From assembly GCA_964057225.1 (NCBI GenBank), contig OZ059900.1, positions 14,694,001-14,758,000 on the forward strand: a stretch of 64,000 bases of DNA, read 5' to 3'. Shown here piece after piece: positions 1 to 64,000 of this stretch. Every line of letters begins with the position of its first letter. Positions within the stretch are counted from its first letter, which is position 1. Under the pieces are notes generated by a model. That model saw only the letters and a program-made list of their open reading frames with translations. It searched no databases and was not told where the DNA came from. Origin of the DNA: Auanema rhodensis. Taxonomy: Eukaryota > Animalia > Nematoda. The translations under genes and the position numbers were made by a program.

Positions 1-403
1 TGACAGACGCGGATACTCACCACTATACTACCGAGGATTGAATTTGCACTTAGAAACTTTCATTAAGAGTGTGAGTTTGAATTAAAGTAGAAAAATGAAA
101 CACTGTCTCTAACATATCTTGATTTATGGCCTACTTTACCCAAAGAGCTAATTGAAGTTTGGTGTTACAATTAACGATTGATAAACGCTGACGTATCAAT
201 TTTTTTCATCGTAATTAAGATAGAACACTTAAATTAAATAGAAATGTTTGAAAATTTAAAAATAATCACAAGCTCAAATCACTTTTGAAAAAGCAGAAAG
301 TTTAAAACAATCTTTTTTCTAATAATTATCGTTTTTATCCGACTTTTTGAAGAAAACAAAAAAAGCATAACTTTCAATAACGATGAATCAGAACAAAAAC
401 ATT

Positions 404-475
404 CTCCCCGGCCGGGAATTGAACCCGGGTCTCGCATGTGACAGACGCGGATACTCACCACTATACTACCGAGGA
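404..475 (-). tRNA. tRNA-Asp: tRNA-Asp(GTC)
   Basis: Reverse complement of the 72-nt TCCTCGG...CTGTCAC...CCGGGGAG cloverleaf. Confidence 0.96.
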
Positions 476-2159
476 TTGAATTTGCACTTAGAAACTTTCA
501 TTAAGAGTGTGAGTTTGAATTAAAGTAGGAAAATGAAACACTGTCTCTAACATATCTTGTTTTATGGCCTACTTTACACAAAGAGCTAATTGAAGTTTGG
601 TGTTACAATTAACGATTGATAAACGCTGACGTATCAATTTTTTTCATCGTAATTAAGATAGAACACTTAAATTAAATAAAAATGTTTGAAAATTTAAAAA
701 AAATCACAAGCTCAAATCACTTTTGAAAAAGCAGAAAGTTTAAAACAATCTTTTTTCTAATAATTATCGTTTTTATCCGACTTTTTGAAGAAAACAAAAA
801 TAGCATAACATTCAATAACGATGAATCAGAACAAAAACATTCTCCCCGGCCGGGAATTGAACCCGGGTCTCGCATGTGACAGACGCGGATACTCACCACT
901 ATACTACCGAGGATTGAATTTGCACTTAGAAACTTTCATTAAGAGTGTGAGTTTGAATTAAAGTAGAAAAATGAAACACTGTCTCTAACATATCTTGATT
1001 TATGGCCTACTTTACTCAAAGAGCTAATTGAAGTTTGGTGTTACAATTAACGATTGATTAACGCTGACGTTTCAATTTTTTTCATCGTAATTAAGATAGA
1101 ACACTTAAATTATATAGAAATGTTTGAAAATTTAAAAAAAAATAACAAGCTCAAATCACTTTTGAAAAAGCAGAAAGTTTAAAACAATCTTTTTTCTAGT
1201 AATTATCGTTTTTATCCGACTTTTTGAAGAAAACAAAAATAGCATAACATTCAATAACGATGAATCAGAACAAAAACATTCTCCCCGGCCGGGAATTGAA
1301 CCCGGGTCTCGCATGTGACAGACGCGGATACTCACCACTATACTACCGAGGATTGAATTTGCACTCAGAAACTTTCATTAAGAGTGTGAGTTTGAATTAA
1401 AGTAGAAAAATGAAACACTTTCTCTAACATATCTTGATTTATGGCCTACTTTACTCAAAGAGCTAATTGAAGTTTGGTGTTAAAATGAACAATTGATTAA
1501 CGCTGACGTTCCGTTTTTTTTTCATCGTAATTGAGATAGAACATTTAAATTAAATGGAAATGTTTAAAAATTTAGAAAAAAAACACAAGCTCAAACCACT
1601 TTTGAAAAAGCAGAAAGTTTAAAACAATCTTTTTTCTAATAATGATCGTCTTTATCCGATTTTTGGAAAAAAACAAAAATAGCATAACATTCAATAACGA
1701 TGAATCAGAACAAAAACATTCTCCCCGGCCGGGAATTGAACCCGGGTCTCGCATGTGACAGACGCGGATACTCACCACTATACTACCGAGGATTGAATTT
1801 GCACTTAGAAACTTTCATTAAGAGTGTGAGTTTGAATTAAAGTAGAAAAATGAAACACTGTCTCTAACATATCTTGATTTATGGCCTACTTTACTCAAAG
1901 AGCTAATTGAAGTTTGGTGTTACAATTAACGATTGATAAACGCTGACGTATCAATTTTTTTCATCGTAATTAAGATAGAACACTTAAATTAAATAGAAAT
2001 GTTTGAAAATTTAAAAAAAAATCACAAGCTCAAACCACTTTTGAAAAAGCAGAAAGTTTAAAACAATCTTTTTTCTAATAATGATCGTCTTTATCCGACT
2101 TTTTGAAGAAAACAAAAATAGCATAACATTCAATAACGATGAATCAGAACAAAAACATT

Positions 2160-2231
2160 CTCCCCGGCCGGGAATTGAACCCGGGTCTCGCATGTGACAG
2201 ACGCGGATACTCACCACTATACTACCGAGGA
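2160..2231 (-). tRNA. tRNA-Asp: tRNA-Asp(GTC), array gene next to the Ty3/gypsy LTR
   Basis: Same 72-nt cloverleaf; its 5' end is 32 nt from the LTR start. Confidence 0.96.
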
Positions 2232-2263
2232 TTGAATTTGCACTTAGAAACTTTCATTAAGAG

Positions 2264-2621
2264 CGTTCCATTCGAATGATCAATGCATTACATTCATATG
2301 ACGAAGCTGTAGCAGGCGGGTTAGAGTCAGAGAATGCGAGACTGAGAGAAGACGACCCGCCCTTTTCCATATTACAACACTTCAGCTTTGCCTCAGGGAC
2401 GATCATGGATGGTTGGTCGTTCTCTCTCTGTTCTCTATTAGTTTAACCTTTACTTAGTTATATGTATCTTATTGTAATCACGTAGATATAATAAACCAAT
2501 CTTTCTCGAGTCTTATGTTTATCCTTATGCTCCATGTTTAACCGCTACATCTGGAATACTACCACGCTCATCTTGTAGACTCCATTGGTCTGTAAGATCG
2601 ACGCGGGAGCATAACGGAACG
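2264..2621 (+). repeat. 5' LTR (358 bp), termini CGTTCC...GGAACG
   Basis: Starts where array similarity ends; first 34 bp recur right after the PPT; terminal inverted repeat CGTTCCATT/AACGGAACG (8/9); AATAAA at 2490-2495; abuts the PBS. Confidence 0.85.
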
Positions 2622-2634
2622 TGGAGGTTCCACC
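2622..2634 (+). promoter_or_regulatory. Primer-binding site, tRNA-Gln
   Basis: TGGAGGTTCCACC is the complement of the metazoan tRNA-Gln 3' end ...GGTGGAACCT-CCA (tRNA sequence recalled from memory). Confidence 0.85.
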
Positions 2635-4131
2635 TCGAACTTATCACAATTTTTTTTTCTTCCTTCTCTCTAATGTTTGTGTTGTTAATTTATTTTCAAA
2701 TCTCTTTCATCTCTTTTTTTCTCATACCATCTACTCTATGTCTTAACACAATACGGAGGGGCCAACAACGTTAAATGGGAACAGAGGCAAGGAATCCTTT
2801 TTTTTTAAAGAAGGATTATACGTTTCGAGATTATTATTTTCCCGTTTGTTCACAAAAATTCTTTCGTCTGAACCTTTAAATTTCGTATCCTTGCTTATAA
2901 CATCTGAAATGCTCTGTTACCCAACCTTGAAGCTTGATGAGGGCTTTAGGCTGAATTAGTGAACAAATTCACCTAAAGTAATTGTTATTTTGTATTTCCC
3001 ACGCCTTCTCCTTTTTAAGGATTAATTTTGGCTTCAAGGAAAGTATAACTTCGGTTATATCTTTATATTTCGTGGATGAAGTTTGTTTTGCGAATCAGGA
3101 CTATTTTATTTTGCGTTACGATTTCGTTCAGACAAATTTTGCTTCTAACATCCTAAATTTATAATCAGTACGCATGAAAAAAATTACACGGGAAACCTCA
3201 CCAAAAAGGGAGGATTGTTAATTTATAGATCGCTATAGTCCGAAAAATCCTGTTGAAAAATGTTATCTCGAATTTGAATCATGATTAACACAGGTCGTGT
3301 TGGCTAAAGCATATCGGTTTGGATTTTCTCCCCTTACTGAATGTCACCTTCCTCATACCGTTATTGTTGTTCAGAAGCATAAGACTCACGCATTGAACCT
3401 TATTCCAACATTAATACTAGTTCTTGTAATATTTAGCCATTTAACTCTGCTTTTATTTCAAAATTCGATTTCTGATCACGAAATACCTACATTCATCATT
3501 GCGAAACGCTCTTTTGTAAAACTAATATTACGAATCCCATGACTTTTGTTACAACGAAACATGCGAGCTAGACCAAACGTATTTGAAAACCAGATTGTAA
3601 AGAAACAAAAATTATTTTTGGTCACAAAAGAGAAATTGGTGCACATTTATTGTTAAACTGCTCTTTTATCAAAAGCATGTTACGAATTACACCATAAGTT
3701 TTGTTGCAAGATGACACACCACATGGTCGAGAAACTAGTGTAACAAAACATAAGTTTAGTCAGCATGAGGAAAATGGTTGCATACAAATCAGTAAAATGT
3801 GCTGTAATTGAACGAATATTACGAATTACACTAAACGTTTTGTAAAATAACAGCTTGGTCACCCCAGATGTTTTGTGAATCAGATTTTCAACTACAGAGA
3901 AAATACGGAGAGCACCAGAGTCCCGATATCACAGAGTAGAAGGCGGATCCATCGCCATTGGCCAAGGCATCGACCTCATTCTCACAAGTTGTCGATACGA
4001 CACCGGTCGCTCTCCAAAGCCCTTCTCATTTTGCCTACATCCTCATCCTTATTCACCGCATTCTTTAACGTCTCAACATCCCACACGTTACCAAGCACTC
4101 AAGGTTTTTTCAAACCAAGAGTTCTAGCAAG

Positions 4132-5706
4132 GTGGCTAAGAGATTCCATTCAGCCGTACCTATAAGTACGCATTTCGATTCCCAAGACTCAGCTCCCTTT
4201 ACCAGAAGTCGAGCTCGAGCTCAAGACGTCGCTATATTAGAAGAGGAGCAGAAAGTCGACAAGAAGCCGGATAATTTCCTTATTCCTACTACTGATTCTG
4301 TCTCACCTACTGAACAACTAGGCGACCCGGACTACGTACCTACTATAGAAGAAGAACTATCAATCATTGTGGAGGAACAAACACCGATCACTCCTAAAAA
4401 GGTACGCTCCTCTAATTCTAATAAAAATAAGAAAAATCAAAACATCAGCGACGCTTCTCAGTCTCTCTCACTAACCGAACCAACCGATTCCCCTTTACTT
4501 TCAAAAACTTCTAGCGCGGGCGGGCTTAGTTCTCTTAGAAACATTGTTACTGATCTTTTTAACCTTTCGCCTAAAGATAAAACTTTCAACACCAAGCGCA
4601 AAAGCAGATATTCATCAGTCCCTAACATTAATATCTCACCAATTCAACCACCTGCGCTAAATACCAGTATTCATCAAACTTCTACTCCCATCTTAACAAC
4701 AACAGACTCACTTCCTAAGGCACCCAATAGACCTATTCCATCCACGCAAACAACCCCTATTTTGGAGACCCCACCAATAACAGGTAGAACGATCAAAATA
4801 CCATCTACCCGTACAAATAACATCATGACGGAAGCTGTTTCCTCACTACCTGGGGCAGGGAAAACAACAATCGCGCAAGCCTTACTTTGGCCTTACTGTC
4901 CAACTTACGACGGCAGTCGTAACTTCCGTGATTTTACGGGTAAATTCAACTTGTTTGCTAATGCCATTGGCCTTGTTATCCCTAAAAGGTTAGCACTTCT
5001 TCCTTTGCTTCTCAAAAATGAAGCAGCAGAAGAAGCTTACAGACAAGTTCCTGAACAACTTAAAACAACTGGTTCGTGGAATGATCTGATTAGAGCACTA
5101 ACATCGAAGCTCTGCCCTGAATATAACCAAGACCCTGCACTTATTAACCTTCAAAACACCACGCAAGGGGAATTGACAATTGATGCATACGCCCAAGCAT
5201 TAAGAACAATGGCATTGAGTGCATTTGCATCTGATGACCCACATAAAGATCAAATACTGAGATCAACATTCCTCAGAGGACTTAAAAATTCTCTAAAACC
5301 AGCTGTGATCCGAGCAAAGCCAAAATCCTTCACAGAAGCGATTGAAGCAGCTCGCTGGGAGGAATCGATAGTGAACCAAACAACAGACACGCAATCGATG
5401 TTGGTCAACGCTGTGAACAAAGCACTAGCACCCTTTGCGCGTAATGATGAGAGACGAGATAGCCAAACATTTAATCGCAATTATCAACGCGATAACCAAA
5501 TGATAAGAAACAATCAAAATTATCAAAATTATCAAAATTATCAAAAAAATAAAAACTTTTCTAATTTCAATAATAATCGAAACCGTTACGGTTCTTTCGC
5601 TAATAATAATCGCCGTACAAATTATAACGAACAAGATAATAGGCAATCGAGTTCTGATTGGCATCAAAGAAATTATAATTTTCGTCATAACAACCAACGA
5701 GGTTGA
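4132..5706 (+). CDS. gag: Gag region: S/T/P-rich N-terminal extension, retrotransposon capsid domain, N/Q/R-rich tail
   Basis: PTYDG...F..F start of capsid, QGELTIDAYAQAL (MHR-like), FLRGL...PKSFTEAIEAA..EE. True start is uncertain: GTG 4132, first internal ATG 4825. Confidence 0.85.
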   Translation: MAKRFHSAVPISTHFDSQDSAPFTRSRARAQDVAILEEEQKVDKKPDNFLIPTTDSVSPTEQLGDPDYVPTIEEELSIIVEEQTPITPKKVRSSNSNKNKKNQNISDASQSLSLTEPTDSPLLSKTSSAGGLSSLRNIVTDLFNLSPKDKTFNTKRKSRYSSVPNINISPIQPPALNTSIHQTSTPILTTTDSLPKAPNRPIPSTQTTPILETPPITGRTIKIPSTRTNNIMTEAVSSLPGAGKTTIAQALLWPYCPTYDGSRNFRDFTGKFNLFANAIGLVIPKRLALLPLLLKNEAAEEAYRQVPEQLKTTGSWNDLIRALTSKLCPEYNQDPALINLQNTTQGELTIDAYAQALRTMALSAFASDDPHKDQILRSTFLRGLKNSLKPAVIRAKPKSFTEAIEAARWEESIVNQTTDTQSMLVNAVNKALAPFARNDERRDSQTFNRNYQRDNQMIRNNQNYQNYQNYQKNKNFSNFNNNRNRYGSFANNNRRTNYNEQDNRQSSSDWHQRNYNFRHNNQRG

Positions 5707-5814
5707 TTCAATAACAACAACGGACAAAGAAGAGTTCAATTCAAAAATCCAAGAGACAACTCAAGAGGAAGAGATAGAAGCTCAACAAGAATAAACTCTG
5801 TCACTCTTTCGCCT

Positions 5815-8800
5815 TTGACGCTCACAGTTATCATGGCAATAACAGCAGCAATATTCTTGCCCTGTGCATCTACATATCAAATCTGTACAAGAGCAACAGG
5901 AGGCGCATTACTTATGCCACCAACAATCAGAAAATGCAGATTAACAGAGAAAAACCATGTGCTACGTACAGAAGTTCATCTGTACACAAGAAATCACACA
6001 GCACACGAATGGGATGCGTGGCGTTGTTCAGAGGAAGTACACAAGTTATGCGTACGAGACCTGCTATTCCTGCGCGATACGAACAGAACAATAAATAGAA
6101 TACAGCTTATAGGAGAGCGCGAGTGCAGACAGGCAATCCGCGATCGCAAGTGGAATGACATAGAACTGCAACGCATTGATAGTATCACCCAAGCAACTCC
6201 GGAGCCCTCCTATGACCCAGCGCGCGCGTTCAACCGCGACGCGTGCGAGGAGCGGTCACGTCTAATATTAGAGCGCGGAGTCATGACCCGTATGCCTGAC
6301 GATACAATATTGTCAAACTTAATATTAAACACGGAAGGATGCAATGCACATCATGGTAATTGTGAATCAAGTACATCAATAATAATATGGGACCCACAAA
6401 CCACTGCTTCACGTTGTAATTACATCGATATGCATACATATGACGCTATCATTAGTCAAGATACTATTTTAATCCCTAGTACACAATCGGCACTTATTCT
6501 TTCGAGCAAACCAACTCCGAAACCTATTTCTTCTTGCTTCAGGCAGCCAGCGTTCCATACGACATCAGGAAATTATATCATTCTTCCTAAATTTCCAAAC
6601 GACAACAATATAACCACCCTTATTGAAAGAGAGTTCAAAAAGCTGCCGTTTAAAAGACCAAAACGTGCAGTCACCGAAGGATGTTCTTTCCCACTGGATC
6701 AAGATCGGATCAACGAAGTTGAAGATTATGAAACAGTATTGCTTCACGTCTGTCCATATACTTTCCTAAGACCATTAATGAGTAATCCCGGTATTACTTC
6801 AATTATTCCTATAATCAAAGGAAGACGTTTAGTAGATCCAACATACTCTCTAAAGGCATGGATAACATCACATAAAGAAAAATTCGAATTTTTCTTCAGA
6901 ATTCAAATAAATGAACATTCTGTTCGACATTTTCTCAAGTAATACGATTTCAGTGATAAAGAAGAAGCTCTGCTATATTATATAGCACAAAGAGAATTAG
7001 CCATTACTACAAAGGCAGCAATATCATACTTAGCATCTGAACAGCTTCTCGAACAAATATCAGATCGTTTGACAGTAATCGAATTCGATGAAATCATAAG
7101 GAAGAAAGAAGGTTCATATCGCGAACGAATTGAAAGCATAGCTCTCAATTTAACCAATACACCAGTTATAATTGAAGAAGGATTGACAGTTCCATCACGA
7201 CAAGAAGTCCTACAAACGTTCATACAAATGCCACCAATAAGGAAACGTATACTAACTGACGAGGAAGAGAAGAAAAGCGAATTCATTAAAGCAACGATCA
7301 ATTTACTAAGAGAACTAAAAACCCTCACAACAGTACGATGGAATAAAACTGCAGCATTTATTGATGACAGAAAATTTATAAAATTGCCAGCATCACGACA
7401 ATTCATGCCAAATACAGATAAACTATTTTATGACAGGAAGAATAATTATGGAATACCGATCGGTCCACACCCTAAGCTGATCAAGCCCAGCAATCTTTCA
7501 AAGAAATTATTATTGGAAATATTTTTACCCCTGCTCAATAATGTAAAAACACCTTATACATCGAGTAGGATAACACAAGAACAACTTCAAATCTTAATGG
7601 CAGAGAAAAATGAAACAAATTTTCGGCAAATCGCAACGCTGACATCCAGCGTCGCGGCAGGCGGCGCGGCTAGCGGCGCGGTTGTGACACCAGTCCAACC
7701 TTTGATCGAACGGAAGGGAACAATCCAATCAGTTACCACAATATAGCCGCAAATAACGAACAATCCTCACACAAATGCAACAACCACCACAAGAGCACCA
7801 TCATGGAGGCAACAGCCATCAACAACGGCGCCTCACACGACCGCTGCGACAACAGCACGCACAACAACATCAACCGCTCGTTCGCCAACAACAACGAGAA
7901 GCTATGCCATATACAAAGACGCACAGATTCCAAAAATACAAGAGACAACCGAAGCCTCTCCAACATTGATTCGAAAAAACCGAGCTTCCTCAACACCATC
8001 AGTAGAAACCTCAAATTCAGTGGAAGCAAATGCGAGATACATAGCAACGAAAATTGACTCGGTACAAGAGTTTCGTCAAAATATATCGAACAAAATAGCC
8101 CAAGATCATTTACAGTATGCTACTACAATGATCCAAGAGGAATTGCAGAAACATTTTGAAGAATCATACGAATCGATTTGCGAGATACAAAATCGGTATC
8201 TGGAATTATGGAAATCAATTCTACAAATTGAACCAACAATCGCAATGCGAACAATACTGGGAAGAGAAGATATAGCCGCACGGTTTGTAGGCAATGAAAT
8301 TTTGCATATACATGTATGCCCTACAGTGCTAGAGAAAACCATTTATCACAATCACACCGTAAATGGCACATGCTATCTCGAAACCCCAGTCTGGACACAA
8401 GACGGACAGTTACTGTTTGCAGCACCCGGATCCAAGGATCTTTTACCTCATGGTAAAGAAATAAGCTGTGATCACGTACCAACAGATATCTGGTCTAGCG
8501 AAGGTGAATGGAAAGGAATTAATGGGACTGCAAACGTCAATCTTGTATCAATGTGGGACGGACTTCATCACGAAAAAATAACACCATTAAAATTTACCGG
8601 AGCTCACTTATACACTAATTTATCGTCTCGTGTATACTCAATGACCACAGCCATAGCTTACGGTGCGAGTTTAGCATCGATTCGTCAGAATCACGTTCTT
8701 CACACAATTCACAATGATCCAAAGATATCAGCTACATTCAGTGTACTAAAGAAAAGTAGCGACTACATATCGAAAGCTCAAGAATTCACCAAGAGCACAT

Positions 8801-8988
8801 GGAAGTCATTCATCGATACAATTGCAGGAACGATTGAGCGAACACTAATAACTATCGGTGCAATTACATTATTTACCATCATACTCTTTGTGATAGGTTT
8901 CATTGTAAAGATCTATTTCTTCAAACCAGTAGGCATACCAGTTATGCATATTGCACTCAAAGATCACGACAGTGATCTACCAACATAC
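5815..8988 (+). pseudogene. env: Envelope glycoprotein, herpesvirus gB-like class III fusogen, interrupted by TAA 6940-6942 and TAG 7744-7746
   Basis: Signal peptide LTLTVIMAITAAIFLPCAST/YQIC; Cys-rich N-half with NxT/S sequons; RPKR furin site 6655-6666; gB-like core LQY..CEIQN..LW..EP...AARFVGN....C...CY..PV (8107-8469); TM helix 8842-8907. All segments are in one frame. Confidence 0.8.
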
Positions 8989-9129
8989 GAAGAAACTTTG
9001 GAATTAGTTAGTCATCCGGACCAACCGATTCCAAGACACATAATGAAACAATACTATCCATCAATGCTCGCATTCATACCAATCGCACTACCATTAGTTT
9101 GCTCGATTTCCAAAAAGAAAGATCAAGCG

Positions 9130-9510
9130 CTACCACTTCTATGGATGACTGTTAACAATAGACTGATCCTAACTTTATGGGACTCAGGTTCGTCCGTCAG
9201 TTACATAAGAATATCGACACTACACTACTTAGCTTTGAATGACTTTGTTAAGAAGAATACATCAAGAGCAACAACAGCGAACGGATCAGAATTTGTATTC
9301 ATTGGTACTATCGACTTAACCGTCGAAATAGCCGGTTACGAAATCGACCACACATTCTTCATATCAGACGACAAAGACTGTCCATCGCCAGCGTTGATTG
9401 GATTAGGTTTCATGAAAACACTTGACTGTCAAAACATTGGCATGAAACTAAGACCATACAAAAGAACACTGGAAATTGGAAATCATGTAGTACCTTTGGC
9501 TAGCGGAATT
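9130..9510 (+). CDS. pro: Retropepsin aspartic protease domain, in frame directly after the Env TM/tail (part of ORF 7966-9681)
   Basis: LWDSGSSVSYI (DSG at 9181-9189), TANG flap, ALIGLGFM. Boundaries approximate. Confidence 0.9.
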
Positions 9511-9891
9511 AACGGGGATATCAACAGGATATCAAAAACTGTTAATTTGATAACCTTGGAACCGCGGAGTCTACTTCCACGACAAGTTTTTAATTTCCAA
9601 GTCCAATTAGAGAACCCAATCGGAGAAGACTTAACCGCTATGATTAAACCAAACGACAATACACCTCTCTCACCTCGATAAGACACAGCATTTCGCGATG
9701 TTAACTCCATCAATATTCAATTCCGGAACAATTCTAAAGAATTCATAGAAATACCGGCCGGCACTGTAATTGCAGAAGCCGAAATAGGATCTATACCGGA
9801 CTATGAAATCTTCTCAACAGAACAACAGTACGACTATATTCCACCAGAAGCAGACTGGGAAGGCAAATTACCTCACTTCCCTGGTGATTTC

Positions 9892-12828
9892 ATGAAAGAA
9901 CTTGACCTAAAAGAGGCTGATCTCACGCAACGACAAAAAGACGAACTACGAAACATCATTCGTCAACGTAAGAAGGCATTCCTCAATGAAGATAAAAAGA
10001 TAGGATTGTTCAAAGGACCAGTAGAACACAAGATACCACTACGAACGGATATGGATATGCCAAAGCCACGAATTTCACGTATACCTCTCGGGAAAAAGGA
10101 AGAGGTAGAAAGACAAGTCCAAGAAATGCTCGAGCAAGGGATAATAGAACGATCGACATCTTTGTTCAACAGCCCTGTCGTTCTCGTTAGGAAAAAAGAC
10201 GAAACATTCCGTTTCGTTACGGATTTCCGAGCCTTAAATAACGTTACAAGAAAACAAACATATGTGATTCCTAACATCTCTGATATCATTGACTTAGCGG
10301 CTGGATCACAATACTTTTCTAATTTTGATCTTGTTTCTGGCTTTTTCCAAATACCATTATCGAAGAAGGATAGACCACTCACATTCTTTACCACCAATAG
10401 TGGGACTTATCAATACAGGAGAATGCCTATGGGATTATGTGGTGCGCCACATACCTTTCAAACAGCCGTGAGATATCTCCAAAGTAAATGTAAATGCCGA
10501 CTATTTGTCTATTTGGACGATTTACTAGTCATATCAGACAGCGCAGAACAACACCTCGAAGACATCAAAGAAGTATTACTCGCTGTAGAAAGACTAGGAT
10601 TTAAGATTAAACTCAAGAAATGTTCATTTGCAAGACCAGAAGTGAAATTTCTCGGACTCATTGTCGGAAGAGACGGAGTTAAGCCCGATCAACAGAAAGT
10701 TTCCGCCATCCGCGATTACCCTGCTCCTCAAACACCCACAGGAGTAAGAGCATTCTTAGGAATGGTCGGATTCTTTAGAAAATTTATTAAAGATTTTGCA
10801 CATATAGCAAGTCCGCTGTATGACCTTACTAAGCTAGACGCAGACTTCAATTGGACTAGCGAATGTCAACGTTCACTAGATAAGCTAAAGGAACGACTAA
10901 TCGAAGCACCGGTATTGAAACCACCACGATCAGACCGAACTTTCATCATTGAAAGTGATGGCAGCAACATCGCCATAGGCGCAGTATTACTGCAGCCCGA
11001 AGATCCAAACGAACCATTCAAGAACTTACATCCAATTGCTTTCGCAAGTAGGAAATTAGTAAAAGCAGAACGTAACTATGCTCCCATAGAGATAGAAGCC
11101 TTAGGCATAGTTTACACTCTAGCACAGTTTCGAACATACATACTTGGATCACATTCAATTTGCATCACCGATCATCGCCCATTGACAAGCTTACTAACTA
11201 GAAGAGACCTATTTGGAAGACTAGCAAAGTTCCAATTGGTCATACAGGAATACGATATTGAGATCAAATATCGAGAAGGCAGATTAAACAAAGTCTGTGA
11301 CGCACTCTCTAGATACATTGGAGATGAAGCTAACGATCCAAAGACGTCGAACAAGAAACAAAAGACGAATTCGAAAGAGAAAATTGAGACACAACAAGTA
11401 AATGTTGTGAAGTTACCAGAATTCAGCTCAATCCAACAAAATACTCCTTGGATCAAGAGAACAATAGCTGAGATTGAATACAGAACGAAGAAAAATATGA
11501 TTCAAAATGATCGTTATTGTGTTATAAACAACTTACTCTACACAAAACCAAGCGTCAAAAGACCTCATCCAGCGTTAATATTGCCATCGGATAGTGATAT
11601 AATTAACAAAATCATTGAAGAATTTCATGAAGACCCAACAATCGGGGCGCATCAAGGAATCAACAAAACAAAAGAAGCCATATTACGAAGATTTTCCTGG
11701 ACTAACATGCAGAACGACATAGCAAAATACGTAAAACAGTGCATCAAATGTGCACAACGAAAGAAAGATCCTCATGCTATGACCGTACAACCAATGGGTC
11801 AATTTAACATACCAACAAAACCATTTGAGAGAATACATATGGATATCATGGGACCATTCCCAACATCAAAAAGGAACAACAGCTATGTCCTCACAATACA
11901 AGACTCTTTCTCCAAATGGGCTACAACTATCGCCATACCAACAATTGTTAGTGAAGTTGTCATTGATAGATTCCTCAGAAACTTTGTATATGTCTATGGA
12001 CCACCGAACCGCTTAATAACAGACCGCGGTTCCAACTTCCTATCAAGGAAATTTGAAGACATGTGCGAAAAACTCGGTATCAAACATGAATCAACACTCC
12101 CACATCAGAAGAATTCCAATGGACAAGTAGAAAGACTTCATAGAACGTTAGAAGAAGGACTCACACATTATCTCAACGAAGATGTCACTGATTGGGACAT
12201 GTTTTTGCCAAAAATTACCTTTGCATTGAACACCACAACGCATGCAACCACAGGAATATCACCATACGTTGTACTATTCGGGAAAGAAAGCCGTTTGAGA
12301 TTGGATAAAGATTTATACCCCGAAACAACTGAACCAAAGGAAATTTCAAAGGAGATTGAAAATATTGAGAAAATCCGAAGCAAACAGAAAACAATCATTC
12401 AAGAAAAATTGGAAAAGCATCAAGAATTAGCAAAAAAGAAACATGATGCTCGATTACGCACTCACGAAAGAGATATACAAGAAGGAGACTGCGTTATGTT
12501 AGCTGTGAAAATGCACAAGCCAGGACAAAAGCTTCGGAAAGCTTATGATGGACCATTTGAAGTTATTAATGTGAAGGGAAACATGGTTCAAATCAAAAAC
12601 CTTTTGGGAAAGATCCAAGACGTTCACAAGGACAATCTCAAATTATTTAATCGAGAAAAAGATGACGGAATCGCACATAAGCCCAGTACACGTACAGACA
12701 GCTCAGACGATGACAGCGATATCGAAATCATAGAGGTTATCAACGGAAACAACAACGATGAAGACTCTTATGACGAACCAGAAGACCTTTCGGATACAAA
12801 TTGGCTACCATCAAGAAAAAACCATTAA
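9892..12828 (+). CDS. pol: Pol: reverse transcriptase, RNase H, integrase with acidic tail
   Basis: SPVVLVRKKD..RFVTDFR.LN, DL.SGFFQI, MPMGL, YLDD (10510-10521); SDGS..AIGAVL, E.EALG, TDHRPL; H..H..CxxC, HMDIMGP, TDRGSNF, NGQVER, YDGPF. Confidence 0.97.
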   Translation: MKELDLKEADLTQRQKDELRNIIRQRKKAFLNEDKKIGLFKGPVEHKIPLRTDMDMPKPRISRIPLGKKEEVERQVQEMLEQGIIERSTSLFNSPVVLVRKKDETFRFVTDFRALNNVTRKQTYVIPNISDIIDLAAGSQYFSNFDLVSGFFQIPLSKKDRPLTFFTTNSGTYQYRRMPMGLCGAPHTFQTAVRYLQSKCKCRLFVYLDDLLVISDSAEQHLEDIKEVLLAVERLGFKIKLKKCSFARPEVKFLGLIVGRDGVKPDQQKVSAIRDYPAPQTPTGVRAFLGMVGFFRKFIKDFAHIASPLYDLTKLDADFNWTSECQRSLDKLKERLIEAPVLKPPRSDRTFIIESDGSNIAIGAVLLQPEDPNEPFKNLHPIAFASRKLVKAERNYAPIEIEALGIVYTLAQFRTYILGSHSICITDHRPLTSLLTRRDLFGRLAKFQLVIQEYDIEIKYREGRLNKVCDALSRYIGDEANDPKTSNKKQKTNSKEKIETQQVNVVKLPEFSSIQQNTPWIKRTIAEIEYRTKKNMIQNDRYCVINNLLYTKPSVKRPHPALILPSDSDIINKIIEEFHEDPTIGAHQGINKTKEAILRRFSWTNMQNDIAKYVKQCIKCAQRKKDPHAMTVQPMGQFNIPTKPFERIHMDIMGPFPTSKRNNSYVLTIQDSFSKWATTIAIPTIVSEVVIDRFLRNFVYVYGPPNRLITDRGSNFLSRKFEDMCEKLGIKHESTLPHQKNSNGQVERLHRTLEEGLTHYLNEDVTDWDMFLPKITFALNTTTHATTGISPYVVLFGKESRLRLDKDLYPETTEPKEISKEIENIEKIRSKQKTIIQEKLEKHQELAKKKHDARLRTHERDIQEGDCVMLAVKMHKPGQKLRKAYDGPFEVINVKGNMVQIKNLLGKIQDVHKDNLKLFNREKDDGIAHKPSTRTDSSDDDSDIEIIEVINGNNNDEDSYDEPEDLSDTNWLPSRKNH

Positions 12829-13483
12829 CTCATGAGATTTTATTGTAAATTGTTTTGTAATAACTTTCTTTAAAGTAATACTAGAACACAAATTTTGTAA
12901 CGAGTCCTCTAAAACAAGTCACTCTTAAGTCAAAAAGTAAACTAGAGCATAATGAACACGGGAAATGTGAGAAGATAATTCTTTATCATATAGTTCGAAC
13001 CTTCCTAATTTCAACTAACTTCCCCATACTAGATGAGATGAAAAATGAAAGACATAGTTTGCAACAATATCTGAGCAACAGTCTTCACTTGAGTAATCAA
13101 TGACTCAATTTGGAAGTTATTTGGTATTACGCAAAACTTTTCTTTTTTTTTCTAAACTCACACAAATTGAAACAAACAACCGAGCTCTAGCAAAAAAATA
13201 GTTAACTTTTTGTCTACACTTGTTAGAGCGTTATGCTTAGAAACTTTTTTATTATTATTTTATAAGTATATTTTCGCCAATAAAACATAGTCTAGTATTC
13301 GTTAAAGAGGGTTAAAACTTTCATAATTTGGTTAAAAATTTTTTAATTCTTTTCAGATACTGATGTTTTATATTGTATTATGTTCATATTATAAGAATTT
13401 TACGTAAAATATTGTATTGTAACATGTACTTTAATACACACATTAACCCTTCTGCTACAGTTAATCAAGTCAAAACTTTTGAT

Positions 13484-13517
13484 TGTCGCGAGGACGCGAC
13501 ATAAACTCGAAAAAGGG
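13484..13517 (+). promoter_or_regulatory. Pre-PPT hairpin and polypurine tract
   Basis: TGTCGCG-AGGA-CGCGACA stem-loop (GAGGAC-type motif common before Ty3/gypsy PPTs), then GAAAAAGGG at 13509-13517, 2 nt before the 3' LTR start. Confidence 0.8.
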
Positions 13518-13519
13518 CA

Positions 13520-13559
13520 CGTTCCATTCGAATGATCAATGCATTACATTCATGGAACG
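13520..13559 (+). repeat. 3' LTR remnant (34 bp identical to 2264-2297, then GGAACG)
   Basis: CGTTCCATTCGAATGATCAATGCATTACATTCAT is a direct repeat of the 5' LTR start. Confidence 0.85.
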
Positions 13560-13713
13560 TCAGCGTTTATCAATCGTTAATTGTAACACCAAACTTCAAT
13601 TAGCTCTTTGAGTAAAGTAGGCCATAAATCAAGATATGTTAGAGACAGTGTTTCATTTTTCTACTTTAATTCAAACTCACACTCTTAATGAAAGTTTCTA
13701 AGTGCAAATTCAA

Positions 13714-13785
13714 TCCTCGGTAGTATAGTGGTGAGTATCCGCGTCTGTCACATGCGAGACCCGGGTTCAATTCCCGGCCGGGGAG
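13714..13785 (+). tRNA. tRNA-Asp: tRNA-Asp(GTC), representative array copy
   Basis: TCCTCGG/CCGGGGA acceptor stem, G discriminator, anticodon arm CGCGT-CTGTCAC-ATGCG, A box TAGTATAGTGG, B box GGTTCAATTCC, no encoded CCA. Matches my recollection of the C. elegans tRNA-Asp. Confidence 0.97.
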
Positions 13786-13789
13786 AATG

Positions 13790-13794
13790 TTTTT
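13790..13794 (+). terminator. RNA polymerase III oligo-dT terminator (T4-T5 in the array units)
   Basis: AATG-TTTTT immediately after the discriminator base. Confidence 0.85.
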
Positions 13795-16700
13795 GTTCTG
13801 ATTCATCGTTATTGAATGTTATGCTATTTTTGTTTTCTTCAAAAAGTCGGATAAAGACGATAATTATTAGAAAAAAGATTGTTTTAAACTTTCTGCTTTT
13901 TCAAAAGTGATTTGAGCTTGTGATTTTTTTTTAAATTTTCAAACATTTCTATTTAATTTAAGTGTTCTATCTTAATTACGATGAAAAAAATTGATACGTC
14001 AGCGTTTATCAATCGTTAATTGTAACACCAAACTTCAATTAGCTCTTTGAGTAAAGTAGGCCATAAATCAAGATATGTTAGAGACAGTGTTTCATTTTTC
14101 TACTTTAATTCAAACTCACACTCTTAATGAAAGTTTCTAAGTGCAAATTCAATCCTCGGTAGTATAGTGGTGAGTATCCGCGTCTGTCACATGCGAGACC
14201 CGGGTTCAATTCCCGGCCGGGGAGAATGTTTTTGTTCTGATTCATCGTTATTGAATGTTATGCTATTTTTGTTTTCTTCAAAAAGTCGGATAAAAACGAT
14301 AATTATTAGAAAAAAGATTGTTTTAAACTTTCTGCTTTTTCAAAAGTGATTTGAGCTTGTGATTTTTTTTTAAATTTTCGAACATTTCTATTTAATTTAA
14401 GTGTTCTATCTTAATTACGATGAAAAAAATTGATACGTCAGCGTTTATCAATCGTTAATTGTAACACCAAACTTCAATTAGCTCTTTGAGTAAAGTAGGC
14501 CATAAATCAAGATATGTTAGAGACAGTGTTTCATTTTTCTACTTTAATTCAAACTCACACTCTTAATGAAAGTTTCTAAGTGCAAATTCAATCCTCGGTA
14601 GTATAGTGGTGAGTATCCGCGTCTGTCACATGCGAGACCCGGGTTCAATTCCCGGCCGGGGAGAATGTTTTTGTTCTGATTCATCGTTATTGAATGTTAT
14701 GCTATTTTTGTTTTCTTCAAAAAGTCGGATGAAGACGATAATTATTAGAAAAAAGATTGTTTTAAACTTTCTGCTTTTTCAAAAGTGATTTGAGCTTGTG
14801 ATTTTTTTTTAAATTTTCAAACATTTCTATTTAATTTAAGTGTTCTATCTTAATTACGATGAAAAAAAATGGAACGTCAGCGTTAATCAATTGTTCATTG
14901 TAACACCAAACTTCAATTAGCTCTTTGATTAAAGTAGGCCATGAATCAAGATATGTTAGAGACAGTGTTTCATTTTTCTACTTTAATTCAAACTCACACT
15001 CTTAATGAAAGTTTCTAAGTGCAAATTCAATCCTCGGTAGTATAGTGGTGAGTATCCGCGTCTGTCACATGCGAGACCCGGGTTCAATTCCCGGCCGGGG
15101 AGAATGTTTTTGTTCTGATTCATCGTTATTGAATGTTATGCTATTTTTGTTTTCTTCAAAAAGTCGGATAAAAACGATAATTATTAGAAAAAAGATTGTT
15201 TTAAACTTTCTGCTTTTTCAAAAGTGATTTGAGCTTGTGATTTTTTTTTAAATTTTCAAACATTTCTATTTAATTTAAGTGTTCTATCTTAATTACGATG
15301 AAAAAAATTGATACGTCAGCGTTTATCAATCGTTAATTGTAACACCAAACTTCAATTAGCTCTTTGAGTAAAGTAGGCCATAAATCAAGATATGTTAGAG
15401 ACAGTGTTTCATTTTTCTACTTTAATTCAAACTCACACTCTTAATGAAAGTTTCTAAGTGCAAATTCAATCCTCGGTAGTATAGTGGTGAGTATCCGCGT
15501 CTGTCACATGCGAGACCCGGGTTCAATTCCCGGCCGGGGAGAATGTTTTTGTTCTGATTCATCGTTATTGAATGTTATGCTATTTTTGTTTTCTTCCAAA
15601 AGTCGGATAAAAAAGATAATTATTAGAAAAAAGGTTGTTTTATTTTAAACTTTCTGTTTTTTCAAAAGTGATTTGAGCTTGTGATTTTTTTTTAAATTTT
15701 CAAACATTTCTATTTAATTTAAGTGTTCTATCTTAATTACGATGAAAAAAAATGGAACGTCAGCGTTAATCAATTGTTCATTGTAACACCAAACTTCAAT
15801 TAGCGCTTTGATTAAAGTAGGCCATGAATCAAGATATGTTAGAGACAGTGTTTCATTTTTCTACTTTAATTCAAACTCACATTCTTAATGAAAGTTTCTA
15901 AGTGCAAATTCAATCCTCGGTAGTATAGTGGTGAGTATCCGCGTCTGTCACATGCGAGACCCGGGTTCAATTCCCGGCCGGGGAGAATGCTTTTGTTCTG
16001 ATTCATCATTATTGAATGTTATGCTATTTTTGTTTTCTTCAAAAAGTCGGATAAAGACGATAATTATTAGAAAAAAGATTGTTTTAAACTTTCTGCTTTT
16101 TCAAAAGTGGTTTGAGCTTGTGATTTTTTTTAAATTTTCAAACATTTCTATTTAATTTAAGTGTTCTATCTTAATTACGATGAAAAAAATTGATACGTCA
16201 ACGTTTATCAATCGTTAATTGTAACACCAAACTTCAATTAGCTCTTTGAGTAAAGTAGGCCATAAATCAAGATATGTTAGAGACAGTGTTTCATTTTTCT
16301 ACTTTAATTCAAACTCACACTCTTAATGAAAGTTTCTAAGTGCAAATTCAATCCTCGGTAGTATAGTGGTGAGTATCCGCGTCTGTCACATGCGAGACCC
16401 GGGATCAATTCCCGGCCGGGGAGAATGTTTTTGTTCTGATTCATCGTTATTGAATGTTATGCTATTTTTGTTTTCTTCAAAAAGTCGGATAAAGACGATA
16501 ATTATTAGAAAAAAGATTGTTTTAAACTTTCTGCTTTTTCAAAAGTGATTTGAGCTTGTGATTTTTTTTAAATTTTCAAACATTTCTATTTAATTTAAGT
16601 GTTCTATCTTAATTACGATGAAAAAAATTGATACGTCAGCGTTTATCAATCGTTAATTGTAACACCAAACTTCAATTAGCTCTTTGAGTAAAGTAGGCCA

Positions 16701-19700
16701 TAAATCAAGATATGTTAGAGACAGTGTTTCATTTTTCTACTTTAATTCAAACTCACACTCTTAATGAAAGTTTCTAAGTGCAAATTCAATCCTCGGTAGT
16801 ATAGTGGTGAGTATCCGCGTCTGTCACATGCGAGACCCGGGTTCAATTCCCGGCCGGGGAGAATGTTTTTGTTCTGATTCATCGTTATTGAATGTTATGC
16901 TATTTTTGTTTTCTTCAAAAAGTCGGATAAAGACGATAATTATTAGAAAAAAGATTGTTTTAAACTTTCTGCTTTTTCAAAAGTGATTTGAGCTTGTGAT
17001 TTTTTTTAAATTCTTAAACATTTCCATTTAATTTAAATGTTCTATCTCAATTACGATGAAAAAAATTGAAACGTCAGCGTTAATCAATTGTTCATTCTAA
17101 CACCAAACTTCAATTAGCTCTTTGAGTAAAGTAGGCCATAAATCAAGATATGTTAGAGACAGTGTTTCATTTTTCTACTTTAATTCAAACTCACACTCTT
17201 AATGAAAGTTTCTAAGTGCAAATTCAATCCTCGGTAGTATAGTGGTGAGTATCCGCGTCTGTCACATGCGAGACCCGGGATCAATTCCCGGCCGGGGAGA
17301 ATGTTTTTGTTCTGATTCATCGTTATTGAATGTTATGCTATTTTTGTTTTCTTCAAAAAGTCGGATAAAGACGATAATTATTAGAAAAAAGATTGTTTTA
17401 AACTTTCTGCTTTTTCAAAAGTGATTTGAGCTTGTGATTTTTTTTAAATTTTCAAACATTTCTATTTAATTTAAGTGTTCTATCTTAATTACGATGAAAA
17501 AAATTGATACGTCAGCGTTTATCAATCGTTAATTGTAACACCAAACTTCAATTAGCTCTTTGAGTAAAGTAGGCCATAAATCAAGATATGTTAGAGACAG
17601 TGTTTCATTTTTCTACTTTAATTCAAACTCACACTCTTAATGAAAGTTTCTAAGTGCAAATTCAATCCTCGGTAGTATAGTGGTGAGTATCCGCGTCTGT
17701 CACATGCGAGACCCGGGTTCAATTCCCGGCCGGGGAGAATGCTTTTGTTCTGATTCATCATTATTGAATGTTATGCTATTTTTGTTTTCTTCAAAAAGTC
17801 GGATAAAGACGATAATTATTAGAAAAAAGATTGTTTTAAACTTTCTGCTTTTTCAAAAGTGGTTTGAGCTTGTGATTTTTTTTAAATTTTCAAACATTTC
17901 TATTTAATTTAAGTGTTCTATCTTAATTACGATGAAAAAAATTGATACGTCAACGTTTATCAATCGTTAATTGTAACACCAAACTTCAATTAGCTCTTTG
18001 AGTAAAGTAGGCCATAAATCAAGATATGTTAGAGACAGTGTTTCATTTTTCTACTTTAATTCAAACTCACACTCTTAATGAAAGTTTCTAAGTGCAAATT
18101 CAATCCTCGGTAGTATAGTGGTGAGTATCCGCGTCTGTCACATGCGAGACCCGGGATCAATTCCCGGCCGGGGAGAATGTTTTTGTTCTGATTCATCGTT
18201 ATTGAATGTTATGCTATTTTTGTTTTCTTCAAAAAGTCGGATAAAGACGATAATTATTAGAAAAAAGATTGTTTTAAACTTTCTGCTTTTTCAAAAGTGA
18301 TTTGAGCTTGTGATTTTTTTTAAATTTTCAAACATTTCTATTTAATTTAAGTGTTCTATCTTAATTACGATGAAAAAAATTGATACGTCAGCGTTTATCA
18401 ATCGTTAATTGTAACACCAAACTTCAATTAGCTCTTTGAGTAAAGTAGGCCATAAATCAAGATATGTTAGAGACAGTGTTTCATTTTTCTACTTTAATTC
18501 AAACTCACACTCTTAATGAAAGTTTCTAAGTGCAAATTCAATCCTCGGTAGTATAGTGGTGAGTATCCGCGTCTGTCACATGCGAGACCCGGGTTCAATT
18601 CCCGGCCGGGGAGAATGTTTTTGTTCTGATTCATCGTTATTGAATGTTATGCTATTTTTGTTTTCTTCCAAAAGTCGGATAAAAAAGATAATTATTAGAA
18701 AAAAGGTTGTTTTATTTTAAACTTTCTGTTTTTTCAAAAGTGATTTGAGCTTGTGATTTTTTTTTAAATTTTCAAACATTTCTATTTAATTTAAGTGTTC
18801 TATCTTAATTACGATGAAAAAAAATGGAACGTCAGCGTTAATCAATTGTTCATTGTAACACCAAACTTCAATTAGCTCTTTGATTAAGGTAGGCCATGAA
18901 TCAAGATATGTTAGAGACAGTGTTTCATTTTTCTACTTTAATTCAAACTCACACTCTTAATGAAAGTTTCTAAGTGCAAATTCAATCCTCGGTAGTATAG
19001 TGGTGAGTATCCGCGTCTGTCACATGCGAGACCCGGGTTCAATTCCCGGCCGGGGAGAATGCTTTTGTTCTGATTCATCATTATTGAATGTTATGCTATT
19101 TTTGTTTTCTTCAAAAAGTCGGATAAAGACGATAATTATTAGAAAAAAGATTGTTTTAAACTTTCTGCTTTTTCAAAAGTGGTTTGAGCTTGTGATTTTT
19201 TTTAAATTTTCAAACATTTCTATTTAATTTAAGTGTTCTATCTTAATTACGATGAAAAAAATTGATACGTCAACGTTTATCAATCGTTAATTGTAACACC
19301 AAACTTCAATTAGCTCTTTGAGTAAAGTAGGCCATAAATCAAGATATGTTAGAGACAGTGTTTCATTTTTCTACTTTAATTCAAACTCACACTCTTAATG
19401 AAAGTTTCTAAGTGCAAATTCAATCCTCGGTAGTATAGTGGTGAGTATCCGCGTCTGTCACATGCGAGACCCGGGTTCAATTCCCGGCCGGGGAGAATGT
19501 TTTTGTTCTGATTCATCGTGATTGAATGTTATGCTATTTTTGTTTTCTTCAAAAAGTCGGATAAAGACGATAATTATTAGAAAAAAGATTGTTTTAAACT
19601 TTCTGCTTTTTCAAAAGTGATTTGAGCTTGTGATTTTTTTTAAATTTTCAAACATTTCTATTTAATTTAAGTGTTCTATCTTAATTACGATGAAAAAAAT

Positions 19701-22700
19701 TGATACGTCAGCGTTTATCAATCGTTAATTGTAACACCAAACTTCAATTAGCTCTTTGAGTAAAGTAGGCCATAAATCAAGATATGTTAGAGACAGTGTT
19801 TCATTTTTCTACTTTAATTCAAACTCACACTCTTAATGAAAGTTTCTAAGTGCAAATTCAATCCTCGGTAGTATAGTGGTGAGTATCCGCGTCTGTCACA
19901 TGCGAGACCCGGGTTCAATTCCCGGCCGGGGAGAATGTTTTTGTTCTGATTCATCGTTATTGAATGTTATGCTATTTTTGTTTTCTTCCAAAAGTCGGAT
20001 AAAAAAGATAATTATTAGAAAAAAGGTTGTTTTATTTTAAACTTTCTGTTTTTTCAAAAGTGATTTGAGCTTGTGATTTTTTTTTAAATTTTCAAACATT
20101 TCTATTTAATTTAAGTGTTCTATCTTAATTACGATGAAAAAAAATGGAACGTCAGCGTTAATCAATTGTTCATTGTAACACCAAACTTCAATTAGCTCTT
20201 TGATTAAAGTAGGCCATGAATCAAGATATGTTAGAGACAGTGTTTCATTTTTCTACTTTAATTCAAACTCACACTCTTAATGAAAGTTTCTAAGTGCAAA
20301 TTCAATCCTCGGTAGTATAGTGGTGAGTATCCGCGTCTGTCACATGCGAGACCCGGGTTCAATTCCCGGCCGGGGAGAATGCTTTTGTTCTGATTCATCA
20401 TTATTGAATGTTATGCTATTTTTGTTTTCTTCAAAAAGTCGGATAAAGACGATAATTATTAGAAAAAAGATTGTTTTAAACTTTCTGCTTTTTCAAAAGT
20501 GGTTTGAGCTTGTGATTTTTTTTAAATTTTCAAACATTTCTATTTAATTTAAGTGTTCTATCTTAATTACGATGAAAAAAATTGATACGTCAACGTTTAT
20601 CAATCGTTAATTGTAACACCAAACTTCAATTAGCTCTTTGAGTAAAGTAGGCCATAAATCAAGATATGTTAGAGACAGTGTTTCATTTTTCTACTTTAAT
20701 TCAAACTCACACTCTTAATGAAAGTTTCTAAGTGCAAATTCAATCCTCGGTAGTATAGTGGTGAGTATCCGCGTCTGTCACATGCGAGACCCGGGTTCAA
20801 TTCCCGGCCGGGGAGAATGCTTTTGTTCTGATTCATCATTATTGAATGTTATGCTATTTTTGTTTTCTTCAAAAAGTCGGATAAAGACGATAATTATTAG
20901 AAAAAAGATTGTTTTAAACTTTCTGCTTTTTCAAAAGTGGTTTGAGCTTGTGATTTTTTTTAAATTTTCAAACATTTCTATTTAATTTAAGTGTTCTATC
21001 TTAATTACGATGAAAAAAATTGATACGTCAACGTTTATCAATCGTTAATTGTAACACCAAACTTCAATTAGCTCTTTGAGTAAAGTAGGCCATAAATCAA
21101 GATATGTTAGAGACAGTGTTTCATTTTTCTACTTTAATTCAAACTCACACTCTTAATGAAAGTTTCTAAGTGCAAATTCAATCCTCGGTAGTATAGTGGT
21201 GAGTATCCGCGTCTGTCACATGCGAGACCCGGGATCAATTCCCGGCCGGAGAGAATGTTTTTGTTCTGATTCATCGTTATTGAATGTTATGCTATTTTTG
21301 TTTTCTTCAAAAAGTCGGATAAAGACGATAATTATTAGAAAAAAGATTGTTTTAAACTTTCTGCTTTTTCAAAAGTGATTTGAGCTTGTGATTTTTTTTA
21401 AATTTTCAAACATTTCTATTTAATTTAAGTGTTCTATCTTAATTACGATGAAAGAAATTGATACGTCAGCGTTTATCAATCGTTAATTGTAACACCAAAC
21501 TTCAATTAGCTCTTTGAGTAAAGTAGGCCATAAATCAAGATATGTTAGAGACAGTGTTTCATTTTTCTACTTTAATTCAAACTCACACTCTTAATGAAAG
21601 TTTCTAAGTGCAAATTCAATCCTCGGTAGTATAGTGGTGAGTATCCGCGTCTGTCACATGCGAGACCCGGGTTCAATTCCCGGCCGGGGAGAATGTTTTT
21701 GTTCTGATTCATCGTTATTGAATGTTATGCTATTTTTGTTTTCTTCAAAAAGTCGGATAAAAACGATAATTATTAGAAAAAAGATTGTTTTAAACTTTCT
21801 GCTTTTTCAAAAGTGATTTGAGCTTGTGATTTTTTTTTAAATTTTCAAACATTTCTATTTAATTTAAGTGTTCTATCTTAATTACGATGAAAAAAATTGA
21901 TACGTCAGCGTTTATCAATCGTTAATTGTAACACCAAACTTCAATTAGCTCTTTGAGTAAAGTAGGACATAAATCAAGATATGTTAGAGACAGTGTTTCA
22001 TTTTTCTACTTTAATTCAAACTCACACTCTTAATGAAAGTTTCTAAGTGCAAATTCAATCCTCGGTAGTATAGTGGTGAGTATCCGCGTCTGTCACATGC
22101 GAGACCCGGGTTCAATTCCCGGCCGGGGAGAATGTTTTTGTTCTGATTCATCGTTATTGAATGTTATGCTATTTTTGTTTTCTTCAAAAAGTCGGATAAA
22201 GACGATAATTATTAGAAAAAAGATTGTTTTAAACTTTCTGCTTTTTCAAAAGTGATTTGAGCTTGTGATTTTTTTTAAATTTTCAAACATTTCTATTTAA
22301 TTTAAGTGTTCTATCTTAATTACGATGAAAAAAATTGATACGTCAGCGTTTATCAATCGTTAATTGTAACACCAAACTTCAATTAGCTCTTTGAGTAAAG
22401 TAGGCCATAAATCAAGATATGTTAGAGACAGTGTTTCATTTTTCTACTTTAATTCAAACTCACACTCTTAATGAAAGTTTCTAAGTGCAAATTCAATCCT
22501 CGGTAGTATAGTGGTGAGTAACCGCGTCTGTCACATGCGAGACCCGGGTTCAATTCCCGGCCGGGGAGAATGTTTTTGTTCTGATTCATCGTTATTGAAT
22601 GTTATGCTATTTTTGTTTTCTTCAAAAAGCCGGATAAAGACGATAATTATTAGAAAAAAGATTGTTTTAAACTTTCTGCTTTTTCAAAAGTGGTTTGAGC

Positions 22701-25700
22701 TTGTGATTTTTTTTAAATTTTCAAACATTTCTATTTAATTTAAGTGTTCTATCTTAATTACGATGAAAAAAATTGATACGTCAACGTTTATCAATCGTTA
22801 ATTGTAACACCAAACTTCAATTAGCTCTTTGAGTAAAGTAGGCCATAAATCAAGATATGTTAGAGACAGTGTTTCATTTTTCTACTTTAATTCAAACTCA
22901 CACTCTTAATGAAAGTTTCTAAGTGCAAATTCAATCCTCGGTAGTATAGTGGTGAGTATCCGCGTCTGTCACATGCGAGACCCGGGATCAATTCCCGGCC
23001 GGGGAGAATGTTTTTGTTCTGATTCATCGTTATTGAATGTTATGCTATTTTTGTTTTCTTCAAAAAGTCGGATAAAGACGATAATTATTAGAAAAAAGAT
23101 TGTTTTAAACTTTCTGCTTTTTCAAAAGTGATTTAAGCTTGTGATTTTTTTTAAATTTTCAAACATTTCTATTTAATTTAAGTGTTCTATCTTAATTACG
23201 ATGAAAAAAATTGATACGTCAGCGTTTATCAATCGTTAATTGTAACACCAAACTTCAATTAGCTCTTTGAGTAAAGTAGGCCATAAATCAAGATATGTTA
23301 GAGACAGTGTTTCATTTTTCTACTTTAATTCAAACTCACACTCTTAATGAAAGTTTCTAAGTGCAAATTCAATCCTCGGTAGTATAGTGGTGAGTATCCG
23401 CGTCTGTCACATGCGAGACCCGGGTTCAATTCCCGGCCGGGGAGAATGTTTTTGTTCTGATTCATCGTTATTGAATGTTATGCTATTTTTGTTTTCTTCA
23501 AAAAGTCGGATAAAAACGATAATTATTAGAAAAAAGGTTGTTTTAAACTTTCTGCTTTTTCAAAAGTGATTTGAGCTTGTGATTTTTTTTAAAATTTTCA
23601 AACATTTCTATTTAATTTAAGTGTTCTATCTTAATTACGATGAAAAAAATTGATACGTCAGCGTTTATCAATCGTTAATTGTAACACCAAACTTCAATTA
23701 GCTCTTTGAGTAAAGTAGGCCATAAATCAAGATATGTTAGAGACAGTGTTTCATTTTTCTACTTTAATTCAAACTCACACTCTTAATGAAAGTTTCTAAG
23801 TGCAAATTCAATCCTCGGTAGTATAGTGGTGAGTATCCGCGTCTGTCACATGCGAGACCCGGGTTCAATTCCCGGCCGGGGAGAATGTTTTTGTTCTGAT
23901 TCATCGTTATTGAATGTTATGCTATTTTTGTTTTCTTCAAAAAGTCGGATAAAAACGATAATTATTAGAAAAAAGATTGTTTTAAACTTTCTGCTTTTTC
24001 AAAAGTGATTTGAGCTTGTGATTTTTTTTAAAATTTTCAAACATTTCTATTTAATTTAAGTGTTCTATCTTAATTACGATGAAAAAAATTGATACGTCAG
24101 CGTTTATCAATCGTTAATTGTAACACCAAACTTCAATTAGCTCTTTGAGTAAAGTAGGCCATAAATCAAGATATGTTAGAGACAGTGTTTCATTTTTCTA
24201 CTTTAATTCAAACTCACACTCTTAATGAAAGTTTCTAAGTGCAAATTCAATCCTCGGTAGTATAGTGGTAAGTATCCGCGTCTGTCACATGCGAGACCCG
24301 GGTTCAATTCCCGGCCGGGGAGAATGTTTTTGTTCTGATTCATCGTTATTGAATGTTATGCTATTTTTGTTTTCTTCAAAAAGTCGGATAAAGACGATAA
24401 TTATTAGAAAAAAGATTGTTTTAAACTTTCTGCTTTTTCAAAAGTGATTTGAGCTTGTGATTTTTTTTAAATTTTCAAACATTTCTATTTAATTTAAGTG
24501 TTCTATCTTAATTACGATGAAAAAAATTGATACGTCAGCGTTTATCAATCGTTAATTGTAACACCAAACTTCAATTAGCTCTTTGAGTAAAGTAGGGCAA
24601 AAATCAAGATATGTTAGAGACAGTGTTTCATTTTTCTACTTTAATTCAAACTCACACTCTTAATGAAAGTTTCTAAGTGCAAATTCAATCCTCGGTAGTA
24701 TAGTGGTGAGTATCCGCGTCTGTCACATGCGAGACCCGGGTTCAATTCCCGGCCGGGGAGAATGTTTTTGTTCTGATTCATCGTTATTGAATGTTATGCT
24801 ATTTTTGTTTTCTTCAAAAAGTCGGATAAAAACGATAATTATTAGAAAAAAGATTGTTTTAAACTTTCTGCTTTTTCAAAAGTGATTTGAGCTTGTGATT
24901 TTTTTTTAAATTTTCAAACATTTCTATTTAATTTAAGTGTTCTATCTTAATTACGATGAAAAAAATTGATACGTCAGCGTTTATCAATCGTTAATTGTAA
25001 CACCAAACTTCAATTAGCTCTTTGAGTAAAGTAGGCCATAAATCAAGATATGTTAGAGACAGTGTTTCATTTTTCTACTTTAATTCAAACTCACACTCTT
25101 AATGAAAGTTTCTAAAAGCAAATTCAATCCTCGGTAGTATAGTGGTGAGTATCCGCGTCTGTCACATGCGAGACCCGGGTTCAATTCCCGGCCGGGGAGA
25201 ATGTTTTTGTTCTGATTCATCGTTATTGAATGTTATGCTATTTTTGTTTTCTTCAAAAAGTCGGATAAAAACGATAATTATTAGAAAAAAGATTGTTTTA
25301 AACTTTCTGCTTTTTCAAAAGTGATTTGAGCTTGTGATTTTTTTTTAAATTTTCAAACATTTCTATTTAATTTAAGTGTTCTATCTTAATTACGATGAAA
25401 AAAAATGGAACGTCAGCGTTAATCAATTGTTCATTGTAACACCAAACTTCAATTAGCTCTTTGATTAAAGTAGGCCATGAATCAAGATATGTTAGAGACA
25501 GTGTTTCATTTTTCTACTTTAATTCAAACTCACACTCTTAATGAAAGTTTCTAAGTGCAAATTCAATCCTCGGTAGTATAGTGGTGAGTATCCGCGTCTG
25601 TCACATGCGAGACCCGGGTTCAATTCCCGGCCGGGGAGAATGTTTTTGTTCTGATTCATCGTTATTGAATGTTATGCTATTTTTGTTTTCTTCAAAAAGT

Positions 25701-28700
25701 CGGATAAAAACGATAATTATTAGAAAAAAGATTGTTTTAAACTTTCTGCTTTTTCAAAAGTGATTTGAGCTTGTGATTTTTTTTTAAATTTTCAAACATT
25801 TCTATTTAATTTAAGTGTTCTATCTTAATTACGATGAAAAAAATTGATACGTCAGCGTTTATCAATCGTTAATTGTAACACCAAACTTCAATTAGCTCTT
25901 TGAGTAAAGTAGGCCATAAATCAAGATATGTTAGAGACAGTGTTTCATTTTTCTACTTTAATTCAAACTCACACTCTTAATGAAAGTTTCTAAGTGCAAA
26001 TTCAATCCTCGGTAGTATAGTGGTGAGTATCCGCGTCTGTCACATGCGAGACCCGGGTTCAATTCCCGGCCGGGAAGAATGTTTTTGTTCTGATTCATCG
26101 TTATTGAATGTTATGCTATTTTTGTTTTCTTCCAAAAGTCGGATAAAAAAGATAATTATTAGAAAAAAGGTTGTTTTATTTTAAACTTTCTGTTTTTTCA
26201 AAAGTGATTTGAGCTTGTGTTTTTTTTCTAAATTGTTAAACATTTCCATTTAATTTAAATGTTCTATCTCAATTACGATGAAAAAAAATGGAACGTCAGC
26301 GTTAATCAATTGTTCATTGTAACACCAAACTTCAATCAGCTCTTTGATTAAAGTAGGCCATAAATCAAGATATGTTAGAGACAGTGTTTCATTTTTCTAC
26401 TTTAATTCAAACTCACACTCTTAATGAAAGTTTCTAAGTGCAAATTCAATCCTCGGTAGTATAGTGGTGAGTATCCGCGTCTGTCACATGCGAGACCCGG
26501 GTTCAATTCCCGGCCGGGGAGAATGTTTTTGTTCTGATTCATCGTTATTGAATGTTATGCTATTTTTGTTTTCTTCAAAAAGTCGGATAAAAACGATAAT
26601 TATTAGAAAAAAGATTGTTTTAAACTTTCTGTTTTTTCAAAAGTGATTTGAGCTTGTGTTTTTTTTCTAAATTGTTAAACATTTCCATTTAATTTAAATG
26701 TTCTATCTCAATTACGATGAAAAAAAATGGAACGTCAGCGTTAATCAATTGTTCATTGTAACACCAAACTTCAATTAGCTCTTTGATTAAAGTAGGCCAT
26801 GAATCAAGATATGTTAGAGACAGTGTTCCATTTTTCTACTTTAATTCAAACTCACACTCTTAATGAAAGTTTCTAAGTGCAAATTCAATCCTCGGTAGTA
26901 TAGTGGTGAGTATCCGCGTCTGTCACATGCGAGACCCGGGTTCAATTCCCGGCCGGGGAGAATGTTTTTGTTCTGATTCATCGTTATTGAATGTTATGCT
27001 ATTTTTGTTTTCTTCAAAAAGTCGGATAAAAACGATAATTATTAGAAAAAAGATTGTTTTAAACTTTCTGCTTTTTCAAAAGTGATTTGAGCTTGTGTTT
27101 TTTTTCTAAATTGTTAAACATTTCTATTTAATTTAAGTGTTCTATATTAATTACGATGAAAAAAATTGAAACGTCAGCGTTAATCAATTGTTCATTGTAA
27201 CACCAAACTTCAATTAGCTCTTTGTGTAAAGTAGGCCATAAAACAAGATATGCTAGAGACAGTGTTTCATTTTTCTACTTTAATTCAAACTCACACTCTT
27301 AATGAAAGTTTCTAAGTGCAAATTCAATCCTCGGTAGTATAGTGGTGAGTATCCGCGTCTGTCACATGCGAGACCCGGGTTCAATTCCCGGCCGGGGAGA
27401 ATGTTTTTGTTCTGATTCATCGTTATTGAATGTTATGCTATTTTTGTTTTCTTCCAAAAGTCGGATAAAAAAGATAATTATTAGAAAAAAGGTTGTTTTA
27501 TTTTAAACTTTCTGTTTTTTCAAAAGTGATTTGAGCTTGTGTTTTTTTTCTAAATTGTTAAACATTTCCATTTAATTTGAATGTTCTATCTCAATTACGA
27601 TGAAAAAAAATGGAACGTCAGCGTTAATCAATTGTTCATTGTAACACCAAACTTCAATTAGCTCTTTGATTAAAGTAGGCCATAAATCAAGATATGTTAG
27701 AGACAGTGTTTCATTTTTCTACTTTAATTCAAACTCACACTCTTAATGAAAGTTTTTAAGTGCAAATTCAATCCTCGGTAGTATAGTGGTGAGTATCCGC
27801 GTCTGTCACATGCGAGACCCGGGTTCAATTCCCGGCCGGGGAGAATGGTTTTGTTCTGATTCATCGTTATTGAATGTTATGCTATTTTTGTTTTCTTCAA
27901 AAAGTCGGATAAAAACGATAATTATTAGAAAAAAGATTGTTTTAAACTTTCTGCTTTTTCAAAAGTGATTTGAGCTTGTGTTTTTTTTCTAAATTGTTAA
28001 ACATTTCTATTTAATTTAAGTGTTCTATATTAATTACGATGAAAAAAATCGAAACGTCAGCGTTAATCAATTGTTCATTGTAACACCAAACTTCAATTAG
28101 CTCTTTGTGTAAAGTAGGCCATAAAACAAGATATGTTAGAGACAGTGTTTCATTTTTCTACTTTAATTCAAACTCACACTCTTAATGAAAGTTTCTAAGT
28201 GCAAATTCAATCCTCGGTAGTATAGTGGTGAGTATCCGCGTCTGTCACATGCGAGACCCGGGTACAATTCCTGGCCGGGGAGAATGTTTTTGTTCTGATT
28301 CATCGTTATTGAATGTTATGCTATTTTTGTTTTTTTCCAAAAGTCGGATAAAAAAGATAATTATTAGAAAAAAGGTTGTTTTAAACTTTCTGTTTTTTCA
28401 AAAGTGATTTGAGCTTGTGTTTTTTTTCTAAATTGTTAAACATTTCCATTTAATTTAAATGTTCTATCTCAATTACGATGAAAAAAATTGAAACGTCAGC
28501 GTTAATCAATTGTTCATTGTAACACCAAACTTCAATTAGCTCTTTGTGTAAAGTAGGCCATAAAACAAGATATGCTAGAGACAGTGTTTCATTTTTCTAC
28601 TTTAATTCAAACTCACACTCTTAATGAAAGTTTCTAAGTGCAAATTCAATCCTCGGTAGTATAGTGGTGAGTATCCGCGTCTGTCACATGCGAGACCCGG

Positions 28701-31700
28701 GTTCAATTCCCGGCCGGGGAGAATGTTTTTGTTCTGATTCATCGTTATTGAATGTTATGCTATTTTTGTTTTCTTCCAAAAGTCGGATAAAAAAGATAAT
28801 TATTAGAAAAAAGGTTGTTTTATTTTAAACTTTCTGTTTTTTCAAAAGTGATTTGAGCTTGTGTTTTTTTTCTAAATTGTTAAACATTTCCATTTAATTT
28901 GAATGTTCTATCTCAATTACGATGAAAAAAAATGGAACGTCAGCGTTAATCAATTGTTCATTGTAACACCAAACTTCAATTAGCTCTTTGATTAAAGTAG
29001 GCCATAAATCAAGATATGTTAGAGACAGTGTTTCATTTTTCTACTTTAATTCAAACTCACACTCTTAATGAAAGTTTTTAAGTGCAAATTCAATCCTCGG
29101 TAGTATAGTGGTGAGTATCCGCGTCTGTCACATGCGAGACCCGGGTTCAATTCCCGGCCGGGGAGAATGTTTTTGTTCTGATTCATCGTTATTGAATGTT
29201 ATGCTATTTTTGTTTTCTTCAAAAAGTCGGATAAAAACGATAATTATTAGAAAAAAGATTGTTTTAAACTTTCTGCTTTTTCAAAAGTGATTTGAGCTTG
29301 TGATATTTTCTAAATTTTTAAACATTTCCATTTAATTTAAGTATTCTATCTCAATTACGATGAAAAAAAATGGAACGTCAGCGTTAATCAATTGTTCATT
29401 GTAACACCAAACTTCAATTAGCTCTTTGAGTAAAGTAGGCCATAAATCAAGATATGTTAGAGACAGTGTTTCATTTTTCTACTTTAATTCAAACTCACAC
29501 TCTTAATGAAAGTTTCTAAGTGCAAATTCAATCCTCGGTAGTATAGTGGTGAGTATCCGCGTCTGTCACATGCGAGACCCGGGTTCAATTCCCGGCCGGG
29601 GAGAATGTTTTTGTTCTGATTCATCGTTATTGAATGTTATGCTATTTTTGTTTTCTTCAAAAAGTCGGATAAAAACGATAATTATTAGAAAAAAGATTGT
29701 TTTAAACTTTCTGCTTTTTCAAAAGTGATTTGAGCTTGTGATTTTTTTTTAAATTTTCAAACATTTCTATTTAATTTAAGTTTTCTATATTAATTACGAT
29801 GAAAAAAATTGAAACGTCAGCGTTAATCAATTGTTCATTGTAACACCAAACTTCAATTAGCTCTTTGCGTAAAGTAGGCCATAAATCAAGATATGTTAGA
29901 GACAGTGTTTCATTTTTCTACTATAATTCAAACTCACACTCTTAATGAAAGTTTCTAAGTGCAAATTCAATCCTCGGTAGTATAGTGGTGAGTATCCGCG
30001 TCTGTCACATGCGAGACCCGGGTTCAATTCCCGGCCGGGGAGAATGTTTTTGTTCTGATTCATCGTTATTGAATGTTATGCTATTTTTGTTTTCTTCCAA
30101 AAGTCGGATAAAAAAGATAATTATTAGAAAAAAGGTTGTTTTATTTTAAACTTTCTGTTTTTTCAAAAGTGATTTGAGCTTGTGTTTTTTTTCTAAATTG
30201 TTGAACATTTCCATTTAATTTGAATGTTCTATCTCAATTACGATGAAAAAAAATGGAACGTCAGCGTTAATCAATTGTTCATTGTAACACCAAACTTCAA
30301 TTAGCTCTTTGATTAAAGTAGGCCATAAATCAAGATATGTTAGAGACAGTGTTTCATTTTTCTACTTTAATTCAAACTCACACTCTTAATGAAAGTTTTT
30401 AAGTGCAAATTCAATCCTCGGTAGTATAGTGGTGAGTATCCGCGTCTGTCACATGCGAGACCCGGGTTCAATTCCCGGCCGGGGAGAATGGTTTTGTTCT
30501 GATTCATCGTTATTGAATGTTATGCTTATTTTGTTTTCTTCCAAAAGTCGAATTAAAAAGATAATTATTAGAAAAAAGATTGTTTTAAACTTTCTGCTTT
30601 TTCAAAAGTGATTTGAGCTTGTGTTTTTTTTCTAAATTGTTAAACATTTCTATTTAATTTAAGTGTTCTATATTAATTACGATGAAAAAAATCGAAACGT
30701 CAGCGTTAATCAATTGTTCATTGTAACACCAAACTTCAATTAGCTCTTTGTGTAAAGTAGGCCATAAAACAAGATATGTTAGAGACAGTGTTTCATTTTT
30801 CTACTTTAATTCAAACTCACACTCTTAATGAAAGTTTCTAAGTGCAAATTCAATCCTCGGTAGTATAGTGGTGAGTATCCGCGTCTGTCACATGCGAGAC
30901 CCGGGTTCAATTCCTGGCCGGGGAGAATGTTTTTGTTCTGATTCATCGTTATTGAATGTTATGCTATTTTTGTTTTTTTCCAAAAGTCGGATAAAAAAGA
31001 TAATTATTAGAAAAAAGGTTGTTTTAAACTTTCTGTTTTTTCAAAAGTGATTTGAGCTTGTGTTTTTTTTCTAAATTGTTAAACATTTCCATTTAATTTA
31101 AATGTTCTATCTCAATTACGATGAAAAAAATTGAAACGTCAGCGTTAATCAATTGTTCATTGTAACACCAAACTTCAATTAGCTCTTTGAGTAAAGTAGG
31201 CCATAAATCAAGATATGTTAGAGACAGTGTTTCATTTTTCTACTATAATTCAAACTCACACTCTTAATGAAAGTTTCTAAGTGCAAATTCAATCGTCGGT
31301 AGTATAGTGGTGAGTATCCGCGTCTGTCACATGCGAGACCCGGGATCAATTCCCGGCCGGGGAGAATGTTTTTGTTCTGATTCATCGTTATTGAATGTTA
31401 TGCTATTTTTGTTTTTTTCCAAAAGTCGGATAAAAAAGATAATTATTAGAAAAAAGGTTGTTTTAAACTTTCTGTTTTTTCAAAAGTGATTTGAGCTTGT
31501 GTTTTTTTTCTAAATTGTTAAACATTTCCATTTAATTTAAATGTTCTATCTCAATTACGATGAAAAAAATTGAAACGTCAGCGTTAATCAATTGTTCATT
31601 GTAACACCAAACTTCAATTAGCTCTTTGAGTAAAGTAGGCCATAAATCAAGATATGTTAGAGACAGTGTTTCATTTTTCTACTATAATTCAAACTCACAC

Positions 31701-34700
31701 TCTTAATGAAAGTTTCTAAGTGCAAATTCAATCGTCGGTAGTATAGTGGTGAGTATCCGCGTCTGTCACATGCGAGACCCGGGTTCAATTCCCGGCCGGG
31801 GAGAATGTTTTTGTTCTGATTCATCGTTATTGAATGTTATGCTATTTTTGTTTTCTTCAAAAAGTCGGATAAAAACGATAATTATTAGAAAAAAGATTGT
31901 TTTAAACTTTCTGTTTTTTCAAAAGTGATTTGAGCTTGTGTTTTTTTTCTAAATTGTTAAACATTTCCATTTAATTTAAATGTTCTATCTCAATTACGAT
32001 GAAAAAAAATGGAACGTCAGCGTTAATCAATTGTTCATTGTAACACCAAACTTCAATTAGCTCTTTGATTAAAGTAGGCCATGAATCAAGATATGTTAGA
32101 GACAGTGTTCCATTTTTCTACTTTAATTCAAACTCACACACTTAATGAAAGTTTCTAAGTGCAAATTCAATCCTCGGTAGTATAGTGGTGAGTATCCGCG
32201 TCTGTCACATGCGAGACCCGGGTTCAATTCCCGGCCGGGGAGAATGGTTTTGTTCTGATTCATCGTTATTGAATGTTATGCTTATTTTGTTTTCTTCCAA
32301 AAGTCGAATTAAAAAGATAATTATTAGAAAAAAGATTGTTTTAAACTTTCTGCTTTTTCAAAAGTGATTTGAGCTTGTGTTTTTTTTCTAAATTGTTAAA
32401 CATTTCTATTTAATTTAAGTGTTCTATATTAATTACGATGAAAAAAATCGAAACGTCAGCGTTAATCAATTGTTCATTGTAACACCAAACTTCAATTAGC
32501 TCTTTGTGTAAAGTAGGCCATAAAACAAGATATGTTAGAGACAGTGTTTCATTTTTCTACTTTAATTCAAACTCACACTCTTAATGAAAGTTTCTAAGTG
32601 CAAATTCAATCCTCGGTAGTATAGTGGTGAGTATCCGCGTCTGTCACATGCGAGACCCGGGTTCAATTCCCGGCCGGGGAGAATGTTTTTGTTCTGATTC
32701 ATCGTTATTGAATGTTATGCTATTTTTGTTTTCTTCAAAAAGTCGGATAAAAACGATAATTATTAGAAAAAAGATTGTTTTAAACTTTCTGCTTTTTCAA
32801 AAGTGATTTGAGCTTGTGATATTTTCTAAATTTTTAAACATTTCCATTTAATTTAAGTATTCTATCTCAATTACGATGAAAAAAAATGGAACGTCAGCGT
32901 TAATCAATTGTTCATTGTAACACCAAACTTCAATTAGCTCTTTGCGTAAAGTAGGCCATAAATCAAGATATGTTAGAGACAGTGTTTCATTTTTCTACTA
33001 TAATTCAAACTCACACTCTTAATGAAAGTTTTTAAGTGCAAATTCAATCCTCGGTAGTATAGTGGTGAGTATCCGCGTCTGTCACATGCGAGACCCGGGT
33101 TCAATTCCCGGCCGGGGAGAATGTTTTTGTTCTGATTCATCGTTATTGAATGTTATGCTATTTTTGTTTTCTTCCAAAAGTCGGATAAAAAAGATAATTA
33201 TTAGAAAAAAGGTTGTTTTATTTTAAACTTTCTGTTTTTTCAAAAGTGATTTGAGCTTGTGTTTTTTTTCTAAATTGTTAAACATTTCCATTTAATTTGA
33301 ATGTTCTATCTCAATTACGATGAAAAAAAATGGAACGTCAGCGTTAATCAATTGTTCATTGTAACACCAAACTTCAATTAGCTCTTTGAGTAAAGTAGGC
33401 CATAAATCAAGATATGTTAGAGACAGTGTTTCATTTTTCTACTTTAATTCAAACTCACACTCTTAATGAAAGTTTCTAAGTGCAAATTCAATCCTCGGTA
33501 GTATAGTGGTGAGTATCCGCGTCTGTCACATGCGAGACCCGGGTTCAATTCCCGGCCGGGGAGAATGTTTTTGTTCTGATTCATCGTTATTGAATGTTAT
33601 GCTATTTTTGTTTTCTTCAAAAAGTCGGATAAAAACGATAATTATTAGAAAAAAGATTGTTTTAAACTTTCTGCTTTTTCAAAAGTGATTTGAGCTTGTG
33701 ATTTTTTTTTAAATTTTCAAACATTTCTATTTAATTTAAGTTTTCTATATTAATTACGATGAAAAAAATTGAAACGTCAGCGTTAATCAATTGTTCATTG
33801 TAACACCAAACTTCAATTAGCTCTTTGCGTAAAGTAGGCCATAAATCAAGATATGTTAGAGACAGTGTTTCATTTTTCTACTATAATTCAAACTCACACT
33901 CTTAATGAAAGTTTCTAAGTGCAAATTCAATCGTCGGTAGTATAGTGGTGAGTATCCGCGTCTGTCACATGCGAGACCCGGGTTCAATTCCCGGCCGGGG
34001 AGAATGTTTTTGTTCTGATTCATCGTTATTGAATGTTATGCTAATTTTGTTTTCTTCAAAAAGTCGGATAAAAAAGATAATTATTAGAAAAAAGGTTGTT
34101 TTAAACTTTCTGTTTTTTCAAAAGTGATTTGAGCTTGTGTTTTTTTTCTAAATTGTTAAACATTTCCATTTAATTTAAATGTTCTATCTCAATTACGATG
34201 AAAAAAATTGAAACGTCAGCGTTAATCAATTGTTCATTGTAACACCAAACTTCAATTAGCTCTTTGAGTAAAGTAGGCCATAAATCAAGATATGTTAGAG
34301 ACAGTGTTTCATTTTTCTACTATAATTCAAACTCACACTCTTAATGAAAGTTTCTAAGTGCAAATTCAATCGTCGGTAGTATAGTGGTGAGTATCCGCGT
34401 CTGTCACATGCGAGACCCGGGATCAATTCCCGGCCGGGGAGAATGTTTTTGTTCTGATTCATCGTTATTGAATGTTATGCTATTTTTGTTTTTTTCCAAA
34501 AGTCGGATAAAAAAGATAATTATTAGAAAAAAGGTTGTTTTAAACTTTCTGTTTTTTCAAAAGTGATTTGAGCTTGTGATTTTTTTTTAAATTTTCAAAC
34601 ATTTCTATTTAATTTAAGTTTTCTATATTAATTACGATGAAAAAAAATGGAACGTCAGCGTTAATCAATTGTTCATTGTAACACCAAACTTCAATTAGCT

Positions 34701-37700
34701 CTTTGAGTAAAGTAGGCCATAAATCAAGATATGTTAGAGACAGTGTTTCATTTTTCTACTTTAATTCAAACTCACACTCTTAATGAAAGTTTCTAAGTGC
34801 AAATTCAATCCTCGGTAGTATAGTGGTGAGTATCCGCGTCTGTCACATGCGAGACCCGGGTTCAATTCCCGGCCGGGGAGAATGTTTTTGTTCTGATTCA
34901 TCGTTATTGAATGTTATGCTATTTTTGTTTTCTTCAAAAAGTCGGATAAAAACGATAATTATTAGAAAAAAGATTGTTTTAAACTTTCTGCTTTTTCAAA
35001 AGTGATTTGAGCTTGTGATTTTTTTTTAAATTTTCAAACATTTCTATTTAATTTAAGTTTTCTATATTAATTACGATGAAAAAAATTGAAACGTCAGCGT
35101 TAATCAATTGTTCATTGTAACACCAAACTTCAATTAGCTCTTTGATTAAAGTAGGCCATGAATCAAGATATGTTAGAGACAGTGTTCCATTTTTCTACTT
35201 TAATTCAAACTCACACACTTAATGAAAGTTTCTAAGTGCAAATTCAATCCTCGGTAGTATAGTGGTGAGTATCCGCGTCTGTCACATGCGAGACCCGGGT
35301 TCAATTCCCGGCCGGGGAGAATGTTTTTGTTCTGATTCATCGTTATTGAATGTTATGCTATTTTTGTTTTCTTCAAAAAGTCGGATAAAAACGATAATTA
35401 TTAGAAAAAAGATTGTTTTAAACTTTCTGCTTTTTCAAAAGTGATTTGAGCTTGTGTTTTTTTTCTAAATTGTTAAACATTTCTATTTAATTTAAGTGTT
35501 CTATATTAATTACGATGAAAAAAATTGAAACGTCAGCGTTAATCAATTGTTCATTGTAACACCAAACTTCAACTAGCTCTTTGTGTAAAGTAGGCCATAA
35601 AACAAGATATGCTAGAGACAGTGTTTCATTTTTCTACTTTAATTCAAACTCACACTCTTAATGAAAGTTTCTAAGTGCAAATTCAATCCTCGGTAGTATA
35701 GTGGTGAGTATCCGCGTCTGTCACATGCGAGACCCGGGTTCAATTCCCGGCCGGGGAGAATGTTTTTGTTCTGATTCATCGTTATTGAATGTTATGCTAT
35801 TTTTGTTTTCTTCCAAAAGTCGGATAAAAAAGATAATTATTAGAAAAAAGGTTGTTTTATTTTAAACTTTCTGTTTTTTCAAAAGTGATTTGAGCTTGTG
35901 TTTTTTTTCTAAATTGTTAAACATTTCCATTTAATTTGAATGTTCTATCTCAATTACGATGAAAAAAAATGGAACGTCAGCGTTAATCAATTGTTCATTG
36001 TAACACCAAACTTCAATTAGCTCTTTGATTAAAGTAGGCCATAAATCAAGATATGTTAGAGACAGTGTTTCATTTTTCTACTTTAATTCAAACTCACACT
36101 CTTAATGAAAGTTTTTAAGTGCAAATTCAATCCTCGGTAGTATAGTGGTGAGTATCCGCGTCTGTCACATGCGAGACCCGGGTTCAATTCCCGGCCGGGG
36201 AGAATGTTTTTGTTCTGATTCATCGTTATTGAATGTTATGCTATTTTTGTTTTCTTCAAAAAGTCGGATAAAAACGATAATTATTAGAAAAAAGATTGTT
36301 TTAAACTTTCTGCTTTTTCAAAAGTGATTTGAGCTTGTGATATTTTCTAAATTTTTAAACATTTCCATTTAATTTAAGTATTCTATCTCAATTACGATGA
36401 AAAAAAATGGAACGTCAGCGTTAATCAATTGTTCATTGTAACACCAAACTTCAATTAGCTCTTTGAGTAAAGTAGGCCATAAATCAAGATATGTTAGAGA
36501 CAGTGTTTCATTTTTCTACTTTAATTCAAACTCACACTCTTAATGAAAGTTTCTAAGTGCAAATTCAATCCTCGGTAGTATAGTGGTGAGTATCCGCGTC
36601 TGTCACATGCGAGACCCGGGTTCAATTCCCGGCCGGGGAGAATGTTTTTGTTCTGATTCATCGTTATTGAATGTTATGCTATTTTTGTTTTCTTCAAAAA
36701 GTCGGATAAAAACGATAATTATTAGAAAAAAGATTGTTTTAAACTTTCTGCTTTTTCAAAAGTGATTTGAGCTTGTGATTTTTTTTTAAATTTTCAAACA
36801 TTTCTATTTAATTTAAGTTTTCTATATTAATTACGATGAAAAAAATTGAAACGTCAGCGTTAATCAATTGTTCATTGTAACACCAAACTTCAATTAGCTC
36901 TTTGCGTAAAGTAGGCCATAAATCAAGATATGTTAGAGACAGTGTTTCATTTTTCTACTATAATTCAAACTCACACTCTTAATGAAAGTTTCTAAGTGCA
37001 AATTCAATCGTCGGTAGTATAGTGGTGAGTATCCGCGTCTGTCACATGCGAGACCCGGGTTCAATTCCCGGCCGGGGAGAATGTTTTTGTTCTGATTCAT
37101 CGTTATTGAATGTTATGCTAATTTTGTTTTCTTCAAAAAGTCGGATAAAAACGATAATTATTAGAAAAAAGATTGTTTTAAACTTTCTGCTTTTTCAAAA
37201 GTGATTTGAGCTTGTGATTTTTTTTTAAATTTTCAAACATTTCTATTTAATTTAAGTGTTCTATATTAATTACGATGAAAAAAATTGAAACGTCAGCGTT
37301 AATCAATTGTTCATTGTAACACCAAACTTCAATTAGCTCTTTGAGTAAAGTAGGCCATAAATCAAGATATGTTAGAGACAGTGTTTCATTTTTCTACTAT
37401 AATTCAAACTCACACTCTTAATGAAAGTTTCTAAGTGCAAATTCAATCGTCGGTAGTATAGTGGTGAGTATCCGCGTCTGTCACATGCGAGACCCGGGAT
37501 CAATTCCCGGCCGGGGAGAATGTTTTTGTTCTGATTCATCGTTATTGAATGTTATGCTATTTTTCTTTTCTTCCAAAAGCCGAATTAAAAAGATAATTAT
37601 TAGAAAAAAGGTTATTTTAAACTTTCTGTTTTTTCAAAAGTGATTTGAGCTTGTGATTTTTTTTTAAATTTTCAAACATTTCTATTTAATTTAAGTTTTC

Positions 37701-40700
37701 TATATTAATTACGATGAAAAAAAATGGAACGTCAGCGTTAATCAATTGTTCATTGTAACACCAAACTTCAATTAGCTCTTTGAGTAAAGTAGGCCATAAA
37801 TCAAGATATGTTAGAGACAGTGTTTCATTTTTCTACTTTAATTCAAACTCACACTCTTAATGAAAGTTTCTAAGTGCAAATTCAATCCTCGGTAGTATAG
37901 TGGTGAGTATCCGCGTCTGTCACATGCGAGACCCGGGTTCAATTCCCGGCCGGGGAGAATGTTTTTGTTCTGATTCATCGTTATTGAATGTTATGCTATT
38001 TTTGTTTTCTTCAAAAAGTCGGATAAAAACGATAATTATTAGAAAAAAGATTGTTTTAAACTTTCTGCTTTTTCAAAAGTGATTTGAGCTTGTGATTTTT
38101 TTTTAAATTTTCAAACATTTCTATTTAATTTAAGTTTTCTATATTAATTACGATGAAAAAAATTGAAACGTCAGCGTTAATCAATTGTTCATTGTAACAC
38201 CAAACTTCAATTAGCTCTTTGCGTAAAGTAGGCCATAAATCAAGATATGTTAGAGACAGTGTTTCATTTTTCTACTATAATTCAAACTCACACTCTTAAT
38301 GAAAGTTTCTAAGTGCAAATTCAATCGTCGGTAGTATAGTGGTGAGTATCCGCGTCTGTCACATGCGAGACCCGGGTTCAATTCCCGGCCGGGGAGAATG
38401 TTTTTGTTCTGATTCATCGTTATTGAATGTTATGCTATTTTTGTTTTCTTCAAAAAGTCGGATAAAAACGATAATTATTAGAAAAAAGATTGTTTTAAAC
38501 TTTCTGCTTTTTCAAAAGTGATTTGAGCTTGTGATATTTTCTAAATTTTTAAACATTTCCATTTAATTTAAGTGTTCTATATTAATTACGATGAAAAAAA
38601 TTGAAACGTCAGCGTTAATCAATTGTTCATTGTAACACCAAACTTCAATTAGCTCTTTGAGTAAAGTAGGCCATAAATCAAGATATGTTAGAGACAGTGT
38701 TTCATTTTTCTACTATAATTCAAACTCACACTCTTAATGAAAGTTTCTAAGTGCAAATTCAATCGTCGGTAGTATAGTGGTGAGTATCCGCGTCTGTCAC
38801 ATGCGAGACCCGGGATCAATTCCCGGCCGGGGAGAATGTTTTTGTTCTGATTCATCGTTATTGAATGTTATGCTATTTTTGTTTTCTTCCAAAAGTCGAA
38901 TTAAAAAGATAATTATTAGAAAAAAGGTTATTTTAAACTTTCTGTTTTTTCAAAAGTGATTTGAGCTTGTGATTTTTTTTTAAATTTTCAAACATTTCTA
39001 TTTAATTTAAGTTTTCTATATTAATTACGATGAAAAAAATGGAACGTCAGCGTTAATCAATTGTTCATTGTAACACCAAACTTCAATTAGCTCTTTGAGT
39101 AAAGTAGGCCATAAATCAAGATATGTTAGAGACAGTGTTTCATTTTTCTACTTTAATTCAAACTCACACTCTTAATGAAAGTTTCTAAGTGCAAATTCAA
39201 TCCTCGGTAGTATAGTGGTGAGTATCCGCGTCTGTCACATGCGAGACCCGGGTTCAATTCCCGGCCGGGGAGAATGTTTTTGTTCTGATTCATCGTTATT
39301 GAATGTTATGCTATTTTTGTTTTCTTCAAAAAGTCGGATAAAAACGATAATTATTAGAAAAAAGATTGTTTTAAACTTTCTGCTTTTTCAAAAGTGATTT
39401 GAGCTTGTGATTTTTTTTTAAATTTTCAAACATTTCTATTTAATTTAAGTTTTCTATATTAATTACGATGAAAAAAATTGAAACGTCAGCGTTAATCAAT
39501 TGTTCATTGTAACACCAAACTTCAATTAGCTCTTTGCGTAAAGTAGGCCATAAATCAAGATATGTTAGAGACAGTGTTTCATTTTTCTACTATAATTCAA
39601 ACTCACACTCTTAATGAAAGTTTCTAAGTGCAAATTCAATCGTCGGTAGTATAGTGGTGAGTATCCGCGTCTGTCACATGCGAGACCCGGGTTCAATTCC
39701 CGGCCGGGGAGAATGTTTTTGTTCTGATTCATCGTTATTGAATGTTATGCTAATTTTGTTTTCTTCAAAAAGTCGGATAAAAACGATAATTATTAGAAAA
39801 AAGATTGTTTTAAACTTTCTGCTTTTTCAAAAGTGATTTGAGCTTGTGATTTTTTTTTAAATTTTCAAACATTTCTATTTAATTTAAGTGTTCTATATTA
39901 ATTACGATGAAAAAAATTGAAACGTCAGCGTTAATCAATTGTTCATTGTAACACCAAACTTCAATTAGCTCTTTGAGTAAAGTAGGCCATAAATCAAGAT
40001 ATGTTAGAGACAGTGTTTCATTTTTCTACTTTAATTCAAACTCACACTCTTAATGAAAGTTTCTAAGTGCAAATTCAATCGTCGGTAGTATAGTGGTGAG
40101 TATCCGCGTCTGTCACATGCGAGACCCGGGTTCAATTCCCGGCCAAGGAGAATGTTTTTGTTCTGATTCATCGTTATTGAATGTTATGCTATTTTTGTTT
40201 TCTTCAAAAAGTCGGATAAAGACGATAATTATTAGAAAAAAGATTGTTTTAAACTTTCTGCTTTTTCAAAAGTGATTTGAGCTTGTGATTTTTTTTTAAA
40301 TTTTCAAACATTTCTATTTAATTTAAGTTTTCTATATTAATTACGATGAAAAAAATTGAAACGTCAGCGTTAATCAATTGTTCATTGTAACACCAAACTT
40401 CAATTAGCTCTTTGCGTAAAGTAGGCCATAAAACAAGATATGTTAGAGACAGTGTTTCATTTTTCTACTTTAATTCAAACTCACACTCTTAATGAAAGTT
40501 TCTAAGTGCAAATTCAATCCTCGGTAGTATAGTGGTGAGTATCCGCGTCTGTCACATGCGAGACCCGGGTTCAATTCCCGGCCGGGGAGAATGTTTTTGT
40601 TCTGATTCATCGTTATTGAATGTTATGCTAATTTTGTTTTCTTCAAAAAGTCGGATAAAAACGATAATTATTAGAAAAAAGATTGTTTTAAACTTTCTGC

Positions 40701-43700
40701 TTTTTCAAAAGTGATTTGAGCTTGTGATTTTTTTTTAAATTTTCAAACATTTCTATTTAATTTAACTGTTCTATATTAATTACGATGAAAAAAATTGAAA
40801 CGTCAGCGTTAATCAATTGTTCATTGTAACACCAAACTTCAATTAGCTCTTTGAGTAAAATAGGCCATAAAACAAGATATGTTAGAGACAGTGTTTCATT
40901 TTTCTACTTTAATTCAAACTCACACTCTTAATGAAAGTTTCTAAGTGCAAATTCAATCCTCGGTAGTATAGTGGTGAGTATCCGCGTCTGTCACATGCGA
41001 GACCCGGGTTCAATTCCCGGCCGGGGAGAATGTTTTTGTTCTGATTCATCGTTATTGAATGTTATGCTATTTTTGTTCTCTTCAAAAAGTCGGATAAAAA
41101 CGATAATTATTAGAAAAAAGATTGTTTTAAACTTTCTGCTTTTTCAAAAGTGATTTGAGCTTGTGATTTTTTTTTAAATTTTCAAACATTTCTATTTAAT
41201 TTAAGTGTTCTATCTTAATTACGATGAAAAAAATTGATACGTCAGCGTTTATCAATCGTTAATTGTAACACCAAACTTCAATTAGCTCTTTGAGTAAAGT
41301 AGGCCATAAATCAAGATATGTTAGAGACAGTGTTTCATTTTTCTACTTTAATTCAAACTCACACTCTTAATGAAAGTTTCTAAGTGCAAATTCAATCCTC
41401 GGTAGTATAGTGGTGAGTATCCGCGTCTGTCACATGCGAGACCCGGGTTCAATTCCCGGCCGGGGAGAATGTTTTTGTTCTGATTCATCGTTATTGAATG
41501 TTATGCTATTTTTGTTTTCTTCAAAAAGTCGGATAAAAACGATAATTATTAGAAAAAAGATCATTTTAAACTTTCTGCTTTTTCAAAAGTGATTTGAGCT
41601 TGTGATTTTTTTTTAAATTTTCAAACATTTCTATTTAATTTAAGTGTTCTATCTTAATTACGATGAAAAAAATTGATACGTCAGCGTTTATCAATCGTTA
41701 ATTGTAACACCAAACTTCAATTAGCTCTTTGAGTAAAGTAGGCCATAAATCAAGATATGTTAGAGACAGTGTTTCATTTTTCTACTTTAATTCAAACTCA
41801 CACTCTTAATGAAAGTTTCTAAGTGCAAATTCAATCCTCGGTAGTATAGCGGTGAGTATCCGCGTCTGTCACATGCGAGACCCGGGTTCAATTCCCGGCC
41901 AAGGAGAATGTTTTTGTTCTGATTCATCGTTATTGAATGTTATGCTATTTTTGTTTTCTTCAAAAAGTCGGATAAAGACGATAATTATTAGAAAAAAGAT
42001 TGTTTTAAACTTTCTGCTTTTTCAAAAGTGATTTGAGCTTGTGATTTTTTTTAAATTTTCAAACATTTCTATTTAATTTAAGTGTTCTATCTTAATTACG
42101 ATGAAAAAAATTGATACGTCAGCGTTTATCAATCGTTAATTGTAACACCAAACTTCAATTAGCTCTTTGAGTAAAGTAGGCCATAAATCAAGATATGTTA
42201 GAGACAGTGTTTCATTTTTCTACTATAATTCAAACTCACACTCTTAATGAAAGTTTCTAAGTGCAAATTCAATCCTCGGTAGTATAGTGGTGAGTATCCG
42301 CGTCTGTCACATGCGAGACCCGGGTTCAATTCCCGGCCGGGGAGAATGTTTTTGTTCTGATTCATCGTTATTGAATGTTATGCTATTTTTGTTTTCTTCA
42401 AAAAGTCGGATAAAAACGATAATTATTAGAAAAAAGATTATTTTAAACTTTCTGCTTTTTCAAAAGTGATTTGAGCTTGTGATTTTTTTTTAAATTTTCA
42501 AACATTTCTATTTAATTTAAGTGTTCTATCTTAATTACGATGAAAAAAATTGAAACGTCAGCGTTAATCAATCGTTAATTGTAACACCAAACTTCAATTA
42601 GCTCTTTGAGTAAAGTAGGCCATAAATCAAGATATGTTAGAGACAGTGTTTCATTTTTCTACTTTAATTCAAACTCACACTCTTAATGAAAGTTTCTAAG
42701 TGCAAATTCAATCCTCGGTAGTATAGTGGTGAGTATCCGCGTCTGTCACATGCGAGACCCGGGTTCAATTCCCGGCCGGGGAGAATGTTTTTGTTCTGAT
42801 TCATCGTTATTGAATGTTATGCTATTTTTGTTTTCTTCAAAAAGTCGGATAAAAACGATAATTATTAGAAAAAAGATTGTTTTAAACTTTCTGCTTTTTC
42901 AAAAGTGATTTGAGCTTGTGATTTTTTTTTAAATTTTCAAACATTTCTATTTAATTTAAGTGTTCTATCTTAATTACGATGAAAAAAATTGATACGTCAG
43001 CGTTTATCAATCGTTAATTGTAACACCAAAATTCAATTAGCTCTTTGAGTAAAGTAGGCCATAAATCAAGATATGTTAGAGACAGTGTTTCATTTTTCTA
43101 CTTTAATTCAAACTCACACTCTTAATGAAAGTTTCTAAGTGCAAATTCAATCCTCGGTAGTATAGCGGTGAGTATCCGCGTCTGTCACATGCGAGACCCG
43201 GGTTCAATTCCCGGCCAAGGAGAATGTTTTTGTTCTGATTCATCGTTATTGAATGTTATGCTATTTTTGTTTTCTTCAAAAAGTCGGATAAAGACGATAA
43301 TTATTAGAAAAAAGATTGTTTTAAACTTTCTGCTTTTTCAAAAGTGGTTTGAGCTTGTGATTTTTTTTTAAATTTTCAAACATTTCTATTTAATTTAAGT
43401 GTTCTATCTTAATTACGATGAAAAAAATTGATACGTCAGCGTTTATCAATCGTTAATTGTAACACCAAACTTCAATTAGCTCTTTGAGTAAAGTAGGCCA
43501 TAAATCAAGATATGTTAGAGACAGTGTTTCATTTTTCTACTTTAATTCAAATTCACACTCTTAATGAAAGTTTCTAAGTGCAAATTCAATCCTCGGTAGT
43601 ATAGTGGTGAGTATCCGCGTCTGTCACATGCGAGACCCGAGTTCAATTCCCGGCCAAGGAGAATGTTTTTGTTCTGATTCATCGTTATTGAATGTTATGC

Positions 43701-46700
43701 TATTTTTGTTTTTTTCCAAAAGTCGGATAAAAAAGATAATTATTAGAAAAAAGATTGTTTTAAACTTTCTGCTTTTTCAAAAGTGGTTTCAGCTTGTGAT
43801 TTTTTTTTAAATTTTCAAACATTTCTATTTAATTTAAGTGTTCTATCTTAATTACGATGAAAAAATTGATACGTCAGCGTTTATCAATCGTTAATTGTAA
43901 CACCAAACTTCAATTAGCTCTTTGAGTAAAGTAGGCCATAAATCAAGATATGTTAGAGACAGTGTTTCATTTTTCTACTTTAATTCAAACTCACACTCTT
44001 AATGAAAGTTTCTAAGTGCAAATTCAATCCTCGGTAGTATAGTGGTGAGTATCCGCGTCTGTCACATGCGAGACCCGGGTTCAATTCCCGGCCGGGGAGA
44101 ATGTTTTTGTTCTGATTCATCGTTATTGAATGTTATGCTATTTTTGTTTTCTTCCAAAAGTCGGATAAAAAAGATAATTATTAGAAAAAAGGTTGTTTTA
44201 TTTTAAACTTTCTGTTTTTTCAAAAGTGATTTGAGCTTGTGTTTTTTTTCTAAATTGTTAAACATTTCCATTTAATTTAAGTGTTCTATCTTAATTACGA
44301 TGAAAAAAATTGATACGTCAGCGTTTATCAATCGTTAATTGTAACACCAAACTTCAATTAGCTCTTTGAGTAAAGTAGGCCATAAATCAATATATGTTAG
44401 AGACAGTGTTTCATTTTTCTACTTTAATTCAAACTCACACTCTTAATGAAAGTTTCTAAGTGCAAATTCAATCCTCGGTAGTATAGTGGTGAGTATCCGC
44501 GTCTGTCACATGCGAGACCCGGGTTCAATTCCCGGCCGGGGAGAATGTTTTTGTTCTGATTCATCGTTATTGAATGTTATGCTATTTTTGTTTTCTTCAA
44601 AAAGTCGGATAAAAACGATAATTATTAGAAAAAAGATTGTTTTAAACTTTCTGCTTTTTCAAAAGTGATTTGAGCTTGTGATTTTTTTCTAAATTTTCAA
44701 ACATTTCTATTTAATTTAAGTGTTCTATCCTAATTACGATGAAAAAAATTGATACGTCAGCGTTTATCAATCGTTAATTGTAACACCAAACTTCAATTAG
44801 CTCTTTGAGTGAAGTAGGCCATAAGTCAAGATATGTTAGAGACAGTGTTTCATTTTTCTACTTTAATTCAAACTCACACTCTTAATGAAAGTTTCTAAGT
44901 GCAAATTCAATCCTCGGTAGTATAGTGGTGAGTATCCGCGTCTGTCACATGCGAGACCCGGGTTCAATTCCCGGCCAAGGAGAATGTTTTTGTTCTGATT
45001 CATCGTTATTGAATGTTATGCTATTTTTGTTTTTTTCCAAAAGTCGGATAAAAAAGATAATTATTAGAAAAAAGATTGTTTTAAACTTTCTGCTTTTTCA
45101 AAAGTGGTTTCAGCTTGTGATTTTTTTTTAAATTTTCAAACATTTCTATTTAATTTAAGTGTTCTATCTTAATTACGATGAAAAAAATTGATACGTCAGC
45201 GTTTATCAATCGTTAATTGTAACACCAAACTTCAATTAGCTCTTTGAGTAAAGTAGGCCATAAATCAAGATATGTTAGAGACAGTGTTTCATTTTTCTAC
45301 TTTAATTCAAACTCACACTCTTAATGAAAGTTTCTAAGTGCAAATTCAATCCTCGGTAGTATAGTGGTGAGTATCCGCGTCTGTCACATGCGAGACCCGG
45401 GTTCAATTCCCGGCCGGGGAGAATGTTTTTGTTCTGATTCATCGTTATTGGATGTTATGCTATTTTTGTTTTGTTCAAAAAGTCGGATAAAAACGATAAT
45501 TATTAGAAAAAAGATTGTTTTAAACTTTCTGCTTTTTCAAAAGTGATTTGAGCTTGTGATTTTTTTTTAAATTTTCAAACATTTCTATTTAATTTAAGTG
45601 TTCTATCTTAATTACGATGAACAAAATTGATACGTCAGCGTTAATCAATCGTTAATTGTAACACCGAACTTCAATTAGCTCTTTGAGTAAAGTAGGCCAT
45701 AAGTCAAGATATGTTAGAGACAGTGTTTCATTTTTCTACTTTAATTCAAACTCACACTCTTAATGAAAGTTTCTAAGTGCAAATTCAATCCTCGGTAGTA
45801 TAGTGGTGAGTATCCGCGTCTGTCACATGCGAGACCCGGGTTCAATTCCCGGCCGGGGAGAATGTTTTTGTTCTGATTCATCGTTATTGAATGTTATGCT
45901 ATTTTTGTTTTCTTCAAAAAGTCGGATAAAAACGATAATTATTAGAAAAAAGATTGTTTTAAATTTTCTGCTTTTTCAAAAGTGATTTGAGCTTGTGATT
46001 TTTTTCTAAATTTTCAAACATTTCTATTTAATTTAAGTGTTCTATCCTAATTACGATGAAAAAAATTGATACGTCAGCGTTTATCAATCGTTAATTGTAA
46101 CACCAAACTTCAATTAGCTCTTTGAGTAAAGTAGGCCATAAGTCAAGATATGTTAGAGACAGTGTTTCATTTTTCTACTTTAATTCAAACTCACACTCTT
46201 AATGAAAGTTTCTAAGTGCAAATTCAATCCTCGGTAGTATAGTGGTGAGTATCCGCGTCTGTCACATGCGAGACCCGGGTTCAATTCCCGGCCGGGGAGA
46301 ATGTTTTTGTTCTGATTCATCGTTATTGAATGTTATGCTATTTTTGTTTTGTTCAAAAAGTCGGATAAAAACGATAATTATTAGAAAAAAGATTGTTTTA
46401 AACTTTCTGCTTTTTCAAAAGTGATTTGAGCTTGTGATTTTTCTTAAATTTTCAAACATTTCTATTTAATTTAAGTGTTCTATCTTATTTACGATGAAAA
46501 AAATTGATACGTCAGCGTTTATCAATCGTTAATTGTAACACCAAACTTCAATTAGCTCTTTGAGTAAAGTAGGCCATAAATCAAGATATGTTAGAGACAG
46601 TGTTTCATTTTTCTACTTTAATTCAAACTCACACTCTTAATGAAAGTTTCTAAGTGCAAATTCAATCCTCGGTAGTATAGTGGTGAGTATCCGCGTCTGT

Positions 46701-49700
46701 CACATGCGAGACCCGGGTTCAATTCCCGGCCGGAGAGAATGTTTTTGTTCTGATTCATCGTTATTGAATGTTATGCTATTTTTGTTTTCTTCAAAAAGTC
46801 GGATAAAAACGATAATTATTAGAAAAAAGATTGTTTTAAACTTTCTGCTTTTTCAAAAGTGATTTGAGCTTGTGATTTTTTTTAAATTTTCAAACATTTC
46901 TATTTAATTTAAGTGTTCTATCTTAATTACGATGAAAAAAATAGATACGTCAGCGTTTATCAATCGTTAATTGTAACACCAAACTTCAATTAGCTCTTTG
47001 AGTAAAGTAGGCCATAAGTCAAGATATGTTAGAGACAGTGTTTCATTTTTCTACTTTAATTCAAACTCACACTCTTAATGAAAGTTTCTAAGTGCAAATT
47101 CAATCCTCGGTAGTATAGTGGTGAGTATCCGCGTCTGTCACATGCGAGACCCGGGTTCAATTCCCGGCCGGGGAGAATGTTTTTGTTCTGATTCATCGTT
47201 ATTGAATGTTACGCTATTTTTGTTTTGTTCAAAAAGTCGGATAAAAACGATAATTATTAGAAAAAAGATTGTTTTAAACTTTCTGCTTTTTCAAAAGTGA
47301 TTTGAGCTTGTGATTTTTTTTAAATTTTCAAACATTTCTATTCAATTTAAGTGTTCTATCTTAATAACGATGAAAAAAATTGATACGTCAGCGTTTATCA
47401 ATCGTTAATTGTAACACCAAACTTCAATTAGCTCTTTGAGTAAAGTAGGCCATAAATCAAGATATGTTAGAGACAGTGTTTCATTTTTCTACTTTAATTC
47501 AAACTCACACTCTTAATGAAAGTTTCTAAGTGCAAATTCAATCCTCGGTAGTATAGTGGTGAGTATCCGCGTCTGTCACATGCGAGACCCGGGTTCAATT
47601 CCCGGCCGGAGAGAATGTTTTTGTTCTGATTCATCGTTATTGAATGTTATGCTATTTTTGTTTTCTTCAAAAAGTCGGATAAAAACGATAATTATTAGAA
47701 AAAAGATTGTTTTAAACTTTCTGCTTTTTCAAAAGTGATTTGAGCTTGTGATTTTTTTTTAAATTTTCAAACATTTCTATTTAATTTAAGTGTTCTATCT
47801 TAATTACGATGAAAAAAATTGATACGTCAGCGTTAATCAATCGTTAATTGTAACACCAAACTTCAATTAGCTCTTTGAGTAAAGTAGGCCATAAATCAAG
47901 ATATGTTAGAGACAGTGTTTCATTTTTCTACTTTATTTCAAACTCACACTCTTAATGAAAGTTTCTAAGTGCAAATTCAATCCTCGGTAGTATAGTGGTG
48001 AGTATCCGCGTCTGTCACATGCGAGACCCGGGTTCAATTCCCGGCCGGGGAGAATGTTTTTGTTCTGATTCATCGTTATTGAATGTTATGCTATTTTTGT
48101 TTTCTTCAAAAAGTCGGATAAAAACGATAATTATTAGAAAAAAGATTGTTTTAAACTTTCTGCTTTTTCAAAAGTGATTTGAGCTTGTGATTTTTTTTAA
48201 ATTTTCAAACATTTCTATTTAATTTAAGTGTTCTATCTTAATTACGATGAAAAAAATTGATACGTCAGCGTTTATCAATCGTTAATTGTAACACCAAACT
48301 TCAATTAGCTCTTTGAGTAAAGTAGGCCATAAATCAAGATATGTTAGAGACAGTGTTTCATTTTTCTACTTTAATTCAAACTCACACTCTTAATGAAAGT
48401 TTCTAAGTGCAAATTCAATCCTCGGTAGTATAGTGGTGAGTATCCGCGTCTGTCACATGCGAGACCCGGGTTCAATTCCCGGCCGGGGAGAATGTTTTTG
48501 TTCTGATTCATCGTTATTGAATGTTATGCTATTTTTGTTTTCTTCAAAAAGTCGGATAAAAACGATAATTATTAGAAAAAAGATTGTTTTAAACATTTCT
48601 ATTTAATTTAAGTGTTCTATCTTAATTACGATGAAAAAAATTGATACGTCAGCGTTTATCAATCGTTAATTGTAACACCAAACTTCAATTAGCTCTTTGA
48701 GTAAAGTAGGCCATAAGTCAAGATATGTTAGAGACAGTGTTTCATTTTTCTACTTTAATTCAAACTCACACTCTTAATGAAAGTTTCTAAGTGCAAATTC
48801 AATCCTCGGTAGTATAGTGGTGAGTATCCGCGTCTGTCACATGCGAGACCCGGGTTCAATTCCCGGCCGGGGAGAATGTTTTTGTTCTGATTCATCGTTA
48901 TTGAATGTTACGCTATTTTTGTTTTGTTCAAAAAGTCGGATAAAAACGATAATTATTAGAAAAAAGATTGTTTTAAACTTTCTGCTTTTTCAAAAGTGAT
49001 TTGAGCTTGTGATTTTTTTTAAATTTTCAAACATTTCTATTTAATTTAAGTGTTCTATCTTAATAACGATGAAAAAAATTGATACGTCAGCGTTTATCAA
49101 TCGTTAATTGTAACACCAAACTTCAATTAGCTCTTTGAGTAAAGTAGGCCATAAATCAAGATATGTTAGAGACAGTGTTTCATTTTTCTACTTTAATTCA
49201 AACTCACACTCTTAATGAAAGTTTCTAAGTGCAAATTCAATCCTCGGTAGTATAGTGGTGAGTATCCGCGTCTGTCACATGCGAGACCCGGGTTCAATTC
49301 CCGGCCGGAGAGAATGTTTTTGTTCTGATTCATCGTTATTGAATGTTATGCTATTTTGGTTTTCTTCAAAAAGTCGGATAAAAACGATAATTATTAGAAA
49401 AAAGATTGTTTTAAACTTTCTGCTTTTTCAAAAGTGATTTGAGCTTGTGATTTTTTTTTAAATTTTCAAACATTTCTATTTAATTTAAGTGTTCTATCTC
49501 AATTACGATGAAAAAAATTGATACGTCAGCGTTTATCAATCGTTAATTGTAACACCAAACTTCAATTAGCTCTTTGAGTAAAGTAGGCCATAAATCAAGA
49601 TATGTTAGAGACAGTGTTTCATTTTTCTACTTTAATTCAAACTCACACTCTTAATGAAAGTTTCTAAGTGCAAATTCAATCCTCGGTAGTATAGTGGTGA

Positions 49701-50118
49701 GTATCCGCGTCTGTCACATGCGAGACCCGGGTTCAATTCCAGGCCGGGGAGAATGTTTTTGTTCTGATTCATCGTTATTGAATGTTATGCTATTTTTGTT
49801 TTCTTCAAAAAGTCGGATAAAAACGATAATTATTAGAAAAAAGATTGTTTTAAACTTTCTGCTTTTTCAAAAGTGGTTTGAGCTTGTGATTTTTTTTTAA
49901 ATTTTCAAACATTTCTATTTAATTTAAGTGTTCTATCTTAATTACGATGAAAAAAATTGATACGTCAGCGTTTATCAATCGTTAATTGTAACACCAAACT
50001 TCAATTAGCTCTTTGAGTAAAGTAGGCCATAAATCAAGATATGTTAGAGACAGTGTTTCATTTTTCTACTTTAATTCAAACTCACACTCTTAATGTAAGT
50101 TTCTAAGTGCAAATTCAA

Positions 50119-50190
50119 TCCTCGGTAGTATAGTGGTGAGTATCCGCGTCTGTCACATGCGAGACCCGGGTTCAATTCCCGGCCGGGGAG
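50119..50190 (+). tRNA. tRNA-Asp: tRNA-Asp(GTC), last plus-strand copy
   Basis: Consensus 72-nt sequence. Confidence 0.96.
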
Positions 50191-50496
50191 AATGTTTTTG
50201 TTCTGATTCATCGTTATTGAATGTTATGCTATTTTTGTTTTTTTCCAAAAGTCGGATAAAAAAGATAATTATTAGAAAAAAGGTTGTTTTAAACTTTCTG
50301 TTTTTTCAAAAGTGATTTGAGCTTGTGTTTTTTTTCTAAATTTTTAAACATTTCCATTTAATTTAAATGTTCTATCTCAATTACGATGAAAAAAAAACGG
50401 AACGTCAGCGTTAATCAATTGTTCATTTTAACACCAAACTTCAATTAGCTCTTTGAGTAAAGTAGGCCATAAATCAATATATGTTAGAGACAGTGT

Positions 50497-50528
50497 TGTC
50501 GCGATAAGCGAGTAGGTTTTGTTTTTGT

Positions 50529-50583
<55 letters not shown>

Positions 50584-50835
50584 ATCTCTCTTTATCTCCT
50601 TCCTTTGTAACTAGATCAAAACACATATGCATAACATATGTGTTAACATGTGGCATAAGTAACAGTTTATTTCAGACGACCGCCCAACAACGGAGGACAG
50701 TCTTACATTTTCTACGTTCGCAGTCAGTGATTTTATTCCGTGCTTGTCTTGTTAATTCATCAATAAACCCTTTTCTACATATTTACTTTGTGTTTTACTT
50801 CCAACCATACTATACACTTGTGGTATAACGCCACA
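50497..50835 (+). repeat. LTR (~339 bp), TG...CA
   Basis: Starts TGT at the array break and ends ACA 3 nt before the PBS; contains a polyA signal and a (TC)n tract. Confidence 0.7.
50531..50591 (+). repeat. (TC)n microsatellite inside the LTR
   Basis: More than 20 TC units with occasional TA interruptions. Confidence 0.95.
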
Positions 50836-50838
50836 AAT

Positions 50839-50850
50839 TGGTGCATCGGC
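50839..50850 (+). promoter_or_regulatory. Primer-binding site, tRNA-Gly
   Basis: TGGTGCATCGGC is complementary to the tRNA-Gly(GCC) 3' end ...GCCGATGCA-CCA (recalled). Confidence 0.75.
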
Positions 50851-51123
50851 TAGTTTAGATCTTAGCCGCTTTAAGTCCCGCGTGGCAGGTGAGATACAAC
50901 TCGAACCAAGCGTGTTTGAGCAAAAAACATACTTAATAAAAATCGTGGCGATCATAAGTCCACGTCAAGTCACACCAAACAGACTTGAACAATAAGCAAA
51001 CTCTGAAATTAGAAACAGAGGTTTCAATTTCCTTACGTTCACATATACTGTGATCACCAAACAAACAAAGAAAAAAGAAAACAAAAAAGGAATATAAGCA
51101 TTATTCCTACATCTACAACAAAA

Positions 51124-51606
51124 ATGTCACTCCTTTTTGTCAATCATATGAAACAATCTAACCAGTTTCTTGGAGAACTGCTTACACGATACGAGATGGA
51201 AGTGAAGGACCTTCTTGGTATTCTGGTAGATTGCGACTTCCACACTGAGGAAGAAGAGGAAACCCTCTCTTGCCTTATCATTTGCTGGACAAAAGTCCAA
51301 CACCAATTCAAAGAATCGTTGAAAAATCATCAAGATAACGAGAAAAAATTCCAAAAATTTCACGAAGCATCAGACAAAACGCTTCGTAAAGCATTAGACA
51401 AACAGTACATCGCCTTCACATCCGATGAAGACTTTGAACCCAACATTAAAAAGGTTCAAAACGCCATTATTGAGCTTGACGAACACATCATGAAAGCCGA
51501 ACGCATACTTAACAAAACCTACTCGCTTATCGCGACAACACTGTCTCTAACATATATTGATTTATGGCCTACTTTACTCAAAGAGCTAATTGGAGTTTGG
51601 TGTTAA
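51124..51606 (+). pseudogene. Truncated Gag-like N-terminus (129 codons) reading through into inverted LTR/array sequence
   Basis: AAAAATG start downstream of the PBS; charged, helical/coiled-coil composition; codons from 51511 on come from the inverted LTR fragment and array spacer. Confidence 0.6.
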
Positions 51607-54600
51607 AATGAACAATTTATTAACGCTGACGTTCCGTTTTTTTTTCATCGTAATTGAGATAGAACATTTAAATTAAATGGAAATGTTTAAAAATTTAGAA
51701 AAAAAACACAAGCTCAAATCACTTTTGAAAAAACAGAAAGTTTAAAACAACCTTTTTTCTAATAATTATCTTTTTTATCCGACTTTTGGAAAAAAACAAA
51801 AATAGCATAACATTCAATAACGATGAATCCGAACAAAAACATTCTCCCCGGCCGGGAATTGAACCCGGGTCTCGCATGTGACAGACGCGGATACTCACCA
51901 CTATACTACCGAGGATTGAATTTGCACTTAGAAACTTTCATTAAGAGTGTGAGTTTGAATTAAAGTAGAAAAATGAAACACTGTCTCTAACATATCTTGA
52001 TTTATGGCCTACTTTACTCAAAGAGCTAATTGAAGTTTGGTGTTACAATTAACGATTGATAAACGCTGACGTATCAATTTTTTTCATCGTAATTAAGATA
52101 GAACACTTAAATTAAATAGAAATGTTTGAAAATTTAAAAATAATCACAAGCTCAAATCACTTTTGAGAAAGCAGAAAGTTTAAAACAATCTTTTTTCTAA
52201 TAATTATCGTTTTTATCCGACTTTTTGAAGAAAACAAAAATAGCATAACATTCAATAACGATGAATCAGAACAAAAACATTCTCCCCGGCCGGGAATTGA
52301 ACCCGGGTCTCGCATGTGACAGACGCGGATACTCACCACTATACTACCGAGGATTGAATTTGCACTTAGAAACTTTCATTAAGAGTGTGAGTTTGAATTA
52401 AAGTAGAAAAATGAAACACTGTCTCTAACATATCTTGATTTATGGCCTACTTTACCCAAAGAGCTAATTGAAGTTTGGTGTTACAATTAACGATTGATAA
52501 ACGCTGACGTATCAATTTTTTTCATCGTAATTAAGATAGAACACTTAAATTAAATAGAAATGTTTGAAAATTTAAAAATAATCACAAGCTCAAATCACTT
52601 TTGAAAAAACAGAAAGTTTAAAACAATCTTTTTTCTAATAATTATCGTTTTTATCCGACTTTTTGAAGAAAACAAAAATAGCATAACATTCAATAACGAT
52701 GAATCAGAACAAAAACATTCTCCCCGGCCGGGAATTAAACCCGGGTCTCGCATGTGACAGACGCGGATACTCACCACTATACTACCGAGGTTTGAATTTG
52801 CACTTAGAAACTTTCATTAAGAGTGTGAGTTTGAATTAAAGTAGAAAAATGAAACACTGTCTCTAACATATATTGATTTATGGCCTACTTTACTCAAAGA
52901 GCTAATTGAAGTTTGGTGTTAAAATGAACAATTGATTAACGCTGACGTTCCGTTTTTTTTTCATCGTAATTGAGATAGAACATTTAAATTAAATGGAAAT
53001 GTTTAAAAATTTAGTAAATATCACAAGCTCAAATTACTTTTGAAAAAACAGAAAGTTTAAAACAACCTTTTTTCTAATGATTATCTTTTTTATCCGACTT
53101 TCGGAAGAAAACAAAAATAGCATAACATTCAATAACGATGAATCAGAACAAAAACATTCTCCCCGGCCGGGAATTAAACCCGGGTCTCGCATGTGACAGA
53201 CGCGGATACTCACCACTATACTACCGAGGTTTGAATTTGCACTTAGAAACTTTCATTAAGAGTGTGAGTTTGAATTAAAGTAGAAAAATGAAACACTGTC
53301 TCTAACATATATTGATTTATGGCCTACTTTACTCAAAGAGCTAATTGAAGTTTGGTGTTAAAATGAACAATTGATTAACGCTGACGTTCCGTTTTTTTTT
53401 CATCGTAATTGAGATAGAACATTTAAATTAAATGGAAATGTTTAAAAATTTAGTAAATATCACAAGCTTAAATCACTTTTGAAAAAACAGAAAGTTTAAA
53501 ACAACCTTTTTTCTAATAATTATCTTTTTTATCCGACTTTTGGAAAAAAACAAAAACAGCATAACATTCAATAACGATGAATCAGAACAAAAACATTCTC
53601 CCCGGCCGGGAATTGAACCCGGGTCTTGCATGTGACAGACGCGGATACTCACCACTATACTACCGAGGATTGAATTTGCACCTAGAAACTTTCATTAAGA
53701 GTGTGAGTTTGAAATAAAGTAGAAAAATGAAACACTGTCTCTAACATATCTTGATTTATGGCCTACTTTACTCAAAGAGCTAATTGAAGTTTGGTGTTAC
53801 AATTAACGATTGATAAACGCTGACGTATCAATTTTTTTCATCGTAATTAAGATAGAACACTTAAATTAAATAGAAATGTTTGAAAATTTAAAAAAAAATC
53901 ACAAGCTCAAACCACTTTTGAAAAAGCAGAAAGTTTAAAACAATCTTTTTTCTAATAATTATCGTTTTTATCCGACTTTTTGAAGAAAACAAAAATAGCA
54001 TAACATTCAATAACGATGAATCAGAACAAAAACATTCTCCCCGGCCGGGAATTGAACCCGGGTCTCGCATGTGACAGACGCGGATACTCACCACTATACT
54101 ACCGAGGATTGAATTTGCACTTAGAAACTTTCATTAAGAGTGTGAGTTTGAATTAAAGTAGAAAAATGAAACACTGTCTCTAACATATCTTGTTTTATGG
54201 CCTACTTTACACAAAGAGCTAATTGAAGTTTGGTGTTACAATTAACGATTGATAAACGCTGACGTATCAATTTTTTTCATCGTAATTAAGATAGAACACT
54301 TAAATTAAATAGAAATGTTTGAAAATTTAAAAAAAATCACAAGCTCAAATCACTTTTGAAAAAGCAGAAAGTTTAAAACAATCTTTTTTCTAATAATTAT
54401 CGTTTTTATCCGACTTTTTGAAGAAAACAAAAATAGCATAACATTCAATAACGATGAATCAGAACAAAAACATTCTCCCCGGCCGGGAATTAAACCCGGG
54501 TCTCGCATGTGACAGACGCGGATACTCACCACTATACTACCGAGGTTTGAATTTGCACTTAGAAACTTTCATTAAGAGTGTGAGTTTGAATTAAAGTAGA

Positions 54601-57600
54601 AAAATGAAACACTGTCTCTAACATATATTGATTTATGGCCTACTTTACTCAAAGAGCTAATTGAAGTTTGGTGTTAAAATGAACAATTGATTAACGCTGA
54701 CGTTCCGTTTTTTTTTCATCGTAATTGAGATAGAACATTTAAATTAAATGAAAATGTTTAAAAATTTAGAAAAAAAACACAAGCTTAAATCACTTTTGAA
54801 AAAACAGAAAGTTTAAAACAACCTTTTTTCTAATAATTATCTTTTTTATCCGACTTTTGGAAAAAAACAAAAACAGCATAACATTCAATAACGATGAATC
54901 AGAACAAAAACATTCTCCCCGGCCGGGAATTGAACCCGGGTCTCGCATGTGACAGACGCGGATACTCACCACTATACTACCGAGGATTAAATTTGCACCT
55001 AGAAACTTTCATTAAGAGTGTGAGTTTGAATTAAAGTAGAAAAATGAAACACTGTCTCTAACATATCTTGATTTATGGCCTACTTTACTCAAAGAGCTAA
55101 TTGAAGTTTGGTGTTACAATTAACGATTGATAAACGCTGACGTATCAATTTTTTTCATCGTAATTAAGATAGAACACTTAAATTAAATAGAAATGTTTGA
55201 AAATTTAAAAAAAAATCACAAGCTCAAACCACTTTTGAAAAAGCAGAAAGTTTAAAACAATCTTTTTTCTAATAATTATCGTCTTTATCCGACTTTTTGA
55301 AGAAAACAAAAATAGCATAACATTCAATAACGATGAATCAGAACAAAAACATTCTCCCCGGCCGGGAATTGAACCCGGGTCTCGCATGTGACAGACGCGG
55401 ATACTCACCACTATACTACCGAGGATTGAATTTGCATTTAGAAACTTTCATTAAGAGTGTGAGTTTGAATTAAAGTAGAAAAATGAAACACTGTCTCTAA
55501 CATATCTTGATTTATGGCCTACTTTACCCAAAGAGCTAATTGAAGTTTGGTGTTACAATTAACGATTGATAAACGCTGACGTATCAATTTTTTTCATCGT
55601 AATTAAGATAGAACACTTAAATTAAATAGAAATGTTTGAAAATTTAAAAATAATCACAAGCTCAAATCACTTTTGAAAAAGCAGAAAGTTTAAAACAATC
55701 TTTTTTCTAATAATTATCGTTTTTATCCGACTTTTTGAAGAAAACAAAAAAAGCATAACTTTCAATAACGATGAATCAGAACAAAAACATTCTCCCCGGC
55801 CGGGAATTGAACCCGGGTCTCGCATGTGACAGACGCGGATACTCACCACTATACTACCGAGGATTGAATTTGCACTTAGAAACTTTCATTAAGAGTGTGA
55901 GTTTGAATTAAAGTAGGAAAATGAAACACTGTCTCTAACATATCTTGTTTTATGGCCTACTTTACACAAAGAGCTAATTGAAGTTTGGTGTTACAATTAA
56001 CGATTGATAAACGCTGACGTATCAATTTTTTTCATCGTAATTAAGATAGAACACTTAAATTAAATAAAAATGTTTGAAAATTTAAAAAAAATCACAAGCT
56101 CAAATCACTTTTGAAAAAGCAGAAAGTTTAAAACAATCTTTTTTCTAATAATTATCGTTTTTATCCGACTTTTTGAAGAAAACAAAAATAGCATAACATT
56201 CAATAACGATGAATCAGAACAAAAACATTCTCCCCGGCCGGGAATTGAACCCGGGTCTCGCATGTGACAGACGCGGATACTCACCACTATACTACCGAGG
56301 ATTGAATTTGCACTTAGAAACTTTCATTAAGAGTGTGAGTTTGAATTAAAGTAGAAAAATGAAACACTGTCTCTAACATATCTTGATTTATGGCCTACTT
56401 TACTCAAAGAGCTAATTGAAGTTTGGTGTTACAATTAACGATTGATTAACGCTGACGTTTCAATTTTTTTCATCGTAATTAAGATAGAACACTTAAATTA
56501 TATAGAAATGTTTGAAAATTTAAAAAAAAATAACAAGCTCAAATCACTTTTGAAAAAGCAGAAAGTTTAAAACAATCTTTTTTCTAGTAATTATCGTTTT
56601 TATCCGACTTTTTGAAGAAAACAAAAATAGCATAACATTCAATAACGATGAATCAGAACAAAAACATTCTCCCCGGCCGGGAATTGAACCCGGGTCTCGC
56701 ATGTGACAGACGCGGATACTCACCACTATACTACCGAGGATTGAATTTGCACTCAAAAACTTTCATTAAGAGTGTGAGTTTGAATTAAAGTAGAAAAATG
56801 AAACACTTTCTCTAACATATCTTGATTTATGGCCTACTTTACTCAAAGAGCTAATTGAAGTTTGGTGTTAAAATGAACAATTGATTAACGCTGACGTTCC
56901 GTTTTTTTTTCATCGTAATTGAGATAGAACATTTAAATTAAATGGAAATGTTTAAAAATTTAGAAAAAAAACACAAGCTCAAACCACTTTTGAAAAAGCA
57001 GAAAGTTTAAAACAATCTTTTTTCTAATAATGATCGTCTTTATCCGATTTTTGGAAAAAAACAAAAATAGCATAACATTCAATAACGATGAATCAGAACA
57101 AAAACATTCTCCCCGGCCGGGAATTGAACCCGGGTCTCGCATGTGACAGACGCGGATACTCACCACTATACTACCGAGGATTGAATTTGCACTTAGAAAC
57201 TTTCATTAAGAGTGTGAGTTTGAATTAAAGTAGAAAAATGAAACACTGTCTCTAACATATCTTGATTTATGGCCTACTTTACTCAAAGAGCTAATTGAAG
57301 TTTGGTGTTACAATTAACGATTGATAAACGCTGACGTATCAATTTTTTTCATCGTAATTAAGATAGAACACTTAAATTAAATAGAAATGTTTGAAAATTT
57401 AAAAAAAAATCACAAGCTCAAACCACTTTTGAAAAAGCAGAAAGTTTAAAACAATCTTTTTTCTAATAATGATCGTCTTTATCCGACTTTTTGAAGAAAA
57501 CAAAAATAGCATAACATTCAATAACGATGAATCAGAACAAAAACATTCTCCCCGGCCGGGAATTGAACCCGGGTCTCGCATGTGACAGACGCGGATACTC

Positions 57601-57651
57601 ACCACTATACTACCGAGGATTGAATTTGCACTTAGAAACTTTCATTAAGAG
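51538..57651 (-). repeat. Tandem tRNA-Asp(GTC) array, minus strand, 14 genes
   Basis: Genes from 51844-51915 to 57548-57619 at ~439-bp period. Confidence 0.97.
57548..57619 (-). tRNA. tRNA-Asp: tRNA-Asp(GTC) next to the LTR of provirus copy 2
   Basis: Consensus 72-nt sequence, reverse complement. Confidence 0.96.
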
Positions 57652-59519
57652 CGTTCCATTCGAATGATCAATGCATTACATTCATATGACGAAGCTGTAG
57701 CAGGCGGGTTAGAGTCAGAGAATGCGAGACTGAGAGAAGACGACCCGCCCTTTTCCATATTACAACACTTCAGCTTTGCCTCAGGGACGATCATGGATGG
57801 TTGGTCGTTCTCTCTCTGTTCTCTATTAGTTTAACCTTTACTTAGTTATATGTATCTTATTGTAATCACGTAGATATAATAAACCAATCTTTCTCGAGTC
57901 TTATGTTTATCCTTATGCTCCATGTTTAACCGCTACATCTGGAATACTACCACGCTCATCTTGTAGACTCCATTGGTCTGTAAGATCGACGCGGGAGCAT
58001 AACGGAACGTGGAGGTTCCACCTCGAACTTATCACAATTTTTTTTTCTTCCTTCTCTCTAATGTTTGTGTTGTTAATTTATTTTCAAATCTCTTTCATCT
58101 CTTTTTTTCTCATACCATCTACTCTATGTCTTAACACAATACGGAGGGGCCAACAACGTTAAATGGGAACAGAGGCAAGGAATCCTTTTTTTTTAAAGAA
58201 GGATTATACGTTTCGAGATTATTATTTTCCCGTTTGTTCACAAAAATTCTTTCGTCTGAACCTTTAAATTTCGTATCCTTGCTTATAACATCTGAAATGC
58301 TCTGTTACCCAACCTTGAAGCTTGATGAGGGCTTTAGGCTGAATTAGTGAACAAATTCACCTAAAGTAATTGTTATTTTGTATTTCCCACGCCTTCTCCT
58401 TTTTAAGGATTAATTTTGGCTTCAAGGAAAGTATAACTTCGGTTATATCTTTATATTTCGTGGATGAAGTTTGTTTTGCGAATCAGGACTATTTTATTTT
58501 GCGTTACGATTTCGTTCAGACAAATTTTGCTTCTAACATCCTAAATTTATAATCAGTACGCATGAAAAAAATTACACGGGAAACCTCACCAAAAAGGGAG
58601 GATTGTTAATTTATAGATCGCTATAGTCCGAAAAATCCTGTTGAAAAATGTTATCTCGAATTTGAATCATGATTAACACAGGTCGTGTTGGCTAAAGCAT
58701 ATCGGTTTGGATTTTCTCCCCTTACTGAATGTCACCTTCCTCATACCGTTATTGTTGTTCAGAAGCATAAGACTCACGCATTGAACCTTATTCCAACATT
58801 AATACTAGTTCTTGTAATATTTAGCCATTTAACTCTGCTTTTATTTCAAAATTCGATTTCTGATCACGAAATACCTACATTCATCATTGCGAAACGCTCT
58901 TTTGTAAAACTAATATTACGAATCCCATGACTTTTGTTACAACGAAACATGCGAGCTAGACCAAACGTATTTGAAAACCAGATTGTAAAGAAACAAAAAT
59001 TATTTTTGGTCACAAAAGAGAAATTGGTGCACATTTATTGTTAAACTGCTCTTTTATCAAAAGCATGTTACGAATTACACCATAAGTTTTGTTGCAAGAT
59101 GACACACCACATGGTCGAGAAACTAGTGTAACAAAACATAAGTTTAGTCAGCATGAGGAAAATGGTTGCATACAAATCAGTAAAATGTGCTGTAATTGAA
59201 CGAATATTACGAATTACACTAAACGTTTTGTAAAATAACAGCTTGGTCACCCCAGATGTTTTGTGAATCAGATTTTCAACTACAGAGAAAATACGGAGAG
59301 CACCAGAGTCCCGATATCACAGAGTAGAAGGCGGATCCATCGCCATTGGCCAAGGCATCGACCTCATTCTCACAAGTTGTCGATACGACACCGGTCGCTC
59401 TCCAAAGCCCTTCTCATTTTGCCTACATCCTCATCCTTATTCACCGCATTCTTTAACGTCTCAACATCCCACACGTTACCAAGCACTCAAGGTTTTTTCA
59501 AACCAAGAGTTCTAGCAAG

Positions 59520-61094
59520 GTGGCTAAGAGATTCCATTCAGCCGTACCTATAAGTACGCATTTCGATTCCCAAGACTCAGCTCCCTTTACCAGAAGTCGA
59601 GCTCGAGCTCAAGACGTCGCTATATTAGAAGAGGAGCAGAAAGTCGACAAGAAGCCGGATAATTTCCTTATTCCTACTACTGATTCTGTCTCACCTACTG
59701 AACAACTAGGCGACCCGGACTACGTACCTACTATAGAAGAAGAACTATCAATCATTGTGGAGGAACAAACACCGATCACTCCTAAAAAGGTACGCTCCTC
59801 TAATTCTAATAAAAATAAGAAAAATCAAAACATCAGCGACGCTTCTCAGTCTCTCTCACTAACCGAACCAACCGATTCCCCTTTACTTTCAAAAACTTCT
59901 AGCGCGGGCGGGCTTAGTTCTCTTAGAAACATTGTTACTGATCTTTTTAACCTTTCGCCTAAAGATAAAACTTTCAACACCAAGCGCAAAAGCAGATATT
60001 CATCAGTCCCTAACATTAATATCTCACCAATTCAACCACCTGCGCTAAATACCAGTATTCATCAAACTTCTACTCCCATCTTAACAACAACAGACTCACT
60101 TCCTAAGGCACCCAATAGACCTATTCCATCCACGCAAACAACCCCTATTTTGGAGACCCCACCAATAACAGGTAGAACGATCAAAATACCATCTACCCGT
60201 ACAAATAACATCATGACGGAAGCTGTTTCCTCACTACCTGGGGCAGGGAAAACAACAATCGCGCAAGCCTTACTTTGGCCTTACTGTCCAACTTACGACG
60301 GCAGTCGTAACTTCCGTGATTTTACGGGTAAATTCAACTTGTTTGCTAATGCCATTGGCCTTGTTATCCCTAAAAGGTTAGCACTTCTTCCTTTGCTTCT
60401 CAAAAATGAAGCAGCAGAAGAAGCTTACAGACAAGTTCCTGAACAACTTAAAACAACTGGTTCGTGGAATGATCTGATTAGAGCACTAACATCGAAGCTC
60501 TGCCCTGAATATAACCAAGACCCTGCACTTATTAACCTTCAAAACACCACGCAAGGGGAATTGACAATTGATGCATACGCCCAAGCATTAAGAACAATGG
60601 CATTGAGTGCATTTGCATCTGATGACCCACATAAAGATCAAATACTGAGATCAACATTCCTCAGAGGACTTAAAAATTCTCTAAAACCAGCTGTGATCCG
60701 AGCAAAGCCAAAATCCTTCACAGAAGCGATTGAAGCAGCTCGCTGGGAGGAATCGATAGTGAACCAAACAACAGACACGCAATCGATGTTGGTCAACGCT
60801 GTGAACAAAGCACTAGCACCCTTTGCGCGTAATGATGAGAGACGAGATAGCCAAACATTTAATCGCAATTATCAACGCGATAACCAAATGATAAGAAACA
60901 ATCAAAATTATCAAAATTATCAAAATTATCAAAAAAATAAAAACTTTTCTAATTTCAATAATAATCGAAACCGTTACGGTTCTTTCGCTAATAATAATCG
61001 CCGTACAAATTATAACGAACAAGATAATAGGCAATCGAGTTCTGATTGGCATCAAAGAAATTATAATTTTCGTCATAACAACCAACGAGGTTGA
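59520..61094 (+). CDS. gag: Gag region, copy 2
   Basis: Protein identical to 4132-5706. Confidence 0.85.
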   Translation: MAKRFHSAVPISTHFDSQDSAPFTRSRARAQDVAILEEEQKVDKKPDNFLIPTTDSVSPTEQLGDPDYVPTIEEELSIIVEEQTPITPKKVRSSNSNKNKKNQNISDASQSLSLTEPTDSPLLSKTSSAGGLSSLRNIVTDLFNLSPKDKTFNTKRKSRYSSVPNINISPIQPPALNTSIHQTSTPILTTTDSLPKAPNRPIPSTQTTPILETPPITGRTIKIPSTRTNNIMTEAVSSLPGAGKTTIAQALLWPYCPTYDGSRNFRDFTGKFNLFANAIGLVIPKRLALLPLLLKNEAAEEAYRQVPEQLKTTGSWNDLIRALTSKLCPEYNQDPALINLQNTTQGELTIDAYAQALRTMALSAFASDDPHKDQILRSTFLRGLKNSLKPAVIRAKPKSFTEAIEAARWEESIVNQTTDTQSMLVNAVNKALAPFARNDERRDSQTFNRNYQRDNQMIRNNQNYQNYQNYQKNKNFSNFNNNRNRYGSFANNNRRTNYNEQDNRQSSSDWHQRNYNFRHNNQRG

Positions 61095-61202
61095 TTCAAT
61101 AACAACAACGGACAAAGAAGAGTTCAATTCAAAAATCCAAGAGACAACTCAAGAGGAAGAGATAGAAGCTCAACAAGAATAAACTCTGTCACTCTTTCGC
61201 CT

Positions 61203-64000
61203 TTGACGCTCACAGTTATCATGGCAATAACAGCAGCAATATTCTTGCCCTGTGCATCTACATATCAAATCTGTACAAGAGCAACAGGAGGCGCATTACT
61301 TATGCCACCAACAATCAGAAAATGCAGATTAACAGAGAAAAACCATGTGCTACGTACAGAAGTTCATCTGTACACAAGAAATCACACAGCACACGAATGG
61401 GATGCGTGGCGTTGTTCAGAGGAAGTACACAAGTTATGCGTACGAGACCTGCTATTCCTGCGCGATACGAACAGAACAATAAATAGAATACAGCTTATAG
61501 GAGAGCGCGAGTGCAGACAGGCAATCCGCGATCGCAAGTGGAATGACATAGAACTGCAACGCATTGATAGTATCACCCAAGCAACTCCGGAGCCCTCCTA
61601 TGACCCAGCGCGCGCGTTCAACCGCGACGCGTGCGAGGAGCGGTCACGTCTAATATTAGAGCGCGGAGTCATGACCCGTATGCCTGACGATACAATATTG
61701 TCAAACTTAATATTAAACACGGAAGGATGCAATGCACATCATGGTAATTGTGAATCAAGTACATCAATAATAATATAGGACCCACAAACCACTGCTTCAC
61801 GTTGTAATTACATCGATATGCATACATATGACGCTATCATTAGTCAAGATACTATTTTAATCCCTAGTACACAATCGGCACTTATTCTTTCGAGCAAACC
61901 AACTCCGAAACCTATTTCTTCTTGCTTCAGGCAGCCAGCGTTCCATACGACATCAGGAAATTATATCATTCTTCCTAAATTTCCAAACGACAACAATATA
62001 ACCACCCTTATTGAAAGAGAGTTCAAAAAGCTGCCGTTTAAAAGACCAAAACGTGCAGTCACCGAAGGATGTTCTTTCCCACTGGATCAAGATCGGATCA
62101 ACGAAGTTGAAGATTATGAAACAGTATTGCTTCACGTCTGTCCATATACTTTCCTAAGACCATTAATGAGTAATCCCGGTATTACTTCAATTATTCCTAT
62201 AATCAAAGGAAGACGTTTAGTAGATCCAACATACTCTCTAAAGGCATGGATAACATCACATAAAGAAAAATTCGAATTTTTCTTCAGAATTCAAATAAAT
62301 GAACATTCTGTTCGACATTTTCTCAAGTAATACGATTTCAGTGATAAAGAAGAAGCTCTGCTATATTATATAGCACAAAGAGAATTAGCCATTACTACAA
62401 AGGCAGCAATATCATACTTAACATCTGAACAGCTTCTCGAACAAATATCAGATCGTTTGACAGTAATCGAATTCGATGAAATCATAAGGAAGAAAGAAGG
62501 TTCATATCGCGAACGAATTGAAAGCATAGCTCTCAATTTAACCAATACACCAGTTATAATTGAAGAAGGATTGACAGTTCCATCACGACAAGAAGTCCTA
62601 CAAACGTTCATACAAATGCCACCAATAAGGAAACGTATACTAACTGACGAGGAAGAGAAGAAAAGCGAATTCATTAAAGCAACGATCAATTTACTAAGAG
62701 AACTAAAAACCCTCACAACAGTACGATGGAATAAAACTGCAGCATTTATTGATGACAGAAAATTTATAAAATTGCCAGCATCACGACAATTCATGCCAAA
62801 TACAGATAAACTATTTTATGACAGGAAGAATAATTATGGAATACCGATCGGTCCACACCCTAAGCTGATCAAGCCCAGCAATCTTTCAAAGAAATTATTA
62901 TTGGAAATATTTTTACCCCTGCTCAATAATGTAAAAACACCTTATACATCGAGTAGGATAACACAAGAACAACTTCAAATCTTAATGGCAGAGAAAAATG
63001 AAACAAATTTTCGGCAAATCGCAACGCTGACATCCAGCGTCGCGGCAGGCGGCGCGGCTAGCGGCGCGGTTGTGACACCAGTCCAACCTTTGATCGAACG
63101 GAAGGGAACAATCCAATCAGTTACCACAATACAGCCGCAAATAACGAACAATCCTCACACAAATGCAACAACCACCACAAGAGCACCATCATGGAGGCAA
63201 CAGCCATCAACAACGGCGCCTCACACGACCGCTGCGACAACAGCACGCACAACAACATCAACCGCTCGTTCGCCAACAACAACGAGAAGCTATGCCATAT
63301 ACAAAGACGCACAGATTCCAAAAATACAAGAGACAACCGAAGCCTCTCCAACATTGATTCGAAAAAACCGAGCTTCCTCAACACCATCAGTAGAAACCTC
63401 AAATTCAGTGGAAGCAAATGCGAGATACATAGCAACGAAAATTGACTCGGTACAAGAGTTTCGTCAAAATATATCGAACAAAATAGCCCAAGATCATTTA
63501 CAGTATGCTACTACAATGATCCAAGAGGAATTGCAGAAACATTTTGAAGAATCATACGAATCGATTTGCGAGATACAAAATCGGTATCTGGAATTATGGA
63601 AATCAATTCTACAAATTGAACCAACAATCGCAATGCGAACAATACTGGGAAGAGAAGATATAGCCGCACGGTTTGTAGGCAATGAAATTTTGCATATACA
63701 TGTATGCCCTACAGTGCTAGAGAAAACCATTTATCACAATCACACCGTAAATGGCACATGCTATCTCGAAACCCCAGTCTGGACACAAGACGGACAGTTA
63801 CTGTTTGCAGCACCCGGATCCAAGGATCTTTTACCTCATGGTAAAGAAATAAGCTGTGATCACGTACCAACAGATATCTGGTCTAGCGAAGGTGAATGGA
63901 AAGGAATTAATGGGACTGCAAACGTCAATCTTGTATCAATGTGGGACGGACTTCATCACGAAAAAATAACACCATTAAAATTTACCGGAGCTCACTTATA
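61203..64000 (+). pseudogene. env: gB-like env, copy 2 (partial); stops at 61776-61778 and 62328-62330, then open to the window end
   Basis: TGG>TAG is unique to this copy; CAG at 63132 where copy 1 has TAG. Confidence 0.8.

Follow-up and report, generated by a model that had tools for sequence, protein, structure and literature searches.

The analysed window (the whole stretch of 64,000 nucleotides) contains a copy of an LTR retroelement flanked on both sides by tandem tRNA-Asp gene arrays, and the beginning of a second copy. The following features were assigned (coordinates, strand, description and basis of the assignment):

1..2263, minus strand: left flank, tandem array of tRNA-Asp(GTC) genes with a unit of ~438 bp (repeat and tRNA gene analysis)
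2264..2621, plus strand: 5' LTR, 358 bp, with the probable ends CGTTCC...GGAACG, that is CG...CG and not TG...CA (array junction, 3' recurrence, primer binding site)
2622..2633, plus strand: primer binding site (PBS), tRNA-Gln type (12-mer match)
4069..4824, plus strand: S/T/P-rich open leader of 252 codons, no ATG, in frame with Gag (shuffle test)
4825..5403, plus strand: Gag capsid region, from the first in-frame ATG (Pfam Retrotrans_gag, 4e-6)
5404..5793, plus strand: N/R/Q-rich Gag tail, 26% Asn, with a stop at 5704-5706 (composition)
5815..5874, plus strand: internal signal-like segment, cleavage predicted (hydropathy; counterpart in 16/16 relatives)
5875..6666, plus strand: Env N-terminal part, gB domain I/II fold, 10 Cys (predicted model against gB)
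6667..8022, plus strand: Env insert of ~450 aa, partly helical, then T/S-rich and mucin-like (low pLDDT, composition)
8023..8838, plus strand: Env C-terminal part, long central helix and domain IV/V region (Pfam, PDB profile)
8848..8904, plus strand: single TM helix (hydropathy)
8905..9144, plus strand: post-TM tail of ~80 aa (comparison with relatives)
9145..9417, plus strand: aspartyl protease, DSG at 9181 (Pfam)
10186..11253, plus strand: reverse transcriptase (YLDD at 10510) and RNase H (Pfam)
11593..12828, plus strand: integrase (HHCC, core) to the terminal stop (Pfam)
13509..13517, plus strand: polypurine-tract-like run, 2 nt ahead of the LTR stub (assigned by position)
13520..13553, plus strand: 3' LTR stub, first 34 bp only, abutting the tRNA array in opposite orientation (sequence comparison)
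13554..50493, plus strand: right flank, tandem tRNA-Asp array (repeat and tRNA gene analysis)
57652..64000, plus strand: second element copy, cut by the window end, with the same left junction (self-comparison)

The frame at 4069-12828 had only 4 stops in 2,919 codons, while the other five frames had 112-218 stops each (six-frame stop count, 4069-12825). The sequence-only reading had joined the ORFs at 4132, 5815, 7069, 7966 and 9892 into one ORF of ~2,900 codons; the LTR, the PBS, the tRNA gene array and the second copy at 57652-64000 were absent from that reading. Translation of 4132-12828 confirmed the common frame, with single stops at 5704, 6940, 7744 and 9679 and no others, but it is not an ORF, since these four stops interrupt it. 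The start at 4132 had to be abandoned: GTG is an unlikely initiator in eukaryotes, and the frame, open from 4069, has its first ATG at 4825. The 5' to 3' order of capsid, internal signal, gB-type Env, one TM helix, protease, RT, RNase H and integrase agreed with the one claimed before and was confirmed by Pfam profile matches along the frame (Retrotrans_gag 4e-6; aspartyl protease 8e-7; RT 3e-31; RNase H 1e-28; integrase 5e-16). The Env-TM-protease fusion is uninterrupted within ORF 7966-9681, as had been stated, with the Env C-terminal part, the TM helix and the protease all inside the single open stretch 7747-9681; the fourth stop (9679-9681) falls downstream of the protease.

None of 2000 shuffles of the leader was free of stops (mean 12.6 stops per shuffle). 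A motif search found no TT[TC]CAG splice acceptor within 2622-4830, and the available part of the Cer1 paper (PMC10309623) has nothing bearing on an ATG-less leader. The Gag capsid region also had a Ty3_capsid Pfam match at 2e-5, which is below the cut-off, and the Gag tail 5404..5793 contained no CCHC knuckle.

The gB-like class III fusogen proposed between Gag and protease was recovered concordantly by Pfam, a PDB profile search and a predicted model. Its C-terminal part matched Monjiviricetes_fusion PF24664 (2e-13) and Glycoprotein_B PF00606 (3e-9, the latter under the curated cut-off), and the profile search with Env retrieved rabies G (~1e-5) and, more strongly, herpes gB chains (E ~1e-16). 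In the model, which had moderate confidence (mean pLDDT 63.6, pTM 0.46; 394 of 1011 residues below 50) and low whole-chain TM-scores (0.09-0.18), residues 27-246 matched EBV/HCMV gB with Z 10.5-10.7 and rmsd 5.8-6.8 over 209-215 residues, while comparison with prefusion-type gB gave Z 10.2-10.5 and rmsd 5.0-5.1 over 350-362 residues. By Pfam, profile and predicted fold Env belongs to the class III fusogens, and it is predicted to fuse membranes. Nyamivirus glycoproteins were also among its fold matches. The non-canonical nematode ERVs of Sacco et al. 2022 reportedly encode gag, env, pro and pol as one continuous ORF, the glycoprotein being nyamivirus-like.

The N-terminal part of Env closes with a furin-like RPKR at 6655-6666, followed by the insert, which holds the stops 6940-6942 and 7744-7746. 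Of the ~990-aa Cys-rich ectodomain described from the sequence, about 450 residues proved to be this insert, which does not resemble gB and contains only 2 of the 16 Cys. In a comparison of 75 proteins no other Env loop insert was as long, and it has homologues in a few relatives, including Auanema sp. JU1783; an ESM Atlas query with 6943-7743 gave no usable match, a result showing neither novelty nor absence. The post-TM tail ends in a hydrophobic proline-rich motif common to four close relatives.

Env was joined to Gag and/or Pol in 65 of 268 fetched proteins, many of them automated gene models where splicing may be hidden and some of them near-copies (P0005/P0131); all 65 had the Gag-Env-Pol order and 8 had all six marked regions. 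In the whole chain strong hydrophobicity was confined to two segments, one signal-like (5815-5871) and the other the TM (8848-8904). A signal-like segment and one TM were kept in all 16 relatives having Gag, Env and protease, with the hydropathy of ectodomain and Pol staying below that of signal and TM. The proposed signal-in/TM-out topology, which rests on hydropathy, is consistent with this pattern, and a one-chain topology is very likely. The RT-RNase H region grouped (SH-aLRT 97) with six Caenorhabditis/Diploscapter env-before-pol proteins, to which it was 57-62% identical, in a quick-search tree of 44 of the 118 relatives, built without reference gypsy or BEL rows or PMC13524379 sequences.

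An unrelated Env, inserted in frame by chance and having no part in the element's cycle, is scarcely credible. Related Env proteins do sit after pol in BEL/Pao polyproteins (4/4 long matches tested), and therefore the Env gene moves between elements. Against a nested insertion, many nematode and metagenome relatives, with identities of 20-40%, have Env in the same position together with its signal and TM, and env-before-pol has been published as a recurrent layout (PMC13524379).

Because of its four stops and truncated 3' LTR, the copy cannot make the full chain; neither an unbroken frame nor two full LTRs are present. Unbroken relatives span every stop position (31, 4, 1 and 65 proteins for 5704, 6940, 7744 and 9679, respectively), and contigs of 4/4 runs differ from the window at 6940 and 7744. 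Stop 5704 might instead be a programmed leaky stop giving Gag excess, MLV-like, with Gag and rarer Gag-Env-Pol as products. Its position would suit such a signal, it would solve the Gag:Env:Pol stoichiometry and it is present in both window copies; it is also not among 40 differences listed against other runs, although 136 further difference rows exist and its absence from the 40 means nothing. With the 31 relatives running unbroken across this position and three further stops indicating general decay, the leaky stop is improbable. To our knowledge, its context matches no read-through context either. Decay by nonsense changes would explain the stops, and most of the 3' LTR may have been lost when the tRNA array was inverted. 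The two copies had 3 differences in 6,612 bp, with one stop private to each; the broken copy would have been duplicated later, together with 55.4 kb of flanking DNA.

The bounds of the 5' LTR follow from the array sequence, which stops at 2263, from the recurrence of its first 34 bp after the polypurine-tract-like run and from the PBS that follows directly. The contig of run X2 jumps from 13519 to 2264, and contigs of X2 and X5 depart from the window after 2621. The 12-mer that PMC13524379 (supp1) gives for both C. latens element 4 and C. tropicalis element 1 is perfectly complementary to this PBS. An LTR from TG at 2308 to CA near 2550 was rejected, with the PBS at 2622 and no T at 2308 in the contigs of other runs. 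That a second LTR ends at the 3' junction was rejected, since the letters in question also occur in 26 units of the array. No target-site duplication was visible at the element's ends in the window. The 438-bp repeat, considered as a satellite, turned out to be the unit of the tRNA-Asp gene array; 84 of the 103 tRNA-Asp genes in the window are on the plus strand. The nearest one (2231-2160) is 32 bp from the 5' LTR and points away from the element, which thus lies upstream of the gene. Literature searches on LTRs with CG ends, in nematodes too, gave nothing relevant, a weak negative with subscription papers mostly outside their scope.

The gene order, presented earlier as unusual, is already in print: a GAG-ENV-POL order has been published for gB-type Ty3/gypsy 'errantiviruses' of Nematoda, Bryozoa and Platyhelminthes (Chary and Hayashi, eLife 2026, PMC13524379), whose available part cites Sacco 2022 (J Gen Virol, doi 10.1099/jgv.0.001739) for the flipped ENV-POL order in nematode endogenous retroviruses. 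The implied novelty is therefore unsupported, and what the observation, as put forward, contributes is one further family of this published nematode kind. The element shares with that class the Ty3/gypsy Pol (PR-RT-RH-IN by Pfam order and models) and its grouping, the gB-type ectodomain with signal and TM between gag and pol, the LTR length range and a tRNA-Gln PBS, found in 8 of the 30 available nematode rows (36 in total); a 5' LTR, PPT-like run and 34-bp stub are also present, while the copy here, in contrast, is broken. The main text does not use 'polyprotein', 'fused', 'in-frame' or 'single ORF'; its available parts have nothing on LTR end letters, a ~450-aa Env insert or tRNA-array insertion, and Auanema is absent from the 30 available rows. 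The CG...CG 358-bp LTR, the ~450-aa insert after a furin-like site, the 252-codon ATG-less leader and the location upstream of a tRNA-Asp gene at a distance of 32 bp were not found in print.

BEL/Pao env elements, Atlas (PMC9094657) among them, also have the envelope in one long polyprotein, and some of their Env are related to the one described here. In contrast to our element, their Env follows the integrase, and Peptidase_A17, DUF1759 and DUF5641, found in 4/4 comparison proteins, were absent from the chain's five stretches (Pfam, E up to 1); the Env of Atlas is phlebovirus-like, class II. Drosophila errantiviruses (gypsy, ZAM, Idefix) are likewise Env-bearing Ty3/gypsy, albeit with a separate env after pol and an F-type fusogen. 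Their LTRs, with ends AGT...AnT, are also off the TG...CA rule (PMC5408687).

We conclude with high confidence that the locus is a broken Ty3/gypsy LTR retroelement copy, probably rhabditid, with Gag, a predicted gB-type fusogen and the enzymes in one frame, and that its intact relatives likely produce a single polyprotein threaded through the membrane. In such a cycle, Gag would be synthesized in the cytosol before the internal signal directs Env into the ER; signal peptidase would cut the signal, with Gag staying anchored until trimmed. Env would be cleaved at the furin-like site and trimerize, while the single TM would halt transfer, leaving tail-PR-RT-IN cytosolic. Clustering on Env tails may then let the protease dimerize and free the enzymes into a particle budding with its own fusogen; the membrane tethering of Pol suggested previously may not last, as the protease would likely release it. 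tRNA-Gln would prime the cDNA, to be integrated via CG-3' ends. A single chain implies Gag:Env:Pol at 1:1:1, which is odd for a particle.

Env might also be kept as a membrane anchor, serving ER assembly or particle movement within the syncytial gonad and not cell-to-cell infection. Transmission by Env outside Drosophila is unknown according to the authors of PMC13524379, and the R-x-K/R-R site is missing from the Env loop in 6/16 relatives. The conserved fusion-domain fold and cysteines are more than an anchor requires, which makes this alternative unlikely.

The wider reading, evenly balanced in our judgement, is a young nematode lineage of gag-env-pol elements whose integrase would join CG-3' and not CA-3' ends (symmetric cDNA ends CACGTTCC...GGAACGTG, two bases trimmed), whose internal signal and Env trimers, in one chain, would hold and switch on the protease, and whose lineage-specific ~450-aa fusogen insert would bind or shield from the host. 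Homing to sites immediately upstream of tRNA genes, in arrays restricted to the germline, may be part of it, in itself an unlikely component. If true, the CG-ended LTRs would escape LTR finders based on TG...CA, and departure from this rule, together with the length of the Env loop insert, is of value in its own right. The signal and single TM kept in 16 relatives make the topology testable: one chain that would supply capsid, fusogen and enzymes.

Standard-code translation of the chain at 4132-12828 revealed four internal stops (5704, 6940, 7744 and 9679). Taken from 4069 to 12825, the element frame comprised 2,919 codons with four stops, and the remaining five frames contained 112 to 218. 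Pfam searches with the five open stretches of the chain identified the capsid (Retrotrans_gag, 4e-6) and, downstream of the protease, RT, RNase H and integrase, while the stretch 7747-9681 carried by itself Monjiviricetes_fusion (2e-13), Glycoprotein_B (3e-9, below the curated Pfam cut-off) and an aspartyl protease (8e-7). Only two strong hydrophobic segments were found in the chain by the hydropathy scan, one ahead of Env and another separating Env from the protease. The domain order and these two segments agreed with the sequence-only reading, which had placed a gB-like fusogen in frame between Gag and protease; its anatomy of the chain was correct. The first in-frame ATG was located at 4825, and the leader ahead of Gag (4069-4824) consisted of 252 open in-frame codons without ATG, matched by 0 of 2000 shuffles; its use may depend on a start codon other than AUG or on a leader exon added by splicing. 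A hydrophobic proline-rich motif with a P-L-x-C end, common to four close relatives, was present at 9040-9110 ahead of the protease and could either mark the site of protease release or contact a membrane. Four long relatives (P0028, P0029, P0032 and P0059) had two or three protease-like motifs per chain.

The Env query, read through with X at both Env stops, gave 268 matches (E up to 0.001) against 1.84 billion representatives. When an Env profile built from 110 aligned sequences was compared with PDB, 70 sequences matched; among the 60 best of these the top 54 were herpesvirus gB chains (best E 8e-17), the remainder being rhabdovirus-type glycoproteins. The AlphaFold2 model (101 sequences; mean pLDDT 63.6, pTM 0.46) was confident at residues 1-250 and 715-890, and poor for most of the insert, a region of Env at 6667-8022. 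Foldseek put gB in first place in PDB (E 6e-10) and returned rhabdo-, nyami- and chu-like glycoproteins together with gB from BFVD, the whole-chain TM-scores being low in both cases. VIA-align produced Z of 9.3-10.9 with gB in all 50 matches listed: prefusion-type chains had rmsd of 5.0-5.1 across 350-362 residues of the model, and postfusion chains near 40. Since the profile, Foldseek and VIA-align all gave gB fits, the modeled Env fold is assigned to class III, with a predicted fusogen function. The insert follows a furin-like RPKR and includes approximately 450 residues outside the gB core, with a T/S-rich stretch last; the spacing of the two Env halves was 692 residues in the window versus 206-589 in the 74 proteins with both halves placed. 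Homologues exist for parts of the insert, two of them from Auanema sp. JU1783, which also provided the closest Env piece (60% identity).

Env was joined to Gag and/or Pol in 65 of the 268 proteins fetched, a count made by BLASTP to the window chain; since the Pol of BEL/Pao proteins gives no alignment, these escape the count. All 65 had the order gag-env-PR-RT-IN, eight of them with all six marked regions, and each of the four long Env matches tested was a BEL/Pao element carrying a related Env after the integrase. All 16 proteins that combine Gag and protease with both halves of Env (among them some gene models and two apparent near-copies) had a signal-like segment and one TM at hydropathy of 2.0 or more, with maxima up to 1.41 in the ectodomain and 1.76 in Pol; ten had a furin-like site. 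Several of these 16 came from JGI or Logan contigs hardly exceeding the length needed for the protein and were therefore taken as unspliced frames. The window RT-RNase H shared 57-62% identity with five proteins of Caenorhabditis and a single one of Diploscapter, and a quick tree of the 44 best of 118 relatives placed it as sister to those five Caenorhabditis proteins (SH-aLRT 97), which makes a rhabditid nematode the probable host.

The stops at 5704 and 9679 were bridged by 31 and 65 unbroken relatives, respectively. The window stretch or part of it was present in 11 of 14 listed sequencing runs from three studies; long contigs of four compared runs showed about 1% divergence from the window, and in each of these runs the 6940 and 7744 stops were among the differing positions. 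These two stops thus represent decay of the window copy, and sister copies in a better state are likely to exist. A second copy (57652-64000) had an identical left junction and three differences across 6,612 bp, so it is a block duplication rather than a second insertion; each copy has one private stop. A higher-order duplication of 55,388 bp repeats the element plus its left flank.

Both flanks of the element belonged to a tandem tRNA-Asp(GTC) gene array (unit of about 438 bp, 103 genes within the window). Its units, 95-100% alike, occupied most of the window (1-64000), and its orientation flipped at every inserted LTR-element piece (2264-13553 and around 50494-51540). The LTR start lies 32 bp away from a tRNA gene, on the upstream side of that gene; as a single site in an array filling most of the window, it provides no evidence of tRNA targeting. 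The array context resembles in kind the tandem tRNA arrays in germline-restricted DNA reported, along with 19,554 tRNA genes, in the available portion of the Auanema rhodense preprint (10.64898/2026.08.27.747507). One array flip coincides with another insertion:

50494-51606, second LTR-element fragment, unrelated to the gag-env-pol element, with a TG-starting LTR-like segment

Its PBS-like 12-mer at 50839 is presumably of the tRNA-Gly type, BEL/Pao-like. The cut-off 197-aa frame of the fragment had no significant Pfam match, and about 21 bp from the start of the LTR-element fragment recur inverted at 51520-51540, resembling a fold-back product.

The left array sequence ends at 2263 and is followed by a 358-bp segment (first letters CGTTCC, last GGAACG), directly after which a 12-mer complements the tRNA-Gln end given for two published Caenorhabditis elements. 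On the 3' side of pol, the first 34 bp of the same segment recur after a purine run plus two further bases, and are followed by the array reversed. One contig of sequencing run X2 runs from 13519 to 2264 and onward to 2553; in X2 and in a further run, X5, contigs track the segment up to 2621 and then depart into other sequence. Because of the PBS-type 12-mer, the repeated 34 bp and these contig joins, the segment 2264-2621 is read as a putative LTR with CG...CG ends. The inverted repeat reaches 8 bp once two bases beyond each LTR end are counted, which would fit two-base trimming by integrase. No target-site duplication survives at the element flanks, leaving the LTR boundary without proof by that test. 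In the text available from Nefedova and Kim (PMC5408687), Drosophila errantiviruses have AGT...AnT LTR ends, different from those of the window element, so departures from TG...CA were already known; no CG...CG-ended LTR was found in the literature searched on such ends. In contigs of other runs the LTR bin (2264-2621) had a depth far above that of the internal part and several variant forms; this pattern is partly due to the tRNA array, and possibly to many solo LTRs or sister subfamilies.

The gene order, the single frame, the two hydrophobic segments, the fold class, the LTR and the PBS were shown for the element. The topology and processing steps proposed for it rely on what is generally known about signal and stop-transfer sequences and about viral polyproteins. 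In this scheme Gag would be cytosolic, Env would become lumenal once the signal is cleaved, and the tail-PR-RT-IN part would be on the cytosolic side; clustering would activate the protease, which would free the enzymes.

A continuous gag-env-pro-pol frame was reportedly described by Sacco and coworkers in 2022. The available part of Chary and Hayashi (PMC13524379) lists a gB-type Env in GAG-ENV-POL arrangement for elements of Nematoda, Bryozoa and Platyhelminthes, attributing the nematode case to Sacco et al. (2022). The observation is real and was read correctly, and its class is already described; within that class the window element represents a new family, in decayed form, and a few of its details are undescribed.

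Follow-up and report, generated by a model that had tools for sequence, protein, structure and literature searches.

A gB-like predicted fusion protein core between gag and protease of a broken Ty3/gypsy element from Auanema rhodensis, likely inherited with its Pol

It is very probable that the stretch at 8107-8469 of the Auanema rhodensis DNA analysed here (64,000 nucleotides, called the window throughout) encodes the core of a predicted fusion protein of class III, gB-like in character, which lies in frame between gag and the protease of a Ty3/gypsy LTR element and which likely descended with its Pol from a known GAG-ENV-POL lineage, rather than from a new capture. Both copies of the element in the window are broken. 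The features of the element are collected in Table 1.

Table 1. Features of the retroelement and its second copy, with positions counted from the first letter of the window
Feature	Position	Strand	Remarks
5' LTR	2264..2621	+	358 bp, ends CGTTCC...GGAACG
Primer-binding site, tRNA-Gln type	2622..2633	+	12-mer match to errantiviruses listed in PMC13524379
gag region	4069..5796	+	first in-frame ATG 4825; capsid domain about 5005-5388; stop 5704
Signal-like hydrophobic segment, internal	5797..5877	+	Kyte-Doolittle peak; predicted Env signal peptide
Env N-terminal half, predicted domains I-II (fusion-loop and PH-like part)	5872..6588	+	phmmer, alignment, model
Long linker/insert, 483 residues	6589..8037	+	longest of 17 linkers
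Furin-type site RPKR	6655..6666	+	sole R-x-[RK]-R within Env
Env core, long helix and beta-rich crown, predicted domains III-IV	8038..8571	+	encloses 8107-8469
Predicted Env transmembrane helix	8848..8904	+	hydropathy 2.66 over 19 residues
Aspartic protease	9145..9417	+	PF13975, PF13650; DSG at 9181; in frame behind Env tail
Reverse transcriptase and RNase H	10186..11253	+	PF00078 E 3e-31, PF17919, PF17917; YLDD at 10510
Integrase: zinc finger, core, SH3-like tail	11593..12828	+	PF17921, PF00665, weak PF24626; to frame end
Polypurine tract, then 3' LTR remnant	13509..13559	+	
Second element copy, cut by window end	57652..64000	+	3 differences in 6349 bp; shared upstream flank

Sequence and structure matches of the envelope core

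The peptide given in the first-pass annotation is the exact plus-strand translation of 8107-8469. A herpesvirus glycoprotein B signature had been read in it, and the gB-like, class III character of the stretch was borne out by Pfam, phmmer, Foldseek and Atlas. In Pfam, the family PF24664 (Monjiviricetes_fusion) matched at E 3.6e-11 and 42.2 bits, above its cut-off of 27, and PF00606 (Glycoprotein_B) at E 4e-10 and 40 bits, just under its cut-off of 43; the scores against PF00606 lie at 36-40 bits in the searches made, below this gathering score of 43 bits. The match of the stretch is far beyond chance. A phmmer search of PDB chains gave 50 sequences at E 10 or lower, of which 47 were herpes gB, the best at E 7e-4. 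In these alignments the cysteines at 8179 and 8317 line up with gB cysteines. All four cysteines of the stretch (8179, 8317, 8371 and 8467) are invariant in 19 of 19 rows of our Env alignment A2, where they are among seven invariant cysteines. Alignment A2 is alignment A1 minus P0080, P0097 and P0017, whose Env halves misaligned. Weak Pfam matches of Env to Ground-like, Macin, DUF1216 and MCM_OB were all under cut-off and were rejected.

An AlphaFold2 model of Env was built as a monomer on the 19 rows of A2 (mean pLDDT 59.2), a single-sequence model having been set aside (mean pLDDT 32.6). The N-terminal half reached pLDDT 72-94 over residues 51-310, mostly as beta structure, and a block at residues 801-940, corresponding to the reported stretch, reached 73-91 and consists of a long helix with beta strands after it. 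In the monomer model, domains I-II and III-IV are confident, whereas domain V and the overall packing are not. Foldseek gave significant gB/class III matches for the whole Env model (E 6e-12 in the PDB and 8e-15 in the viral structure library BFVD), a result by which the annotation had wished its claim to be judged. In the PDB, 117 matches had E<=1e-3, the best being VZV gB (5.9e-12), and all 36 of those listed were herpesvirus gB. In BFVD there were 194 matches, with Beihai rhabdo-like virus 3, Nyavirus and Keturi virus at the top and the first herpes gB at rank 6. The TM-scores are low, at most 0.21 for the PDB and at most 0.26 for the PDB and viral library together; the match is therefore one by domain and not by whole shape, and the global domain arrangement is not reproduced. 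From sequence and model, Env is predicted to be a class III fusion protein.

The word 'herpesvirus' in the original label proved too narrow, because the curated cut-off is passed for PF24664 and not for PF00606, and because the top predicted-structure matches are RNA-virus glycoproteins. The Atlas ranking for the Env core likewise places PF24664 clusters first (0.94) and the herpes gB cluster ninth (0.91). By profile and by model, the best viral matches are glycoproteins of negative-strand RNA viruses, not of herpesviruses. The PF24664 glycoproteins, from nyamiviruses, rhabdo-like and chu-like viruses, lead both the viral structure library and the Atlas, although they are stand-alone RNA-virus genes, unlike the window Env, and show 9-18% identity in structural alignments. 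Herpesvirus gB (VZV, HSV, PRV, HCMV, EBV, KSHV) has the core-helix motif and the two aligned cysteines in common with the window. However, the window is under the Pfam cut-off for that family, the identity is 8-12%, and the window Env is part of a polyprotein. Herpes gB requires gH/gL for fusion; no gene of gH/gL type was found within the element.

Organisation of the element

The Ty3/gypsy backbone proposed in the annotation holds, with the Pfam domains of Pol in the order protease-RT-RNase H-integrase. A single frame at 4069-12828 encodes gag-env-protease-RT-RNase H-integrase with no frameshift in 8.7 kb, and env stands in it between gag and pol. The frame contains four in-frame stops, at 5704, 6940, 7744 and 9679, the last of them after the protease. 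The gag region matches PF03732 (E 4e-6, 27.3 bits, above the cut-off of 24.1), a Ty3-type capsid, and also PF19259 (E 2e-5), under its cut-off. The LTR ends are CG...CG and not the usual TG...CA. Of the 3' LTR there remain 34 bp from the LTR start together with 6 bp identical to the LTR's final 6; this remnant abuts a tRNA-Asp array in the opposite orientation.

A hydrophobic segment similar to the one ahead of Env was present in 11 of 11 relatives examined. The Env N-terminal half has 10 family-conserved cysteines and phmmer matches in 14 relatives, and gave no match when searched alone against Pfam. Compared by eye, its ten cysteines resemble those of the Nematoda_C1 rows shown in PMC13524379. 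A furin site of the R-x-[RK]-R type lies within the linker of 11 of 17 proteins. By hydropathy only, the ectodomain lies between the signal segment and the transmembrane helix, as in nematode GAG-ENV-POL gB-type errantiviruses. Further downstream, at 9060-9105, the rhabditid relatives have a conserved hydrophobic segment some 25-35 residues ahead of the protease active site; it contains a proline that is invariant in alignment A2, and may serve as a second anchor in the membrane or as an element of a cleavage site. We considered a PPxY-like motif for budding in the Env tail as a family trait and rejected it, as it is found in 3 of 18 tails and in 11% of shuffled window tails.

From this anatomy, and from the way class III fusogens and LTR elements work, we infer how an open copy might function. 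It would give one polyprotein, the Gag part of which would remain in the cytosol. The internal hydrophobic segment would bring Env into the ER and be cut by signal peptidase, and the single transmembrane helix would bring the chain back to the cytosol, with protease, RT and integrase on the Gag side and tied to the membrane until freed by the element's own protease. Furin would cleave at RPKR, after domain II, and the Env trimer would fuse the membranes of particle and cell. The 483-residue linker would stay at the N-terminus of the membrane-anchored half, where its helical block, folded and borne on a glycosylated stalk rich in S/T/P, might form a shield on the surface or serve for attachment, outside the fusion core.

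Probable descent of Env with Pol

The Env core was the query in two word-indexed searches, where the Auanema protein P0003, 44% identical over the whole Env, was the sole find, and in a metagenome scan, which gave no relative. The other relatives come from a Pol search among long proteins, for which 120 of 228 matches were listed. Among those listed, the closest single-Pol matches (46-61% identity) are named as proteins of Caenorhabditis, Diploscapter and Ancylostoma and contain PF24664, PF00606 or both. Local profiles detected the Env core in 21 of 121 fetched relatives; in 19 of these it precedes Pol and in 2 it follows.

In an RT tree (FastTree, 118 rows, 4 of the 121 matches having been dropped as short), the window falls in a clade of 13 rows with support 100. 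All 12 other rows of this clade have the same Env ahead of Pol, and 10 of them are named as nematode proteins. Across 18 proteins, Env identities follow RT identities with a Spearman rho of 0.65, a value as high as this occurring in 0 of 5000 permutations. Small clades recur in both the Env and the RT trees, and P0007, which is nearest to the window by RT (62%), belongs to its nearest relatives by Env too (31%). The two trees conflict at one deep node, with weak support: P0034, P0035 and P0036 group with P0089, P0093 and P0112 by Env (87/98, not starred), and with the rhabditid group by RT (100/100). Because kin share both genes, the correlation of Env with RT shows joint descent and not co-evolution in a stronger sense.

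The known systems agree with this. According to Chary & Hayashi (eLife, PMC13524379), errantiviruses of nematodes, bryozoans and flatworms have only gB-type Env and the order GAG-ENV-POL; the paper credits Sacco et al. 2022 for the nematode GAG-ENV-POL elements, and its Supplementary file 1 holds 36 nematode elements, all typed ENV_HSV. The window element likewise has a Ty3/gypsy Pol, env between gag and pol, and a gB-type ectodomain. The tRNA-Gln 12-mer listed there for Clat_errantivirus_4 and Ctro_errantivirus_1 is the reverse complement of the window primer site, and the domain I-II row of Nematoda_Chromadorea_Clat_errantivirus_4 resembles that of the window by eye. There is no Auanema element among the 36 nematode rows of PMC13524379, where two Auanema genomes gave ENV-POL matches, and the elements of that paper are not among the rows of our RT tree. 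The protein P0003, from Auanema sp. JU1783, resembles the window in having the Gag end, Env, protease and the start of RT in one open frame and shares its helical linker block; it differs in having no stops, in being truncated within RT in its database record, and in its S/T/P-rich part.

A gB-like gene in a Ty3/gypsy backbone had been taken by the annotation to imply an independent capture or a module swap, and this is not supported, as Env travels with Pol throughout the RT clade. The possible donors would be a herpesvirus, a Maverick, a Tas-like BEL/Pao element or a chuvirus. The Env of Tas, from Ascaris, is a gB-like class III fusogen in a BEL/Pao element. Such fusogens occur also in nematode Mavericks (10.1101/2022.07.12.499685), where MFUS-1 is likewise a gB-like class III fusogen but on a DNA transposon, and in mosquito BEL/Pao elements (PMC13524379), and the family does contain the one deep Env/RT conflict described above. 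We nevertheless regard a capture or swap as very unlikely, given the identical placement of this Env in all 12 other clade rows, the position of P0007 close to the window by both genes, the correlated identities, and a structural identity to herpes gB of only 8-12%. This judgement covers descent within the sampled family; our trees are without Tas, Maverick and chuvirus sequences, and a very old shared origin lies outside their scope. Since gB-type Env in Ty3/gypsy elements is published and widespread, a gB-like Env does not in itself imply a new capture or swap, and in the sequences compared nothing points to a swap on the window's branch.

A long linker between the Env halves

Linker length was measured in the 17 proteins where both Env halves were found, and came to 9, 9, 21, 22, 65, 82, 86, 88, 148, 153, 154, 155, 243, 256, 376, 477 and 483 residues, the values for P0011 and P0034 being inflated by short profile matches. 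The two longest are those of Auanema P0003 (477) and the window (483); the Caenorhabditis relatives measured have 65-256 residues, all shorter than in the window. The window linker, which holds the stops at 6940 and 7744, consists of a predicted helical block at about 6790-7380, a low-confidence part and an S/T/P-rich stretch at 7747-8037 (45% S+T+P). No description of such a linker was found in the main text of PMC13524379 (its figures being outside our scope) or in literature searches, and an unusually long Env linker may be undescribed so far.

Perhaps one branch of the nematode gB-type retroelements acquired an additional folded domain in its fusion protein, at the furin loop. Such a loop, of 9 to 483 residues, would be an expansion site to which a helical attachment or shielding module was added on a mucin-like stalk, as a built-in accessory subunit. 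We put this forward tentatively, as a possibility with somewhat less than an even chance, and the shielding or attachment role is a guess drawn from composition and position. The first 190 or so residues after the furin site (residues 320-510) have 90 of 191 identities (47%) with Auanema P0003, ungapped, and keep a cysteine pair, compared with identities of 56% in domains I-II, 67% in the other Env half and 24% in the S/T/P part. These residues are not low-complexity (S+T+P 0.18), and AlphaFold2 predicts helix over residues 361-550.

The linker might instead be a spacer that surrounds the furin site, changes fast, is unstructured for the most part and has no function by itself, a reading that bears on the insert only and that we hold to be possible but doubtful. 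It would fit the smooth variation of length from 9 to 483 residues over the 17 proteins, several of which are plainly Thr-rich in this part. Pfam and Atlas searches gave no family for the linker, the best Atlas score of its Auanema counterpart being 0.84, under the lead threshold. The pLDDT never exceeds 67, with 44-67 over residues 361-550 and less than 40 over 611-770. Residues 320-510 are difficult to reconcile with a spacer, being 47% identical to Auanema without gaps and with the cysteine pair, against 24% for the S/T/P part, and being predicted helical and not low-complexity.

The Caenorhabditis elements P0020, P0022, P0025 and P0007 have a common helical block of their own after the furin site, P0007 scoring 13.6 bits against the profile of the other three and its shuffles at most 4.1. 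That block may be distantly related to the linker block of the window. The tie is weak, which would favour the spacer reading: hhalign gave a probability of 7.9% and 7.8 bits, where 200 shuffles of P0007 reached at most 3.0 and shuffles of other linkers reached 12.5.

State of the copies and of the family

Both window copies are interrupted by stops. They differ at 6389/61777, 7033/62421 and 7744/63132, and two of these three differences are a stop versus a sense codon, which is above the chance expectation (P 0.006-0.012, with small numbers). The upstream flanks of the two copies are identical at 2261 of 2263 bases, and the shared flank indicates that the second copy arose when the region was duplicated, not by another insertion.

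In sequencing runs from three studies (X1, X2 and X4), the dominant contigs diverge from the window by about 1% or less and differ from it at all four stop codons. The 3' LTR, a remnant here, continues in contigs of other runs; in one contig of run X1, 13252-13519 runs directly into LTR sequence as at a normal 3' LTR junction. Because the run contigs lack the stops and have a continuing LTR, the stops and the cut 3' LTR are to be seen as damage to the window copies. Short-read contigs pool copies, and what they show is the prevailing sequence rather than any single open copy. The elements of PMC13524379 are listed as intact, with uninterrupted frames and two LTRs, whereas the window copies are broken, the first having four stops and a cut 3' LTR; this concerns the copy and not the family. 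The family appears to be multi-copy and mostly stop-free in several public runs, and may therefore have moved recently. Near 13530, deep contigs of runs X1, X2, X4 and X8 agree with the LTR over no more than its first 11 bp before they return to LTR-like sequence, a pattern that points to a related LTR subfamily of greater abundance in these genomes. Run X12, an RNA run by guess, gave four short contigs with no bearing on expression.

Could the stops be programmed, with read-through setting the ratio of Gag, Env and Pol? The 8.7 kb without a frameshift, the first stop near the gag/env border and the excess of stop-versus-sense differences between the copies (P 0.006-0.012) would speak for it. 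However, two of the stops fall within the Env ectodomain, the copies do not carry the same set of stops, the relatives are open throughout, and the dominant contigs of three studies lack all four, so that we consider read-through extremely improbable and keep to damage as the preferred reading.

The element sits inside a tandem tRNA-Asp array of 439-bp units with one tRNA-Asp(GTC) gene each, at window 1-2263, 13556-50497 and 51537-57651; there are 103 of these genes in the window, 19 of them on the minus strand. The 5' LTR starts 32 bp upstream of an opposite-strand tRNA-Asp gene, a position like that of tRNA-targeted Ty3/gypsy elements, but one insertion site within a 439-bp repeat cannot demonstrate targeting of tRNA genes. 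The junction haplotype at the 3' end of the element occurs once among 98 array units. The direction of the array flips at this 3' end and again at 50497-51537. The piece there, 1041 bp long, has a terminal inverted repeat of 27 bp without a mismatch and contains a TC microsatellite, a motif at 50839 that resembles a primer site, and a frame of 197 codons that matches nothing in Pfam. For at least about 400 bp the array sequences flanking it mirror each other, and the piece may be the 5' end of another LTR element at a fold-back junction.

The second copy and the flips of the array might be artefacts of assembly, from fold-back or chimeric long reads, which would leave Env itself unaffected. 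Both flips coincide with ends of mobile elements, one of them being an almost perfect mirror, copy 2 matches copy 1 plus flank at 99.9%, and none of the contigs listed bridges the 13553 junction, those there continuing into LTR sequence. On the other hand, the copies differ at three coding positions, each with its own stop, 6 bp kept at the junction agree with the LTR end, as expected of an integration end, and rare junctions are dropped by short-read contigs. An artefact of this kind seems unlikely to us, and a real duplication of the region is preferred.

Implications

A gB-like Env in Ty3/gypsy elements is already in print, and the window adds one family to the known lineage, in agreement with the published view that Env and Pol travelled together. 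Only the long Env linker is left over as an odd feature beyond the known kind. If the linker block is a real domain, it would mark a place where class III fusogens tolerate large additions, and it would be a candidate for how worm retroelements pick cells or hide from them.

Follow-up and report, generated by a model that had tools for sequence, protein, structure and literature searches.

The window, i.e., the whole 64,000-nucleotide stretch of contig OZ059900.1 of the nematode Auanema rhodensis analyzed here, contains a retroelement whose coding region from 4069 to 12828 forms a single reading frame with in-frame stops at 5704–5706, 6940–6942, 7744–7746, and 9679–9681. According to Pfam, gag, env, protease, reverse transcriptase (RT), RNase H, and integrase follow one another along this frame (Table 1). 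The insert described in this article is borne by the Env of this element, which is a gag-env-pro-pol element, probably of the Ty3/gypsy kind, with a glycoprotein B (gB)–type Env. Herein, the Ty3_capsid match in gag (E 2e-5) lies below the cut-off, and the RT piece of the homologue P0002 best matches Ty3 RT. The Env combines a relation to class III fusogens with a hydrophobic leader, a Cys scaffold, and a transmembrane anchor. It is matched by the Pfam families Monjiviricetes_fusion (PF24664; E 3e-13, above cut-off) and Glycoprotein_B (PF00606; E 7e-9, below cut-off), and its C-terminal half matches herpesvirus gB chains with E values of 0.003–0.005. The N-terminal half, judged by eye, resembles the Nematoda_C1 domain I–II rows in supplement 2 of PMC13524379. 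The nearest Env record is P0002 from Auanema sp. JU1783, with 62% identity over 400 gB columns.

Table 1. Features of the element and of its second copy, in coordinates of the window
Feature	Position	Strand	Evidence and remarks
gag reading frame	4069..5706	+	Retrotrans_gag E 4e-6, Ty3_capsid E 2e-5 (below cut-off); ends at in-frame stop 5704–5706
Hydrophobic segment before the ectodomain, likely internal signal peptide/anchor (role inferred)	5797..5877	+	Kyte-Doolittle peak 2.05, same in P0002
gB-type Env, N-terminal half (domains II/I)	5875..6594	+	59% identity to P0002 over 5875–6666; 10 Cys
Site 1, RPKR then AV, canonical furin-type motif	6655..6666	+	Sequence; RTKR-AV in P0002
Inserted domain, predicted compact, mostly α-helical (288 aa modeled)	6667..7530	+	AlphaFold2, 15-row alignment: pLDDT 80.8, pTM 0.80
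Domain core common to Caenorhabditis and Ancylostoma elements	6787..7044	+	hhalign probability 84%, E 8e-6 to the C. japonica/brenneri group
In-frame stop within the insert domain	6940..6942	+	Common to the second copy at 62328–62330
Poorly conserved spacer	7531..7746	+	19% identity to P0002; in-frame stop 7744–7746 at its end
Thr-rich, mucin-like tract, predicted O-glycosylated stalk	7747..7965	+	22 Thr, 6 Ser, 8 Pro in 73 aa
Site 2, RKNR then AS, minimal R-X-X-R motif	7972..7983	+	Sequence; basic motif at the same distance in 7/8 nearest sequences
gB-type Env, C-terminal half (domain III core helix to domain V and membrane-proximal part)	8101..8925	+	Monjiviricetes_fusion E 3e-13, Glycoprotein_B E 7e-9 (below cut-off)
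Predicted Env transmembrane anchor	8833..8943	+	Kyte-Doolittle peak 2.66
Aspartic protease	9145..9417	+	gag-asp_proteas E 2e-6; in-frame stop downstream at 9679–9681
RT, RNase H, integrase, same frame	9682..12828	+	RVT_1, RT_RNaseH, Integrase_H2C2, rve
Second, near-identical copy, running off the window end	59457..64000	+	Insert at 62043–63371; own stop 61776–61778

A search for LTRs returned only one LTR-like block near the left end (2308–2549) and a 34-bp terminal repeat, which is direct and found at both ends of the element (2264–2297 and 13520–13553). Between the LTR-like block and gag lies a leader of ~1.5 kb (2550–4068), the plus strand of which has no long open frame. In sequencing run X1, a contig passes from 13553 into the sequence found at 2298 onward. 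The arrangement of the left copy suggests circular permutation, such as would result from a one-LTR circle opened ~44 nt upstream of the LTR. Most of the window is filled by a 438/439-bp satellite (1–2263, 13556–50497, and 51537–57651) whose orientation is reversed from one side of the element to the other. A separate LTR-like piece at 50497–51606 contains a (TC)n run and a 197-aa open frame running into the satellite.

The second copy begins near 57590 and differs from the first at three positions in 6412 bp (2201–8612 versus 57589–64000). Two of these three differences concern stop codons, of which each copy has one that the other lacks; for so few changes, nonsense changes are oddly overrepresented. 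With four in-frame stops in copy 1 and at least three in the window-contained part of copy 2, neither is an intact element, and neither can make the Env protein as it stands. Two of the stops of copy 1 (6940–6942 and 7744–7746) interrupt the insert, the latter being private to this copy. In four sequencing runs from three studies (one of these runs may be the source of the window itself), the main contigs deviate from the window within three stop codons, at 5704, 6940, and 7744, which are the stops covered by this comparison. The insert is covered by the main contigs of all four runs, one contig spanning 5155–9061, and none of the joints listed in these runs skips it, as an insert-less variant of the element would. 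Since the copies differ in their stops, the four runs differ within three of them, and P0002 reads through the insert region unbroken, the stops are lesions and no feature of the Env family. Programmed read-through or a changed genetic code was considered for the stops and rejected because of the same differences between copies and runs.

An initial sequence-only reading had described a Cys-poor insert of ~440 aa in the fusogen, bracketed by two furin-type sites. Both basic motifs are present at their assigned places and lie in one frame, and the stretch from after RPKR through RKNR comprises 439 residues with only 2 Cys. RKNR had been located just before the gB core helix. It ends ~40 residues short of the gB Pfam match, which begins at residue 799 of P0001, and so does not directly precede it.

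Relatives were collected with a profile of the window Env and P0002, which found 317 representatives at E ≤ 0.001, the best 150 of which were listed. Of 152 stored proteins, 90 matched both gB halves, and 86 were left after four with early-ending anchor matches had been dropped. Among these 86, drawn from the best 150 of 317 matches, the stretch between the anchors has a median length of 43 aa (range 8 to 504 aa, where single linker lengths could be distorted by gene predictions), with 53 linkers of ≤60 aa, 7 of 61 to 120 aa, and 26 of >120 aa. It measures 495 aa in the window, 490 aa in P0002, and 504 aa in the longest case. The assumption that the furin loop of gB proteins is short is therefore correct for most relatives but not for the 26 long ones, and a long insert is not unique to the window. 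The 10 Cys of the N-terminal half, like all 14 Cys of the two flanks, are kept in 53–74 of 74 aligned homologues (best 150 of 317). The first two flank Cys are 17 residues apart, and the Cys of domain III aligns to herpesvirus gB. The equivalents of these Cys in HSV gB link the N-terminal piece to domains III and IV. In gB, an N-terminal Cys is bonded downstream, and the furin site is situated in the domain II–III linker (PMC12240383).

Since the gB-type profiles begin only after the insert, 53 of the 86 homologues join the two halves with ≤60 aa, and all 14 flank Cys are conserved, the 439 residues are, by sequence comparison, an insert in the domain II–III furin loop that is distinct from any gB domain. 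The possibility of an ordinary gB domain, which the earlier reading had named as its own refutation, is thereby removed. Since 26 of 86 homologues carry more than 120 aa in this loop, long inserts are a recurrent trait of the family, of which the window is an extreme example. Long inserts of a second family without relation to the first (353–504 aa) occupy the same loop in P0022, P0031, and P0046 (Aphelenchus avenae records and one other). Here, P0022 and P0046 contain a second canonical R-X-K-R within the loop, and P0031 contains one by eye.

The inserted domain was modeled by AlphaFold2, with the stop codon entered as X. The model consists almost entirely of helix with one short strand pair, in line with the helical character guessed from the sequence. 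A single-sequence AlphaFold run of 6667–7743 gave a pLDDT of 33. Identity to P0002 amounts to 59% and 61% in the gB halves, 47% over 6667–7230 (the first 188 residues of the insert), 27% over 7231–7530, and 19% over the spacer 7531–7746. No Cys is conserved across the insert family, with two in the window and P0002 and none in P0007. Pfam contains no family matching the window insert at E < 0.001 or that of 13 homologues at E < 0.01. With the good model as query, Foldseek found no match at E ≤ 0.001 in the PDB and viral libraries, and VIA-align found none at Z ≥ 5 among 48,161 chains (best Z 4.0, the death-domain chain 9vin_A, rmsd 3.1 over 62 aligned residues, model 111–177). A second fold comparison reached Z 3.2 at best, and the ESM Atlas held no feature match ≥0.9 (best TM 0.43). 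These blanks, obtained with the whole model, do not establish a new fold. Word-indexed searches with the insert alone (lengths 305–973) and with a long alignment (length window 1155–3295) returned nothing; both are weak searches, as relatives do exist. The domain is conserved, predicted to fold separately, and apparently an undescribed family within a known kind of fusogen.

A core of ~85 residues is found at the same place of the Env in Auanema, Caenorhabditis, and Ancylostoma (best 150 of 317 matches). The window-type insert family itself comprises at least eight Auanema records and one further record. When hhalign compares it with the C. japonica and C. brenneri inserts, which are shorter, a core of ~75 columns scores 41 versus ≤22 for 12 block-shuffles and 11 for the reversed control. 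The link to a second C. brenneri group is weak (E 0.002; 27 versus ≤16 in controls). This group links onward to two more groups (97% and 90%), to which direct links from the group of the window are no better than controls. Weak links also lead to a larger Caenorhabditis group (P0025, P0028, P0029, and P0087; direct hhalign E 0.48, profile E 0.04–0.1). A profile of the core matches 13 of the 152 stored proteins at E < 0.001 (best 150 of 317) and four more at E 0.04–0.1, with none from reversed controls, and it finds two proteins outside its building set: P0030 of C. nigoni and P0096 of Ancylostoma duodenale. Carriers of the core are hence Auanema, C. japonica, C. brenneri, C. nigoni, and Ancylostoma, where it directly follows site 1 wherever that region is present. 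The small Caenorhabditis version of the domain measures ~125 aa. Among the best 150 of 317 matches, the domain occurs only in an Env context or in fragments.

A tree was calculated for 74 proteins from the gB halves alone (midpoint root, quick search; 12 of the 86 were left out because of a partial N-terminal half). Herein, the window falls into a clade (SH-aLRT 97) with five Caenorhabditis Envs, two of which bear the domain and three of which have short loops; the three short-loop Envs belong to C. brenneri, C. remanei, and C. briggsae and have loops of 66–79 aa. Because short-loop and domain-bearing Envs share this supported clade with the window, the domain is optional within one clade. A single clade for the 13 rows labeled domain-bearing is not rejected by the AU test (p 0.18). 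Compared across homologous Envs, the core recurs in three genera and was lost or never gained in sister elements.

The tract that had been called mucin-like contains 36 S/T/P among its 73 residues, 22 of them Thr, whereas Thr makes up 9.8% of the whole reading. Windows of 30 aa with ≥50% Ser/Thr exist in 14 of the 26 long linkers versus 0 of 26 flanking halves (best 150 of 317). They are mostly located in the C-terminal part of the linker; the composition is conserved, the sequence is not. The linkers of P0024, P0026, P0043, and P0067 are nearly all Thr-rich and contain no helical domain. No Ser/Thr-rich stalk exists in P0008, P0009, and P0010 (Caenorhabditis, with the domain) or in P0015 and P0017, where the maximum is 17–33%.

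The two basic sites, both present in the window and P0002, are not equivalent. RPKR fits the furin consensus R-X-K/R-R, but RKNR only fits the minimal R-X-X-R, so the designation as two furin-type sites applies fully to the first alone. Their conservation differs likewise, with site 1 conserved and site 2 kept only in the nearest lineage (7/8). A canonical motif stands at the start of 18 among the 26 long linkers and of 20 among the 60 short ones (best 150 of 317). Site 1 is thus the ordinary gB furin site of the family, with the insert on its membrane-anchored side. For site 2, the 1070-aa reading of the window contains four R-X-X-R motifs versus 3.8 expected by chance, and the last 70 residues of the long linkers show no family-wide enrichment (7 of 26 versus 9.1 expected; best 150 of 317). 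In seven of the eight nearest sequences, R-X-X-R or K/R-R followed by S, T, A, or V lies 30–33 residues before the domain III anchor. Shuffles expect 0.21 such cases in total for these eight, and 3 of 107 other proteins have the motif; motif and distance range were herein chosen after looking, and seven of the eight sequences come from one assembly and are thus nonindependent. P0019 shows a similar basic run by eye. Of the Caenorhabditis-type sequences with the domain, 11 were checked, and site 2 is absent from all of them. In C. elegans collagens, convertase cleavage is predicted at R-x-x-R, and mutation of this motif mimics loss of BLI-4 (PMC10538796).

Taken together, the insert may act as an accessory attachment (tropism) head that sits at the prefusion spike tip on a stalk rich in Thr and likely O-glycosylated; this reading is given a probability of roughly 45%. 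The function is herein derived from architecture and analogy, and the position, length, conservation, and presence or absence of the domain from the comparisons above. A host convertase would cut site 1, and the conserved disulfides would keep the two gB halves joined. Tied via the stalk to the membrane-anchored half, the head would project from the apex, at the place of prefusion domain II, and bind a host surface or matrix molecule. Herpesvirus gB leaves attachment largely to partner glycoproteins. In the lineage of the window only, the weaker site 2 might allow later removal of the head, so that refolding would be unobstructed.

This attachment role is favored because the smallest versions of the domain would stay attached after the single cut and because many versions sit on a Thr-rich stalk. 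The domain-bearing Caenorhabditis relatives have no second basic site before domain III, so their domain would stay attached. Further points in favor are the constraint on the first 188 residues (47% identity to P0002 versus 59–61% for the gB halves) and the confident model. In HSV gB, O-glycans of the domain II loop bind host co-receptors, and domain II is located at the prefusion apex (bioRxiv 10.64898/2026.02.03.703472). The apex position of the insert is carried over from such herpesvirus structures and thus holds by analogy. Against an attachment role, a head on a stalk is not universal, as five relatives have no Ser/Thr-rich stalk; sister elements without the domain would need other means of attachment; and early cleavage of site 2, while still in the producing cell, would remove the head before any binding.

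Alternatively, the insert could be a removable cap or pro-domain that holds the trimer in its prefusion state or protects it (from triggering too early, from proteases, or from host lectins) and is cut away to prime fusion with no receptor binding involved. The bracketing basic sites of the nearest lineage (site 2 in 7/8), the lack of any family-wide Cys by which the insert could be bonded to the core, and the Thr-rich tracts of 14 of 26 long linkers, several without the shared domain (best 150 of 317), are consistent with such a cap. Some herpesvirus gBs also possess more than one convertase site in the domain II–III loop (PMC6784293). Nevertheless, a cap seems unlikely, as the Caenorhabditis relatives retain the domain without the second site, and a shield has no need of a conserved folded domain. 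Moreover, nematodes are not known to have antibodies, which removes the usual reason for a glycan shield.

The loop might also accept almost anything, the domain being a tolerated passenger or folding aid that is only kept since a misfolded insert would harm the polyprotein. The length range of the linker (8 to 504 aa), several long linkers that are mutually unrelated by BLAST, and the loss or missing gain of the domain in close sister elements would be expected of a passenger. It is nonetheless improbable: elements of Auanema, Caenorhabditis, and Ancylostoma have all retained this core though deletion is evidently possible, and a useless 1.3-kb insert should vanish quickly. Least probable is a cargo, i.e., a secreted protein of ~440 aa that is freed by double cleavage and acts on the host by itself; both sites are present in the window and P0002 and the domain is predicted to fold on its own, but site 2 is not enriched in long linkers (7 of 26 versus 9.1 expected), is missing where the domain is oldest-looking and smallest (P0008–P0010), and the domain is confined to Env context or fragments among the best 150 of 317 matches. 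Release by double cleavage, as the sequence-only reading had proposed, therefore fails as the general purpose of the domain, since Caenorhabditis relatives carry it without the second site.

Carried further, the attachment head would mean that nematode retroelements built a helical receptor-binding head of undescribed fold into a class III fusogen—gained, enlarged, or lost by lineage and shed here at a second convertase site—as a one-chain substitute for the attachment proteins of herpesviruses. As a whole, this extended version is conceivable yet rather doubtful. The domain bears on target-cell choice in the envelope-bearing retrotransposons of invertebrates: no attachment partner is known for their gB-type fusogens, and this conserved domain, placed at the predicted spike tip, is a concrete candidate. 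Because it is present in some Caenorhabditis elements and absent from sister elements, a natural comparison is available in a tractable genus. The furin loop of a class III fusogen can hence carry a whole domain, and an unnamed protein domain is provided for structural work.

GAG-ENV-POL errantiviruses with an HSV/gB-type ENV were reportedly described in Nematoda by Sacco et al. in 2022. Such elements with a gB-type Env are known from nematodes, bryozoans, and flatworms (Chary and Hayashi, eLife 2026, PMC13524379). The element of the window resembles those of PMC13524379 in the order gag-env-pro-RT-RH-IN, the gB-type Env flanked by a hydrophobic leader and a transmembrane anchor, the conserved Cys scaffold, and nearest records from nematodes. 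For those, five conserved domains are given, with a furin site "not always conserved" (PMC13524379). The words "linker," "mucin," and "domain III" are absent from the main text of that article, its supplementary alignments examined here cover domains I–II only, and there is no Auanema among 30 of the 36 Nematoda rows of its supplement 1. No description of the insert or of a variable loop was found in the literature searched; Sacco et al. 2022 and the figures of PMC13524379, outside this scope, may show the insert. Thus, the type and layout of the element are already known, whereas the inserted domain is apparently undescribed.

The closest parallel is the domain II–III loop of herpesvirus gB: the same loop, of variable length, with convertase sites, located at the prefusion apex, and with O-glycans in herpesviruses. 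For gB of EHV-1, processing at two sites is said to occur. The glycan cap and mucin-like domain of Ebola GP and p27 of RSV F are glycosylated appendages next to a furin site that are removed by proteolysis; as class I fusogens with unrelated folds, these share a functional likeness with the insert only. The HSV gB loop is O-glycosylated and binds PILR-alpha and MAG (bioRxiv 10.64898/2026.02.03.703472). In HSV-2, the loop accounts for ~26 unresolved residues (461–486; same preprint), whereas ~495 residues with a predicted folded domain lie between the anchors here.
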